DNA of 64,000 bases from Burkholderiales bacterium (GTDB lineage: Bacteria; Pseudomonadota; Gammaproteobacteria; Burkholderiales; SG8-41). Of this stretch, positions 1 through 64,000 are shown piece after piece. A program made the translations under genes and the position numbers. Location: the NCBI GenBank assembly GCA_030833315.1, contig JAURHM010000003.1:38081-102080 (forward strand), written 5' to 3'. How positions within the stretch are numbered: the stretch's first letter is position 1; every line of letters begins with the position of its first letter. The notes under the pieces are model-generated. The model saw nothing but the letters and a program-made list of their open reading frames with translations. It was not told where the DNA came from and made no database searches.

Positions 1-947
1 CCGCCGCCGTCTATCTCGCGCTGAACACGCTGGCGCTGAAACATGAAGTGCTGGTGTCACGCGGCGAACTGATTGAAATCGGCGGTGCCTTCCGCATCCC
101 CGACATCATGTCGCGCGCCGGTGTAAAACTGGTCGAAGTCGGCACCACCAACCGCACCCACCTCAAGGACTTTGCCGAAGCGATCACGCCGCGCACCGCA
201 GCGATCATGAAAGTCCACACCAGCAATTACGTGGTGCAGGGTTTCACCGCGACGGTGCCTGAAAGTGATCTGGCGAAACTCGCGCACGAATACAATCTGC
301 CCTTCATCGTCGACCTCGGCAGCGGCACGTTGATCAATCTCGAAGAATACGGCCTGCCGCATGAACGGACGCCGCGCGAGACCATCGCTGACGGCGCCGA
401 TGTGGTCACCTTCAGCGGCGACAAGCTGCTCGGCGGACCGCAGGCCGGCCTGCTGGTCGGCCGTAAGGATCTGATGGTGCGCATCGCGAAGAATCCGATG
501 AAACGCGCCCTGCGACTCGACAAGCTGACGCTGACCGCACTAGATGCCGTGCTGCGTCTTTATCTGCATCCGGAACGCCTGCATGAAGAACTGCCGGCGC
601 TGCGTCTTCTTACACGCAGTGCCGGTGACATCGCCGCACAGGCCACCCGCGTGCTGCCTGCCGTCGCCGCGGCTCTGGGTGATGACTGGAAAGTGGAGAT
701 CGCCGCCTGCAAAAGCCAGATTGGCAGCGGTGCGCTGCCGGTCGATTCACTGCCCAGCAGCGGACTGGCCATCATGCCCGCAGAAAAAAAAGGCAACCTG
801 AACAAACTCGCCGCAGCGCTCCGCGCACTTCCGGCGCCGGTGATCGGGCACATCAATGACGGCGCACTGATGCTCGACCTGCGCTGCCTCGATCATGAAG
901 ACGGGTTTGTCGCGCAACTGCCGCAACTGAAAATCAGCAAGCAATGA
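1..947 (+). CDS. selA: L-seryl-tRNA(Sec) selenium transferase SelA, C-terminal part (5' end outside window; reading frame starts at nt 3)
   Basis: Frame is open from the window edge. Translation [36 protein letters not shown]... and the PLP-lysine context [13 protein letters not shown] are typical of SelA. Its stop overlaps the selB start (ATGA). Confidence 0.9.
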
Positions 948-2965
948 TAGTCGCCACCGCAGGCCATATCGACCACGGCAAGACTTTGCTGGTCAAAACC
1001 CTGACCGGCACCGATACCGACCGCCTGCCCGAGGAAAAAGCCCGCGGCATATCCATCGATCTCGGATTCGCTTACCTGCCTCTGGCCGAAGGCGGCCTTA
1101 TCGGTTTTGTCGACGTACCCGGCCACGAGCGCTTCATCCGCAACATGCTCGCCGGCGTCTCCGGCATTGATTTCGCGCTGCTGATCGTCGCCGCCGACGA
1201 CGGCGTGATGCCGCAGACCATCGAACACCTGCAGATCCTGGATTTACTGCGTATCAGCCGCGGCGCCGCCGTGATCACCAAAGCCGACCGCGTTGATGCC
1301 ACGCGCATTGAAGAAGTACGTGACCAGGTTAAAGCCCTGCTGGCGCCGACGCTGCTCGCCGATGCGCCGATACTGCCGGTGTCCGCGATCAGCGGCAGCG
1401 GCATGGCTGAACTGAAAAACCTGCTGCTGCGCGAGGCAGCGGCCAAAGGCCAGCGCAGCGCCGCGGGTCAGCATCTGCGTTACGCCATTGACCGCGCCTT
1501 CAGCATTGCCGGCAGCGGCACCGTCGTCACCGGCACGGTGTTCAACGGCACCGTGCACAGCGGCGACAAGCTGGTGATTTCACCGGCCGGACGCGAAGTG
1601 CGCGTACGCAGCATTCAAATCCACGGCAAGACCGCCACCGAAGCACGCGCCGGCGAACGCTGTGCGCTGAACCTGACCGGCGCCGATGTGGAGTCGGTGC
1701 GGCGCGGCGACTGGGTGATGGCCGAGGCCATTCACCGCCCTACCCGGCGCATCGACGTGCGCCTCAACGTGCTGCCGGGAGAAGGCAAGCCGCTGAAACA
1801 CTGGACACCGGTGCATCTGCATCTGGCAACGGCTGACGTTACCGCGCGGGTGTCGCTGAAACGCGGCGAAGCGCTGAACCCGGGTCAGGGCGGCATCGGC
1901 CAGCTGGTCCTCGACGACGCGATCGCCGCACTGCATGGCGACCGCTTCATCCTGCGCGACCAATCCTCGACACATACGCTCGGCGGCGGCGTCATCATCG
2001 ATCCGATTCCGCCGGCCTCCCGGCGCAGCAAGGCGCGCGACGCCACGCTCGCCGCCCTCGAATCAGCGGATCACGTGACCGCTTTGGCGGCACTCGCCGC
2101 CGAAGACAAGCGCCCGGTTGATCTCGCGCATTTCGAAGCCATTTTCAATCTGCTGCCGGAAATTGCCGCTGCGGCATATGCCAAAGCCGGCCTCGTGCCA
2201 CTGGGAAAAGACCGCTGTTTTGCCATTACCCAGACACGGCTGACTGCGCTGAATCAGGGCGCCGTCAAACAGGTCGGCGCTTTCCATCAGGCCCAGCCAC
2301 AGGCGCCGGGCATCGAAATCGAAACCCTGCATCAGGCGCTGGCGCCGGAACTGGATTCCGACGCCTTCGGCCACCTGCTGCGCCTGATCGCCGACCAGCG
2401 GCAGATTGAAGTCCACAGTTCGCTGGTACGCAAGCCCGGCCATGACAGCACGGCGAACAGCGCCGACGTCAAACTCTGGGAAACCGTACAACCGGCTCTG
2501 CTATCGGCTCGATTCAATCCGCCGCCGCTGAAGGAACTGGCGCCGCTGCTGAAGTTGAAAGACGCGATCCTCAAGGATTTCCTCTACCGTCAGATGAAGG
2601 CCGGCAATCTCTACAAGGTCGGAGCCGAACGTTTTTATCTGAAACCGACAATGGCTGTGCTTGCCGCCACCGCACAGGCCGTCGCCGCCAAACAGCCCAA
2701 CGGCCAGTTCACCGCCGCGCAGTACCGCGATGCCATCGGCATCGGCCGCACGCTGGCCATTGAAATCCTCGAAGCACTGGACGGCATCACTGTCACCCAG
2801 CGTATCGGCGATGCGCGCAAGATGCGCAAGGATTTCGTACCGATACTCGGCTCGGCCGAACCGGCGCCTCCGCCCCCGCCGGGTGCGGTCGCCAAACCGC
2901 AGGCGCAGAAACCCGCCGCCGGCAAACCGCAGCAACGCTCCCCTTTCCGCAACAACCGTTACTGA
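944..2965 (+). CDS. selB: Selenocysteine-specific translation elongation factor SelB
   Basis: N-terminal GTPase motifs [16 protein letters not shown] and TKADR. Long C-terminal winged-helix-type region. Coupled to selA by an ATGA overlap. Ends in a Pro/Ala/Lys/Gln-rich tail. Confidence 0.9.
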
Positions 2966-2986
2966 TCACAGAACCGAAAGAACGCC

Positions 2987-3895
2987 ATGACCACATCCGC
3001 ATTTGACGTCATCATCATCGGCGAAGGCATCGCCGGCCTCACCGCTGCCGGTGCACTCGCCAAAAAAGGCCTGAGCACCGCCACTTTCGAACAGCAGATC
3101 TTCGGCGGCCTTGTGCTCAATGTGAATGAACTGGACCCCGCTCCGCCTGGCGGCGAAGCCGGCGGTGCCGCCTTTGCTTCCGAGCTGACCGGCGCCAACG
3201 CCGATGCCGGCGTCACCAGTATCCAGGAACCGGTCACCGCGCTGACTGCAGCCGATGGCGCTTATGTCGTCACTACGGAAAGCGGCAACTACCGTGCACG
3301 CCAGGTCATCATCGCCAGCGGCGCCAGACTGAAAACGCTGAACGTGCCCGGCGAGACCGAATTCGAAGGCCGCGGTGTCTCGAAATGCGCGGACTGCGAC
3401 GGCCCGATGTTCCAGAACGAAACTGTCGCCGTGATCGGCGGCGGCGACTCTGCCTTGCAGGAAGCCAATGTGCTGACGCATTACTGCGGCAAGGTGCTGC
3501 TGATCCATCGCGGCACCGCATTCCGCGCGCAGCAACGCCTGATTGATCAGGTCAATGCCAATGACAAGATCGAAAAACGTTTCGGAACGACGGTCGAAGC
3601 CATCCTCGGCGGGCAGATGGTCGAGAAGATTCGCGTCAAAACCGCTGCAGGCAGTGAAGAAATTGCCGCCGCCGGCGTGTTCGCCTATATCGGTCTCGAA
3701 CCCAACACCGCTTTTGTGCCGGATAGCATCAAACGCGATGATCAGGGCCGCCTTGTCACCAGCGATGCGCTGGAAACCGCGCTACCCGGCGTGTGGGCCA
3801 TCGGCGCCGTGCGCAGCGCTTGCGGCGGCAGTCTCGATGACGCTATTGCCGAAGCCCATCGGGCGGCTGATGCCGTCGCCGTGCGCCTGAAATAA
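2987..3895 (+). CDS. Low-molecular-weight thioredoxin-reductase-like FAD/NAD(P)-dependent oxidoreductase
   Basis: FAD motif DVIIIGEGIAG, redox CxxC as CADC (TrxB has CATC), NAD(P)H motif GGGDSALQEA followed by HRG..FRA. About 300 aa, like TrxB. Confidence 0.75.
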   Translation: MTTSAFDVIIIGEGIAGLTAAGALAKKGLSTATFEQQIFGGLVLNVNELDPAPPGGEAGGAAFASELTGANADAGVTSIQEPVTALTAADGAYVVTTESGNYRARQVIIASGARLKTLNVPGETEFEGRGVSKCADCDGPMFQNETVAVIGGGDSALQEANVLTHYCGKVLLIHRGTAFRAQQRLIDQVNANDKIEKRFGTTVEAILGGQMVEKIRVKTAAGSEEIAAAGVFAYIGLEPNTAFVPDSIKRDDQGRLVTSDALETALPGVWAIGAVRSACGGSLDDAIAEAHRAADAVAVRLK

Positions 3896-3899
3896 GCGC

Positions 3900-4448
3900 A
3901 TGGCGCTGACCGCAACCATCTTCAAGGCCGATCTGACGATTTCGGATATGGATCGCGGCTATTACGCGACCCATGCACTGGTACTCGCGCGCCACCCTTC
4001 TGAAACCGACGAACGCATGATGGTACGTCTGCTCGCCTTCGCACTCAACGCCGATGAAGCGCTGGAATTCGGAAAAGGCCTCAGCAATGAAGAGGAGCCG
4101 GCGTTGTGCCGCAAGGATCTCACCGGCCTCATTGAACAGTGGATCGATGTCGGCCTGCCCGATGAAAAATCCGTACGCAAGGCCTGCGGCCGCGCGCGAC
4201 AGGTCAGGCTCTACACTTATGGTCGCGGCGCAGCGAAATGGTGGCAGGACAACGGCGATGCCATGGCCAAGCCCGACAACCTGACGGTCTGTGATCTGCC
4301 CGCCGAAACCACGCAGGCGCTGGCAAAGCTGGCCGAACGCACGATGCAGTTGCAATGCACGATTCAGGACGGAACAGCCTGGATCACCAACGGGGACAAG
4401 ACCGTGGAAGTTGCGCCGGTCGTGCTCAGTGCCGCGCGCAGGCCTTGA
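3900..4448 (+). CDS. yaeQ: YaeQ family protein
   Basis: MALTATIFKADLTISDMDRGYYATHALVLARHPSETDERMMVRLLAFALNA is the characteristic YaeQ N-terminus. Length about 180 aa. Confidence 0.8.
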   Translation: MALTATIFKADLTISDMDRGYYATHALVLARHPSETDERMMVRLLAFALNADEALEFGKGLSNEEEPALCRKDLTGLIEQWIDVGLPDEKSVRKACGRARQVRLYTYGRGAAKWWQDNGDAMAKPDNLTVCDLPAETTQALAKLAERTMQLQCTIQDGTAWITNGDKTVEVAPVVLSAARRP

Positions 4449-4531
4449 GTCACTCAGGCATCACCACAGTCTGGAACCGCATTTCTCGTCAGCACCGCGC
4501 CGTCTTACAATGACGGCCACGCAGTAACAAC

Positions 4532-4626
4532 GGAAGGGAATCGCTCCCGGTGGGGCGGCCGGACTTCAAACCCGGTAGGGGCCGCGAGCGGTCCTGTGTG
4601 GGTTCGACTCCCACTCTCTTCCGCCA
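4532..4626 (+). tRNA. selC: tRNA-Sec (anticodon UCA)
   Basis: - 95 nt.
- 8-bp acceptor stem GGAAGGGA/TCTCTTCC with one G-U pair.
- 6-bp D stem CGCTCC/GGGGCG with 4-nt loop.
- Anticodon loop CTTCAAA, with TCA at 4566-4568.
- Long variable arm GGGGCCGC-GA-GCGGTCCT.
- 5-bp T stem GTGGG/CCCAC with TTCGACT loop.
- Discriminator G plus encoded CCA.
- Close to the E. coli selC layout. Confidence 0.95.
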
Positions 4627-4681
4627 CTCATCCAGTCCGTCGGCCATCACGTGCCGGCACGCATTGCCGGGGAGATCGACC

Positions 4682-6067
4682 ATGTCATTCGCCACAGATT
4701 TATCCATTAAAATCAATGATTTGCAGTACAACACCCTGCCGGCGGAAGCCGTGCACTGGGCCAAGGTCGGCATCCTCGACACCGTCGGCGTGACAATTGC
4801 CGGCGCCGCAGAAGATGCCACGCGGATCCTGCTCGGCGTCTCCGGCTCCAGCAGCGGCCCCTCACTGGTGTTCGGCCACGCACGGCGCATCGGCGCGCTC
4901 GATGCGGCGCTGGTCAACGGCACTGCTTCCCATGCGCTGGACTTTGACGATTGCAACAACACACTCGGCGGTCACCCTTCGGTGCCCATCCTGCCCGCAC
5001 TGTTTGCACTCGCCGATGAAACCGGCGCCACAGGCAAAGACTTCATCGCCGCCTATGTCGCCGGCTTCGAAACCGAATGCAAGCTGTCGATGGTGGTGAA
5101 TTTCCACCAGTACACCAAAGGCTGGCATCCGACGACCACCATCGGCGTGTTCGGCAGTGCCGCAGCCTGCGCCCACCTGCTGAAACTGTCGTTTGAAAAA
5201 ACCGCCACTGCGCTGTCGATCGCCGCATCGCTCGCTGCCGGCGTCAAATCAAATTTCGGCACCATGACCAAACCGCTGCATGTCGGCCACTGCGCGCGCA
5301 GCGGCCTGTTCGCCGCGCTGCTCGCCCGCGACGGCTTCACTGCCGGTGACAAGGCCTTCGAACACAAGCAGGGTTATTTCGAAGTGTTCAACGGCGCCGG
5401 CAATTACGACGCGAGCAAGGCGATTCCGGCGTGGGCCAATCCGCTCGACATCACCCGCCCCGGCATCGCCATCAAGTCCTATCCCTGCTGCGGCGGCACC
5501 CACCCGGCGATCGACTGCATGCTCGAACTGGTACAGAAGCACAACCTGAAACCCGAGCAGGTCGCGCGCATCGATTCGTGGACGCACACCCGTCGCCTCG
5601 AACACACCAACCGTCCGGATCCGCAGTCCTACCTCGACGCCAAGTTCAGCGTGCAATACACGCTGGCCCGCGCGCTGAAGGACCGCACGGTCAAGCTCGA
5701 ACACTTTGAAGGTGATAACTGGAAAGATCCGGCGACGCGCGCCATCCTGCCGAAAATCCACGTTGCGGCGTACACCACGGAACAGTTTCCCGTCGACAAC
5801 CACTTCGGCGCCGAAGTCAAAGTCACGCTGGCCGACGGCCGCGTGGTCAGCACCAAGACCGACCAGGCGCTGGGCCGCAGCGTCGACAAGCCGCTGCCGG
5901 CCGACATGCTCAAAGCCAAGTTCGACAACTGCGCCGCACGCGCGCTGTCCACGGACAATGTCGCGCGGCTGTATGCGGCCATCCAGGATTTCGAGAATGC
6001 GAAAGACGTGCGTGAAATTGCCGCACTCGCTGCCGGCAAGGGCGGACCGCAACGCGTTGCGGCTTGA
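4682..6067 (+). CDS. MmgE/PrpD family protein (paralogue 1, divergent subfamily)
   Basis: MSFATDLSIKINDLQYNTLPAEAVHWAKVGILDTVGV..., HALDFDD and TMTKPLHVGH are motifs of the 2-methylcitrate-dehydratase-like fold. I use the start at 4682 (GGGGAGA Shine-Dalgarno upstream) because the longer ORF from 4550 overlaps tRNA-Sec. Confidence 0.85.
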   Translation: MSFATDLSIKINDLQYNTLPAEAVHWAKVGILDTVGVTIAGAAEDATRILLGVSGSSSGPSLVFGHARRIGALDAALVNGTASHALDFDDCNNTLGGHPSVPILPALFALADETGATGKDFIAAYVAGFETECKLSMVVNFHQYTKGWHPTTTIGVFGSAAACAHLLKLSFEKTATALSIAASLAAGVKSNFGTMTKPLHVGHCARSGLFAALLARDGFTAGDKAFEHKQGYFEVFNGAGNYDASKAIPAWANPLDITRPGIAIKSYPCCGGTHPAIDCMLELVQKHNLKPEQVARIDSWTHTRRLEHTNRPDPQSYLDAKFSVQYTLARALKDRTVKLEHFEGDNWKDPATRAILPKIHVAAYTTEQFPVDNHFGAEVKVTLADGRVVSTKTDQALGRSVDKPLPADMLKAKFDNCAARALSTDNVARLYAAIQDFENAKDVREIAALAAGKGGPQRVAA

Positions 6068-6108
6068 ACACGCTCAAAAAACAACACAGCAATACTCAGG
6101 GGAACACT

Positions 6109-6900
6109 TTGGATCTGGAACTTCGCGGCAAAAAAGTCTTGATTACCGGCGCCTCCAAGGGCCTCGGTCTCGCCTGTGCACATGGTTTCGCATCGGAAGG
6201 TGCGATTGTCCACCTCGCGGCGCGCAACGAATCAGCCTTGAAATCGGCCGCTGAAGCCATCCGCAAGCAATACAAAACCGAGGTCTTCATCCATGCAGTC
6301 GACCTCAGCAAAACGGAAAACGTCGTCGCTCTCGGCAAGACCTGCGCCGATGTCGACATTCTGATCAACAATGCCGGCGCGATTCCCGGTGGCGATCTGC
6401 TGGACATCACCGATGAGCGCTGGCGCCAGGCCTGGGACCTGAAGGTCTTCGGCTTCATCAACCTGACGCGCGAACTCTACAAGGCCATGCGCGAACGCAA
6501 ATCCGGCGTCATCGTCAATATCATCGGCGTTGCCGGCGAACGTCACCGCGCCAACTACATCACCGGCACCACCGGCAATGCCGGGCTGATGGCCTTCACC
6601 CGTGCGCTCGGCTCGGAAAGCGTGGATCACGGCATCCGCGTGGTCGGCATCAATCCGGGACGCATCGAAACCGAACGCCAGGTCGGGCATTTCAAGGAAC
6701 AGGCACTGAAGGCCTTCGGCGACGAATCGCGCTGGCCTGAACTGCAGGCCAAGGTCGTCGCCTCGCTGCCCTTCGGCCGTGCGGGACGCCCTGCGGAAGT
6801 CTCGGATCTGGCAACTTTCCTGGCTTCGAACCGCGCGTCCTACATCAGCGGCACGGTGGTCACCATCGATGCCGGCAGTTCACTGCGTCCGCGGGTATAA
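6109..6900 (+). CDS. SDR family oxidoreductase
   Basis: Rossmann motif KKVLITGASKGLG, NNAG motif, short-chain dehydrogenase length. A TTG at 6109 has an AGGGGA Shine-Dalgarno 5 nt upstream. The alternative TTG at 6064 overlaps the stop of the preceding gene. Confidence 0.8.
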   Translation: MDLELRGKKVLITGASKGLGLACAHGFASEGAIVHLAARNESALKSAAEAIRKQYKTEVFIHAVDLSKTENVVALGKTCADVDILINNAGAIPGGDLLDITDERWRQAWDLKVFGFINLTRELYKAMRERKSGVIVNIIGVAGERHRANYITGTTGNAGLMAFTRALGSESVDHGIRVVGINPGRIETERQVGHFKEQALKAFGDESRWPELQAKVVASLPFGRAGRPAEVSDLATFLASNRASYISGTVVTIDAGSSLRPRV

Positions 6901-6946
6901 ACAGGATTTAGATACAGGATATAGACACGTCCACCACCGTCCGGTC

Positions 6947-7774
6947 TCAGGCCGGCCAGTCGAGCCAGTCGCACAGCGCGCCGCCCATGATCAGTTCCAG
7001 ATCATCGGCCGTGAGCCAGGGCATTTCTTCGGTAAACACCGTCACGCACTGGCGATAGGTGCACTTAAGCCGGGTCAGGTCGCTGCCCCAGAACAGGCGT
7101 CCGGGACCGAAGGCGTCATAGACGCGCTTCACGTAGCCATGCAGGTTGCGGTAGGGATAAGGCTCGGTTGAATAGCCGGGCAACGCGCTGACCTTCACAC
7201 CCACATTGGGCCGCTTCGCAATCGCGAGCAGCATTTCAATATCACGAAATGCTTCATCATCCTTGGCGCCGCTGGCCAGCGCCATGTGGTCGAGGATGAT
7301 GCGCAGTTGCGGGTGCCGTGCGGCCACCGCATCCACCAAACTGACCGCCGGCTGATCCACGCCGATGTAAACCGGCACCCTTGCCGCTTCGGCCTCTGCC
7401 CACAAGCAGCCCATGTATTCGGGGTTGGACAACCGGTCCATGTATTTCTTGAAATTAAAACGCAGACCCAGCATGCCTGGTTGCGCCCGCCAGTTCGCCA
7501 GCGCGCCCAGCGATTCCGGTAGCGCCGGGTTGATCTTGCCCATGACGGCAAACTGTCCTGGATGCGACTGTACGGCATCCAGTGCAAGATCATTGCGCGT
7601 ACGATCAAGGCTTGGCGGCACGATGACCACACGATCAACACCGGCGGCCTGCATTTCCTGCAGCAGTTCGTTTTTGCCGAAGGGTTGCGGACGGTGCGGC
7701 TTCGCACCTTCCGCCCAGGGACGCTCCGGCGTGTTGGCAGCCCAGATGTGGACCTGCGAATCAACGATCAACAT
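6947..7774 (-). CDS. Amidohydrolase_2 family metal-dependent hydrolase (lactonase/decarboxylase/hydratase type)
   Basis: MLIVDSQVHIW N-terminus, about 275 aa TIM-barrel size, typical of the Amidohydro_2 family (LigI, ACMSD and fuconolactonase relatives). Confidence 0.75.
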   Translation of the reverse strand: MLIVDSQVHIWAANTPERPWAEGAKPHRPQPFGKNELLQEMQAAGVDRVVIVPPSLDRTRNDLALDAVQSHPGQFAVMGKINPALPESLGALANWRAQPGMLGLRFNFKKYMDRLSNPEYMGCLWAEAEAARVPVYIGVDQPAVSLVDAVAARHPQLRIILDHMALASGAKDDEAFRDIEMLLAIAKRPNVGVKVSALPGYSTEPYPYRNLHGYVKRVYDAFGPGRLFWGSDLTRLKCTYRQCVTVFTEEMPWLTADDLELIMGGALCDWLDWPA

Positions 7775-7780
7775 GCCTGA

Positions 7781-8773
7781 TCAATTCGCAGTAATGCCCT
7801 GTTCGCGGATCACCCGGCCCCACTTTTCGTGCTCGACCTTGATGAAAGCGGCAAACGCCTCGGGACTGCTGGTCCAGACCTCACCCTGGCTCAGCATCGA
7901 CTCGATCACCTCGGGCCGACCGAGCACATGGACAATTTCCTTGTTCAGCCGCGCAATGATTGCCGGCGGTGTTTTAGCAGCGACAACAAAACCGTACCAG
8001 CTTTTCGATTCATAACCCGGCACGCCGGCCTCGGACACCGTCGGCACCTGCGGGAACTGTTTGGACCGGGTTCCGGTTCCCACTGCCAACGCACGCAGTC
8101 GGCCGGCCTGGATATTGGCGGCGACGCTCGCCGGTGACGCAAAGGCCATCTGCACTTCGCCGGACATCAGATTGACAATCGCCGGGCCGTTGCCTTTGTA
8201 CGGCACATGCAGCAGCTTGATTTTCGCCATCGACTGCAGCAAGCCCGTCGCCAGATGTCCTGAGCCACCAACACCGGAGGAACCGTAGGCAATCTCCCCC
8301 GGCCGTGCGCGGGCCAGCGCGAGGAATTCCTTTAGCGATTTCGCCGGCACCGAAGGATGCACCACCAGAAAGTTGCCGCTGGTCACCGCCGGCGTGACCG
8401 GCGCCAGATCCTTCAGCGGATCATAGGTCATGTTCTTGGTGAAAAAGCCGTTAACCGCGAGATTGCCCACAGCACCGAGCATCATCGTGTAACCATCGGG
8501 CGGCGATTTGGCGGTAAGTTCGCCGGCCAGCGACCCGTTGGCGCCGGCGCGGTTGTCCACCATCACGTTCTGACCGATGGCCTCACCCAGCTTGGTCGCA
8601 ACAATGCGCGCTACGGTATCGATACCGCCGCCGGGCGACTGCGAGGCGATGAGGCGGATGGGTCTTGATGGATAGGCGGCCTGCTGAGCTAGGGCGTCAT
8701 GTGACACCGCGATGAACATGCCCGATGCCAGAACAAAGCCTATCGCATTTTTGCTGAGTCTTGATGCGGTCAT
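7781..8773 (-). CDS. Bug/TctC family tripartite tricarboxylate transporter substrate-binding protein
   Basis: Signal peptide, then YPSRPIRLIASQSPGGGIDTVARIVATKLGEAIGQNVMVDNRAGANGSL, the Bug-family signature. GGAGA Shine-Dalgarno 7 nt upstream. Confidence 0.9.
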   Translation of the reverse strand: MTASRLSKNAIGFVLASGMFIAVSHDALAQQAAYPSRPIRLIASQSPGGGIDTVARIVATKLGEAIGQNVMVDNRAGANGSLAGELTAKSPPDGYTMMLGAVGNLAVNGFFTKNMTYDPLKDLAPVTPAVTSGNFLVVHPSVPAKSLKEFLALARARPGEIAYGSSGVGGSGHLATGLLQSMAKIKLLHVPYKGNGPAIVNLMSGEVQMAFASPASVAANIQAGRLRALAVGTGTRSKQFPQVPTVSEAGVPGYESKSWYGFVVAAKTPPAIIARLNKEIVHVLGRPEVIESMLSQGEVWTSSPEAFAAFIKVEHEKWGRVIREQGITAN

Positions 8774-8798
8774 TTCAATTTCTCCGGAACCGATTATT

Positions 8799-8846
8799 TG
8801 ATTTTATCCACGATGATTTAGTGGCTGATTTTGTGGGTATTGATTC
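8799..8846 (-). promoter_or_regulatory. Array of four TGATTT/C direct repeats in the AT-rich region upstream of the Bug-amidohydrolase genes (candidate activator sites)
   Basis: TGATTT at 8799, 8814 and 8826, and TGATTC at 8841 (spacing 15/12/15). Two adjacent copies extend to TGATTTAGTGG / TGATTTTGTGG. The array lies 26-73 nt upstream of the start codon. A TAAAAT -10-like hexamer on the coding strand has no good -35. Confidence 0.3.
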
Positions 8847-8916
8847 TTGCATTTGAGACTAACAGCGGCCCTCTTCAACGGCAAGCTGTACCTCGCAACA
8901 GAAATCGCTGCTGCCA

Positions 8917-9837
8917 CTAAGCGCGCATACGCGTATCCCGCTTCGATTGCCCCCACCGTTTTTTCAGCATTGCCAGAAACTCCTGCGTCGCCGGCGAAAG
9001 CGTCACGCCGCGGCGCCGGGTCACCGCCACCGTACGCGTCAGCCGCGGCTCCACCAGCGGCCGGCTGACCAGCTGCGGATTACGCCGGCCCGAAAATGCC
9101 AATGCCGGCACAGCAATCACGCCGATGCCGGCTTCGACCATGCCAAGTCCGGTCCAGAAAGAATGCTGCACCTCATAGGTCCAGCGCTGCTGCGGCAGGT
9201 TGCCGGGCAGACCGAAGTCGAGCAACGCGCGGTTGCCGCTCATGCGGCCGACAGTGATCACGCGATGCTGTTCCAGATCCGACCATTTCACCGTTTTCTT
9301 TTTCGCCAGCGGGTGTTCGCGGTGGCAGGCCAGCACGAAGGGATCCTCAAACAGCGCTTCGACCTCCAGTTCCGGTGCGTCAACGCCGGACAGCGTCAAC
9401 CCGAACTCGGCTTCGCCGCCGAGTACGGCCTGCAGCACTTCGTTGGCATGCACATCGAGGATGCGGATGCGGTTGTCTGGATGTTTCTCGCTGTAATCAC
9501 GGATCACCGGTGGCAGCATGTGCATCGCCGCCGTCGGCACGCAGGCCACCGTCACCTGACCCGCGCCGCGTTTGGCCATGTCGCGCAGCCCGGCCAGCGA
9601 ATTTTCCAGTTCCTCAATCAGCCGCCGCGCCTGCGGCAGGAAGTCACGGCCGACCGCGGTCAGACGCACCTTGCGCGTCGTGCGGTCGAGCAGGCGCACG
9701 CCGAGTTCTTCTTCCAGCCGGCTGATGCGCCGCGACAGCGCCGACTGCGACAGATGCAGCGCTGTCGCGGCCTGGTGGAAGCTGCCGAGTTCCGCAATGC
9801 GGGCAAACGCCTGCAGACCGTGGGTATCAATATTCAT
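8917..9837 (-). CDS. LysR family transcriptional regulator
   Basis: N-terminal wHTH LQAFARIAELGSFHQAATALHLSQSALSRRISRLEEELGVRLLDRTTRKVRLTAVG, about 300 aa, divergent from the TcuA-like operon. Confidence 0.92.
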   Translation of the reverse strand: MNIDTHGLQAFARIAELGSFHQAATALHLSQSALSRRISRLEEELGVRLLDRTTRKVRLTAVGRDFLPQARRLIEELENSLAGLRDMAKRGAGQVTVACVPTAAMHMLPPVIRDYSEKHPDNRIRILDVHANEVLQAVLGGEAEFGLTLSGVDAPELEVEALFEDPFVLACHREHPLAKKKTVKWSDLEQHRVITVGRMSGNRALLDFGLPGNLPQQRWTYEVQHSFWTGLGMVEAGIGVIAVPALAFSGRRNPQLVSRPLVEPRLTRTVAVTRRRGVTLSPATQEFLAMLKKRWGQSKRDTRMRA

Positions 9838-9846
9838 GAGAGGTAA

Positions 9847-9860
9847 TCACCGGCTGGTGA
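9847..9860. promoter_or_regulatory. Perfect inverted repeat TCACCGGCTGGTGA in the divergent LysR / TcuA-like intergenic region (candidate operator)
   Basis: TCACC-GGCT-GGTGA dyad 10 nt upstream of the LysR start codon. A second dyad, ATTG-TTG-CAAT, lies at 9889-9899. Confidence 0.25.
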
Positions 9861-9976
9861 CCTTTTGATTAATGTAAAAACGCGAACAATTGTTGCAATA
9901 ATCTCATTTTACTCAAGAGTGTGAGGGAAGGATAATTGCGCACCGTTCCAAACCTGCACACTGAAAGGCCTCAACA

Positions 9977-11461
9977 ATGTCCGAATATGATGTGATCGTT
10001 GTCGGAAAAGGCAACGCCGCCATGTGCGCCGCCCTGTCGGCCCATGACCAGGGCGCCAAAGTCGCCATCCTCGAAGCCGCGTCTGAAGACGAAGGTGGCG
10101 GCAACAGCCGTTTCGCTGGCGGCGTGATGCGTTTCGCCTACGAAACCGTCGAAGACCTGCTGAAAATCACGGACATCACCGAACAGGAAATCGCCGAGAC
10201 CGATTTCGGCACCAACACCCGCGAGGAATTCCTCGACAAGATCCACCAGCTCACCGCCTACCGTACCGATCCCGACCTGTCGGAGTATCTGGTCAACGAG
10301 AGCCTGCCGACGATGATCTGGTTGCGCGAAAAGGGCGTGAAGTTCGTGCCGAACTGGGGTCGCCAGTCGGCAGTAGTCGACGGCAAGCGCAAGTTCTTCG
10401 GCAACATGCCGATCGAAGCTCACGGCGGCGGCGCAGGCCTGGTGGAATATCTGAACAAAGCCGTCAAAAAAGCCGGCATCCCCGTGCATTTCGAAACCCG
10501 CGCGATCAAGCTGCTGTATGACGGCGCCACGGTCAGCGGTGTGCAGGTGCGACAGAAGGGTAAGTCCTTCGAAATGAAAGCCAAGGCGGTGGTGCTGGCC
10601 TGCGGCGGCTTCGAAGCCAACCCCGAAATGCGCGCGCGTTACCTCGGGCCGGGCTGGGAACTGGCGAAGGTTCGCGGCACGCGCTTCAACGTCGGTGACG
10701 GCCTGAAAATGGCGCTGGACATCGGCGCCGCGCCTTACGGTAACTGGTCGGGCTGCCATGCCACCGGCTGGGACCGTTACGCACCGGAGTTCGGCGACGT
10801 CAGCGTCGGCGACCAGTTCCAGAAACACAGCTACATTTTCGGCCTGCTGATCAATGCCGAAGGTAAACGTTTCGTCGATGAAGGTTATGACTTCCACTCC
10901 TTCACCTACGCCAAGTACGGCGGCGAAGTGCTGAAACAGCCGGGCCAGTTCGCGTGGCAGGTGTTCGACTCCAAGGTCACCAAGCTTCTGCGTTCGGAAT
11001 ACCGCATCAAATACATGACCAAGGTCAGCGCCAACACGCTGGAAGAACTCGCGACCAAGCTGGAAGGCGTCAATCCTGAACAATTCCTCAAGACGGTGAA
11101 CGAGTACAACGCCGCGGTGCAAAAGGATGTGCCGTTCAACCACGTAATCAAGGACGGCAAGGGAACGGTCGGCATCGAGCCGCCGAAATCGAACTGGGCA
11201 CAGGCGCTCGACGCCCCGCCCTACGACGCCTACGCCACCACCTGCGGCATTACCTTTACCTTCGGTGGTCTGCGTGTCGACAAGGAATCGGGCCAGGTGG
11301 TGGATTCGAACCAGCTGCCGATCCCCGGCCTGTATTGCGCCGGTGAAATGGTCGGCGGCCTGTTCTACTTCAACTACCCGAGCGGCACCGGTCTGGTGTC
11401 AGGCGCCGTGTTCGGCAAACTCGCGGGCACTTCTGCGGGCAAAGCCGCCAAACAGGGATAA
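9977..11461 (+). CDS. FAD-dependent dehydrogenase, TcuA (tricarballylate dehydrogenase)-like
   Basis: MSEYDVIVVGKGNAAMCAALSAHDQGAKVAILEAASEDEGGGNSRFAGGVMRF closely mirrors the TcuA/fumarate-reductase-flavoprotein N-terminus. C-terminal GLYCAGEMVGG motif. Confidence 0.8.
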   Translation: MSEYDVIVVGKGNAAMCAALSAHDQGAKVAILEAASEDEGGGNSRFAGGVMRFAYETVEDLLKITDITEQEIAETDFGTNTREEFLDKIHQLTAYRTDPDLSEYLVNESLPTMIWLREKGVKFVPNWGRQSAVVDGKRKFFGNMPIEAHGGGAGLVEYLNKAVKKAGIPVHFETRAIKLLYDGATVSGVQVRQKGKSFEMKAKAVVLACGGFEANPEMRARYLGPGWELAKVRGTRFNVGDGLKMALDIGAAPYGNWSGCHATGWDRYAPEFGDVSVGDQFQKHSYIFGLLINAEGKRFVDEGYDFHSFTYAKYGGEVLKQPGQFAWQVFDSKVTKLLRSEYRIKYMTKVSANTLEELATKLEGVNPEQFLKTVNEYNAAVQKDVPFNHVIKDGKGTVGIEPPKSNWAQALDAPPYDAYATTCGITFTFGGLRVDKESGQVVDSNQLPIPGLYCAGEMVGGLFYFNYPSGTGLVSGAVFGKLAGTSAGKAAKQG

Positions 11462-11472
11462 GGAACCACGCC

Positions 11473-12885
11473 ATGTCTTCGAACAAAGCACCACTGCTTG
11501 CCGATGCCACGCGTGATCTCGCCCGCTTCGGTGCGGCGCTGCATTACGAGGACATTCCCGCCGAGGCCGTTGCGCGCATCAAGCTCTCGCTGCTCGACAG
11601 CCTCGGTTGCTGCCTGTTCGGTGCAACGCTGCCGTGGACCCGGAAAGTTGCAGAACTTGCCGATGCTGAAAACGCCAAACCGGTCGCCACGCTGATCGGC
11701 CTCGGCCGCAAAACCTCGCCGGCGCTTGCCGCACTGGTCAACGGCACCTCGGGCCACGCTTTCGAGCTCGACGACATTCACAAGGAATCCATCGTCCATG
11801 CCGGTTCGATCGCCACACCGGTCGCGCTGAATCTGGCTGAGGCCAAAGGGTGCAAAGTCTCTGGCCGCGATCTTCTGACGGCGATGGTCGCCGGTTATGA
11901 AATCGGCCACCGCGTCGGCAATGCGGCAACGATGAGCCTGTTTTTCCGCGGTTTTCATCCGCAGGGCACTTCGGGCAGCTTCGTCGCTGCAGCAACCGCG
12001 GCGCACATGCTGAATCTCAATGCCACGCAATTCCAGCACGCGCTGGGCATGGCGGGTTCGCAGGCCGGCGGCCTGATGGCGGCGCAGGAAGGCGCAATGG
12101 TCAAACGCCTCCACAGCGGTCGCGCCGCGCAGAGCGGCATCTATGCCGCACAACTGGCCTCCCGAGATTTCACCGGCATTCTCGATGCACTGGAAGCGCC
12201 GTACGGCGGCTATCTGTCGACCTACTCAGACAAGCCGAATCCATCACGTCTCACCGACGGCCTCGGAAAAACCTGGGAAACCCTCAATGTCGGCTACAAG
12301 CCGCACGCCAGCGTCACCAGCATCCACAGTGCGCTCGACGCACTGTCGGAGCTGATGAAGGAACACAGCATCAAGGCTGGCGACATCGCCGAAGTCGAAA
12401 CCGGTTTGTCGCCGATGACGCATGTGCATTGCGCCTGGGAATACAAGGCACAGGGCGTCACTGCGGCGCAGATGAATCTTTATTACGGCATGGCGGTCAT
12501 TGCGCTCGACGGCGCAGCCTTCACCGAACAGTTCCGTGAAGCGCGCCTCGCCGATCCGCAGATTCTCGATTTCATCACGCGCATCAGCGCCTATGTGGAT
12601 CCCGAAATCGAAAAAATGGGCGCCCCCTTCCGCCACGCCTCGCGCGTGAAGATCACCACCCGTGCCGGCAAGGTGCATGAGAAACTGGCTCTGCACCGCC
12701 GCGGCAGCCCGGAGAATCCGCTGGCACCGGAAGAAGTCATTCACAAATTCCGTAACGTCGTGGCACCGTGCATGAGCAAAACCGACGCCGAACGCATCAT
12801 CACCACCGTTGACCGTTGCGAGGTAATCGCCGACATCAATGAACTCGCAGCAATCGTCGGCGCGGCGGTCACGCTGCCGAAGTAA
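11473..12885 (+). CDS. MmgE/PrpD family protein (paralogue 2)
   Basis: LDSLGCCLFGA, GHAFELDD and GAMVKRLHSGRAAQSG motifs. AAGGAA Shine-Dalgarno. 11-nt gap after the TcuA-like gene. Confidence 0.88.
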   Translation: MSSNKAPLLADATRDLARFGAALHYEDIPAEAVARIKLSLLDSLGCCLFGATLPWTRKVAELADAENAKPVATLIGLGRKTSPALAALVNGTSGHAFELDDIHKESIVHAGSIATPVALNLAEAKGCKVSGRDLLTAMVAGYEIGHRVGNAATMSLFFRGFHPQGTSGSFVAAATAAHMLNLNATQFQHALGMAGSQAGGLMAAQEGAMVKRLHSGRAAQSGIYAAQLASRDFTGILDALEAPYGGYLSTYSDKPNPSRLTDGLGKTWETLNVGYKPHASVTSIHSALDALSELMKEHSIKAGDIAEVETGLSPMTHVHCAWEYKAQGVTAAQMNLYYGMAVIALDGAAFTEQFREARLADPQILDFITRISAYVDPEIEKMGAPFRHASRVKITTRAGKVHEKLALHRRGSPENPLAPEEVIHKFRNVVAPCMSKTDAERIITTVDRCEVIADINELAAIVGAAVTLPK

Positions 12886-12955
12886 GCCCCGAAAAATACA
12901 CGCAAATATTTGTTTTTATTGATTATTTCATAGACCCGCCACAGGAATCCGCCCC

Positions 12956-14353
12956 ATGACCCAGCAATCGACGCAACCCCATCCCTACACCCGAGACATC
13001 GCCACCTTCGTTTCCGGCCTGACTTACGACAAGATTCCGGAAGCAGTGCGTCATCGCAACAAGCTGCTGATGCTCGATTCGCTGGGTTGTGCGCTGTATG
13101 GTGCGGACCTCGAATGGACCCGAATCCTGCAGGACAAGCTGAGCAGCATTGACAGCACCCGCCAGTGCACGGTGTGGGGCACCAACAAGAAACTCTCCGC
13201 GCCACATGCCGCGCTGGTCAACGGCACGCAGGTGCAGGGCTTTGAGCTCGATGACGTACATCGCGCCGGCGTGCTGCATGTCGGCGCCGTGGTGCTGCCC
13301 GCGCTGATCTCGGTTACGGAACTGAAGCCCGGCATGAGCGGCAAGGAATTCCTCACCGCCTCCGTTGCCGGTTACGAAATCGGCCCCCGCGTCGGCCTGT
13401 GCATGGGCCCGGCGCATATCGCTTCGGGCTGGCACTCGGGCGCCACACTGGGCGTGTTCTCCGCCGCCGCCGGCGCTGCGCGCGGCATGAAACTCGATGT
13501 CGACAAGACCGTGCACGCGCTGGGCATTGCCGGCACCCAGGCCGCCGGCCTGATGGCAGCGCAGTTCGGCGCGATGGTCAAACGCATGCATGCCGGCCGC
13601 TCCTCACAGTCCGGCCTCTACGGCGCACTGTTTGCCGAAGGCGGCTTCACCGGCATCGTCGACGTGCTCGAAAATCCGTACGGCGGTTTCTGCACGACAA
13701 TGTCGCAGTCGACCGACAAGTTCAATCTGAAGGAACTCACCGCCGGTTTCGGTGAAGTCTGGCAGACCATGGGCATCGCGCTGAAGTTCTACGCCTGCGT
13801 CGGCAGCAACCACACCACGCTGGATGCGCTGCGCGAGATGGACGCCGAGCGCCCCTTCACCGCCAAGGACGTGAAAAAAGTCGTGGTCTACGGCTCGGAA
13901 GTCACGGTGCACCACGTCGGCTGGCCGTACAAGCCGCAGGGCCTGACCTCGGCCCAACTGAACCTGCCCTACTGCATCGGCACCTGGCTGCTGGAAAAAG
14001 ACGTGTTCGTCGACCAGTTCACCGAAGCGATGGTTGCCGATCCGGCGCGCATCGCGGAGTCGAAAAAAGTCGAAGTGCTCCACGATCCGGCGATCACCGC
14101 GCTTGGTGCAAAAATGCGGCACAAGGTCCACGTGGAACTGCACCTCAACGACGGCACCGTGATGAAGCGCACTGTCGAATCCGCACGCGGCAGCGAGTTC
14201 CGTTTTGCCAGCGATGCCGACATCATCGCGAAATTCGAAAAACTGGCGGTCAAGGCACTGCCGAAGGCAAAGGTCGAGCAGCTGCGCGATGCGGTGATGG
14301 GCATCGAGAAGCTGCCCGATGCCGGTGTGCTGTCCAAACTGATGTCGGTTTAA
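12956..14353 (+). CDS. MmgE/PrpD family protein (paralogue 3)
   Basis: LDSLGCALYGA, QGFELDD and GAMVKRMHAGRSSQSG motifs, the same subfamily as paralogues 2 and 4. Confidence 0.88.
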   Translation: MTQQSTQPHPYTRDIATFVSGLTYDKIPEAVRHRNKLLMLDSLGCALYGADLEWTRILQDKLSSIDSTRQCTVWGTNKKLSAPHAALVNGTQVQGFELDDVHRAGVLHVGAVVLPALISVTELKPGMSGKEFLTASVAGYEIGPRVGLCMGPAHIASGWHSGATLGVFSAAAGAARGMKLDVDKTVHALGIAGTQAAGLMAAQFGAMVKRMHAGRSSQSGLYGALFAEGGFTGIVDVLENPYGGFCTTMSQSTDKFNLKELTAGFGEVWQTMGIALKFYACVGSNHTTLDALREMDAERPFTAKDVKKVVVYGSEVTVHHVGWPYKPQGLTSAQLNLPYCIGTWLLEKDVFVDQFTEAMVADPARIAESKKVEVLHDPAITALGAKMRHKVHVELHLNDGTVMKRTVESARGSEFRFASDADIIAKFEKLAVKALPKAKVEQLRDAVMGIEKLPDAGVLSKLMSV

Positions 14354-14363
14354 CGTTGCAACG

Positions 14364-15722
14364 ATGAGCGCCGCCAAGACCGCAGCAAGCACGCTGGCCG
14401 AGTTCGCCAACGGACTGACCTACGAGCAGATCCCGGCGGCGGCGCGCGAGCGCGCCCGCCAGTGCATCATCGACACCACCGGCGCGGCGCTGTTCGGTTC
14501 GCGCCTGCCATGGAGCAAAATTGTCGCCGGTCATGCCCGCAATTGCGGCGGCAACGGCAGCAGCCGCGTCATCGGTACCGGCCTCAAGGTCGCGCCGCCC
14601 GCGGCGGCCCTGGCGAACGGCGTGTGTTCACACGCCTTTGAACTCGACGGTCTGCGCAAACCCAGCGCCGGCGTGCATCCCGGCGCGATCCTGCTGCCGG
14701 CGGCACTTGCCGCGGGTGAGGCGCAAGGCGCCAGCGGCGAAGAGCTGCTGACCGCCTTCATCGCCGGCGCGGAAGTGATGTTCCGCATCGGCCTCGCCGC
14801 CAAACAATCCACCGAGTCGCTGGGCTTTCATGCGCCGGGCGTCAACGGCCCCTTCGGCTCTGCCATCGTTGCCGGCAAGCTGCTCGGGCTCAATGCCGCG
14901 CAGCTGACGCAGGCGCTGGGCATTGCCGGTTCTCTGGGCGGCGGCCTGCTCGCCTTCGCCAAAGCCGGTAACGGCGCGATGGTCAAACGCCTGCATATGG
15001 GTCGCGCGGCGGAAGCCGGCGTGGTCGCCGCATTGCTGGCCCGCGACGGTTACGAAGGTCCGGACAGCGTGCTGGAAGGCCAATACGGCTATCTCGAATC
15101 CTATTGCCGCGACGGCGACGCCTCGCAATTCACCAAGGATCTCGGCACGCATTTCGACATTGTTTATGCCTGCCTGAAACGTTATGCCTGCCACATCACC
15201 GCGCACACACCGGTGCAGTCATTGCAGGAACTGCGTGCAGAACACCACTTCAACGGTGATGATGTCGCCGCACTGACCATCCATGCCCGCCACAAAGTGC
15301 TGTCGCATCACGACATCCGCGAGCCGCGCGATGTCGCCGGTGCCCAGTACAGCGTGCCCTTCTGTTCGGCGATTGCGCTGTATTACGACGTCAATGATCC
15401 GATGGCCTTTTCGGAAACCGCGCTGAACGACGCCAAGGTACGCGCACTGGCACTGAAGCTGAAAGTCGTCGAGATGGGCCACGATGAAAAAGGCGGCGCC
15501 TGGTCTTCCCGCGTTGCCGTTGGATTGAAGGACGGCCGCCGTTTCGAACGCTTTGCCGAAGAATTCAAGGGCACGCCGGCATCGCCGCTGTCGGCGGAAG
15601 AACTGCAGACCAAGTTCATGCGTATGGCCGGGGCACATGCACCCGCTGCGGCCCTGCATGAACAGCTCGCGGCGCTGGAAAGCGTCGCCGACTGCCGTAC
15701 ACTGGCCATCAACGCCATCTGA
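14364..15722 (+). CDS. MmgE/PrpD family protein (paralogue 4)
   Basis: HAFELDG and GAMVKRLHMGRAAEAG motifs. 10-nt gap after paralogue 3. Confidence 0.88.
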   Translation: MSAAKTAASTLAEFANGLTYEQIPAAARERARQCIIDTTGAALFGSRLPWSKIVAGHARNCGGNGSSRVIGTGLKVAPPAAALANGVCSHAFELDGLRKPSAGVHPGAILLPAALAAGEAQGASGEELLTAFIAGAEVMFRIGLAAKQSTESLGFHAPGVNGPFGSAIVAGKLLGLNAAQLTQALGIAGSLGGGLLAFAKAGNGAMVKRLHMGRAAEAGVVAALLARDGYEGPDSVLEGQYGYLESYCRDGDASQFTKDLGTHFDIVYACLKRYACHITAHTPVQSLQELRAEHHFNGDDVAALTIHARHKVLSHHDIREPRDVAGAQYSVPFCSAIALYYDVNDPMAFSETALNDAKVRALALKLKVVEMGHDEKGGAWSSRVAVGLKDGRRFERFAEEFKGTPASPLSAEELQTKFMRMAGAHAPAAALHEQLAALESVADCRTLAINAI

Positions 15723-15748
15723 GCGCCGTAAACACCAAGGATTTCCCC

Positions 15749-16696
15749 ATGAACAAACTGCTGATCATCGCGCTGTCTGCGCTGGCCCTGCCCGCGCTGG
15801 CCGCCTATCCCGAAAAACCGGTGCGTCTGCTGGTGCCGCTCGCGGCCGGCGGCGGCATGGACACTACGGCACGTTCAATTGCCACACCGCTGGGTGAGCG
15901 CCTCGGCCAGACCGTCGTTGTCGACAACCGTCCGGGCGGCGGCGGCAACGTCGGCGTCGACATCATCCGCGAAGCCCCGGCTGACGGTCATACGCTGTTC
16001 ATGGGCAGCGCGACCTTCATCGTGCATCCGCTGCTCTACAAGGCGCGTTATGTGCCGACACGCGACTTCAGCACCATCACCCAGGTCACCAGCCAGCCCT
16101 ATGTGCTGATCGTGCATCCCGGCGTCGCCGCAAAAACCGTCAAGGAGCTGGTGGTCTATACCAAGGCCAATCCGAATAAGATCAATTACGCCTCATCAGG
16201 TCAGGGAAGCCTGATTCATCTGACCAGCGAACTGTTCAAGGTGCGCACCGGCGCCGACATGATGCACATCCCTTACAAGGGTATGGGCGCCGCCTACACC
16301 GACATGCTGTCGGGCCGTATCCAGGCCTCCTTCCCCAGCATCATCTCGGTGCTGCCGCACCTCAAAACCGGCAAGCTGCGCGCACTGGGCGTCACCACGC
16401 TGCATCGCGCGGCAACGCTACCCGATGTGCCCAGCATGAAGGAAGCCGGCGTCGCCGATTTCGACGTGTCGCAGTGGTACGGCCTGTTCGCTCCCATCGG
16501 TACCTCGCGCAACGTGATCGACCGCGTCTACCGCGAGGTCGCGGTGATCCTCAAGTCCGCCGACCTGCAGAAACGCATGGCGGCCGACGGCTCCGACCCG
16601 GTCGGCAGCACGCCGGCCGAATTCGCCGTTCATGTCAAAGCCGAGACGGCGCGATGGTCCGAGGTCATCAAAAAGTCGAACATCAAAGCCGACTGA
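15749..16696 (+). CDS. Bug/TctC family substrate-binding protein (second copy)
   Basis: Signal peptide MNKLLIIALSALALPALA, then YPEKPVRLLVPLAAGGGMDTTARSIATPLGERLGQTVVVDNRPGGGG. AAGGA Shine-Dalgarno. Confidence 0.9.
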   Translation: MNKLLIIALSALALPALAAYPEKPVRLLVPLAAGGGMDTTARSIATPLGERLGQTVVVDNRPGGGGNVGVDIIREAPADGHTLFMGSATFIVHPLLYKARYVPTRDFSTITQVTSQPYVLIVHPGVAAKTVKELVVYTKANPNKINYASSGQGSLIHLTSELFKVRTGADMMHIPYKGMGAAYTDMLSGRIQASFPSIISVLPHLKTGKLRALGVTTLHRAATLPDVPSMKEAGVADFDVSQWYGLFAPIGTSRNVIDRVYREVAVILKSADLQKRMAADGSDPVGSTPAEFAVHVKAETARWSEVIKKSNIKAD

Positions 16697-16763
16697 ATAC
16701 TTCCTCCCTCAGCCGCGCACGCCGCCGCGGCAGCAGGTACAATCGCAGCGGTTTGCAAACGTC

Positions 16764-16796
16764 GCGCCCGCCGCGTCATCGCCGGCGGGCGCTTTT
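16764..16796 (+). terminator. Rho-independent terminator closing the TcuA-like/PrpD/Bug operon
   Basis: 10-bp GC stem GCGCCCGCCG / CGGCGGGCGC with a 9-nt loop, followed by TTTT. Confidence 0.75.
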
Positions 16797-16870
16797 GCGT
16801 TGTAAACCGGTGGTGACAAACCCGCCCCAGAGCTGGAAAATAGTTCAATTAAATCAAACGGTTAATTCTC

Positions 16871-18901
16871 ATGCTGATCTATGCGCTGACCATTTTCGCG
16901 AGTGCCTTCCTGCTGTTTCTGGTGCAACCGATCATGGCCAAACAGATCCTGCCCTGGTTCGGCGGTTCCGCCGCGGTTTGGACCACCTGCCTGATGTTTT
17001 TCCAATTGGTACTGCTGTTCGGCTACGCCTACGCCGACTGGACCATCCGTTTTCTCAAACCGCGTCCGCAGGTGATCCTGCACGTGGTGCTGCTTGTCGC
17101 GAGCCTGGTATCGCTGCCGATCATCGCCGGCACCGGCTGGAAACCCGAAGGCGCTGAAGATCCGACCTGGCTGATCCTCGGTCTGCTCGCGGCAACCATC
17201 GGCCTGCCTTATTTCCTGCTGTCGACCACCGGCCCGCTGCTGCAGGCCTGGTTCTCGCGCAGTTTCCCCGACGCCAAAAACGTCTATCGCCTGTTCGCAC
17301 TGTCCAACGGCGCTTCGCTGATCGCGCTGATCGCCTATCCCTTTGCGGTGGAACCCTGGGTCACCACGCACGAACAATCGATCGGCTGGAGCGCCGGTTA
17401 TGCGCTGTTCGCCGCTTTGTGCGCGACATCGGCGGTGTTCAGCCTGCGCCCCTCGCAAAGCACCGCAGCCACGCCGGCCAGCGGCATCGCCACGGCGGAC
17501 GGTCCGCCGCCGCGCGCCACGGACTATTTCCTGTGGCTGGTGCTGGCGGCGATGGGTTCGTTCATGCTGATCGCGGTTACCAACCACATCACCCACGACG
17601 TCGCCTCGGTCCCCTTCCTGTGGATTCTGCCGCTGTCCCTGTACCTGCTGTCCTTCGTGCTGTGTTTTGAGGGCCGCAACTGGTACCAGCGTACGATTTT
17701 CTTGGGGCCGCTGCTGGTGATTGTCGGCGCGATGGCCTGGGCGCTGCACACCGACGGCGGCGTGATGAACATCAAGGAAGCAATTCCGCTGTTCGCCGTC
17801 GGCCTGTTCGTGATGTGCATGTTCTTCCACGGCGAACTCGCCGCGCTGAAACCGGCACCGCGCCATCTCACCGGTTATTACCTGATGATTTCGCTGGGCG
17901 GCGCCGTCGGCGGCCTGCTGGTAGGCTTTGTCGCGCCCAAGCTGTTCAACACCTATTACGAATTCGGCTTCGGCCTGGTGTTTACTGCCTTGCTCGCGGC
18001 CTATGTCACGCGGCGCGTGATGATCCTCGTGCCGGTGCTGGCGCTGGCGGCTGCGGGATTCACCGGTTACCACGTAAACAACTACATCAACATGCTGTCG
18101 AATGACGCCCGGGTGATGGCGCGTAATTTCTACGGCACACTGCGCGTCAAGGATTACGGCGACGCCAACAGCGCCACCGGCACACGCCGCCTGATGCACG
18201 GTGTGATCATGCACGGCGAGCAGTTCCTGCTGCCGGAAAAGCAGCAGCAGCCGACCACCTACTACGGCCCGGATTCCGGCATCGGCCGCATCATCAGCGT
18301 CAAACGCGAAAACGCTGCCGCCATCAATGTCGGCGTGGTCGGCCTCGGCGCGGGCACGCTGGCGGCATACGGACGCAAGGGCGACAACTACCGCTTTTAT
18401 GAAATCAATCCGCAGGTCATCGACGTCGCGATGAAGGAGTTCACCTACCTGACCTCGACGCCGGCAAAAATTGAAAACCTTCTCGGCGACGCGCGCCTGA
18501 CCATGGAACGCGAAACGCCGCAGAACTACGATGTGCTCGCCATAGACGCCTTCTCCAGCGATTCCATCCCCACCCACCTGATGACCCATCAGGCGATGGG
18601 TGTATATATCAAGAACATGAAACCGGACGGCGTCATCGCCTTCCACGTCACCAACCGTTTCCTGCACCTCGCCCCGGTAGTTAAACGCATCGCCGATGAA
18701 ACCGGCCTGCACACGGTGCTGATCAGCGATGATCCGGAAGACGGCTCGGATTTCGCCAAGACCGACTGGGTGCTGGTGTCGCGCAGTGAAAAGGCACTGG
18801 CCCACGCACGCATCGCAGAGGCCAAACAGCCGATCGGCAAAATTCCCGGCCTGCGACTGTGGACGGACAGCTTCAACAACCTGTTCAAGATCCTCAAATA
18901 A
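16871..18901 (+). CDS. Fused polytopic membrane / spermidine-synthase-like (class I SAM-fold) protein
   Basis: N-terminal roughly 450 aa of hydrophobic helices (MLIYALTIFASAFLLFLVQPIMAKQILPWFGGSAAVWTTCLMFFQ). C-terminal GVVGLGAGTL ... DVLAIDAFSSDSIP ... DGVIAFH matches the spermidine-synthase/methyltransferase fold. Confidence 0.75.
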   Translation: MLIYALTIFASAFLLFLVQPIMAKQILPWFGGSAAVWTTCLMFFQLVLLFGYAYADWTIRFLKPRPQVILHVVLLVASLVSLPIIAGTGWKPEGAEDPTWLILGLLAATIGLPYFLLSTTGPLLQAWFSRSFPDAKNVYRLFALSNGASLIALIAYPFAVEPWVTTHEQSIGWSAGYALFAALCATSAVFSLRPSQSTAATPASGIATADGPPPRATDYFLWLVLAAMGSFMLIAVTNHITHDVASVPFLWILPLSLYLLSFVLCFEGRNWYQRTIFLGPLLVIVGAMAWALHTDGGVMNIKEAIPLFAVGLFVMCMFFHGELAALKPAPRHLTGYYLMISLGGAVGGLLVGFVAPKLFNTYYEFGFGLVFTALLAAYVTRRVMILVPVLALAAAGFTGYHVNNYINMLSNDARVMARNFYGTLRVKDYGDANSATGTRRLMHGVIMHGEQFLLPEKQQQPTTYYGPDSGIGRIISVKRENAAAINVGVVGLGAGTLAAYGRKGDNYRFYEINPQVIDVAMKEFTYLTSTPAKIENLLGDARLTMERETPQNYDVLAIDAFSSDSIPTHLMTHQAMGVYIKNMKPDGVIAFHVTNRFLHLAPVVKRIADETGLHTVLISDDPEDGSDFAKTDWVLVSRSEKALAHARIAEAKQPIGKIPGLRLWTDSFNNLFKILK

Positions 18902-18956
18902 GCGCGCCGCGGCCAGACGCCGCGGCCGCAGCGGGATTATCATCGGCAGCTTGAAA

Positions 18957-20387
18957 ATGAAGGGTGCAACGCCCATCTTGGAAAGCATGTCGGCCATAAA
19001 TCTCATCTCTTTGTTTTTAAAGAACTTTCTGAATCCCGGTGTGTTATGGGCGCTGGGCACTGCATTGCTGGCGGTGAGCGCCCTGGCGCAGACGGCGGCT
19101 CCCGATGTGCGCGGGCTGCCGACGCTGGCGCCGCTGGTCAATCAGGTCACGCCGGCCGTGGTTAACGTCTCGGTGATTACCCGCGCACCGATGGAAGACA
19201 ACCCGCTGTTTCGCGACCCCTTCTTCCGCCGCTTTTTCAATCTGCCCGACAAACCACAGCGCAAGGAACAGGCGGCGGGCTCCGGCGTCATCGTTGACGC
19301 CGCCCGCGGTTACATCCTGACCAACAACCATGTCATCAAGGATGCCGAGCAGGTCCTGATCACGCTGAAGGACCGCCGCCAGTTTCCCGCCAAGCTGGTC
19401 GGCACAGACCCCGGCACCGACATCGCGGTGCTGAAGATCAGCGCATCCAACCTCAGCGCGCTGCGCATCGGCGACTCCGACACGCTGCAGGTCGGCGACT
19501 ATGTCATGGCCATCGGTAACCCTTTCGGCATCGGCCAGACCGTGACCTCGGGCATCGTCAGCGCGTTGGGCCGCAGCGGGCTTTCTGTCGAAGGTTACGA
19601 AGATTTCATCCAGACCGACGCCTCGATCAACCCGGGTAACTCCGGCGGCGCACTGGTCAATCTGCGCGGCGAACTCATCGGTATCAACACCGCCATCATC
19701 GGACCGGCCGGCGGCAACGTCGGCATCGGCTTTGCCGTGCCGTCAGTGATGGCACGGTCGGTGATGGAACAGATCGTGCGCTACGGCGAAGTACGCCGCG
19801 GCCGGCTGGGTATCGAAATGGCGGATGTGCCGCCAGACGCGCAGCGCCGGCTGAAGCTTCCTTCGCTCGACGGCGCGCTGGTTGCCAATATCGAATCGGG
19901 TTCGCCGGCGGAAAAAGCCGGCTTGCGCAAAGGGGATGTGGTCACTGCACTCAACGGGCGGATGGTACGCGGTCCGTCGGATCTGCGTGCCCGCCTGGGT
20001 CTGACGCCGGTCGGCGAAGAAGTCGACATGACGGTGGCGCGCGAAGGCGGCACTCAACGCATCCGCACCCGTATCGCACCGCCGCAGCCTGCAGGCAATG
20101 GTGAAATGCTGGCAGTCGTGCAGCTGCCTGGCATGCGCGTGGTTGAAATCGAACGCGGCAGCCCGCTGTTTGAACGCCTCAACGGCGGCGGCATCGTGGT
20201 GGCCGCAGTCGAGGCCGGCAGCCGTGCCTTCCAGGCGGGCTTCCGCCCCGGAGACATCATCTACGCGGTGAACCGCCGGCGAATACAAACCACAGCCGAG
20301 TTCCAGAAATTGCTGAGCACCGCCGAGCGCGGTTATGCGGTGAGTCTGCTGCGGGGAGATTTCAGCGTCACCATCATCGTTCGCTGA
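18957..20387 (+). CDS. Do/DegP/DegQ family periplasmic serine endoprotease
   Basis: Catalytic triad contexts TNNHVI, DIAVLKI and GNSGGALVN, plus two PDZ-like regions. The start is uncertain (ATG at 18957 or 18987). The ORF from 18729 overlaps the upstream gene. Confidence 0.88.
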   Translation: MKGATPILESMSAINLISLFLKNFLNPGVLWALGTALLAVSALAQTAAPDVRGLPTLAPLVNQVTPAVVNVSVITRAPMEDNPLFRDPFFRRFFNLPDKPQRKEQAAGSGVIVDAARGYILTNNHVIKDAEQVLITLKDRRQFPAKLVGTDPGTDIAVLKISASNLSALRIGDSDTLQVGDYVMAIGNPFGIGQTVTSGIVSALGRSGLSVEGYEDFIQTDASINPGNSGGALVNLRGELIGINTAIIGPAGGNVGIGFAVPSVMARSVMEQIVRYGEVRRGRLGIEMADVPPDAQRRLKLPSLDGALVANIESGSPAEKAGLRKGDVVTALNGRMVRGPSDLRARLGLTPVGEEVDMTVAREGGTQRIRTRIAPPQPAGNGEMLAVVQLPGMRVVEIERGSPLFERLNGGGIVVAAVEAGSRAFQAGFRPGDIIYAVNRRRIQTTAEFQKLLSTAERGYAVSLLRGDFSVTIIVR

Positions 20388-20414
20388 CAATACTCATAAG
20401 CGTAGCGAACGGCT

Positions 20415-20433
20415 CGAGGGCGCAGCGCCCTCG
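20415..20433. terminator. Hairpin between convergent degP-like and MFS genes (probable bidirectional terminator)
   Basis: CGAGGGCG-cag-CGCCCTCG perfect 8-bp stem inside a larger ATAAGCG...CGCTTAT inverted repeat. The right flank is T-rich. Confidence 0.55.
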
Positions 20434-20450
20434 CTTATTCAGTATTTTTA

Positions 20451-21608
20451 TCAGTCGCGGCTGCGCCGTCCCCCAAGGGGACTTGCTGTGCGGCGTACCA
20501 ACCAGCCGCCGACACCAAGCAGGGCCGAGTTGGCCAGCCACACCGGCGCGTAACCGAAAGCGGTGCCAATGGTACCGAAAAGCAGCGGAATCACCAGATG
20601 GGTGAAATTGTTGACGGTCACCCGTACGCCGGCGGCTTCGGAGGCGCGCCCCTTCGGGGCCAGCGCATAAATCAGCGACATCGACATCGGCTGGCCGCAG
20701 CCAACACCAAGCCCGAGCAGGAAGGCCACCGCGCCCAGCGCTACCGGATGTGAAAAGAACGGAAATAGCGTGAAGGCGAAAGCAGCGACAAAAATCGCAT
20801 AAATCAGCACCTGCACTTCGCTGGTCCGCTTGATCAGCCAGGGCAGTACGGAACGGATCACGAAAGTCGCCAGAGCAAAAGTGCCGAGGATGATGCCGAT
20901 CGCCGACGCCGACAGGCCGATGCCGTGGCCGTAGACCGGCATGTAGAAATTGAACAGATCCCAGCCTGCGGAGATAAAACCACTGGCGATGAAGGTGTTG
21001 CGCAGTTTCGGTGCCCGCCACAATTCCATCGCACCGCCGCCGCCCCCCCCGGAAGCTTTCGCGGCGCCGGGCAGGAAACCGGGATTGCGCAACAGCATAA
21101 GAATCGGAATCACGGTGAAAGCCGCGAGGATCATGAAGGTCTTAAGGTGCCCCAGGTAATCAATCGAAAACCCTGCGATCAGTGGTCCGATGAAACCCGC
21201 ACCGGAAAACCCGAGACTGATAATCGCGTAATTACGAGAGCGATTCTCGGGACCGCCGATACCACCGGCGACACCGGTGACCGTCACAAAAAAGAAATGG
21301 AATGACGAGCCGAGCAGAAAGGACGTCACGTAGAGGGTTGACAGCGTCGGCCACAACACGTTGAGCAGCAGCGCGATACCCAGTCCGATACTGCCGAGCA
21401 GCATCGGCAAGCGCGGGCCGACCCGGTCCGCAAGCTTTCCGATGGCAATCGCAAACAGCATCGGACAGAGCGCATAAAGCGCCATCAGGAAACCGACCTG
21501 CATTTGTGTCGCACCCGATTCCAGTGCGAACAGCGACACTACCACCCGGCTGCCGCCGAAAGCGATGTGATTGAGGACAATCACCACCAGGGTTAGATAT
21601 ATGGCCAT
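20451..21608 (-). CDS. MFS transporter
   Basis: About 12 predicted hydrophobic segments, MFS-like loop GKLADRVGPR between TM2 and TM3, 385 aa. Confidence 0.8.
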   Translation of the reverse strand: MAIYLTLVVIVLNHIAFGGSRVVVSLFALESGATQMQVGFLMALYALCPMLFAIAIGKLADRVGPRLPMLLGSIGLGIALLLNVLWPTLSTLYVTSFLLGSSFHFFFVTVTGVAGGIGGPENRSRNYAIISLGFSGAGFIGPLIAGFSIDYLGHLKTFMILAAFTVIPILMLLRNPGFLPGAAKASGGGGGGAMELWRAPKLRNTFIASGFISAGWDLFNFYMPVYGHGIGLSASAIGIILGTFALATFVIRSVLPWLIKRTSEVQVLIYAIFVAAFAFTLFPFFSHPVALGAVAFLLGLGVGCGQPMSMSLIYALAPKGRASEAAGVRVTVNNFTHLVIPLLFGTIGTAFGYAPVWLANSALLGVGGWLVRRTASPLGGRRSRD

Positions 21609-21788
21609 CGGCTAATATGCGTTGCACTGCGAGAGCGGCAGCAGGCGTCTGAGTTTAGCATCGCCAAAAACAAAACCGGACCGGCATTCCATACTGTATT
21701 CAGCCGGACTGCGGATTCCTTCAGAGAGTATTGCGGTCAGGATGCAGATTCAGCCTTGGTGATTCCGCATTATGGCAAGGCTGCGAGC

Positions 21789-22754
21789 TCAGATTTCGAG
21801 CAGGTGCACGGCAAAATACTGCTGCGGATCGCTCCACACCTCGCGCGCACGGAATCCGGCCGACTGTGCCAGCTGCCGGAATTCATCGATCGAATATTTG
21901 CAGGAGTTTTCGGTATGCAGGCGCTCGCCTGCGGCAAATACAAACCTGCATCCCGCCACCGAAACCGTCTGTGCACACCGGCTCTCCAGATGCATTTCTA
22001 TGCGCCCCGCGGCGGCATCATAAAAAGCGACATGACAAAACTGTGCCGGATCAAAATCCGCACCCAGCTCGCGGTTGATACGTGTCAGCAGATTCAGGTT
22101 GAATGCAGCGGTAACGCCCTGCGAGTCGTTATAGGCGGCATGCAGTACCGCGGGATCTTTTTTGAGATCAACACCGACCAGCATCGCACCGCCGGGGCCG
22201 GCCAGAAGGCGCGCATCGCGCAGAAATGACCGCGCCTCCTCCGGCGTCAGGTTGCCGATGGTGGAACCGGGAAAGTAAATCACGCGGCGCGATGTAGCAT
22301 AAGGCGACAGCCCCGGGATCTCCAGCGATTGCATGTAATCCGCGCACACGGCGATCATGGCAACGCCGGGGAAACGTGCGGCATGACGGTCGGCGGCCGC
22401 ATGCAGCGCATCCGATGAAATATCCACCGCAACATAAGCTGCGGGGCGCATTGCCTGCAGCAGCACTTCCGTCTTGATGCCGGCACCGCTGCCGAACTCA
22501 ATCAGCAGGCAGTCCGGCCCGAGGCTGGCAGCCATCGCAGCCACATGCCCGCGCATCAGCGCGAGTTCGGTGCGTGTCGGGTAATACTCGGGGAGCTCAC
22601 AGATGGCCTCAAAAAGCACTGAGCCGCGGGCATCATAGAAATATTTCGGGGACAACGACTTGGGATTGGAAGCCAGTCCGGACAACACATCATCCAGAAA
22701 CCGGTCTGCAGCCGGATGCAGATCCACAAACGTAGGGGAATGACTGATGCTCAT
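21789..22754 (-). CDS. egtD: L-histidine N-alpha-methyltransferase (EgtD-like, Methyltransf_33 family)
   Basis: PKYFYDARGSVLFEAICELPEYYPTRTE, GSGAGIKT, FPGSTIGNLTP, GVTAAFNLNLL, RIEMHL and TENSCKY all parallel mycobacterial EgtD motifs, including residues corresponding to its histidine pocket. Confidence 0.8.
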   Translation of the reverse strand: MSISHSPTFVDLHPAADRFLDDVLSGLASNPKSLSPKYFYDARGSVLFEAICELPEYYPTRTELALMRGHVAAMAASLGPDCLLIEFGSGAGIKTEVLLQAMRPAAYVAVDISSDALHAAADRHAARFPGVAMIAVCADYMQSLEIPGLSPYATSRRVIYFPGSTIGNLTPEEARSFLRDARLLAGPGGAMLVGVDLKKDPAVLHAAYNDSQGVTAAFNLNLLTRINRELGADFDPAQFCHVAFYDAAAGRIEMHLESRCAQTVSVAGCRFVFAAGERLHTENSCKYSIDEFRQLAQSAGFRAREVWSDPQQYFAVHLLEI

Positions 22755-22784
22755 GTCAGGGCACGGCCGGCAGGGCCGCAGGCT

Positions 22785-23660
22785 TCAGCCCGAGGTATGA
22801 CCGGTGGAGCGAGTTTCCATCCAGCGCTTGATGCGGTTGGCATCGCCAATGCGGGTCATCTTGCCCCAGGAGTCGAGCAGAACGATGATCACCGGCTTGT
22901 TGGCGATTATTGCCTGCATCACCAGGCAGCGGCCCGCCTCGGAAATGTAGCCGGTCTTCGACAGGCCGATATCCCATTCCGGGCTGCCGACCAGGCGGTT
23001 GGAATTGTGATAATTCATACTGCGGCCGCGGGTACCCTGGACGATCAGTCCGGTGTCAGTGGTGAAATCGCGGATCATCGGGTATTTATAGGCTGCAGCC
23101 ACCATCTTGGTGAGATCCTGCGCGGTCGACACGTTTTCGCTGGACAGGCCGGTGCCATCGACAAAACGCGAGCGCCACATCCCCAGCTCCACTGCCTTCT
23201 GGTTCATTGCAGCGACAAAAGCACGTGTGCCGCCCGGATACACGCGGCTCAGCGCTTCAGCAGCGCGGTTCTCGGAAGCCATGAGCGCGAGCTGCAGCAG
23301 CTCACGACGAGTCAGCACGGTGCCGATGTTCAGACGCGAGCGGGTGCCCTTGATGGTGTCTTTGTCCGCTTCGCTGATCGCGATGCGCTCATCCATCGGC
23401 AGGCCGGCATCCAGCACCACCATGGCATTCATCAGCTTGGTGATCGACGCAATAGGCACTACATTGCCGATGTTCTTGGCAAACAAGGGGCGCCCGTCGG
23501 TCTGGTCAATCACCAGCGCCGCGGAAGACTTCAGTTCCGGAGCATGATCGCGGCCGGCAACAGCGGATTTGACCTTGCGGGCCGTGCGCTCCGGGGACTC
23601 TGCAAAAACCGGAGCTGCCACCATCGAAGCCACCAGGATCGCCACAAGCCAACGCGCCAT
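22785..23660 (-). CDS. pbpG: D-alanyl-D-alanine endopeptidase (PBP7/PbpG-type class C low-MW PBP)
   Basis: Signal peptide plus SxxK (SITK), SxN (SEN) and KTG (SKTG) motifs at the expected spacing. Confidence 0.85.
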   Translation of the reverse strand: MARWLVAILVASMVAAPVFAESPERTARKVKSAVAGRDHAPELKSSAALVIDQTDGRPLFAKNIGNVVPIASITKLMNAMVVLDAGLPMDERIAISEADKDTIKGTRSRLNIGTVLTRRELLQLALMASENRAAEALSRVYPGGTRAFVAAMNQKAVELGMWRSRFVDGTGLSSENVSTAQDLTKMVAAAYKYPMIRDFTTDTGLIVQGTRGRSMNYHNSNRLVGSPEWDIGLSKTGYISEAGRCLVMQAIIANKPVIIVLLDSWGKMTRIGDANRIKRWMETRSTGHTSG

Positions 23661-23761
23661 AAAATTCCTGACATTGAGTCTTTGTTAAAAACCCTTGGAA
23701 AATACAGCCTTACGTCATTATTTTCAACCTGTGTATCTCCACAAATCCGGCAACAGGGGCG

Positions 23762-23803
23762 AAAAAAAACTCCGCTGGGTCCGTTTTAGCGGACCGGGCG
23801 GAG
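23762..23803 (-). terminator. Orphan rho-independent terminator (minus strand) in the pbpG / response-regulator intergenic region
   Basis: On the minus strand: CTCCGC-CC-GGTCCG, loop CTAAAA, CGGACC-CA-GCGGAG, followed by eight U (plus-strand A8 at 23762-23769). No annotated minus-strand gene lies upstream of it. Confidence 0.6.
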
Positions 23804-24038
23804 CTTAAAGAGGCCTTGCAATAACCCGCTCAGCACAGGTCACTGCAGTTAACAGACCTCCGAGGAGGAAAAAAACAACACTGCAGATAAACCGCAAAAA
23901 TGCTATCCATCACGCTGTGTTGCAAACAAGATAGTCGCCCCTCCTTACTACAAACTTACACAAAAGCTGTTCTGCCCATCGCAGCAGGGCCCGTGCGCCA
24001 GTATCATGAGGGTCCCGCAGCTCCCCCCAAGCCCAGCC

Positions 24039-24713
24039 ATGCGTTTGCTTGTCATTGAAGACCACCCCATCCTTGCCGACGGCCTGATCAAGGCCCTGAA
24101 AGCCGCTGATTACGCCGTTGATCACGCCGACACCGGGGAGCAGGCTGATCACATGCTGGCAACCCAGCGATATGACGCCGTAATACTCGACATCGGTCTG
24201 CCCAAAGCAGACGGTTACGAAGTGCTGCGGCGGATGCGCCGCAAGGGATCCAAAACCCCGGTGCTGATGCTCACCGCCCGGGATGGACTGGAAGACCGCG
24301 TCAAAGGTCTGGACCTCGGCGCAGATGACTATCTGACCAAACCCTATGACCTTCCGGAACTGGAAGCCCGCGTACGGGCGCTGATCCGCCGCGGCCAGTC
24401 CGGTGGCGGTGCCGAACTTATTCACGGCGATTTGAGCCTGGACACCGCGGGACGGCGGGCCACCATCAAGGGCTCGCCGCTCGATCTGTCCGCGCGTGAA
24501 CTGGGTGTACTGGAGGTATTGATGCTGCGGGTGGGTCGTGTGGTCAGCAAGGAACAACTCGCGGAGCAGCTTTACGGCTGGGGGGAGGAAGTCGGCACCA
24601 ATGCCATCGAGGTCTATGTGCACCGCCTGCGCAAGAAACTGGAACCCGCAGGCGTCAGCGTTCGCACCATCCGCGGCCTGGGCTATCTGCTGGAAAAGGC
24701 CGCGAATGACTAA
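24039..24713 (+). CDS. OmpR/PhoB-family response regulator (TctD/QseB-like)
   Basis: MRLLVIEDHPILADGL receiver start, phospho-acceptor context AVILDIGLP, C-terminal winged helix (VYVHRLRKKL...RGLGYLL). Confidence 0.9.
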   Translation: MRLLVIEDHPILADGLIKALKAADYAVDHADTGEQADHMLATQRYDAVILDIGLPKADGYEVLRRMRRKGSKTPVLMLTARDGLEDRVKGLDLGADDYLTKPYDLPELEARVRALIRRGQSGGGAELIHGDLSLDTAGRRATIKGSPLDLSARELGVLEVLMLRVGRVVSKEQLAEQLYGWGEEVGTNAIEVYVHRLRKKLEPAGVSVRTIRGLGYLLEKAAND

Positions 24714-26091
24714 GCTGCGCACGCTGCGCAGCCGGTTGTTGTTGTGGATCAGCGCGCCGCTGCTGGCGCTTTGGGTCATGAGCACAATGATTGACCACGA
24801 TGTTGCCAGCGGCTTCGTCAATCTCAACTACGACCGCGCCCTACTCGACACCGCGCTGGACCTTGGTCGCAATGTACGAGAAGCCAATAACCAGCTCTAT
24901 CTGGATCTGCCGCAGCCGGTCATCGAGATGCTGATCTCCGGCGAGCAGGGCCGCTTCTATTACCGGGCCAACGGCCCCGTCGGCGAATACATCACCGGCG
25001 ACCCCGATCTGCCGAATCCGCCGGAAGAGGCCAAGGAGGGCCGCGTCACTTACTACGACGCGATGTATCGCAACGAGCCGATTCGCGCAGTGGCCTTACG
25101 CGTTCCCGTGCGCCCCGGCTCAGGCAAGGGCTCCATCATCGTCCAGGTCGCAGAAAAAACCAGTCTGCGCGACGACTTTGCGCGGCAGATCATGCTGCGG
25201 ATGATGGTGCCCCAGGCGGTGCTGGTGATCCTCGCTGCGATGGCGGTCTGGCTGGGCGTAGGTTTTGGCCTGCGTGCATTGACCACGGTGCGCAGCGAAA
25301 TCGAAAACCGATCCCACGTCGACCTCAGCCCCATCCGCGACGCCAACACGCCGTATGAAGTGCGTCCGCTGGTGCAAGCGATGAACGATCTGCTATCCCG
25401 GCTCAGCGTCGCGCTCGCCGCCCAGCAGCGTTTTATCGCCGATGCGGCACACCAGTTGCGCACACCGGTTGCGGCGCTGAAGACGCAAACCGAGCTTGCG
25501 TTGCGGCAGGTCAGAGACGGCGAGGCCAAAACGTCGCTGCAGCAGGTTCATGCCGCTGCGGATCACGCGGCAAGACTTGTCAATCAATTGCTGACGCTGG
25601 CACGCGCGGAACCGGGGTCACCCCACAGCGTGATGCGTGAGTGCATCAATCTGGCGGCACTAGCGCGCGAGACCACCGTGGAATGGGTGCCGCGGGCACT
25701 GAACCGCGTCATTGATCTCGGCTTTGACGACACCTCGGTGGATGCCGAAATCAGCGGCGATCCCTTCCTGTTGCGGGAACTGCTCAACAACCTGATTGAC
25801 AACGCACTCAACTACACCTCTTCGGGCGGTCACATCACCGTGCGCGTATTGAAGGAAGACATTCTCGCGACCCTCGAAGTCGAAGACGATGGCTGTGGGA
25901 TTCCGGAAGAGGAACGTGAAATTGTATTCGAGCGTTTCTACCGCAGCGCCGGCGGCTCACCGGCAGGTTGCGGTCTGGGCCTGGCCATCGTCCGCGAAAT
26001 CGCCCAGGGCCACGGTGCGACCGCCACTATCCGCAGCGGCACCCACGGCCGCGGCACACGCATCGTTATCGCGTTTCCGGCACTGGGCTGA
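24706..26091 (+). CDS. Sensor histidine kinase (two TM segments, 2CSK_N-type periplasmic N-terminal domain; TctE/QseC-like)
   Basis: H box AHQLRTPVAAL, N box LLNNLIDNALNYT, G boxes DDGCGIP and GCGLGLAIV. The start overlaps the regulator stop (ATGACTAA). Confidence 0.88.
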   Translation: MTKLRTLRSRLLLWISAPLLALWVMSTMIDHDVASGFVNLNYDRALLDTALDLGRNVREANNQLYLDLPQPVIEMLISGEQGRFYYRANGPVGEYITGDPDLPNPPEEAKEGRVTYYDAMYRNEPIRAVALRVPVRPGSGKGSIIVQVAEKTSLRDDFARQIMLRMMVPQAVLVILAAMAVWLGVGFGLRALTTVRSEIENRSHVDLSPIRDANTPYEVRPLVQAMNDLLSRLSVALAAQQRFIADAAHQLRTPVAALKTQTELALRQVRDGEAKTSLQQVHAAADHAARLVNQLLTLARAEPGSPHSVMRECINLAALARETTVEWVPRALNRVIDLGFDDTSVDAEISGDPFLLRELLNNLIDNALNYTSSGGHITVRVLKEDILATLEVEDDGCGIPEEEREIVFERFYRSAGGSPAGCGLGLAIVREIAQGHGATATIRSGTHGRGTRIVIAFPALG

Positions 26092-27904
26092 CCTCGCCCT
26101 CGCGCGCAGCCTCCTGCTGCTGCAGGGCCCACATCTGCGCATAAGCACCGCCGCGGGACAGCAAGTCGGCATGGCGGCCGCGTTCGATGATCCGGCCCTG
26201 CTCCAGAACCAGAATCTCGTCGGCATCCATCACGGTTGACAGGCGGTGGGCAATCACCAGTGTCGTACGCCCCTGCGCGATGGCATTCAACTCGCGCTGA
26301 ATCGCCTGCTCGGTGCGTGAATCGAGCGCCGAGGTAGCTTCATCAAAAATCATGATCCGCGGATTTTTCAGGATGGCGCGTGCAATAGCAACCCGCTGCT
26401 TTTCCCCGCCGGAAAGTTTGAGGCCGCGTTCACCGACCATGGTGTTGTAACCGTCGGGCAGGCTGATAATGAAGTCATGAATGTGCGCCGCCTTCGCGGC
26501 AGCGATGACTTCATCGGCGTTCGCTGCAGGGCGTCCGTACTGGATGTTGTAGTGAATCGTGTCGTTGAACAGCACGGTGTCCTGCGGCACGATGGCTATC
26601 GCACTGCGCAGGCCGGTCTGCTTCAGCTTGCGCAGATCAACGCCGCTGATGCTGACCGCGCCGCCGGTGACATCGTAAAAACGATATAGCAGACGCGCCA
26701 GCGTCGATTTGCCGGCGCCACTGGAACCGACCACCGCCACTTTCGCTGCGGGCGGGATTTCAAATGACATGCCGTGCAGGATCTGCCGCCGCGGGTCATA
26801 GCCGAACTCGACGGATTCAAAGCGCACCGCCGCCGGCCCCTCGGGCAGATCAAGCGCATCCGGCGCGTCATCGACCTCGCGGTGCTGCTCGAGCAGGCCG
26901 AACATGCGCTCCATGTCGACCAGCGCCTGCTTGATCTCGCGATAGGCCATGCCGAGAAAATTCAGCGGGATGTACAACTGGATCAACAGACCGTTAACCA
27001 GCACCAGATCGCCGATGGACAGTTCGCGCGCGACAACACCCTGCGCACACAACACCATCAACGCCGTGGCCGCCACGGCGATGATCGCCGCCTGGCCGAC
27101 GTTAAGCAGGCCAAGGGAAGCCTCATTGCGCACCGCCATCACTTCGTAACGCTGCAGGCTGTCGTCGTAACGGCGCGCCTCGAAATCCTCGTTGTTAAAA
27201 TACTTGACCGTCTCGTAATTGAGCAGGCTGTCGATGGCGCGCGTATTGGCTTTCGAGTCGAGTTCGTTGGCGCGCTTGCGGATCGCGGTACGCCATTCGG
27301 TAATGCCGATTGTGAATGCGATATAGACAATCACCGCTGCAAACGTGACCGCGACAAAACGCCAGTCGAATTTGGCAAACAGCACGGCGGCAACCAGCAC
27401 AAATTCGAGCACCACCGGGATGATCGAAAACAGCATAAAGGACAGCAGCGTCGAGATGCCACGGGTGCCGCGCTCGATATCGCGCGACATGCCGCCAGTC
27501 TGGCGGTCGAGATGGAAGCGCAGCGACAGCGCGTGCAGATGACGGAATACGGCGAGTGCAATGCGCCGCGCTGCGCGCTGGGTCACCGGCATGAACACCA
27601 CATCGCGCAGTTCCGCGAACAGCACAGTCGACATGCGCAGTGCGCCGTAAGCCACCAGCAATGCCAGCGGCAGTACCAGAACCGCCTTTGACGCATCCAG
27701 TCCGTCGACGATGTCCTTCAGCACCAGCGGCACGCCGACGTTGGCAAGTTTCGCTGCGACAAGGAATACCAACGCGATCACCACGCGCCTTTTGTATTCC
27801 CACAGATAGGGCAAGAGCATCGGCACCACGCGCCAGTCGCGGCCGGCGCCAACCGGCGGCTTCGGCGCCTGCGCAGCAAAAGCACGTGCGTGTTCAGCAG
27901 TCAT
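26066..27904 (-). CDS. Atm1/ABCB7-type ABC exporter (fused permease-ATPase)
   Basis: Six-TM domain followed by Walker A GSSGAGKST, signature LSGGEKQR and Walker B IMIFDEATSALD. The N-terminus LLPYLWEYKRRVVIAL is typical of the Atm1/AtmA family. The 3' end overlaps the kinase gene by 26 nt (convergent). Confidence 0.85.
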   Translation of the reverse strand: MTAEHARAFAAQAPKPPVGAGRDWRVVPMLLPYLWEYKRRVVIALVFLVAAKLANVGVPLVLKDIVDGLDASKAVLVLPLALLVAYGALRMSTVLFAELRDVVFMPVTQRAARRIALAVFRHLHALSLRFHLDRQTGGMSRDIERGTRGISTLLSFMLFSIIPVVLEFVLVAAVLFAKFDWRFVAVTFAAVIVYIAFTIGITEWRTAIRKRANELDSKANTRAIDSLLNYETVKYFNNEDFEARRYDDSLQRYEVMAVRNEASLGLLNVGQAAIIAVAATALMVLCAQGVVARELSIGDLVLVNGLLIQLYIPLNFLGMAYREIKQALVDMERMFGLLEQHREVDDAPDALDLPEGPAAVRFESVEFGYDPRRQILHGMSFEIPPAAKVAVVGSSGAGKSTLARLLYRFYDVTGGAVSISGVDLRKLKQTGLRSAIAIVPQDTVLFNDTIHYNIQYGRPAANADEVIAAAKAAHIHDFIISLPDGYNTMVGERGLKLSGGEKQRVAIARAILKNPRIMIFDEATSALDSRTEQAIQRELNAIAQGRTTLVIAHRLSTVMDADEILVLEQGRIIERGRHADLLSRGGAYAQMWALQQQEAAREGEVSPVPETR

Positions 27905-28107
27905 TGTTGCTTCCGGCTAAAAAAATGTTCATATTTTCATTAAATTCAAATGCTTATATAAAATTCAGGAAGGCTGCCGGTCAACAAGCGGCAACGTTGT
28001 AACTAACTGTAACGGTTACTGCTACCGCTTAAAGCCTGCGTTTTAATTATCGCATCCGGCACCGGCATTCCCGCCGCCGGCCGATGAAGATAAATAGGAG
28101 CATCACC

Positions 28108-28854
28108 ATGTTCAGCATCCGACTGTCCCGTCTGCCCATCGTTGCAGCCGTCCTCGCCGCATTGCCCGTTCAGGCCGCGGATTACACCGACACCGCCCGC
28201 GTGGTGTCGTCAACGCCGATCATTGAACGTGTGCGTGAACCGCGCCAGGAATGCAGCACTGAAGCCCCGCCGCCGCGCGCACCGCAGGTCGAGCGCAGTG
28301 TCATGGCGCCGATCATCGGCGGCGTTGCCGGCGCCCTGCTTGGCAGCACCGTGGGTCGCGGCAGCGGACGCGATGCGGCCACCGCAGCCGGCGCTATCGC
28401 CGGCGCTATTGTCGGCGACCGCGTATCGAATCCCGACAGTGACCGTTCCCTTGCCGGTTCGGTAGTCGGGGGCGCCGCCGGCGGCCTGCTCGGTGCACAG
28501 GTGGGTCAGGGCAACGGCCGCACAGCCGCCGCCGCTGCGGGCGCCATTTTCGGCGCTGTCGCCGGCGATCGTGTCGACAACCGTGTCATGGCCGAGGCAC
28601 CCATCCAGCGTTGCCGAACAGTGGAAACCGTCCGCGAAACCACGCGCGGCTACACCGTGGTGTATCACTACAACGGCCGCGATGTCAGCACGACCCTGCC
28701 CTACGATCCGGGCCCCACGGTCCGCGTCGGTGTAAGTGTCATCGGCAGCGACAATGTTGCCGTGGCGCCGGTCTATGCGGTTCCCGCACCCGCAGCGCGC
28801 CATCCGGGCCCGGGACGTTATGCCGTGCCTCCAGGATACGACTACCGCTACTGA
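28108..28854 (+). CDS. Glycine-zipper 2TM domain protein (secreted/envelope)
   Basis: Signal peptide MFSIRLSRLPIVAAVLAALPVQA. Two repeated modules, GGVAGALLGSTVGRGSGRDAATAAGAIAGAIVGDRV and GGAAGGLLGAQVGQGNGRTAAAAAGAIFGAVAGDRV. C-terminal YTVVYHYNGRDVSTTLPYDPG beta-rich tail. Confidence 0.75.
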   Translation: MFSIRLSRLPIVAAVLAALPVQAADYTDTARVVSSTPIIERVREPRQECSTEAPPPRAPQVERSVMAPIIGGVAGALLGSTVGRGSGRDAATAAGAIAGAIVGDRVSNPDSDRSLAGSVVGGAAGGLLGAQVGQGNGRTAAAAAGAIFGAVAGDRVDNRVMAEAPIQRCRTVETVRETTRGYTVVYHYNGRDVSTTLPYDPGPTVRVGVSVIGSDNVAVAPVYAVPAPAARHPGPGRYAVPPGYDYRY

Positions 28855-29658
28855 TCAGTCCGGCAGCCGCTCCAGCTGCGCAATCAGCGGGGCGTGATCG
28901 GAAACACGCGCCCACTGCCGGCCATGATGAACACGGGCCTCGCGCACGCTGAAGCCACGCACGTAAATCCGGTCCAGGCGCAGCAGCGGCAGCACAGCAG
29001 GGAAGCTGCGCGCCGGTGTACCGCCCGCGAGTTCGAACACTTCGTGCATGTTCAGCGGGTGCGCGAGCGCATGAGTTGCACGTTCACGCCAATACCAGTC
29101 GTTGAAATCACCGGCAATAATCAGTGGCGCATCCGCCGGCACCAGCCGTTCGATGCGCTGGCGCAGCCGCTCCAGCTGCCGGCCGCGGCCGCGCGCCGTC
29201 AGCGCGAGATGCACACAGACGCAGTGCAGTGCCTGCGCCCAGCCCGGAACAGCGATTTCACAGTGCAGCAGTCCGCGCCGCTCAAAGCGGTGTGCGGAAA
29301 TATCTTCGTTGTCCCATTTCGTAATCGGGTAGCGTGACAACAGCGCATTGCCGTGATGGCCGGCATCATAGACCGCGTTTTTGCCGTAGGCATGGCTTTG
29401 CCACAGTCTGTCGGCCAGGTATTCATATTGGGACTGGGCCGGCCAGTCATGATGGCGCGCGGCATGACCGGCATGCGCGCCAACCACCTCCTGCAGGAAC
29501 ACCAGATCGGGATTAAGGGCGCGCAATTGCTCACGCAGCCCTTGCAAAGCCGGCCGCCTCGCGAACAACGGCGTAGCCGGAAAACCCTTGTGAATGTTGT
29601 AGGTCGCGACGCTCAACTTCAGCGACGCGGCCGTCATGCCCGGCTCAGGAAATGGCAA
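28855..29658 (-). CDS. Endonuclease/exonuclease/phosphatase (EEP) family protein
   Basis: VATYNIHKG N-terminal motif, LVFLQEV, GDFND and SDHAPL C-terminal motifs. An alternative start at 29637 would remove the 14-nt overlap with nadA. Confidence 0.8.
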   Translation of the reverse strand: MPFPEPGMTAASLKLSVATYNIHKGFPATPLFARRPALQGLREQLRALNPDLVFLQEVVGAHAGHAARHHDWPAQSQYEYLADRLWQSHAYGKNAVYDAGHHGNALLSRYPITKWDNEDISAHRFERRGLLHCEIAVPGWAQALHCVCVHLALTARGRGRQLERLRQRIERLVPADAPLIIAGDFNDWYWRERATHALAHPLNMHEVFELAGGTPARSFPAVLPLLRLDRIYVRGFSVREARVHHGRQWARVSDHAPLIAQLERLPD

Positions 29659-30745
29659 GCATGCGATCCAGTGCGATACGCGCCAGTTCGGCCTCGTAGG
29701 CAGGCACCTTGATCTGGTTCACGACTTTGCCAGCAACCAGATTCTCCAGCGACCAGGCGAGGTGCTGCGGATCAATACGCTGCATCGTCGAGCACATGCA
29801 CACCGTCGGCGCCATGAATTGCACCGATTTGCCCTGGGAGCTGAATTCATCAGCCATGCGGTTGACCAGATTGAGTTCGGTGCCAACCAGCCAGCGCGAA
29901 CCCGGTGCACTCGCGGCGATGGTCTTGATGATGTAATCGGTCGAGCCGACGTAATCCGACAGTTTGCAGACTTCGAAATTACACTCTGGATGGCTGATCA
30001 CCATGCCGCTCGGATGCTGCTGGCGCCAACGCAGGATGTGCTGCGCCTGGAACATCTGGTGCACCGAGCAGTGCCCCTTCCACAGCAGCACCTTGGCCAT
30101 CTTGATCTGTTGCGGGGTCAGACCACCCATCGGCAGGTCGGGATCCCAGACCAGCATTTCCGACAGCGGAATGTCCATCAGATAACCGGTCCAGCGACCC
30201 AGATGCTGATCGGGGAAAAACAGTACTTTTTCGCGACGGCCGAAAGCCCAGCTCAGGATCTGGCGCGCGTTCGACGAGGTGCAAACGATGCCGCCGTGTT
30301 CACCGCAGAAGGCCTTCAGGTCGGCCGCAGAGTTGATGTAGGTGATCGGGGTAATGGTTTCGTCGGGGTTCAGCACTTCCGACAGTTCACGCCAGGCGCG
30401 CTCGACCTTGCTCAGGCTGGCCATGTCCGCCATCGAACAGCCGGCATTGAGGTCGGGCAGAATCACTTTCTGGGTCGGACGCGAAAGAGTGTCCGCAACC
30501 TCGGCCATGAAATGCACGCCGCAGAAGACGATGTATTCGGCTTCGGTTTTCGCCGCCAGCTTCGCGAGCTGCAGCGAATCGCCCGTCAGTTCGGCGTGTT
30601 TGTAAACGTCGGCACGCTGGTAATGATGGCCGAGCAGCACGGCGCGGTCGCCCAGCTTGCGGCGCGCGGCAACAATGCGCTCTTCGCAGGCAGCGTCATC
30701 CAGCGGCTTGAAACCTTCGAACGTAATCGTTTGCGCTTCCATCAT
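29645..30745 (-). CDS. nadA: Quinolinate synthase NadA
   Basis: LLGHHYQRADV, FCGVHFMAE and HPEC motifs. About 366 aa. Confidence 0.9.
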   Translation of the reverse strand: MMEAQTITFEGFKPLDDAACEERIVAARRKLGDRAVLLGHHYQRADVYKHAELTGDSLQLAKLAAKTEAEYIVFCGVHFMAEVADTLSRPTQKVILPDLNAGCSMADMASLSKVERAWRELSEVLNPDETITPITYINSAADLKAFCGEHGGIVCTSSNARQILSWAFGRREKVLFFPDQHLGRWTGYLMDIPLSEMLVWDPDLPMGGLTPQQIKMAKVLLWKGHCSVHQMFQAQHILRWRQQHPSGMVISHPECNFEVCKLSDYVGSTDYIIKTIAASAPGSRWLVGTELNLVNRMADEFSSQGKSVQFMAPTVCMCSTMQRIDPQHLAWSLENLVAGKVVNQIKVPAYEAELARIALDRMLAIS

Positions 30746-30843
30746 CCGGCCCTTTTCCAGATCATCATGCTGCGGGGGAAATTTTGATTATTACCGTATT
30801 TTGACAGAAAAACCGGCCTCGAATTCCCCCTGCCAAATCCGGT

Positions 30844-31296
30844 TTATTCATCACGCACTGCAACACGCAACGGCAACTGGCGTATCGCTTCGGCATTGCT
30901 CCACGAAAACACGCGATCCGCGGCTTCTCGCCAGGGCAACCACTGCCAGGCCAGATGTTCGCGCGGCGCGAGCACCACATCCCGCATAGCAGGAAGGGGC
31001 AGCGCGTAGACATGTTCCGTATTGTGGGTCACCCCCGGCGCATAACGGCTGCGCCAGTGGGGGTAAATCTCGTATAAATTCTGCAACTTCCAATCAACCA
31101 GCACATCCGGGCCGACCACGATGCCGGTTTCTTCCGCCAGTTCACGCCGCGCCGTTTCGGCCAGCGTCTCGCCGGGATCCTGGCTGCCGGTCACCGACTG
31201 CCAGAATCCGGGACGATCCGCGCGTTGGAGCAGCAGCACCTGCAGATCGATGGTGTGCACCAGCACCAGCACGGAAACCGGCTGCTTGTAATTCAT
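30844..31296 (-). CDS. nudB: Dihydroneopterin triphosphate diphosphatase (Nudix) NudB
   Basis: Nudix box GSQDPGETLAETARRELAEETG and the FWQSVTG motif. I prefer the start at 31296 because it forms an ATGA overlap with the upstream barstar stop. Confidence 0.85.
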   Translation of the reverse strand: MNYKQPVSVLVLVHTIDLQVLLLQRADRPGFWQSVTGSQDPGETLAETARRELAEETGIVVGPDVLVDWKLQNLYEIYPHWRSRYAPGVTHNTEHVYALPLPAMRDVVLAPREHLAWQWLPWREAADRVFSWSNAEAIRQLPLRVAVRDE

Positions 31297-31712
31297 GACT
31301 GCGGCCACGCCGGCCAGCCTGCATCTTCGGACGCCAACACGATAAACAAACGTTTGCGGCCACTCCAGTACAGCGCCGTCGCGGCAAGTATCTCTTGCAA
31401 CATGGCCTGGTCATCCGCTGCCGCTGAAGCAAACGCATCCAGTCCGCGCAACAAGACAATTCGGCCGGGCTCTGTGCGCCAGGACAGATCCTGCAACGCA
31501 TCGGCCAGCGCATCCCAATTGCCGCCAAACGTTGCAGGAAAAGCGAATTCGCGCGCAAAGGCCGTGAACAACGCGCGTTTGCCGCGTGCACGCTGCAGAT
31601 CGACGACATGCCAGCACAGGCCGGCATTGCGCACGGCACGGCGCAGCGGCGCGAAATCTGCAGGCGCCTGATACAGCCCGTTGTATTCGGTGGCAGGAAG
31701 GACGGGTTTCAT
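31293..31712 (-). CDS. Barstar-family ribonuclease inhibitor
   Basis: FAFPATFGGNWDALADALQDLSW parallels the barstar LPEYYGENLDALWDCLTG inhibitory helix region. ATGA overlaps with both neighbouring genes. Confidence 0.8.
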   Translation of the reverse strand: MKPVLPATEYNGLYQAPADFAPLRRAVRNAGLCWHVVDLQRARGKRALFTAFAREFAFPATFGGNWDALADALQDLSWRTEPGRIVLLRGLDAFASAAADDQAMLQEILAATALYWSGRKRLFIVLASEDAGWPAWPQS

Positions 31713-32125
31713 TCAGTGATTCGCCGGAAGGAACGGTAATGATCCGCAGTGTAATAAAAGCGGCCGCCGTCACGGCATTGCGGCAGCGACAGCAGACCGG
31801 AAGGCATGTCCGAAGCCTGCTGCCGTTCACAACCGACAACAATGCGGCGCGCCCCGCGGTGATTGATGCCCGGCGTGATCACGGTGTATTCGCGGTAATG
31901 GCCACGTGGTGCCGCAGGCAGCTGCTTTTCGTAATTACCGAAAGTGATGCCGTCGCGCTCGTGTGGATAAGGGCCGCCGCGCCGGATCAGTTGCAGGGTC
32001 TGCTGGGCTTCGGCAGGCAGTTCCTGCAGACCGATGGTCTGCGATGTCAGGTCACCTCGCGCCAGCGCCGGCGACGCGACAAGCAATACCGCCAGCAATA
32101 ACAGCGACTTCAGCGACTTGTGCAT
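31709..32125 (-). CDS. Secreted guanyl-specific ribonuclease (N1/T1/Sa-barnase superfamily)
   Basis: Signal peptide MHKSLKSLLLLAVLLVASPALA. LPAEAQQTLQLIRRGGPYPHERDGITFGN, YREYTV, RGARRIV and ADHY correspond to RNase Sa catalytic Glu/Arg/His contexts. The longer ORF from 32242 would overlap the aspS 3' end. Confidence 0.85.
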   Translation of the reverse strand: MHKSLKSLLLLAVLLVASPALARGDLTSQTIGLQELPAEAQQTLQLIRRGGPYPHERDGITFGNYEKQLPAAPRGHYREYTVITPGINHRGARRIVVGCERQQASDMPSGLLSLPQCRDGGRFYYTADHYRSFRRITE

Positions 32126-32162
32126 GCCCGACGCCGCAGCGGAAGCAAAAAACCGGCGCCGT

Positions 32163-33947
32163 TCAGGCCGCCGGATTGACTGCGCGCAGGCGGATATGCA
32201 ACTCGCGCAGCTGTTTCTCGGTGACAGCACTCGGCGCGTCAACCATCAGATCCTGACCGCGCTGCGTTTTCGGGAAAGCGATCACTTCACGGATCGATTC
32301 GGCACCGGTCATCAGCGTGACCAGACGGTCCAGGCCGAAAGCGATGCCGCCATGCGGCGGCGCGCCGTAGGACAGCGCATCGAGCAGGAAGCCGAACTTG
32401 GCGCGCGCCTCTTCCGGCGAAATACCTAGTGCAGCAAACACCTGCGACTGAACTTCAGCACGATGAATCCGCACCGAACCGCCGCCAATTTCCCAGCCGT
32501 TCAGCGCAACGTCATAAGCTTTGGCCAGCACCTTGCCCGGATCGGTCTGCAACAGACCGACATGATCATCCTTTGGTGCGGTGAAGGGATGGTGAGCAGC
32601 GACCCAGCGCTGCTCTTCTTCGTTGTAATCGAATGCCGGGAAATCAACAACCCAGCACGGACGCCAGCCGGCTTCGGCATGGCCTTTTTCATGGCCCAAC
32701 TTGACGCGTAATGCCCCTAGCGCATCGCACACCACCTTGCGGCGATCAGCGCCGAAGAAAATCAGGTCGCCGTTGCCAGCATCGGTACGCTTGATGATTT
32801 CGGCCAGCACAGTCTCCGGCAGGAACTTGACGATCGGCGATTGCAGGCCCTCTTCACTAAGCCTGGTCACATCGTTGACCTTGATATAGGCCAGACCCTT
32901 GGCACCGTAAATGGCGACAAATGCGGTGAATTCATCGATTTCCTTGCGCGACAGCGCAGCACCGCCGGGCACCCGCAGGGCGGTGACGCAGCCGTCCTTC
33001 AGCGCCAGCGCCTGCTTGAACACCTTGAACTCGACCTGCGCCATCAGATCGCTCAGTTCGGTCAGTTCCAGTTTCACGCGCAGGTCGGGTTTGTCGGAGC
33101 CGTATTTCGACATCGCTTCGGCATAGGTCAGCCGCGGGAAGTCGCCGAGCTCGACATCAAGAACCGACTTGAACAGCATGCGGATCAGTCCTTCCATCAG
33201 GTCCTGGATTTCACGCTCACTGAGGAAAGAGGTTTCAATATCGATCTGGGTGAATTCGGGCTGACGGTCGGCGCGCAGGTCTTCGTCGCGGAAACACTTC
33301 ACGATCTGGTAATAACGGTCGTAGCCGGCCACCATCAGCAGCTGCTTGAACAGCTGCGGCGACTGCGGCAAGGCATAGAACTGGCCGTCGTGCATGCGCG
33401 AAGGCACCAGAAATTCACGCGCGCCTTCAGGCGTGGATTTGTAGAGCATCGGGGTTTCGATATCGATGAAGCCGTTATCGTCGAGATAATTGCGGACCGC
33501 ACGCGCCGCCTGGTGACGCAGGCGCATGTTTTTCTGCATCTGCGGACGGCGCAGGTCGAGGAAGCGGTACTGCAGGCGGACATTCTCCGACAACTGCTCG
33601 TCGTCCATCATGAACGGCGGTGTCTGCGAGGCATTGAGCACTTCCATCCCCGTCGCCAGCACCTCGATTTCACCGCTGACCAGATTGCTGTTTACCGTGC
33701 CGGCGGGCCGCTCGCGCACCTTGCCCTCGATGCGGACCACGAATTCATTGCGCAGGCTGTTGGCAATCTGGAAGGTCTCCGCGCGGTCGGGATCACAAAC
33801 AACCTGCACCAGGCCTTCACGGTCGCGCAGGTCGATGAAAATCACCCCGCCGTGATCGCGGCGACGGTGCACCCAGCCGCAAATCGAAATAGTCTGACCG
33901 AGGTATTTGCGGTCAATCAGGCCGCAGTAATTGGTGCGCATGGACAT
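32163..33947 (-). CDS. aspS: Aspartate--tRNA ligase
   Basis: Class II motifs [26 protein letters not shown] and [10 protein letters not shown]-fold N-terminus [19 protein letters not shown]. Confidence 0.97.
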
Positions 33948-33967
33948 GGTTTTGTGATTTCAGTGGA

Positions 33968-34591
33968 TTATCTGGATTTCGCCGGGGTGACAGTGGTCGC
34001 AACGACACCCATCGATACGATGTATTTGAAAGCGACGTCAACGGGAATATCAACCTCAATGACATCTTCGCGCCGCACGTAAAAATAAAAGCCGTTCACC
34101 GGACTCGGGGTCGTCGGGATGAATACGGCGACATGGTCCTCCGGCAGAAGGCTGGCGACTTCCGGCGGCACATTGGTCTGGAACGCCAGCGACCACGCCT
34201 GAGGATGCGGGTAGCGCACCAGAAGCACCTTGCGGAAAGCATGGCCGGTACCCGAAAAGAGCGTGTCGCTGACCTGCTTTACGCTGTTGTAGATTGAGCT
34301 GACGACAGGGATGCGCGCGAGAATGCTTTCCCACAGGCGCACCAGGCGCTGTCCAAGCATGTTCGCCGTGATCATGCCGGTGATCAGCACGATTACCACC
34401 GCCAGGATGGCGCCCAGCCCGGGCACGTGCACACCAAGCCAGCTTTCCGTCAGAAATGACTGCGGCAGCAGCCGCAACGTCTGGTCGAGCATGCCGACCA
34501 GCAAATTGAGCACCCACAGCGTGATCACCAGCGGCACCCAGATCAGCAGGCCGGTAATGATGTAACTCTTGATGGAGGATTTTTTGAACAT
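33968..34591 (-). CDS. DUF502 domain membrane protein
   Basis: Two N-terminal TM helices and the conserved RIPVVSSIYNSVKQV / P.TPSPVNGF motifs of DUF502. Confidence 0.75.
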   Translation of the reverse strand: MFKKSSIKSYIITGLLIWVPLVITLWVLNLLVGMLDQTLRLLPQSFLTESWLGVHVPGLGAILAVVIVLITGMITANMLGQRLVRLWESILARIPVVSSIYNSVKQVSDTLFSGTGHAFRKVLLVRYPHPQAWSLAFQTNVPPEVASLLPEDHVAVFIPTTPSPVNGFYFYVRREDVIEVDIPVDVAFKYIVSMGVVATTVTPAKSR

Positions 34592-34689
34592 GAAGGGAAC
34601 TGTCGCGCAATCAGGGACGCTGCGCGGTTGCGGCGAAGATCAGCACGGCGGAGTTTGCTGCCTCCGCCCCTGGCCGCTCATTCGATCAA

Positions 34690-34965
34690 TTAATTGCAGG
34701 CAGGACAGGCGCCGGTGCCGCAGGCAGGCTGTTCTGACTTGGTTTCTTCTTTTTTCACCGACTCGGACGGTTTGCTGCCGCCCTTGTTCTTGAAGTCGGT
34801 CGCATACCAGCCGCTGCCCTTCAACTGGAAACCGGCAGCTGTCACCATTTTGGCAAGACTGGCTTTACTGCATTCCGGGCAGTCCTTCAACGGCGCATCG
34901 CTAATGCGTTGGAGGAATTCTTTCTGGAAACCGCAGGCTTCGCAGCGGTATTCGTAAATTGGCAT
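34690..34965 (-). CDS. FmdB-family zinc-ribbon protein
   Basis: MPIYEYRCEACGF...CPECS (CxxC-x-CxxC zinc ribbon) plus a C-terminal CGTGACPAC cluster. Confidence 0.8.
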   Translation of the reverse strand: MPIYEYRCEACGFQKEFLQRISDAPLKDCPECSKASLAKMVTAAGFQLKGSGWYATDFKNKGGSKPSESVKKEETKSEQPACGTGACPACN

Positions 34966-35154
34966 GGCGCACCCCAAAAAGCTAAAAAAGCATTATACCT
35001 GAGACGGTTACACCGACTTTCCGCGGATATGGGGGTGCTCCAAAGCCCTTTTCAAGCCCCACCCCCGGCCGCGCTTGGCGCAACGCAACACTCGCGGCAC
35101 AATCAGGGGTCACGTAGCCCATTGAAGAAAAAGAATTTTTCCGGAAATTCCGCC

Positions 35155-36327
35155 ATGTCCAGCCAGATTCTCGTGCTCAACGCCGGCTCATCCAGCATCA
35201 AATTTGCCGTTTTCAACACCGGCCAGCCGCTCCAACGCACAGTCTTGGGCATGATCTCGGGTATCGGCTCCACCGCCGCCTTCTCCGCGCGGAACAACCG
35301 CGGTCCTTTGCCGGGTACCCTGCCGCCGGGTGCGCTAAGCCATGAAAATGCCCTGGCTTGGCTGTTTACCTGGCTGGAAGACGGCGGGCACGCGAGTCAG
35401 TTGCTCGGCGCCGGACATCGCGTGGTCCACGGCGGAGAGCATCACGACGCACCCGTCGTCATCGATGAAACCAGCCTCTACGGACTGCAAGCCCTCGCGC
35501 CGCTGGCACCTCTGCACCAGCCCCACAATCTGGCGGCAATCCGGGCGCTGCGCAAACTGCGGCCCGAACTGCCGCAGGTCGCCTGCTTCGACACCGCCTT
35601 CCACCGCAGCCAGCCGGCAATCGCCCAGTCCTTCGCACTGCCCCGCGCCATCACCGAGCAGGGTATGCGCCGTTACGGTTTTCACGGTCTTTCCTACGAG
35701 CACATCGCCGGCGCGCTGCCGGAAGCACTTGGCGCAGGCGCCGACGGCCGGGTCATCGTCGCCCATCTCGGCAACGGCGCCAGCCTGTGCGCGATGCATC
35801 AGCGGCGCAGCATCGCCACCACCATGGGCTTCAGCACGCTGGATGGGCTGGTCATGGGCACGCGCTGCGGCTCGATTGATCCTGGCGTGCTGTTTTACTT
35901 GATGCATGAACGCAAAATGTCCTCCGCAGCCGTCGAAGACCTGCTTTACCGGCAATCCGGACTGCTGGGGGTTTCCGGCATCAGCAACGACATGCGCGCG
36001 CTGCTCGACAGCAGCGATCCGCGTGCAGCGGAAGCCGTGGCGCAATTCGTCTATCGCGCCGCGCTGGAAGCCGGCGCACTGACCGCTGCACTGGAAGGAC
36101 TCGATGCACTGATCTTCACCGGCGGCATCGGTGAACACGCCGTCGCCATTCGCACGCAGATCTGCGCCAAACTCGCTTGGCTGGGCATCGAGATGGATCC
36201 CGCGGCCAATGCCGGCAATGCCCTGCGCATTTCAACCGCTGCCAGCCAGGTGGCCGTCTGCGTGATCCCGACCGATGAGGAGGCGGTGATCGCCAGACAC
36301 ACCGCCCGCTTGCTGCACACAGGCTAG
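35155..36327 (+). CDS. ackA: Acetate/propionate kinase
   Basis: LVLNAGSSSIKFAVF start motif, GHRVVHGG, RYGFHGLSY and IFTGGIGE motifs. The start is set at the ATG giving the canonical N-terminus. Confidence 0.88.
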   Translation: MSSQILVLNAGSSSIKFAVFNTGQPLQRTVLGMISGIGSTAAFSARNNRGPLPGTLPPGALSHENALAWLFTWLEDGGHASQLLGAGHRVVHGGEHHDAPVVIDETSLYGLQALAPLAPLHQPHNLAAIRALRKLRPELPQVACFDTAFHRSQPAIAQSFALPRAITEQGMRRYGFHGLSYEHIAGALPEALGAGADGRVIVAHLGNGASLCAMHQRRSIATTMGFSTLDGLVMGTRCGSIDPGVLFYLMHERKMSSAAVEDLLYRQSGLLGVSGISNDMRALLDSSDPRAAEAVAQFVYRAALEAGALTAALEGLDALIFTGGIGEHAVAIRTQICAKLAWLGIEMDPAANAGNALRISTAASQVAVCVIPTDEEAVIARHTARLLHTG

Positions 36328-36341
36328 AGCACATAAAAAAA

Positions 36342-36356
36342 CCGGGCTGAGCCCGG
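36342..36356. terminator. Bidirectional rho-independent terminator between ackA and ssb
   Basis: A7-CCGGGC-tga-GCCCGG-T5. Confidence 0.75.
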
Positions 36357-36376
36357 TTTTTCCGATTCGCGACGAC

Positions 36377-36847
36377 TTAGAACGGAATGTCGTCATCCAT
36401 GTCGTCAAAGCTGCCGCCGCTTTTTTTCGCCGGCGCCTTTGAGGCACCGCCACCGCTCGGCGCTGCGGCGGGTTCACGCATGCCACCGCCACCACCGCTG
36501 CCTTCACCACCACCCCGGCTGCCCAGCATTCGCATCTGATCCGCCCGGATTTCGGTCGTATAACGGTCTTGGCCTTCTTTGTCCTGCCATTTACGGGTGC
36601 GCAGAGAACCCTCGATGTACACCTGGGAACCTTTACGCAGGTACTCTCCGCAGATCTCGGCCAGCTTGCCGAACGCGCTGATGCGGTGCCATTCGGTCGC
36701 TTCTTTTTTCTCGCCGCTGGTCTTGTCCTTCCAGGTCTCCGATGTGGCGATACTGAAACTGGTCAATGCTTCACCGCTCGGCAGATACCGCGTTTCCGGA
36801 TCTTTGCCGAGGTTGCCGATCAAAATCACTTTGTTGACGGATGCCAT
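36377..36847 (-). CDS. ssb: Single-stranded DNA-binding protein
   Basis: [20 protein letters not shown]-fold start, Gly-rich linker, acidic tip DDDIPF. Confidence 0.96.
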
Positions 36848-36913
36848 GTCGGTTTTTCCTTTTGATTTGAACGCATCAATTAGTGTCAGTAACGCGCCCG
36901 CCGTCCGGGGCGT

Positions 36914-38104
36914 TTACGCGTTTTTTACCGGCGGTACGCGCATGCCGAGGGCGAGTATAAGCCAGATCGCCAGCAGCACGATGTCGAAGCCGATCACTGC
37001 ATCCACGCCCCAGTTTTTATAGAGCACGCCGCCCGCTGAAGCGCCGAGGAAAGTCCCGAAAAACTGGATCGTGCTGTAAAGGCCGATCGCCGTGCCCTTG
37101 GCATGGGCCGGCGCCAGTCGCGTAGTCAGCGTCGGCAGCATCGCTTCAAGTGCATTGAAGGGAGAGAAAAATGCCAGCAAAAACAGTGACAAAAGCCAGA
37201 CGCTGCTCTGCAGCCAGGGCAGCGCCAGATGCGCAGCCAGCAACACGACAATCGATAAGATGAACCAGCGCCGCAACAGCACCGGATTTCCGGCCTGCAA
37301 CACGGCAGGCATCATCAGCACGAACGAACCGAGCATCACCGGCAGATAGACCTGCCAGTGCGAGCCAACCGGCAGACCGGCGTCACGCAGGCCGAAAGGC
37401 ACCACGATGAACAAAGCCATCAGCACCGCGTGCAAGGCGAAGATGCCCCAGTTCAGCCGCGCCAGCTGCGGATCGGTCAGCACATGCCAGAAGTCCTTCA
37501 GTGCTCGACCGGGCGCCGGGGGTACCTGTGGCGCATCAGGAATAACACGCCACATCACCAGCATCGCCCCCAAGGCGAGCACGCCCGTCAATGCAAAAAT
37601 GCCCGGCACGCCGATCAGGCTGTTGAGCCAGGGACTGGCCACCAGCGACAGTGCGAAGGCCACTCCGATGGTCGAGCCGATCATCGCCATCGCTTTGGCG
37701 CGCTGGTCTTCACGGGTCAGGTCCGCAGTCATCGCGATCACCGCGGCGGAAATGGCGCCTGCGCCTTGCAGCATACGGCCGAAGATGACCATGTAGATAT
37801 TCGGCGCCAGCGCCGCGACAAAACTGCCAACAGCGAATATCACCAGGCCGATGTAAACCACCGGTTTGCGGCCGTAGCGGTCCGACCACCAGCCAAAGGG
37901 AATCTGCAGCAGCGCCTGGGTCAGGCCGTAGGCGCCGATGGCGAGCCCGACCAGTGTCAGGTTATCGCCGCCGGGCAGGTGTTCCGCGTAAATCGCGAAC
38001 ACCGGCAGGATCACGAACATGCCCAGCAGCCGCAGTCCGAAAATGCCGGACAGGCCGATACTGGCCCGCAATTCGAGCGGGGTCATTTTGCTGCGCGACG
38101 ACAT
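36914..38104 (-). CDS. MFS transporter
   Basis: 12 hydrophobic segments, [11 protein letters not shown] loop motif. Confidence 0.8.
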
Positions 38105-38209
38105 GGACGGGCGGGAGACGGAAAAGGAAATCTGGGGGAGAAAACCGGGGAACAGTTGGGCGTAACTACTTATGCGCGTATATTAACAGGTTTACCTTTG
38201 GTCTCTGAC

Positions 38210-41107
38210 ATGACAGCGCGCTCGACGCCGCCGAAACTGGTCGCCCTGCCGGCCAAACCGCAAACCGATCTGTCCCTGCCGCCGGCCGGTGCCGGGCAGA
38301 TCCGGGTACGCGGCGCACGCACGCACAACCTGAAAAACATCAGTCTCGATCTGCCGCGCAACCGGCTGGTAGTCATCACCGGGCTGTCCGGATCAGGCAA
38401 ATCCTCTCTGGCATTCGACACACTCTATGCGGAAGGCCAGCGCCGCTACGTCGAATCGCTGTCGGCCTACGCCCGGCAGTTCCTGCAGTTGATGGAAAAA
38501 CCCGACGTCGACATGATCGAAGGGTTGTCTCCCGCGATCGCCATCGAACAGAAAGCCTCCAGCCATAATCCGCGCTCCACCGTCGGCACCGTCACCGAGA
38601 TCCATGATTACCTGCGCCTGCTCTACGCACGCATCGGCGAGCCGCACTGTCCCGAGCATGATTTGGTGCTCGCCGCGCAGTCGGTGGCGCAGATGGTTGA
38701 TCACGTGCTGCAGATGCCCGAGGACACCAAGCTGATGATCCTCGCCCCGGTGGTCAATGACCGCAAGGGTGAACAGTCGGCACTGATCGATGAACTGCGC
38801 GCTCAGGGTTTCGTACGCGTGCGCCTCGACGGCAAGGTCCATGACATCGATGCCCTGCCGGCGCTGAAAAAGAACACCAAACACACCATCGACGTCGTCG
38901 TCGACCGCGTCAAGGTCCGCGAAGAACTGCGGCAGCGTCTGGCCGAATCGTTTGAAACCGCACTGCGCCACGGCGAAGGCCGAGCAGTCGCGGTGGATAT
39001 GGACAGCGGCCAGGAACATTCATTCTCCGCGCGCCTTGCCTGCCCGCAATGCGGTTTTGCTTCGCCGGAACTCGAGCCACGGCTGTTTTCATTCAACAAT
39101 CCGGCCGGCGCCTGCCAGCGCTGCGACGGGCTGGGCTCGATCACCTTCTTCGACCCCAAACGCATCGCGGCATTTCCTGAAATGTCACTCGCCGCGGGCG
39201 CAATCAAGGGCTGGGATCGTCGCAACCAGTTCTATTTCCAGATGCTGCAGGGACTCGCCGCCCATTACGGTTTTGACATTGAGGCGCCTTTCAACGAACT
39301 GCCCGAAGAAGCGCGCCAGGCGGTGCTCTACGGTTCCGGCAAAACCGCGATCCGATTTACTTACGTCGGTGAACGTGGCAAATCCTATGTCAAGGAACAT
39401 GCCTTCGAGGGCGTGGTGCCCAACCTCGAACGGCGGCACAAGGAAACCGACTCGCCGGTGGTCAAGGAAGAGCTCGCCAAGTATCTGAACACCCAGCAAT
39501 GCCCCGACTGCCAGGGCACACGCCTTCGGCGCGAGGCGCGGCATGTATTGGTCGCACGCCAGCCGATCTATGCGCTGTCCGCTTTACAGCTCGGCGACGC
39601 GATGCGTTTCTTCGACAACCTGAAACTTTCCGGCGCACGACAGGCCATCGCAGAAAAAATCGCCGGCGAGATCAGCAACCGCCTTCGCTTCCTGGTCGAT
39701 GTCGGACTGGATTATCTGTCGCTCGACCGCTCGGCCGACACGCTCTCTGGCGGTGAATCGCAACGCATCCGCCTCGCCAGCCAGATCGGTTCCGGCCTGA
39801 CCGGCGTGATGTATGTGCTCGATGAACCGTCGATTGGCCTGCACCAGCGCGACAACACGCGACTGCTCGACATGCTCAAGCGACTGCGCGACATCGGCAA
39901 CTCGGTGATCGTCGTCGAACATGATCACGATGCGATCATGCATGCCGATCATGTGGTCGATATGGGCCTCGGCGCCGGCGAACACGGCGGCTGTGTCATC
40001 GCCGAAGGCACGCCGGCGGAAATCATTGCCCACCCCGAATCGCTGACCGGCCAGTACCTGTCCGGGCGTCGGCGCATCGACGTTCCCGCACTGCGCCACC
40101 GCATCAACCCGCAGCGGCTACTGGTGATCAAGGGCGCGCACGGCAACAATCTCAAGGACGTCACGGTAGGCATTCCCATCGGGTTGCTGACCTGCGTTAC
40201 CGGCGTCTCCGGTTCCGGCAAGTCAACGCTGGTTAACGACACGCTGTATCTGTCGGCTGCACGTGATCTTTACGGCAGCAATGTCGAACCCGCACCCTGT
40301 GCCGCCATCGAAGGCATGGAATTCTTCGACAAGGTCGTCAACGTCGACCAAAGTCCGATCGGCCGAACGCCGCGCTCCAATCCCGCGACCTACACCGGTC
40401 TGTTCACGCCGATCCGCGAACTGTATGCCGGCGTTCCGGAATCCCGCGCGCGCGGCTACGGCGCCGGCCGCTTCTCGTTCAACGTCAAAGGCGGCCGCTG
40501 CGAGGCCTGTCAGGGTGACGGCGTGCTCAAGGTGGAAATGCACTTCCTTCCTGACATCTACGTTCCCTGCGACACCTGTCACGGCAAACGCTACAACCGC
40601 GAGACACTGGACATCCGTTACAAGGGCAAGACCATCCACGAAGTACTGGAGATGACGGTTGAACACGCGCTGGAGTTTTTCAGTGCGGTGCCGACCCTTG
40701 CGCGCAAGCTGCAGACGCTGATGGATGTCGGCCTCGGCTATATCACGCTGGGCCAGAGCGCGACCACGCTGTCGGGCGGCGAAGCGCAGCGCGTCAAGCT
40801 GGCGCTGGAACTGTCCAAACGTGACACCGGCCGCACGCTGTACATCCTCGACGAACCGACAACCGGCCTGCATTTCCACGACACTGACCTGCTGCTGCGA
40901 GTGCTGCACCGCCTGCGCGACCACGGCAACACCATTGTCGTCATCGAACACAATCTCGACGTCATCAAGACGGCCGACTGGGTGATCGACCTCGGTCCCG
41001 AGGGTGGCGGGGGTGGCGGTCGGATCATTGCCGAAGGGCCGCCAGAAACCATTGCAGCAAACTCGGGCAGCCATACCGGCGTTCACCTGAAAACGGTGCT
41101 GGTTTGA
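38210..41107 (+). CDS. uvrA: Excinuclease ABC subunit UvrA
   Basis: [12 protein letters not shown], Walker [10 protein letters not shown] and GVSGSGKST, signatures [12 protein letters not shown] and [12 protein letters not shown], zinc modules CPQCG...CQRCDGLG and CEACQGDG. The ORF extension to 37358 overlaps the MFS gene and is not credible. Confidence 0.95.
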
Positions 41108-42384
41108 AATCCGACGCCGCGCGTGAACTCCTCACCGGCAGTTTTGCCGCGGCAGTCGCTGCGGCGGATCCGCAGCGCATTCTCCCCGCGCACCTGCCAC
41201 CGCCGCCGAAAGGCCGTACGCTGGTGGTCGGTGCGGGCAAGGCTGCTGCATCCATGGCACTGGCCGTCGAACAATCCTGGCCAGCCGCAGCACCGCTCGA
41301 CGGCCTGGTCATCACGCGTTATCGCCACGGACTGCTGACCAACCGCATCACGGTGATTGAAGCCGGCCACCCGGTGCCGGACTCCGCCGGCGAGCAGGCC
41401 GCCGCGGAAATCCTCAGGAAGGTCAAGGCGCTGACGCCGCAGGACCTGCTGCTGGTGCTGGTCTCCGGCGGCGGCTCGAGCCTGCTGTCACTGCCTGCAG
41501 ATGGCGTATCGATGACGGATCTGAAACAGGTCACCAAACAGCTGCTGCATTCGGGTGCGCCGATCCAGGCGATGAACACCGTGCGCAAACACCTGTCGCA
41601 GATTCAGGGCGGAAGACTCGCTGCGGCATCGCGCGCACCGGTGCTGGCGCTGGTGATCTCGGATGTCACCGGAGACGATCCGACGCATATTGCTTCCGGC
41701 CCCTGCGCGCCGGATCCGACGACTTACGCAGACGCGATCGCCATCCTGGAACGTTACGGCGTGCAGCCCCCGCCGGCGATCGCAGCGCATCTGGCGCGCG
41801 GTGCACGCGGTGAAATCGCCGAAACGCCCAAGGCCGGAGATCGCGTATTCGCCAAGACCGAGAACAAGGTCATTGCAACGGCATGGCAATCGCTGCAGGC
41901 CGCGGCAGATTACTTCCGCAGCAAAGGCATCACGCCGGCGATTCTTGGCGACTCGGTCACCGGTGAAGCGCGCGAAGTCGCCAAGGTTTACGGTGCCTTG
42001 TCCCGGGCCGTGCGCGAACACAATGCCCCATGGCAGCCGCCGGTTGCGCTGATTTCCGGTGGCGAGTGTACGGTCACGGTTCGGGGCAAAGGCCGCGGCG
42101 GCCGTTGCGCCGAATTCCTGCTCTCCCTGGCACTGGATCTGCTTGGCGCACCCAACATCCATGCGCTGGCCGGCGACACCGACGGCATCGACGGCTCCGA
42201 GGACAACGCCGGCGCCCTGCTGACGCCGGATTCACTGCAGCGCGCGGCGCGCAAGCACATCAACGCGGCGGTATTGCTGGACTGCAATGATGCCTACGGT
42301 TTTTTTGAAGCAACTGGTGACCTGATCGTCACCGGTCCGACGCGTACCAACGTCAATGACTATCGGGTGATCCTGATTAGCTGA
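41104..42384 (+). CDS. MOFRL-family glycerate 2-kinase / hydroxypyruvate-reductase-like protein
   Basis: N-terminal [12 protein letters not shown]...[12 protein letters not shown] (DUF4147 part) and C-terminal GGECTVTV...GGRCAEFLL...GTDGIDG (MOFRL part). The TTG start overlaps the uvrA stop. Confidence 0.8.
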
Positions 42385-42465
42385 AACTGTCGCAGGCAAT
42401 ATGCCAACTCAAATATAAGTATTTGTTTATAAATAACTATTTAACGAATTATGGGCGTAAAAAAA

Positions 42466-42480
42466 CCGGGCGTCGCCCGG
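42466..42480. terminator. Bidirectional rho-independent terminator (end of alpha operon / glycerate kinase gene)
   Basis: A7-CCGGGC-gtc-GCCCGG-T6. Confidence 0.75.
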
Positions 42481-42501
42481 TTTTTTATGAGCCGCCGATG
42501 A

Positions 42502-42900
42502 TCAGGCGGTTGCCGTTTCCGTCTTGGCTTCAGCAGCCTCTTCCGGACGATCCATCAATTCGACAAACGCCATCGGCGCGTTGTCGCCCTTGCGGAAGCC
42601 GAATTTCAGGATGCGGAGGTAGCCGCCGTTACGTTTGGCGTAACGCGGGCCCAGCAGTTCGAACAGCTTGACCACGTTTTCGCGGTCGCGCAGGCGATCG
42701 AATGCCAGACGTCGATTGGCCAGCGTGGGCTTCTTGCCCAACGTGATGATCGGTTCGACCACGCGGCGCAGTTCCTTGGCCTTGGGCAATGTGGTTTTGA
42801 TCGCTTCGTGACGTAGCAGCGAGTTGGCCATATTGCGCAGCATTGCCAGTCGATGGCTGCTGGTGCGATTGAGTTTCCGTAAACCGTGACGATGACGCAT
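42502..42900 (-). CDS. rplQ: 50S ribosomal protein L17
   Basis: [24 protein letters not shown], canonical. Confidence 0.97.
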
Positions 42901-42909
42901 GATGCCCTC

Positions 42910-43887
42910 TTAGACCTTTTCGAGACCGGCAGGCGGCCAGTTTTCCAGCTTCATCCCCAGCGTAAGACCGCGGGAGGCCAGCACTTCCTTGATTTCATTC
43001 AGCGACTTGCGACCCAGATTCGGGGTCTTCAGCAACTCCGTCTCGGTACGTTGGATCAGATCGCCGATGTAGTAAATGTTTTCGGCTTTCAGGCAGTTTG
43101 CCGAACGCACGGTCAGTTCCAGATCATCGACCGGACGCAGCAGCACAGGATCAATCTGGGTGGCTTTCTTCTCTTCGATCAGCGCCGGGGTGCCTTTGAG
43201 ATCGGCAAATACCGACAGCTGCTCGACCAGAACGCGGGCCGCGTAACGCACGGCTTCTTCCGGATCGATAGCGCCGTTGGTTTCGATGTCGATGACCAGC
43301 TTGTCGAGGTCGGTACGCTGCTCAACACGCGCCGATTCCACGGCGTAGCTGACACGACGCACCGGACCGAAAGAGGCGTCCAGCATCAAACCGCCGACGC
43401 TGCGCGCTTCTTCGTCGCCGCGACGGGTGACAGCGGCAACGTAGCCACGGCCTTTTTCAACCTTGATCTGCACGTCGAGTTTGCCGCCCGCCGTCAGATG
43501 CGCAATCACGTGTTCCGGATTGATGATTTCGACATCATGCATCGGTTCGATGTCAGCCGCGGTCACGACGCCATCACCGGACTTCTTCAGGGTAAGAATA
43601 GCTTCGTCGCGGTTATGCAGTCGAAGTACGATGCCCTTCAGATTCAGAAGAATATCAACCACGTCCTCCTGGACGCCGTCGATGGTGGAGTACTCATGCA
43701 GTACGCCGGCAATCTTGACTTCCGTTGCCGCGTAGCCCGGCATGGAAGACAGCAGCGTGCGGCGCAGTGCATTGCCGAGCGTGTGGCCGTAGCCGCGCTC
43801 GAACGGTTCCATCGTAACCTTGGCGTGAAACGGTGACACACCCTGTACATCGATGATCCGAGGCTTGAGGAAGGCGCTGCTGGACAT
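42910..43887 (-). CDS. rpoA: DNA-directed RNA polymerase subunit alpha
   Basis: LKPRIIDVQ..., GNALRR, and C-terminal domain [12 protein letters not shown]. Confidence 0.97.
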
Positions 43888-43908
43888 GACGGATCTACCT
43901 CTCGGGAA

Positions 43909-44535
43909 TTATTTCGAGTAAAGCTCGACGATGAGCGACTCATTGATCGTGGACGACAGTTCGGAGCGCTGCGGCCTGGCCTTGAAGGTGCCTTTCAGCG
44001 CCTTCGAATCAACCTCGATCCACTCAGGATAGCCGCGCGATTCGGCAGCTTCCGACGCACCCTTGATGCGCAGTTGCGCTTTTGCAGGCTGCGCCACTTC
44101 AACCACATCGCCGGGACGGCACTGGAACGACGGGATGTTGACCCGCTTGCCGTTGACGAGGATGCCGTTATGGCGCACCACCTGGCGTGCTTCCGTGCGC
44201 GAAGCACCGAAGCCCATGCGATACACGACGCTGTCGAGCCGGCTTTCCAGACTCTGCAGCAGTGCTTCGCCGGTTACGCCCTTGCTGGCAGCCGCTTCCT
44301 TGTAGGTCTTGCGGAATTGCCGCTCAAGAATGCCGTAAATCCTGCGCACTTTCTGTTTCTCGCGCAGTTGAACGCCATAACCCGAAAGACGGGAATTCTT
44401 CTGGCCGTGCTGCCCCGGGGGGTAGGCACGACGCTCCATCGCACATTTGTCAGTGAAACACTTCTCCCCTTTCAGGAAGAGTTTTTCGCCCTCGCGCCGG
44501 CACTGCCGGCACTTTGCATCGAGATTCCTGGCCAC
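43909..44535 (-). CDS. rpsD: 30S ribosomal protein S4
   Basis: [26 protein letters not shown], canonical. Confidence 0.97.
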
Positions 44536-44549
44536 TTGTGGGATCTCCC

Positions 44550-44939
44550 TTAAATTCTGCGTTTCTTCGGAGGACGGCAGCCGTTATGCGGCACGGGCGT
44601 CACATCGGAGATACTGGTGATCTTGAAACCTACGGCGTTCAGCGCGCGCACTGCGGACTCGCGTCCGGGTCCGGGTCCCTTGATCAGGACTTCGATGTTC
44701 TTCACACCGCATTCCTGCGCAAGACGGCCGGCTTTTTCGGCGGCGATCTGCGCGGCAAAAGGGGTCGATTTGCGCGAACCCTTGAAACCGTTGCTGCCCG
44801 AAGTCGCCCAGGCCAGGGCATTGCCCTGACGGTCGGTGATCGTGACGATCGTGTTGTTGAAGGAAGCGTGAACGTGGGCGACGCCTTCCGCCACATTCTT
44901 CTTGACCTTCTTGCGAACCCTGGTGCTTGCCTTAGCCAT
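44550..44939 (-). CDS. rpsK: 30S ribosomal protein S11
   Basis: [18 protein letters not shown], canonical. Confidence 0.97.
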
Positions 44940-44955
44940 ATATAGTCACTCTCAA

Positions 44956-45330
44956 TTAAGCGGCCGGACGCTGGATTTTCACTGCGGCCTTGCGCGGGCC
45001 CTTGCGGGTACGGGCATTGGTGCGGGTGCGCTGACCACGAACCGGCAGACCGGCGCGATGACGCTTGCCGCGCCAGGTGCCGAGATCCATCAGTCGCTTG
45101 ATATTCATGGAGATTTCACGGCGCAGATCACCTTCAGTGGTGAACTTCGCCACCTGCTCGCGCAGTTTCTCCATGTCCGTATCGGACAGGTCCTTGATCT
45201 TGGTCGCAGTGTTGATGCCTGCCGCCGTGCAGATCAGGCGGGCACGGCTCCGGCCAATGCCGTAGATTGCCGTCAGCGCGACTTCAGCGTGCTGATGGTT
45301 TGCTATGTTGACGCCACCTATGCGGGCCAT
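44956..45330 (-). CDS. rpsM: 30S ribosomal protein S13
   Basis: [26 protein letters not shown], canonical. Confidence 0.97.
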
Positions 45331-45375
45331 TTACTCACCCCACCAATGGAAAACTGGAAATTATAACTTTTGACA

Positions 45376-45394
45376 GGTTCATATTCAATGAACC
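45376..45394 (-). promoter_or_regulatory. Perfect 7-bp hairpin in the rpmJ-rpsM spacer (candidate part of the alpha-operon translational operator)
   Basis: GGTTCAT-attca-ATGAACC, beginning 3 nt after the rpmJ stop and about 45 nt before the rpsM start. Confidence 0.3.
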
Positions 45395-45396
45395 GA

Positions 45397-45510
45397 TCAA
45401 CCCTGACGCTGCTTGTGGCGCGGATCTTTACAGATCACCCGAACCACACCGTTGCGCTTCACAACCTTGCAGTTGCGGCACATGCGCTTAACCGAAGCCT
45501 GTACTTTCAT
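45397..45510 (-). CDS. rpmJ: 50S ribosomal protein L36 (not in the ORF track, below its length cutoff)
   Basis: Manual translation of the minus strand gives [37 protein letters not shown] (37 aa) in the expected position between infA and rpsM. Confidence 0.93.
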
Positions 45511-45533
45511 GTCATACCTCTTTCGCTCGCAGC

Positions 45534-45752
45534 CTATTTCGCCCGGAAAACAATGCGCCCTTTGGTCAAATCGTAGGGCGTCAGTTCAACGGTCACCTTG
45601 TCCCCGGGCAGAATCCGGATGTAATGCATCCGCATTTTTCCCGAGATATGGCCAAGTACCATATGGCCATTCTCCAGCTTTACCCGAAACGTCGCATTAG
45701 GCAGGGTTTCCACGATCTCGCCCTGCATCTGTATCGTGTCTTCTTTCGCCAT
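45534..45752 (-). CDS. infA: Translation initiation factor IF-1
   Basis: [30 protein letters not shown], canonical. Confidence 0.97.
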
Positions 45753-47072
45753 TTACCGCGTCGGGAACACACCGCCTTTAAAGTTTGCTTTCTTAAGCAG
45801 ACTTTCATATTGATGCGACATCACATAAGCCTGCACCTGCGCCATGAAATCCAGGGTCACCACCACGATGATCAGCAGTGATGTTCCGCCGAAATAAAAC
45901 GGCACATTCTTCCAGACGATCAACAGTTCCGGCACCAGGCAGACCAGCGTCACATAGATCGCGCCGCCCAGGGTCAAACGCATCGTCACTTTCTCGATGT
46001 AGCGGGCGGTCTGGTCGCCGGGACGGATCCCGGGCACAAACGCACCGCTTTTCTTCAGGTTCTCCGCCGTTTCTTTCGGGTTAAACACAAGAGCCGTATA
46101 GAAAAAGCAGAAAAATATAATCGCCGTCGCATAGAACAGGGTGTAAATCGGCTGCCCGGGATGCAACACCGCCGCCGCGTTCTTCAACCAGACCATGCCT
46201 TCGTTTTCACCCAGCCAGCCGGCCACAGTGCCCGGAAACAGGATGATGCTTGAAGCAAAAATCGGCGGGATCACACCCGACATGTTCAGCTTCAACGGCA
46301 GGTGCGAAGACTGCCCGCCGTAAACCTTGCGACCGACCTGTCGCTTCGCGTAATTCACCAGAATCTTTCGCTGGCCCTTTTCAACGAAACAGACAAACGC
46401 CGTTACCGCCACCACCAGCACGAAAATGAACAGCACGAACGGGATCGAAAATGCCCCGGTGCGCGCCAATTCCAGCGTGCCGCCAACTGCCTCCGGAAAA
46501 CCTGCTGCAATGCCGGCAAAAATGATCAGCGAGATGCCGTTGCCGATGCCGCGTTCGGTAATCTGCTCACCAAGCCACATCAGGAACATCGTGCCTGTAA
46601 CCAGCGTGACCATCGCCGTCAGCCGGAACATCAGGCCCGGATCAACAGCCACTTTCTGCTGCTCGAATGCAATCGCGATCGCCATGCCCTGCACAATCGC
46701 CAGAGCCGCCGTTCCGTAACGCGTGTATTGCGTAATCTTGCGCCGACCAGACTCGCCTTCCTTCTTCAGCGCCTCCAGCGTCGGCGATACCACAGTCATC
46801 AACTGCATGATGATCGACGCCGAGATGTAAGGCATGATGCCCAGCGTGAAAATCGAGAAACGTGACAGCGAACCGCCCGAAAACATGTTGAACATGTCCA
46901 GGATACCGCCGCGCTGCGACTTGAACAGCTCGGCAAGCTGGGCCTGATCAATGCCTGGAACCGGAATATATGAACCGATGCGAAAGACGATCAGCGCGCC
47001 GATGAGGAACAGCAGGCGACGCTTGAGGTCGCCAAACTTTCCTGCTCCCGACAGTGCAGCGCCTACGGCCAA
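45753..47072 (-). CDS. secY: Preprotein translocase subunit SecY
   Basis: 10-TM protein with [11 protein letters not shown] and the position after rplO. Confidence 0.97.
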
Positions 47073-47075
47073 CGC

Positions 47076-47531
47076 TTAGCTCCCGGCCTTTTCAGCAGGC
47101 AGTTCGATGGTACCGCCGGCCTTTTCGATCGCAGCCTTGGCACCCTTGCTCGCCAGCAGACCCTTCAGCACAACTTTGCGCTTGATCTCGCCGGCCAGAA
47201 TAACCTTGGCACCCTTGGCAAGACGCGAAACTACGCCGGCCTTTTTCAGCGCGTCCAGATCGATGGCTTCGGCAGTCATTTTCTGCAGCGTATCCAGCCG
47301 CACTTCTGCGGTATCACCGGCCGTCAGCGACTGAAAGCCGCGTTTCGGCAGTCGGCGATGCAGGGGCATCTGGCCACCCTCAAAGCCAACCTTGTGAAAA
47401 CCGCCTGCGCGAGCCTTCTGACCTTTGTGACCACGGCCAGCTGTCTTGCCGGTGCCCGAACCAATACCGCGACCTACACGCTTCTTGCTGTGCTTGGCGC
47501 CGCTGGCGGGTTTGATGTTATTCAGTTCCAT
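47076..47531 (-). CDS. rplO: 50S ribosomal protein L15
   Basis: [22 protein letters not shown], canonical. Confidence 0.97.
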
Positions 47532-47726
47532 TTATCCCTCGCAACGAACGAGATAGGCGACTTTTTTGATCATGCCGCGCACTGCCGGAGTATCCACCAG
47601 CTCCACGGTATGACGGATGCGGCGCAGGCCCAGACCACGCACACAGGCGCGATGCTCGGGACGCGTGCCGATCAGGCCGCGAACCAGGGTGACCTTGATT
47701 GTCTTGCCTTGCGGTTTCTTCGCCAT
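47532..47726 (-). CDS. rpmD: 50S ribosomal protein L30
   Basis: [26 protein letters not shown], canonical. Confidence 0.95.
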
Positions 47727-47732
47727 GATTGA

Positions 47733-48257
47733 TTACCCTTGAATCTCTTCGACCGACTTGCCGCGTTTGGCGGCGATTTCAGCAGGCGTGTTCATCTCAG
47801 TCAGGCCATTGATGGTGGCACGGACGATGTTGTAGGGGTTGGTCGAGCCAATGCACTTGGCAAGGATGTTGGCCACGCCCATCACTTCGAGCACCGCACG
47901 GACCGGACCGCCGGCGATGATGCCCGTGCCTTCTGATGCCGGCTGCATGTAAACCTTCGAGGCGCCGTGACGACCCATCACTGCGTGCTGCAGCGTGCCG
48001 TTCTTGAGCTGAACCTTGACCATTTTACGGCGCGCTTCTTCCATGGCTTTCTGCACGGCAACCGGCACTTCACGCGCTTTGCCCTTGCCCATACCGATGC
48101 TACCGTCGCCGTCGCCGACCACGGTCAGTGCGGCAAAACCCATCACACGGCCGCCCTTGACGACCTTGGTGACACGGTTGATCGCGACCATTTTTTCACG
48201 AAGGCCGTCACCGCGCTCTTCGCCGGTCTGCATTTTCGCTGCCTGCATTTTTGCCAT
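47733..48257 (-). CDS. rpsE: 30S ribosomal protein S5
   Basis: [14 protein letters not shown]...[14 protein letters not shown], canonical. Confidence 0.97.
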
Positions 48258-48268
48258 GCGCTGCTCCG

Positions 48269-48625
48269 TTAGAACTTGAGACCGGCTTCACGCGCAGCTT
48301 CCGCCAACGCCTTCACCCGACCGTGATATTGGTAGCCGGCGCGGTCAAACGCGACCTTCTCAACACCGGCTTTCTTTGCGCGCTCGGCAATGCGCTTGCC
48401 GATTGCAACTGCCGCAGCAACATTGCCGCCATTGGGCATCGCAGCGCGAACTTCCTTTTCGGCGGTCGATGCACTTGCAAGGACCTTCGAACCGGTAGCG
48501 TCGATAACCTGCGCGTAAATATGACCGTTCGAACGGTAAACGGTTAGACGCACCGCTTTAAGCTCGGCGATCTTGGCCCGGGTGCTGCGTGCGCGCCGCA
48601 GGCGCGCTGTATTTTTTTCAACCAT
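48269..48625 (-). CDS. rplR: 50S ribosomal protein L18
   Basis: [13 protein letters not shown]...[17 protein letters not shown], canonical. Confidence 0.97.
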
Positions 48626-48637
48626 GTTCTATCCGCC

Positions 48638-49171
48638 TTACTTCTTCTTCGTTTCCTTGAGCACAATCTGCTCATCGGCATAACGCACGCCCTTGCCCTT
48701 GTAAGGCTCCGGCGGCCGGTAATTGCGAACATCGGCGGCGACCTGCCCGACTCTCTGCTTGTCGGCGCCTTTGATGATGATTTCCGTCTGCGTGGGCGTC
48801 TCGACCTTGACCCCCACCGGCAACTGGTGAACAACCGGATGCGAGAAACCGAGCGTCAGGTTGAGCTTGTCGCCCTGTGCCTGTGCGCGGTAACCGACGC
48901 CCACCAGCGTCAGCTTGCGCTCAAAACCCTTACTGACACCCTGAACCATGTTGGCGATCAGTGCGCGCAGTGTGCCGCTGATCGCATTCGCCTGGCGCGT
49001 ATTCTCGTTCAGCTTGATCTCGAGGCGATTGTCGATTTTCTCGACCTTCACATTCGGGGTGATCGCCTGCGACAGCGTTCCCAGCGGACCTTTAACCGAG
49101 ATCAGATCAGCAGCGATCGTAACCTCGACTTTTTCCGGCAGCATGACCGGGGATTTACCGACTCTGGACAT
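48638..49171 (-). CDS. rplF: 50S ribosomal protein L6
   Basis: [17 protein letters not shown], canonical. Confidence 0.97.
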
Positions 49172-49183
49172 CGTCTCTCTCCC

Positions 49184-49579
49184 TTAGGCCACGATGCAGA
49201 GAACTTCCCCGCCGATGCCCATGCCACGTGCCTTGCGATCAGTCATCACACCCTTGGAGGTTGAAACGATCGCTACGCCGAGGCCGTTCATCACATTGGG
49301 AATGTCACGGCTGGGTTTGTAAATACGTAGGCCGGGACGGCTTACGCGCTCGATTTTTTCGATCACCGGCGAACCGGCGTAGTACTTGAGAGCGACCTCA
49401 AGCACCGGCTTTGCCACTTCGCCACGAACTGCGAAGTCGTCAATGTAGCCTTCGTCCTTCAGCACCTTGGCAATCGCCACCTTGAGCTTGCTCGAAGGCA
49501 TCGACACGGACTCTTTTTCCGCCTGCTGTGCATTGCGGATGCGAGTCAGCATGTCGGAAATCGGATCATTCATGCTCAT
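49184..49579 (-). CDS. rpsH: 30S ribosomal protein S8
   Basis: [17 protein letters not shown], canonical. Confidence 0.97.
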
Positions 49580-49602
49580 GCAAAATTCTCCTGCAGCCTG
49601 TC

Positions 49603-49908
49603 TTACCAGCTAGCCTTGATTACGCCCGGGATTTCGCCGCGCATTGCAATCTCGCGCAACTTGCCCCGAGCCAGCCCGAACTTGCGATAAACACCGCGGG
49701 GACGGCCGGTCAGCGCGCAACGGTTGCGCAACCGGACGGGACTCGCGTTCCGCGGCAGCTTCTGCAGCTTCAGACGCGCCTCATATCGATCTTCAGGAGA
49801 CAGCTTCTGATCATCGACAAGCGCCTGGAGCTCGGCGCGCTTGGCCGCGAATTTCTTCACGGTCTTGCGACGCTTCTGCTCACGGTTTATCAGTGCAAGC
49901 TTAGACAT
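49603..49908 (-). CDS. rpsN: 30S ribosomal protein S14
   Basis: C-terminal [12 protein letters not shown], canonical long-form S14. Confidence 0.97.
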
Positions 49909-49917
49909 ACGTTTTCC

Positions 49918-50595
49918 TCAATTACGGAAAGGAAATTTAAAAGCGGAAAGCAGAGCCCGGCCTTCTTCATCGGACTTTGCCGTCGTCGAAATCGTGATGT
50001 TCATCCCGCGCAGGGCATCAATCTTGTCATACTCGATTTCGGGGAAAATGATCTGCTCTTTGACGCCCATATTGTAGTTGCCGCGGCCGTCAAAGCTTTT
50101 GCCGGAAATGCCGCGGAAGTCGCGAACACGGGGCAGCGCGATGCTTACCAGGCGATCAAGGAATTCATACATGCGCGCTCCGCGCAGCGTGACCTTGCAA
50201 CCGACCGGGTAACCTTCACGGATCTTGAAGTTCGCGATTGCCTTGCGGGACTTGGTCACCAGCGGCTTCTGACCGGCAATTTTGGTCATGTCGCCGACGG
50301 CGTTGTCCATGATCTTCTTGTCGGCAACCGCCTCGCCCACGCCCATATTGAGGACGATCTTCTCGATACGCGGCACTTGCATCGGGCTGGAGTAACCGAA
50401 TTTCTCGGTCAGTTCCTTGGCCACGGTTTCTTTGTAGTAGATGCTCAGACGCGCAGGAGCGGTCGGCCGTGCGGGTTTACCCTGCTTGGCGGATGCGCCG
50501 GCGGCAGCCTTGGGCTCCTTGGCGGCCTTCTTGGCCGGCTCTGCCTTGGCTTCCTTGGCAGGCTTCGCTTTTTTGGTTTCTTTGTCAGCGCTCAT
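49918..50595 (-). CDS. rplE: 50S ribosomal protein L5 with a 46-aa Lys/Ala/Pro-rich N-terminal extension
   Basis: The canonical L5 core starts at [11 protein letters not shown]...[15 protein letters not shown]. It is preceded in frame by [47 protein letters not shown]. There is no start codon at the usual position (CCT GCG CGT CTG). The ATG at 50595 forms an ATGA overlap with the rplX stop. Confidence 0.9.
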
Positions 50596-50909
50596 ACATC
50601 AACCACTTCGCCATTGGACTTGAAGAAACGAACACGGCGGCCGTCTTCCAACTGACGGATGCCGATGCGATCGGCCTTCTTGGTCGCGGGATTGAACAGC
50701 GCCACATTCGAGATATGAATGGGCATTTCCTTGTCGATGATGCCGCCGGTCTCGCCCTTGGCCGGGTTCGGCCGCTGGTGCTTCTTGACACGGTTGATGC
50801 CTTCGACAAGCAGATGGTCTGCATCGACAACGCGCAGCACCGTTCCGCGTTTGCTGCGGTCGCGGCCGGTCAGTACTACAACGTCGTCGCCTTTTCTTAT
50901 CTTGCGCAT
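50592..50909 (-). CDS. rplX: 50S ribosomal protein L24
   Basis: [24 protein letters not shown], canonical. Confidence 0.97.
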
Positions 50910-50923
50910 ATGCGTAACGTCCT

Positions 50924-51292
50924 TTACAGCACTTCCGGTGCGAGAGAAACGATCTTCATGAATCGTTCAGTCCGCAACTCGCGCGTCACCGGTCCGAAAA
51001 TCCGCGTGCCGATCGGCTCAAGCTTCTGATTGAGCAGAACCGCAGCGTTGCCGTCAAACTTCAGGAGCGAACCGTCATTGCGGCGCACGCCTTTGGCGGT
51101 GCGAACGACAACGGCGTTGTAAACCTCGCCCTTTTTGACACGCCCACGGGGCGCAGCGTCCTTGATGCTGACCTTGATGACGTCGCCAATGCCTGCATAA
51201 CGACGCTTCGAGCCACCAAGCACCTTGATGCACATAACGGTACGCGCACCGGTGTTGTCAGCAACATCCAGTTTGGATTGCATCTGAATCAT
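50924..51292 (-). CDS. rplN: 50S ribosomal protein L14
   Basis: [17 protein letters not shown] is the canonical start. The 13-codon upstream ORF extension is ignored. Confidence 0.96.
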
Positions 51293-51409
51293 GGTTTTTC
51301 CTGCTTTTCTTTCTCCAACTTGACCCACCAAACAGCGGAAAGTCAGTCTTGGAGCCCGTTCGGGCTAGGTCACCGCCTGCGGTAGCAGGACGGAAAATTA
51401 CAGCCGCAA

Positions 51410-51439
51410 ATTATATACCGCTGCGCCCAAACAGCGCAA
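51410..51439 (-). promoter_or_regulatory. Candidate spc-operon promoter in the 160-nt rpsQ-rplN spacer
   Basis: Minus strand reads TTGCGC - 18 nt - TATAAT. It overlaps an imperfect hairpin CCGCTTGCGC...GCGCAGCGG just downstream of rpsQ. Confidence 0.45.
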
Positions 51440-51452
51440 GCGGTAATTTCAA

Positions 51453-51713
51453 TCAAACGCCCCGCGACTTCTCCACCAGCTTGATCACCTTCCAGGCCTT
51501 GGTTTTGGCCAGCGGACGGCATTCCTCGATAAGCACGGTGTCGCCTTCCTTGTACTCATCGTTGGCGTCGTGGGCGTGGTATTTCTTCGACCGGGTGACC
51601 ACCTTGCCGAGCAGGGGGTGTTTGACCCGGCGCTCGACCAGAACGGTAACCGTCTTGTCCATTTTGTCGCTGACCACACGTCCGGTCAGGGTTCGTTTGT
51701 TTGCTTCGCTCAT
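51453..51713 (-). CDS. rpsQ: 30S ribosomal protein S17
   Basis: [20 protein letters not shown], canonical. Confidence 0.97.
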
Positions 51714-51728
51714 ATCCGCATCCCGCCC

Positions 51729-51914
51729 TTAAGCCTTGGTTGCCAGCACCGTGCGCACGCGCGCGATGTCGCGGCGCACCTTGCGCAGCTGGCTGGTGTT
51801 GGTCAGTTGCTGCGTCGCCTTCTGCATGCGCATGGAAAACTGCGCCTTCAGCAGCGATTCCAGTTCCTTGCGCAGCTCGTCGGCGCCTTTACCCTGCAGT
51901 TCGCTTGCCTTCAT
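51729..51914 (-). CDS. rpmC: 50S ribosomal protein L29
   Basis: [26 protein letters not shown] is the canonical start. The upstream ORF extension is ignored. Confidence 0.95.
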
Positions 51915-51915
51915 A

Positions 51916-52332
51916 TCAACCTCCGACCAGACGGTGCACAAAAGCCGTCGCGATCGGCAGCTTGGCCGCTGCGAGGCGGAAAGCTTCCTTGGCGATAACT
52001 TCGTTCACGCCGTCCATTTCATACAGAACCTTGCCCGGCTGGATCTCGGCGACCCAGTACTCCGGATTCCCTTTACCGTTACCCATACGGACTTCCGCCG
52101 GCTTACGCGAAATCGGCTTGTCCGGGAAAATGCGGATCCAGATCCGGCCGCCGCGCTTGATGTGACGCGTCATTGCACGACGCGCAGCCTCGATCTGGCG
52201 GGCCGTGAGACGACCGCGACCGATCGCCTTCAGGCCGTATTCGCCGAAGCTGACCTTGTTTCCGCGAGTCGCAACGCCGGTATTCCGGCCCTTCTGCTCC
52301 TTGCGGTATTTACGCCTGGCTGGCTGTAGCAC
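51916..52332 (-). CDS. rplP: 50S ribosomal protein L16
   Basis: [19 protein letters not shown], canonical. Confidence 0.97.
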
Positions 52333-53065
52333 GTTTTGCTCCTGTCTTTGCAGTTGTCCTTCTCGGCTTGCGCGCCGGTGCCGGCGCGGGCTCCTCGACC
52401 GGTGCGGCCGACGGAGTCAGGGCAGGTTGACCGCTCTTACCGATAACCTCACCCTTGAACACCCAGACCTTCACGCCGATGACGCCGTAGGTGGTCTTGG
52501 CTTCCGAAAATCCGTAGTCAATGTCGGCGCGAAGCGTATGCAAAGGCACCCGACCTTCGCGGTACCACTCGGTACGGGCAATCTCGATACCGTTGAGCCG
52601 GCCAGCGCTCATGATCTTGATACCCTGCGCACCGAGGCGCATTGCATTGGTGATCGCACGCTTCATCGCGCGGCGGAACATGATCCGCTTCTGCAGCTGC
52701 TGCACGATCGAATCGGCGATCAGCTGTGCATCGAGTTCAGGCTTGCGCACCTCCTCGATGTTGACGTGGACCGGCACGCCGAGCATTTTCTGCAGATCGG
52801 CTTTCAGGCGCTCGATGTCCTCGCCTTTTTTGCCGATAACCATGCCCGGACGCGCACTGTAAACCGTGATACGCGCATTCTTGGCAGGCCGCTCGATAAC
52901 GACGCGGGAAACGGCAGCCTGGGACAGGCGCTCTTTCAGGTATTCGCGAACCTTGATGTCTTCAAGGAGCATACCGGCGAAGTTCTTGTTGTTCGCGTAC
53001 CAGCGGGAAGCCCAATTGCGGTTGAACGCAAGACGGAACCCGATCGGGTGGATTTTTTGGCCCAT
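52310..53065 (-). CDS. rpsC: 30S ribosomal protein S3 (basic Ala/Pro-rich C-terminal tail overlapping the rplP start by 23 nt)
   Basis: [12 protein letters not shown] start, KH domain. The tail is [42 protein letters not shown]. Confidence 0.96.
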
Positions 53066-53068
53066 GCT

Positions 53069-53407
53069 TTACTTCCTTCCGTCGCCGACCGTGACATAAA
53101 CATGGCACGTCGGTTTCAAGATTTGTACGCCCCGGCCTTTGGCGCGCGCGGAGAAGCGCTTCATCACCGGACCTTTTTCGACGTAAATCCGGGTGACCTT
53201 CAGTTCGTCGATATCAGCGCCGTCATTGTGCTCGGCGTTGGCGATTGCCGACTCCAGCACTTTACGGATGATGACCGCGCCCTTTTTCGGGGAGAAACCC
53301 AGAATGTTGAGCGCGTTTTCCACCGTCTTGCCGCGGATCAGATCCGCAACAAGCCGGCCCTTTTGCGGCGAAAGCCTGACGCCGATCAGTTTAGCTGTGG
53401 TATCCAT
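53069..53407 (-). CDS. rplV: 50S ribosomal protein L22
   Basis: [17 protein letters not shown], canonical. Confidence 0.97.
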
Positions 53408-53418
53408 ATCGATAACCC

Positions 53419-53730
53419 TTATTTCGCCGCCGGTGTCGGGGACGATTTCTTGTCAGCCGGCGATGAACCGCCTGCCTTCGAGTGGCCCTTGAACGTGCGG
53501 GTGTGGGCAAATTCGCCAAGCTTGTGGCCAACCATATTCTCCGTGACATAAACCGGCACGTGCTGCTTGCCGTTATGCACAGCGATGGTCAGACCGACGA
53601 AGTCGGGCAGAACCGTGGAACGCCGGGACCAGGTTTTGATCGGGCGCTTGTCAGAACCGGCGCGAGCCGTCTCCACCTTCTGCATCAGGTGATGATCGAC
53701 GAACGGGCCTTTTTTGATGGAACGTGACAT
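53419..53730 (-). CDS. rpsS: 30S ribosomal protein S19
   Basis: [15 protein letters not shown], canonical, with a slightly extended C-terminus. Confidence 0.97.
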
Positions 53731-53739
53731 GTTTATCCC

Positions 53740-54573
53740 TTACGCCGTAGCTTTCGCATTGCGGCGACGAACGATCATGCCGCTGGTGCGTTTGTTCTTG
53801 CGCGTCTTGTAACCCTTACACATGACGCCCCAGGGACTGACCGGCGCCTGAGCGGCTGCCGTACGTCCTTCACCACCACCGTGCGGGTGATCGATCGGGT
53901 TCATTGCAACACCCCGAACCGTCGGGCGGATACCGCGCCAACGGACACGACCGGCCTTACCGATGGATTCCAGCTGATGTTCTTCGTTACCCACCTCGCC
54001 GATGGTGGCGCGGCAGTTGACGTGCACTTTGCGGATTTCACCGGAGCGCAAACGCAGCTGGGCGTATTCGCCTTCGCGAGCCAGCAGTTGCACCGAGGTG
54101 CCTGCCGCACGTGACAGCTGTGCGCCTTTACCCGGCAGCATTTCCACGCAGCAGATCGTCGAGCCGACCGGAATGTTGCGCAGCGGCAGGGCGTTGCCCG
54201 TTTTGATCGGGGCTTCGGGTCCGGAAATCAGCTGCATGCCGGCAGTCACGCCACGGGTAGCGATCACATAACGGCGCTCGCCGTCGGCGTAGCACAGCAG
54301 AGCCAGATGCGCGCTACGGTTCGGATCGTATTCAATCCGCTCAACCTTGGCTGGAATGCCGTCCTTGTTGCGCTTGAAATCGACCAGGCGGTAATGCTGC
54401 TTGTGGCCGCCGCCCTGGTGACGCATCGTGACGCGTCCATGAGCATTGCGACCGGCCTTTTTCGACTGGCTCTTCACCAGTTTTGCGACCGGCTTGCCTT
54501 TGTGCAGACCCGGGGTGACCACCTTGACCAGGCCGCGACGGCCCGGAGAAGTCGGTTTGACTTTGACTAACAT
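53740..54573 (-). CDS. rplB: 50S ribosomal protein L2
   Basis: HPHGGGEGR motif, canonical. Confidence 0.97.
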
Positions 54574-54899
54574 TACTTCACCTCCCCTTCAGCAAAGGTG
54601 ATTTCCTGACCCGCCTTGAGGCAGACGTAGGCTTTTTTCCATGAGCTGCGTCGGCCGGTAAATTTGCCGAAGCGCTTTTCCTTGCCGCGGACATTAACGA
54701 TGCGGACCTGCTCGACTTCGAGCTTCTCGTCCTTCTTGCTCAGCATCGTTTCGACGGCAGCCTTGATTTCCGGCTTGGTCGCATCGCGGGCAACGCGGAA
54801 CACCACCTGGTTATTCTTTTCGCCGACAAGCGTGCTCTTCTCGGAGATCACGGGGGCGAGCAGGATTTGCGCGAGACGTTCTGTGCTGAATGTGCTCAT
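54573..54899 (-). CDS. rplW: 50S ribosomal protein L23
   Basis: [11 protein letters not shown]...VVFRV, canonical. Confidence 0.96.
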
Positions 54900-55516
54900 G
54901 CCAGAAGCTCCTCGATTTTGCCCACGGCGCCTTTGGTGATCAGCACATTGGTGTGCCGGATCAGGCTGACCGGATCAGCATGGCTGACATCAACCACCAT
55001 GACGTTGGGCAGGTTGCGCGACGACAGCCGCAGGTTCTCGTCCATGCTGTCGGTAATGATGAGCACGTCATCCATGCCCATGCCCTTGAGCTTGCTGGCG
55101 AGCAGTTTGGTTTTCGGCGCATCGATGGTAAACGAGTCCACCACCGACAGACGGTCTTCGCGGGCCAGTTGCGAGAGGATCGACATCAGGCCGGCGCGGT
55201 ACATCTTGCGGTTCAGCTTGTGCGAGTAGTTCTCGTCGGGCGAGTTCGGGAAAGTCCGGCCGCCGCCACGCCACAGCGGGCTGGAGGTCATACCGGCGCG
55301 GGCGCGGCCCGTGCCTTTCTGCCGCCAGGGCTTCTTGGTCGTGTGGGTAACCGTACCGCGGTCCTTCTGGGCCCGCGTGGCCAGCCGTGCGTTGGCGAGG
55401 TAAGCGGTGACCACCTGGTGCACCAGCGCCTCGTTGTACTCACGGCCAAAAGCAGCATCCGATGCCGCCAGTTTCGCGGTCGGCTTGCCTTGATCGTTAA
55501 TGACGTTAAGTTCCAT
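54896..55516 (-). CDS. rplD: 50S ribosomal protein L4
   Basis: [14 protein letters not shown] motif, canonical. Confidence 0.97.
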
Positions 55517-55527
55517 TTAGCGTCGCC

Positions 55528-56217
55528 TCACTTCTTCGCCGGGGCGGCTTTGCCGCCTTGTTTGACTGCCGGGGGACGCCGTGTGCGAACAGCAGGGCGG
55601 ACCATCACGTCACCGCCGCGCGAACCGGGAACGGCACCGCGAATCAGCAGCAGGTTGCGCTCGACATCAATGCGCACGATCTGCAGGGACTGCTGGGTCC
55701 GCGTCACCGCGCCCATATGGCCGGGCATCCGTTTGCCGGGGAACACGCGGCCGGGATCCTGCGCCATACCGATTGAACCCGGTTTGTTGTGCGAAACAGA
55801 GTTACCGTGGCTGGCGCGGTTCGACGAGAAGTTGTGACGCTTGATGACGCCGGCAAAACCCTTGCCCTGCGACACGCCGGTCACATCAACGTATTGTCCG
55901 ACTTCGAAAATGGTTGCGGGCAGCGCGGTACCGGCTTTCAGCTCAGCCAGCTTCTCGGGGGTAACCGTGAATTCACGCATCACCCGGCCGGCCTCGACAG
56001 CCGCTTTCGCGAAATGTCCGGCAGCAGCCTTGACCACGCGCGTTGCGCGTCGCTTGCCAAAAGCAACCTGGACAGCCGAATAGCCGTCCGTTTCGGGCGT
56101 TTTAACCTGGGAGACGCGGTTGTTCGACACGTCAACGACTGTCACCGGAATGGTGTCGCCGTCATCAGTGAATACCCGCGTCATGCCGACTTTGCGGCCG
56201 ACGAGTCCTAAGCTCAT
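55528..56217 (-). CDS. rplC: 50S ribosomal protein L3
   Basis: [20 protein letters not shown], canonical, with a basic C-terminal tail. Confidence 0.97.
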
Positions 56218-56322
56218 GTTTTAATTACCTTTTTTAAAAAGGCGCCGACTTCAATTGGCCGGCACTTCTGTTTAACAACCGGACGCCGCAGCGCCCGTTA
56301 CCACCGTTTTACAACTCGCGTT

Positions 56323-56640
56323 CTACAGCTTGATTTCTACGTCCACGCCTGCCGGCAGATCCAGCTTCATCAGCGCATCAACCGTTTTATCGGTCGGGTC
56401 GATGATGTCCATCAGTCGCAGGTGACTGCGGATTTCCAACTGCTCGCGCGACGTCTTGTTGACGTGCGGCGAACGCAGCAGATCAAAACGTTGTTTGCGG
56501 GTCGGCAGCGGAATCGGACCCTTGACCACGGCACCGGTGCGTTTCGCGGTATCGACGATTTCCAGCGCGGACTGATCGATCAGACGATAGTCAAACGCCT
56601 TCAGGCGGATACGGATTTTCTGACTTTTAAGGGCGGCCAT
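56323..56640 (-). CDS. rpsJ: 30S ribosomal protein S10
   Basis: [18 protein letters not shown], canonical. Starts 5 nt after the tuf stop. Confidence 0.97.
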
Positions 56641-56645
56641 GTCGG

Positions 56646-57836
56646 TTACTCAATGATTTTCGCGACGACGCCGGCGCCGACAGTCCGGCCACCCTCGCGG
56701 ATGGCGAAACGCAGACCCTCTTCCATCGCGATCGGCTGAATCAGCGCAACCGTGATCGAAATGTTGTCACCAGGCATCACCATCTCCGTGCCCTTCGGCA
56801 GCTCGATCGAACCCGTCACGTCCGTCGTCCGGAAGTAAAACTGCGGACGGTAACCGTTGAAGAACGGCGTATGACGACCACCCTCATCCTTCGACAGCAC
56901 GTAAATCTCGGCAGCAAACTTCGTGTGCGGCGTGATCGAGCCCGGCTTCGCCAGCACCTGACCGCGCTCCACCTCTTCGCGCTTCGTGCCGCGCAGCAGA
57001 ATACCAACGTTGTCGCCCGCCTGGCCCTGATCCAGCAGCTTGCGGAACATCTCAACGCCCGTGCACACCGTCTTCAGCGTCGGCTTCAGACCAACGATTT
57101 CAATCTCTTCACCAACCTTGATGATGCCGCGCTCGACACGACCCGTCACCACGGTGCCGCGGCCCGAGATCGAGAACACGTCTTCCACCGGCATCAGGAA
57201 CGTGCCGTCCAGCGCACGCTTCGGCTCCGGAATGTAGCTGTCCAGCGCTTCCGCCAGCTTCAGGATCGCGCCCTCACCCATCTCACCCTTGTCGCCTTCC
57301 AGCGCCTTCAGGGCCGAACCGATGATGATCGGGGTGTCGTCACCCGGAAACTCATACTTGGAGAGCAGCTCGCGCACTTCCATCTCCACCAGCTCCAGCA
57401 GCTCCTTGTCATCAACCATGTCCGCTTTGTTCATGAACACGATGATGTAGGGAACGCCCACCTGGCGGGCCAGCAGGATGTGCTCGCGCGTCTGCGGCAT
57501 CGGGCCGTCAGCAGCCGACACCACCAGAATCGCGCCGTCCATCTGCGCCGCACCCGTGATCATGTTCTTCACATAGTCAGCGTGTCCCGGGCAGTCAACG
57601 TGAGCGTAGTGACGGTTCGCCGTCTCATACTCCACGTGCGCCGTGTTGATCGTGATGCCGCGCGCCTTCTCTTCCGGTGCCGCGTCAATCTGGTCGTAGG
57701 CCTTCGCCTCACCACCAAACTTCGTCGACAGCACCGTCGTGATCGCCGCCGTCAGTGTCGTCTTGCCGTGATCCACGTGCCCAATCGTGCCCACGTTCAC
57801 ATGCGGCTTCGTACGCTCAAATTTGCCTTTGGCCAT
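56646..57836 (-). CDS. tuf: Elongation factor Tu
   Basis: [28 protein letters not shown], canonical. Confidence 0.98.
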
Positions 57837-57847
57837 GATGGTGTCCC

Positions 57848-59968
57848 TTATTTCTTCTCGTCTTTGCCCGACTGCTTGTTGATGATCTCGTCAGCGATGT
57901 TGCGCGGCGCTTCGGAGTAATGCTTGAATTCCATCGTGTAGGTCGCACGACCCTGCGACAGCGAACGCAGCGTAGTCGAATAACCGAACATTTCTTTCAG
58001 CGGAACCTCGGCCTTCAGCGACTTGCCGCCGCCACCGGGAATGTCATCCATGCCCTGGATCACACCGCGACGCGAGCTCAGGTCGCCCATGACGTTACCG
58101 GTGAAATCTTCCGGGGTTTCCACTTCAACAGCCATGATCGGCTCGAGCAGCGCTGGGTTGGCGCGACGCAAGCCTTCCTTGAACGCCATCAGGCCGGCCA
58201 TCTTGAACGCGTTTTCGTTGGAGTCGACCTCGTGGTACGAACCGTCAAAAAGCGTAACCTTGACGTCGACCACCGGGAAGCCGGCGAGAACACCAGCGGG
58301 CAGCGCTTCCAGAATGCCTTTTTGCACCGCCGGAATGTATTCACGGGGCACCGAACCGCCCTTGATCGCGTCGACAAACTCGTAACCCTTGCCGGTCTCG
58401 TTCGGCTCAACCTTGAGCCAGACGTGGCCGTATTGACCGCGCCCGCCGGACTGCTTGACGAACTTGCCTTCGACCTTGTCACAGGCTTTGCGGATCGTTT
58501 CGCGATATGCCACCTGCGGTGCGCCGACGTTGGCTTCCACGCTGAATTCGCGCTTCATGCGGTCAACGATGATCTCGAGGTGCAGCTCGCCCATGCCGGA
58601 AATGATGGTCTGGCCGGACTCTTCGTCGGTACGGACACGGAACGACGGGTCTTCCTGCGCCAGACGGTTCAGCGCGATGCCCATCTTTTCCTGGTCAGCC
58701 TTGGTTTTCGGCTCGACAGCGACGTGAATCACCGGCTCCGGGAACACCATGCGTTCCAGAGTGATGATTTTCGACGGGTCGCACAGCGTGTCGCCCGTAA
58801 TCACATCCTTCAGACCAACGGCGGCTGCGATGTCGCCGGCGCGGACTTCCTTGATCTCTTCGCGCTGGTTGGCATGCATCAGGAGAATGCGGCCGATGCG
58901 CTCCTTGCGCTGTTTAACAGCGTTGTAAACGGTATCGCCCGAGTTCAGCGTGCCCGAATATACACGGATGAACGTCAACTGGCCGACAAACGGGTCGGTC
59001 ATGATCTTGAACGCAAGCGCAGAGAAAGGCTCGTTGTCATCGGCCTTGCGCGAACCTTCCTGCTCGCTCTCGAGGATACCCTTGACCGGGGGAATATCGA
59101 CCGGTGACGGCAGATAATCGATGACCGCATCCAGCATCGCCTGCACGCCCTTGTTCTTGAACGCGGAGCCGCAAAGCATCGGCACGATCTCGCCGGCAAT
59201 CGTGCGGCTGCGCAAACCGTTTTTGAGTTCTTCTTCCGTCAGGCTTCCGGCTTCGAGGTACTTGTTCATCAGTTCCTCGTTGGCCTCGGCGGCGACCTCA
59301 ATCAGCCTGCCGCGCCACTCATCGGCGACATCCTTCAGATTGGCCGGGATGTCCTGATACTCGAATTTGATGCCCTGGGAAGCTTCGTCCCAGACCACGG
59401 CCTTCATCTTCACCAGATCAATCACGCCGACGAAATTTTCCTCGGCACCGATCGGCACCTGGATGGGCACCGGGTTAGCCTTCAGGCGCGACTTCATCTG
59501 CTCGTAGACGCGGAAAAAATTCGCGCCGGTACGGTCCATCTTGTTCACGAACGCGAGACGAGGCACGCCGTATTTGTTGGCCTGACGCCATACGGTCTCG
59601 GATTGCGGCTGAACGCCGCCAACGGCGCAATACACCATGCAGGCGCCGTCGAGCACGCGCATCGAACGTTCTACTTCAATCGTGAAATCAACGTGTCCCG
59701 GGGTATCAATGATGTTGACGCGATGCTCGGGATAATTCGCGCCCATGCCACGCCAGTAGCAGGTCGTCGCAGCAGAAGTGATGGTGATGCCGCGTTCCTG
59801 TTCCTGCTCCATCCAGTCCATGGTCGCAGCGCCGTCATGAACCTCGCCAATCTTGTGATTGACGCCGGTGTAGAACAGCACGCGTTCCGTGGTAGTGGTT
59901 TTACCCGCGTCAATGTGCGCGGAAATACCGATGTTCCGGTAGCGTTCGATAGGAGTCTTGCGTGACAC
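57848..59968 (-). CDS. fusA: Elongation factor G
   Basis: [19 protein letters not shown], about 700 aa, canonical. Confidence 0.98.
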
Positions 59969-59991
59969 GTTCTTTACCCTTTAAACCGGTC

Positions 59992-60462
59992 TTAGAACCG
60001 GTAATGTGAGAAGGCTTTGTTGGCTTCCGCCATACGGTGCACTTCTTCACGTTTTTTCATTGCGCCGCCACGACCTTCAGCAGCTTCCGTAAGCTCGCCG
60101 GCGAGGCGGGCGCCCATCGATTTTTCACCACGGCCGCGGGCCGCATCACGCAGCCAGCGCATCGCCAGTGCCATCCGGCGGACCGAACGCACCTCAACCG
60201 GCACCTGGTAGTTGGCGCCACCGACACGGCGGCTCTTCACTTCCACCAGCGGCTTGACGTTGTTGACGGCCTGATTGAACACCTCGAGGGCATCCTTGCC
60301 GCTTTTCTTGCTGATCTGATCCAGCGCGCCGTACATGATCCGCTCGGCAACCGATTTCTTGCCGCTGTTCATCAACACGTTGATGAATTTGGAAACGTCC
60401 TCGCTGCCGAATTTCGGATCCGGAAGGATTTCGCGTTTGGGAACTTCTCTGCGACGTGGCAT
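59992..60462 (-). CDS. rpsG: 30S ribosomal protein S7
   Basis: [20 protein letters not shown], canonical. Confidence 0.97.
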
Positions 60463-60477
60463 TTCAGTAGTCCTCTA

Positions 60478-60855
60478 TCAAGCCGCTTTGGCGCGTTTGG
60501 CGCCGTATTTCGAGCGCGACTGTTTGCGATCCTTGACGCCAGCCGTATCCAGGCTGCCGCGCACAACGTGATAACGCACACCCGGCAAGTCCTTGACACG
60601 ACCGCCGCGGATAAGCACCACCGAGTGCTCCTGCAGGTTGTGGCCTTCACCACCGATGTAGCCGATTACCTCAAAACCATTGGTCAGCCGAACCTTGGCC
60701 ACTTTCCGCAGGGCCGAATTCGGCTTTTTCGGGGTCGTGGTGTAAACGCGGGTGCAAACACCGCGCTTCTGGGGGCTGCCAGCCAGTGCCGGCACCTTGC
60801 TTTTCGTGCGGGGCGCCTGACGCGGCTTGCGCACCAATTGATTTACGGTCGGCAT
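60478..60855 (-). CDS. rpsL: 30S ribosomal protein S12
   Basis: [12 protein letters not shown]...[10 protein letters not shown], canonical. Confidence 0.97.
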
Positions 60856-61067
60856 TTTTCCTTGCTTCTCAATAAGTTACGACAAAATTGATCTAAGAAT
60901 TCGGCCTATCAGCAGGTTCTGAAACTTCCCGCTGACGGTTCCCAAAAAGTCCGGGGCGGCGTGGTTACTGCCCCTGACTTTTCCTGACTACCGGTGAATT
61001 GCGGGGAAAAAATAGCCGCATTTCGCCCAAAAAAGACTGTCGATTTTATGGGTCAAGCTTACTTCTG

Positions 61068-64000
61068 TCAAGCCACCTGCTCTTCTCCCTCTTCGCCGGC
61101 CGGAACTGCGGACTCCGCCTCGGCTGCCGCCTGATCCAGTTCTGCCTGGGCGACCTGCTTGCGGCGCACCCGGTGATAGGCCAGACCGGTGCCAGCCGGG
61201 ATCAGCCGGCCGACAATGACGTTCTCTTTCAGGCCGCGCAGTTCGTCGCGTTTGCCCATGATTGCCGCCTCGGTCAGCACGCGGGTGGTTTCCTGGAACG
61301 AAGCCGCCGAGATGAACGAATCAGTCGACAACGAAGCCTTGGTAATACCCAGCAGCACGTGTTCGTACTGTGCCGGCTGCTTGCCTTCGGCCTCGATGCG
61401 CTCGTTTTCTTCGAGCACTTCGGCGCGCTCCAGCTGCTCGCCGGTGATGAAACGTGTATCGGCAGCATCAACAATATGCACGCGACGCAGCATCTGACGA
61501 ACAATGACCTCGATATGCTTGTCGTTGATCTTCACGCCCTGCAGACGGTAAACGTCCTGCACTTCGTTACAGATATAACGGGCCAGCGCCTCGACACCGA
61601 GCAGGCGCAGGATGTCATGCGGATCAGCCGGGCCGTCGACAATGCTCTCGCCGCGGTTGACCACCTGGCCGTCATGCGCCATCACGTGTTTGTCTTTGGC
61701 GATCAGGAACTCGTGGGCAACGCCCTCGAGGTCGGTAATCACCAGACGCTGCTTGCCTTTGGTGTCCTTGCCGAACGACACCGTGCCGGTAACCTCGGCC
61801 AGCATGCCCGCATCTTTCGGCGAACGCGCCTCGAACAGCTCGGCCACACGCGGCAGACCGCCGGTGATGTCGCGCGTCTTGGAGGTTTCCTGCGGGATCC
61901 GCGCCAGCACCTCGCCGACGCCGACTTCCTGGCCGTCACGCACGGTGATGATGCAACCGATCTGGAAGGTGATGTTCACCGACTGATCGGAACCGGCGAT
62001 CTTGATTTCCTGGCTGTTGGCATCGAGCAGTTTGACCTGCGGACGCAGACCTTTGGCCTGCGCACTGCCGCGGCGCTTCGGATCGACCACCACAAGCGTC
62101 GACAGGCCGGTGACCTCGTCGATCTGCTTGGCAACGGTAACGCCCTCTTCGACGTTTTCGAATTTGATGCGGCCGGCGTACTCGGTAATGATCGGACGGG
62201 TATGCGGGTCCCATGTCGCAAGGATATGTCCCGGCTTCACGGTCTCGCCGTCACGCGCCAGCAGCAGCGCGCCGTACGGCACCTTGTGACGCTCACGCTC
62301 GCGGTTGGCTTCATCGTGGATCATGACTTCGCCGTTACGCGAAATCGCCACCAGCTCGCCGCGCGTGTTCGACACATAACGCATGCCGGCTGAATAACGC
62401 ACGACACCGGCCGCCTTGCTGTCGACCTGACTGACCACCGCGGTACGCGATGCAGCGCCACCGATGTGGAAGGTACGCATCGTCAGCTGAGTGCCCGGCT
62501 CGCCGATCGACTGTGCAGCGATCACGCCGACTGCCTCGCCGATGTTGACCACGGCGCCACGGCCCAGATCGCGGCCATAACAACGTGTGCACAGACCGTA
62601 GCGCGTCGCGCAGGTCAGCGGGGTGCGAACCTTGATTTCGTCAATGCCGGCGGCCTCAATGGCATCCACCACATCTTCGTCGAGCAGCGTATTGGCTTCG
62701 AACAGCGTCGCACCGTTTTCCGGGTTGACGACATCCGCAGCGGCCACTCGGCCGAGAATGCGCTCGCGCAGGCTCTCAACCACTTCACCGCCTTCGACCA
62801 GCGCTTTCATCACGACGCCGTTGTCAGTGCCGCAATCATCTTCCGTGACCACCAGGTCCTGGGTCACGTCGACCAGGCGGCGGGTCAGGTAACCCGAATT
62901 TGCAGTCTTCAACGCCGTATCGGCCAGACCCTTACGGGCGCCGTGGGTCGAAATGAAGTACTGCAGAACGTTCAGGCCTTCGCGGAAGTTCGCGGTAATT
63001 GGCGTCTCGATGATCGAGCCGTCCGGCTTGGCCATCAGGCCGCGCATTCCGGCCAGCTGGCGGATCTGCGCCGCGGAACCGCGGGCACCGGAGTCGGCCA
63101 TCATGTAAATCGAGTTGAAGGATTCCTGCATTACGGGAGCGCCCTTCTTGTCGAGGCGCGGCTTCCACTCGCGGGTCTTGGCAACCCACTCCACCACCGG
63201 CTCGACGCCGAGCTGCTCCATCATGGCCTTCGCGACGAGGTCTCCCGCACGACCCCAGATATCGACCACCTTGTTGTAACGCTCGCCCTGGGTCACCAGA
63301 CCCGAGGTGTACTGCTTTTCGATTTCCTGAACTTCTTTTTCGGCCTCGCCGATGATGACGTCTTTCTGCTTCGGCACCAGCATGTCGTCGACTGCAATCG
63401 ACAGACCGGCACGCGTTGCCATCGCAAAACCGCCGTACATCAGGCGATCCGCAAAAATGACCGTTTCACGCAGTCCGCAGCGGCGGAAGCTGGCGTTGAT
63501 GATCTTCGAGATTTCTTTCTTTTTCAGCGCCTTGTTGATGAACTCGAAGGGCAGGCCCACCGGCAGGATTTCCGACAGCAGGGCGCGGCCGACCGTGGTC
63601 TGGTAGCGCGTCAGTTTTTCACGCTTGTTGCCGTTCTCGTCGAGTTCAAGTTCGCGGATCCGCACATGAATGCGGGCGCTGATTTCGACCTGGCCGGTTT
63701 CGTAGGCGCGCGACACTTCGGCGACGTTGATGAACAGCGAATCTTCGCCCTTGGCACCCTGTTTTTCGCGGGTGGTGTAGTAAAGGCCGAGGACGATATC
63801 CTGCGACGGCACAATGATCGGGTCGCCGTTGGCGGGCGACAGCACATTGTTCGACGACAGCATCAGCGTGCGCGCTTCCATCTGCGCTTCCAGCGACAGC
63901 GGAACGTGAACAGCCATCTGGTCACCGTCAAAGTCGGCGTTGAAGGCGGCGCAGACCAGCGGATGCAGCTGGATGGCCTTGCCTTCGATCAGCACCGGCT
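61068..64000 (-). CDS. rpoC: DNA-directed RNA polymerase subunit beta', C-terminal about 975 aa (5' end outside window)
   Basis: Contains the [12 protein letters not shown] catalytic motif at the window edge and the conserved trigger-loop/jaw regions. The ORF is open to the window end. Confidence 0.97.

Follow-up and report, generated by a model that had tools for sequence, protein, structure and literature searches.

The operon considered here comprises five plus-strand genes (9977-16696) coding for a TcuA-like FAD protein (hereinafter TcuAL), three MmgE/PrpD proteins and a Bug receptor. It belongs to a freshwater Burkholderiales genome, of which a stretch of 64 kb (the window) was analyzed as a whole. 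The features of the locus are:

4682..6067, +: PrpD4, fourth paralogue, iminodisuccinate (IDS)-epimerase-like, both Pfam MmgE_PrpD domains
6064-6900, +: SDR (Pfam), accessory cassette, 4-nt overlap with the PrpD4 stop
6947-7774, -: Amidohydro_2 (Pfam), accessory cassette
7781-8773, -: second Bug receptor (Pfam), accessory cassette
8917..9837, -: divergent LysR-type regulator (HTH_1 + LysR_substrate)
9868..9936, +: conserved regulatory block (ATTAATG, palindrome, promoter-like -35/-10)
9977..11461, +: TcuAL, 494 aa, cytoplasmic (FAD_binding_2, E 2e-45)
11473..12885, +: PrpD1, clade-specific MmgE/PrpD, both Pfam domains
12886..12955, +: 70-nt AT-rich spacer 5′ of PrpD2 (43% GC vs 62% in the operon)
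12956..14353, +: PrpD2, most widely kept PrpD partner of the flavoprotein, both Pfam domains
14364..15722, +: PrpD3, obligate companion of PrpD2, both Pfam domains
15749..16696, +: BugD, periplasmic TTT-family solute receptor, orphan without TctAB (PF03401, E 2.9e-66)
16764..16796, +: intrinsic terminator at the operon end (10-bp GC stem, then UUUU; -29.8 kcal/mol, z -3.2)

Organization of the locus

An earlier note on this DNA had described genes packed with 10-26-nt gaps and one 70-nt spacer, in the order flavoprotein, three MmgE/PrpD proteins and Bug receptor, with a divergent LysR gene at the head and a strong terminator at the tail. This layout is borne out: the gaps measure 11, 70, 10 and 26 nt in gene order, the Pfam domains lie at the coordinates listed above, and the LysR gene and the terminator hairpin flank the operon. 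Profile searches likewise upheld the family assignments (MmgE_PrpD, TcuA, Bug). Every feature it listed is in place, but the extent it had marked does not take in the complete module, as PrpD4, though outside those bounds, is a member of the conserved module. The PrpD4 start was placed at 4682 because a longer ORF from 4550 overlaps a tRNA-Sec.

The LysR protein reaches no equivalog cutoff in NCBIfam; at least 14 of the closest loci (L001-L016) have an orthologue of it in the corresponding place, 81-97% identical. The regulatory block contains a 10-bp palindrome, AACAATTGTT, at 9885-9894, and a promoter scan recovered a -35-like TTTACT (9908-9913) and a -10-like GATAAT (9931-9936). Across 15 aligned intergenic regions the ATTAATG, the palindrome and the -35/-10 elements are near-invariant, with the flanks otherwise diverged. 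The spacer upstream of PrpD2 is a possible internal start of a PrpD2-PrpD3 unit; the flavoprotein-to-PrpD2 gap is likewise long at loci devoid of PrpD1 (median about 150 nt).

BugD has a Sec signal peptide, MNKLLIIALSALALPALA, and is equidistant from the structures of BugE, Bug27 and the terephthalate-binding protein. No homologue of TcuB, TctA, TctB or ETF was found across the whole window, in keeping with the reported absence of TcuB and TctAB, and TcuB is also missing at 80/80 related loci. The lack of TctAB is uninformative because Bug genes without TctAB are the rule (PMC11452294).

The flavoprotein and the MmgE/PrpD paralogues

TcuAL begins with a dinucleotide-binding motif and has no signal peptide. 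It passes the NF006130 'TcuA' model (546.9 bits; cutoff 369), which is a broad one because a Paracoccus homologue in a sulfonate-type context passes it too. TcuAL fails the stricter equivalog TIGR02485 (237.7 bits; cutoff 372.55), a model that Salmonella TcuA clears at 687 bits, and is 33.7% identical to this authentic TcuA. At Fcc3 positions 365/402/504-505/544, TcuAL and TcuA have a common pattern, H/Y/T-F/Y, that differs from fumarate reductase. Thus, of the earlier 'TcuA-type' label, the family resemblance (NF006130 and the active-site pattern) stands and orthology does not, given the 34% identity and the TIGR02485 failure; judging by sequence, TcuAL and authentic TcuA are distant paralogues. 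Among solved structures, soluble fumarate and urocanate reductases come nearest to TcuAL, and nadB (L-aspartate oxidase) is a weak profile match. TcuA oxidizes tricarballylate to cis-aconitate, as stated in a passage of PMC10468695 that cites Lewis & Escalante-Semerena 2006; by analogy, TcuAL likely catalyzes the α,β-dehydrogenation of a succinate-type backbone.

The two Pfam domains are detected in PrpD1, PrpD2 and PrpD3 with E values from 1e-25 to 1e-68. The GAMVKR(L/M)HxGR motif previously noticed in these proteins was found in all three and includes the catalytic Lys equivalent to K198 of IDS epimerase. With pairwise identities of 34-41% (40.8% for PrpD1 vs PrpD2) the paralogues are old, and therefore not products of recent tandem duplication. 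Of the solved proteins, IDS epimerase comes closest to all four (profile E 5.6e-83), its structure 2hp0 being the best PDB match of PrpD4 (E 2.6e-65, 33.7% identity), and CAD/IRG1 profiles match with E values of about 1e-72 to 1e-75. Hence, the paralogues belong to the IDS-epimerase/cis-aconitate-decarboxylase branch of the family. None of the curated NCBIfam equivalogs covers PrpD1, PrpD2, PrpD3 or PrpD4, and an identity as 2-methylcitrate dehydratase was rejected (28-47 bits against PrpD equivalog cutoffs of 458-950). PrpD2 has more than 100 database relatives (78-93% identity) under varying names (MmgE/PrpD, aconitate decarboxylase, PrpD), with JGI labeling many of its orthologues 'aconitate decarboxylase'.

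At the IDS epimerase positions H85/D88/H99/Y145/H150/K198/K266 each paralogue has its own fixed signature: H-E-H-F-H-K-K in PrpD1 (18/18 orthologues), Q-E-H-I-H-K-K in PrpD2 (53/53), H-E-H-E-H-K-K in PrpD3 (29/29) and H-D-H-Y-H-K-K, invariant, in PrpD4 (46/46). H99, H150, K198, K266 and an acidic residue at 88 are thus retained in all four paralogues and every orthologue, so these are not pseudogenizing duplicates with lost active sites, a prospect the earlier note had raised. Tyr145, the second base in MmgE/PrpD epimerases (PMC12290011), is present only in PrpD4, with Phe, Ile and Glu taking its place in PrpD1, PrpD2 and PrpD3, respectively; PrpD2 additionally has Gln for His85. The lack of Tyr145 is no proof of lyase-type chemistry, and the Glu of PrpD3 could act as a base.

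Conservation of the module across Burkholderiales

We compared 80 related Burkholderiales loci, in which the flavoprotein is 73-99% identical, and counted linkage on the 41 well-flanked ones, where Bug and PrpD genes were scored if no more than 3 kb away from the flavoprotein. The gene set as such turns up again in hundreds of related species. One or more PrpD orthologues are so linked to the flavoprotein at 36/41 loci, spanning Burkholderiaceae, Comamonadaceae, Rhodocyclales and Casimicrobiaceae: PrpD2 at 33, PrpD4 at 29 and PrpD3 at 20 of the 41, each time with PrpD2; a PrpD3 without PrpD2 was not found at any related locus. A Bug gene lies within the same distance at 34/41. At most related loci PrpD4 immediately precedes the flavoprotein gene (42 instances of this adjacency), and PrpD3 directly follows PrpD2 at 26 (median gap 10 nt), these short or overlapping gaps being ORF-based. 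PrpD1 is confined to L001-L016 and L078. Accordingly, the three-PrpD array proposed as a conserved synteny holds for its recurring core and not for the triplet: what is conserved widely is PrpD4-flavoprotein-PrpD2(-PrpD3)-Bug, and PrpD1 is an addition of the host's clade.

The SDR/Amidohydro_2/Bug cassette between PrpD4 and LysR (6064..8773) is found in L004, L005, L011, L012 and L014 and is missing from L001 (flavoprotein 99% identical), L006, L008 and L009, and is therefore probably not core. An ICL/PEP-mutase-family lyase occurs at 9/80 related loci and in L088, and an M20 amidohydrolase gene follows PrpD2 at 6 loci, with an Amidohydro_1 gene in L088. The neighborhoods are mosaic: Bug genes abound, and the complement of M20 hydrolases, AtuA/DUF4387, UGSC family proteins and acyl-CoA dehydrogenases varies. 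Hence, part of the linkage could stem from a general 'Bug island' instead of a single pathway.

Proposed pathway and alternatives

The families, the linkage and the retained active sites support the earlier proposal of an uncharacterized carboxylate-processing operon in which a flavoprotein feeds PrpD-like enzymes. A literature search recovered no publication with TcuA and PrpD together and no characterized orthologue, which agrees with the claim that this array lies outside characterized pathways. All characterized MmgE/PrpD substrates have in common a C4 1,4-dicarboxylate unit (PMC12290011). On balance, we lean towards a catabolic module, induced through LysR, whose substrate is a substituted succinate with such a backbone, possibly a tricarboxylate. 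We posit that BugD would capture the acid in the periplasm and that, as with most Bug receptors, a TctAB membrane unit from another part of the genome would import it. PrpD4, with the full two-base set of IDS epimerase, would equilibrate the stereoisomers at the substituted carbon, and TcuAL would then desaturate the C2-C3 bond by taking off two hydrogens, the reaction of TcuA on tricarballylate, yielding a substituted fumarate or maleate (aconitate-like). The acceptor of the electrons might be soluble or shared (ETF or quinone) rather than TcuB; the idea of ETF comes from a single Bradyrhizobium homologue of TcuAL, 57-58% identical, that adjoins a divergent etfBA. The PrpD2-PrpD3 pair (plus PrpD1 in the host's clade), which keeps the enolate-forming residues and lacks the second-base tyrosine, might perform one-base chemistry, i.e., hydration/dehydration, allylic isomerization or decarboxylation, delivering a product to central metabolism; in some relatives the ICL/PEP-mutase-family lyase would be available for the onward route. 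Against this reading, no PrpD orthologue accompanies the flavoprotein at five of the 41 well-flanked loci, the neighborhoods are mosaic, and the uncharacterized B. subtilis 'IRG1' carries the Tyr. We regard the operon as a sound if unspectacular starting point for enzyme discovery.

Known systems offer partial precedents. Like the Salmonella enterica tcuRABC operon, the one described here has a LysR gene upstream of a soluble FAD_binding_2 flavoprotein with the non-fumarate-reductase pattern; however, it has a Bug receptor instead of TcuB (the Fe-S/quinone partner) and TcuC (an MFS transporter), and the tcu operon has no MmgE/PrpD enzymes. PrpD4 is identical at all seven signature positions to IDS epimerase of Agrobacterium tumefaciens BY6 (PDB 2HP0), from which PrpD1-3 differ in lacking Tyr145, but the operon shows no gene of the IDS C-N lyase type. 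The (S)-(R)-methylsuccinate isomerase (P. aeruginosa PA0881 type) is an MmgE/PrpD enzyme, mainly betaproteobacterial and sometimes with a Bug gene nearby, that epimerizes a 2-substituted succinate for a stereospecific downstream step (PMC12290011), a logic matching that proposed for PrpD4 and the flavoprotein. While it always adjoins methylsuccinyl-CoA dehydrogenase and a CoA transferase (PMC12290011), our operon has no CoA enzymes and its dehydrogenase presumably acts on the free acid. CAD/IRG1/ACOD1 and B. subtilis 'IRG1' are of the same family branch, and the one-base mechanism proposed for CAD dispenses with the epimerase tyrosine (PMC12290011), a residue that PrpD1-3 likewise lack; yet the paralogues are <30% identical to them and lie in a catabolic context with an uptake receptor, not one of itaconate production. 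In the methylcitrate cycle (PrpD/AcnB/PrpB), a PrpD-fold enzyme similarly acts on an alkene resembling aconitate, and the hydroxy acid is split by a lyase of the ICL/PEP-mutase family, but the operon has no lyase, citrate-synthase-like or aconitase gene.

An alternative that we consider unlikely is that the substrate is a heteroatom-substituted succinate, i.e., an N- or S-(1,2-dicarboxyethyl) adduct such as iminodisuccinate-type aminopolycarboxylates, opine-like N-substituted aspartates or succinated thiols. The PrpDs would epimerize its stereocenters, several of which would account for several paralogues, and the flavoprotein would oxidize the C-N/C-S bond in the manner of L-aspartate oxidase, another member of the FAD_binding_2 superfamily, freeing oxaloacetate. 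The kinship of PrpD4 to IDS epimerase and the amidohydrolase genes fit this; however, the latter are found at a minority of loci and not in the operon, the epimerase tyrosine is missing from three of the four PrpDs, and TcuAL has the TcuA pattern instead of the Arg/His/Arg of fumarate reductase. L-aspartate oxidase likewise retains that Arg/His/Arg set.

We deem it improbable that the operon serves ordinary tricarballylate use, with TcuAL as a true TcuA, its TcuB partner and TctAB encoded elsewhere, and the PrpD genes as bystanders. The NF006130 label, the active-site pattern and a LysR gene at the head (cf. tcuR) would suit it, but the breadth of that model, the TIGR02485 failure, the low identity to authentic TcuA and the absence at every related locus of TcuB, which adjoins TcuA in Salmonella, do not. 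Moreover, an achiral substrate such as tricarballylate, with a product (cis-aconitate) that goes straight into the TCA cycle, would leave the tight, conserved coupling to 2-4 PrpD enzymes unexplained.

Still a little less probable is the reductive direction, with TcuAL as a soluble enoate/fumarate-type reductase saturating a di- or tricarboxylate (aconitate, itaconate, mesaconate) made or isomerized by the PrpD enzymes. Its nearest solved structures and the lack of a dedicated oxidizing partner are consistent with this, but fumarate reductase's catalytic proton donor (Arg402) and substrate clamps (His504/Arg544) are replaced, the carriers are aerobic heterotrophs of freshwater and soil, and TcuA, the sole characterized enzyme with the same active-site pattern, is a dehydrogenase. 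TcuAL also has no haem or FMN donor domain of the kind that known reductases of its family carry.

We give equally little credence to the absence of any single pathway, with independent members of families massively expanded in Burkholderiales (Bug, MmgE/PrpD) placed under one regulator in a plastic 'Bug island': despite the mosaic neighborhoods, the abundant extra Bug and PrpD-like genes and the cassette gained or lost among near-identical relatives, orthologue-to-orthologue adjacency is kept across families, adjacent reading frames overlap or lie very near each other, PrpD3 is always accompanied by PrpD2, and the flavoprotein and PrpD2 are highly conserved (73-80% between families).

Gene order and chromosomal setting of the operon

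The gene set, families and order described in an earlier note on this DNA were borne out by the ORF listing and profile searches: a TcuA-like FAD-binding flavoprotein, three consecutive MmgE/PrpD paralogues (PrpD1, PrpD2 and PrpD3) and a TctC/Bug periplasmic receptor (BugD), with a divergent LysR regulator gene at the head. The genes are indeed tightly packed bar one AT-rich spacer, with gaps of 11, 70, 10 and 26 nt and a GC content of 43% in the 70-nt spacer as against 62% for the operon; likewise, the GAMVKR(L/M)HxGR motif is common to PrpD1, PrpD2 and PrpD3, and a strong terminator closes the array. A fourth paralogue, PrpD4, is encoded farther 5′.

Features of the operon and its 5′ flank, from the ORF listing, profile and RNA searches
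4532-4626 (+), tRNA-Sec gene, anticodon TCA
4682-6067 (+), PrpD4, MmgE/PrpD
6064-8773, cassette of an SDR, an Amidohydro_2 protein (lactonase- or decarboxylase-type) and a second Bug receptor, between PrpD4 and LysR
8917-9837 (-), LysR regulator
9977-11461 (+), FAD_binding_2 flavoprotein, 494 aa
11473-12885 (+), PrpD1, MmgE/PrpD
12956-14353 (+), PrpD2, MmgE/PrpD
14364-15722 (+), PrpD3, MmgE/PrpD
15749-16696 (+), BugD, TctC/Bug receptor
16764-16796, terminator, GC-rich hairpin and U-tract, predicted folding energy -29.8 kcal/mol

The locus is chromosomal, with selA (cut by the window start), selB, a TrxR-like gene and yaeQ (span 48-2965) followed by tRNA-Sec (Rfam 75.9 bits, with which ARAGORN agrees) immediately 5′, while the genes farther 3′ look like the ribosomal-protein/rpoC region, judging from gene order and sizes alone. 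The tRNA-Sec gene ends 55 nt 5′ of PrpD4, whose true start is at 4682; a 505-aa PrpD4 ORF from 4550 overlaps the tRNA gene and is hence an artefact. Over 4000-19500, the Rfam search matched tRNA-Sec alone and detected neither a riboswitch nor a leader RNA. A genomic island at tRNA-Sec was considered and found to be unsupported, the composition being flat and the TrxR-like gene lying just 5′ of the module in several more distant loci.

The best NCBIfam match of the LysR protein is PsrA, at 259 bits far below the cutoff of 540. Between its gene and that of the flavoprotein, one block is near-invariant in 15 loci in which the surrounding sequence has diverged, and it contains ATTAATG, the palindrome AACAATTGTT (9885-9894) and a predicted promoter (-35 TTTACT and -10 GATAAT, 9908-9936). 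A LysR gene divergent from the operon with a conserved dyad 5′ of the putative promoter would fit the LTTR arrangement. BugD (PF03401, E 2.9e-66) has a signal peptide, and its closest structures are BugE, Bug27 and a terephthalate binder; as binders of glutamate, nicotinate/citrate and terephthalate are all equally far from it, the comparison points to no particular ligand.

The terminator divides the operon from a conserved 3′ neighbor (16871-18901, +), whose 676-aa product is predicted to have about 11 membrane helices and carries a spermidine-synthase-like domain at its C-terminus (NF037959, fused MFS/spermidine synthase, 46.4 bits versus a cutoff of 40; no Pfam match at E<=0.001), and which is followed by a DegP-type protease gene. 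Farther 3′, a histidine-specific SAM methyltransferase (21789-22754, -; Methyltransf_33, EgtD-like, E 4e-114) adjoins an MFS transporter gene and may be linked to ergothioneine or hercynine, being unrelated to the operon.

Conservation of the module across relatives

In a pattern scan using one genome per species, the flavoprotein had at least 531 relatives, and we examined the 80 best (loci numbered from L001). These are 73-99% identical to it and nearly all labelled Burkholderiales or Betaproteobacteria, the carriers including Polynucleobacter rarus, P. kasalickyi (cultured Polynucleobacter species are among them), Limnohabitans, Polaromonas and Rubrivivax. Nine MAGs (L012, L023, L025, L027, L036, L039, L042, L045 and L053; flavoprotein 76-91% identical) bear the names "Streptomycetaceae", "Streptomyces sp." or "Bordetella parapertussis"; as their gene content resembles that of the other Burkholderiales loci, errors of binning or taxonomy probably lie behind these names.

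We sorted the PrpD-like ORFs into orthologue groups and counted linkages in the 41 loci flanked by at least 5 kb on either side. PrpD2 is linked in 33/41, PrpD4 in 29/41, PrpD3 in 20/41 and PrpD1 in 12/41; any PrpD orthologue lies within 3 kb of the flavoprotein gene in 36/41, and a Bug gene in 34/41. PrpD4 is usually encoded directly 5′ of the flavoprotein (42 loci, with a gap of at most 30 nt in 19), and PrpD3, which is always accompanied by PrpD2, usually lies directly 3′ of the latter (in 26 loci, at a median gap of 10 nt). A PrpD2 protein search, whose listed matches are all at least 78% identical, added two contigs, both with the flavoprotein gene immediately 5′, that of one (L087) being called as a truncated 294-aa product. 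Gene linkage and order across the loci therefore indicate an ancestral module that appears to have been PrpD4-flavoprotein-PrpD2(-PrpD3)-Bug. In the lineage of the window, LysR, with or without the cassette, appears to have been inserted after PrpD4, and PrpD1 added after the flavoprotein. Accordingly, of the synteny put forward in the earlier note, the linkage of flavoprotein, PrpD and Bug is conserved, while the triplet with PrpD1 is confined to the window's own clade and one other locus (L078), the only places where PrpD1 was found.

The cassette at 6064-8773 is present in L004, L005, L011, L012 and L014 and absent from L001 (99%-identical flavoprotein), L006, L008 and L009; since it comes and goes among relatives with 89-99%-identical flavoproteins, it is a recent indel. 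Just 5′ of PrpD4, nine loci have pairs of genes for AtuA-family (DUF1446) and DUF4387 proteins (L017, L018, L021, L029, L048, L051, L074 and the comparison loci L087 and L088), and five (L026, L028, L037, L042 and L048) have pairs coding for 108-aa and 463-aa proteins with weak UGSC-family matches. The function of both kinds of pairs is obscure. Overall, the AtuA and DUF4387 pairs occur in 7 of the 80 loci, UGSC-family proteins in 10, and M20 amidohydrolases and acyl-CoA dehydrogenases in 6 each, and an ICL/PEP-mutase-family lyase is found in 9/80 as well as in L088; none of these is present in the window.

Active sites of the flavoprotein and the PrpD paralogues

The flavoprotein matches PF00890 (FAD_binding_2) over residues 5-470 (E 2e-45), with the N-terminal dinucleotide-binding motif DVIVVGKGNAAMCAA. 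It clears the model NF006130 (546.9 bits; cutoff 369) and falls short of TIGR02485 (237.7 bits; cutoff 372.55), whereas the authentic TcuA of Salmonella, to which it is 33.7% identical, clears both (792 and 687 bits, respectively). Its nearest solved structures are the flavin domains of soluble fumarate reductases (E about 1e-36) and urocanate reductase. However, at the positions of H365, R402, H504, H505 and R544 of the fumarate reductase Fcc3, both the flavoprotein and Salmonella TcuA display H, Y, T, F and Y; thus, only H365 is retained, and the two proteins share the residues that replace the other catalytic and clamp residues. In light of its low identity to TcuA and its failure to reach TIGR02485, yet with the active-site residues of TcuA, we consider it a distinct TcuA-like subfamily. 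From these residues, it is most plausibly an α,β-dehydrogenase of a succinate-type backbone. A reductive role, an alternative to which the fumarate reductase structures would lend themselves, is at odds with the replacement of these residues.

Both models carry one product name, TcuA, and the NF006130 cutoff lets in a PrpD-linked (547 bits) and a sulfonate-linked (613 bits) subfamily whose identity to the characterised enzyme is about 34%. As it accepts the Paracoccus homologue, which is found in a different context, NF006130 is a broad model and a source of systematic TcuA over-annotation. In the databases, orthologues of the module's proteins are variously named "TcuA", "PrpD", "aconitate decarboxylase" and "MmgE/PrpD family".

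All four PrpD paralogues contain the MmgE_PrpD_N and MmgE_PrpD_C domains (E 1e-25 to 1e-68). A profile of the four matches iminodisuccinate (IDS) epimerase (E 5.6e-83) and cis-aconitate decarboxylases (CAD; E about 1e-72 to 1e-75) ahead of true 2-methylcitrate dehydratase (PDB 1szq, E 6.7e-17). The PrpD equivalog models TIGR02330, NF006943 and NF042438 were missed by a wide margin (best 27-47 bits versus cutoffs of 458-950), and NCBIfam holds no equivalog for any of the four. The catalytic residues of IDS epimerase are H85, D88, H99, Y145, H150, K198 and K266 (PMC12290011), and each paralogue has a fixed signature at these positions.

Residues of the paralogues at the seven IDS epimerase positions (numbering of structure 2HP0)
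PrpD1, H-E-H-F-H-K-K, 18/18 orthologues (Phe at 145)
PrpD2, Q-E-H-I-H-K-K, 53/53 orthologues (Ile at 145)
PrpD3, H-E-H-E-H-K-K, 29/29 orthologues (Glu at 145)
PrpD4, H-D-H-Y-H-K-K, 46/46 orthologues (Tyr at 145)

The enolate-forming set (H99, H150, K198 and K266) and an acidic residue at 88 are found in all four and are invariant in the 146 orthologues. As the residues that form and stabilize the enolate are retained, none of the four is a pseudogene, and recent or decaying duplication of PrpD1-PrpD3 is ruled out by pairwise identities of 34-41% together with the invariant catalytic residues. The active sites are nevertheless differentiated. The second base of the two characterised epimerases, IDS epimerase and methylsuccinate isomerase, is a tyrosine, which among the paralogues only PrpD4 possesses; PrpD4 is also clearly the closest of them to IDS epimerase (E 2.6e-65, 33.7% identity). 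For CAD, a non-epimerase member of the family, a mechanism with a single base is proposed (PMC12290011).

A candidate pathway and its alternatives

MmgE/PrpD homologues are found in about 19% of prokaryotic species, yet only four activities are known, and every characterised substrate contains a four-carbon 1,4-dicarboxylate unit (PMC12290011). We infer the substrate, the order and types of the reactions and the electron acceptor as follows. In the best-supported interpretation, the operon would serve to process a substituted succinate or tricarboxylate and be induced through LysR: the substrate would be taken up via BugD, its stereoisomers equilibrated by PrpD4, and its C2-C3 bond desaturated by the TcuA-like flavoprotein, the product then possibly undergoing one-base enolate chemistry (hydration, isomerisation or decarboxylation) by PrpD2 and PrpD3, joined here by PrpD1. 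Such a scheme resembles the desaturate, hydrate and cleave logic of the methylcitrate cycle, a likeness that the ICL/PEP-mutase lyase of some relatives fits.

A narrower proposal, which we regard as rather unlikely, is that free alkyl- or carboxyalkyl-succinates are processed independently of CoA, by a route like the methylcitrate cycle. Here, a TcuB-independent, ETF-linked dehydrogenase would act with four distinct PrpDs: PrpD4 as the epimerase and PrpD1-PrpD3 as new lyase or isomerase types, with PrpD2 and PrpD3 forming an obligate pair, possibly a heteromer. Its substrates may, for example, be small polycarboxylates that humic or terpenoid matter releases in lakes and soils. If true, the proposal would extend the family's four characterised activities by several new reaction types.

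Among the alternatives to a pathway for a substituted succinate or tricarboxylate, oxidation of a C-N or C-S bond in a heteroatom-substituted succinate fares best. The M20 amidohydrolases in 6 loci leave room for an N-substituted substrate; the window itself codes for none. Ordinary tricarballylate use, in which TcuA oxidises this acid to cis-aconitate, with TcuB encoded elsewhere, would account for the TcuA-like active site. However, tblastn found no homologue of TcuB, TcuC, TctA, TctB, EtfA or EtfB in the 64-kb window, in keeping with the earlier note on TcuB, TctA and TctB, nor in the 80 related loci, save for TctA in 1/80. TcuB, the FADH2:quinone oxidoreductase of the tcu operon (PMC10468695), is thus missing from the window and 80/80 loci, and the flavoprotein misses TIGR02485, which together argue against this alternative. 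In Salmonella, by contrast, tcuR, tcuB and tcuC (an MFS transporter) lie beside tcuA on a plasmid. The absence of TctA and TctB is uninformative, since for most tctC/Bug genes, which are termed orphans, no membrane components are encoded nearby (PMC11452294). Mere co-location within a Bug-rich region sits poorly with the conserved and specific linkage of the flavoprotein and PrpD genes.

The earlier note knew of no characterised pathway with this array, and our literature search on TcuA, tricarballylate dehydrogenase, MmgE/PrpD, Bug/TctC, sulfonates and YxeQ likewise gave no characterised orthologue of the operon, nor any paper combining TcuA and PrpD. While the parts are all of known families, neither their combination nor the set of four differentiated PrpD types has been described, and the module is a well-defined, testable target for enzyme discovery rather than a surprise. 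In Betaproteobacteria, few families are as expanded and as poorly understood as MmgE/PrpD and Bug, and the module offers a clean entry point to them, in which four fixed, differing active-site signatures are linked genetically to a single flavoprotein and a single receptor. Working it out would establish new MmgE/PrpD reactions, show how TcuA-like dehydrogenases run without TcuB, and correct the propagated names "TcuA", "PrpD" and "aconitate decarboxylase"; the substrate might prove to be a carboxylic acid relevant to freshwater and soil carbon turnover.

Beyond these relatives, "TcuA" homologues 57-58% identical to the flavoprotein, and by virtue of that identity a different subfamily, occur in Paracoccus versutus pTAV3 (L081, 7168-13018) and on a Bradyrhizobium plasmid (L082, 6162-16514); the contexts of other plasmid homologues are heterogeneous or unannotated and gave no further clue. 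The Bradyrhizobium homologue adjoins divergent etfBA genes, a weak hint by analogy that ETF may be the electron acceptor. The neighbors in both include a phosphosulfolactate-synthase-like gene (4-nt overlap), an SsuA/NrtA-type ABC transporter, a sulfate-exporter-family protein, a CoA transferase and a CoA-ester lyase, which suggests that the same flavoprotein family serves in an uncharacterised sulfonate pathway, perhaps one of sulfosuccinate or sulfopropionate type.
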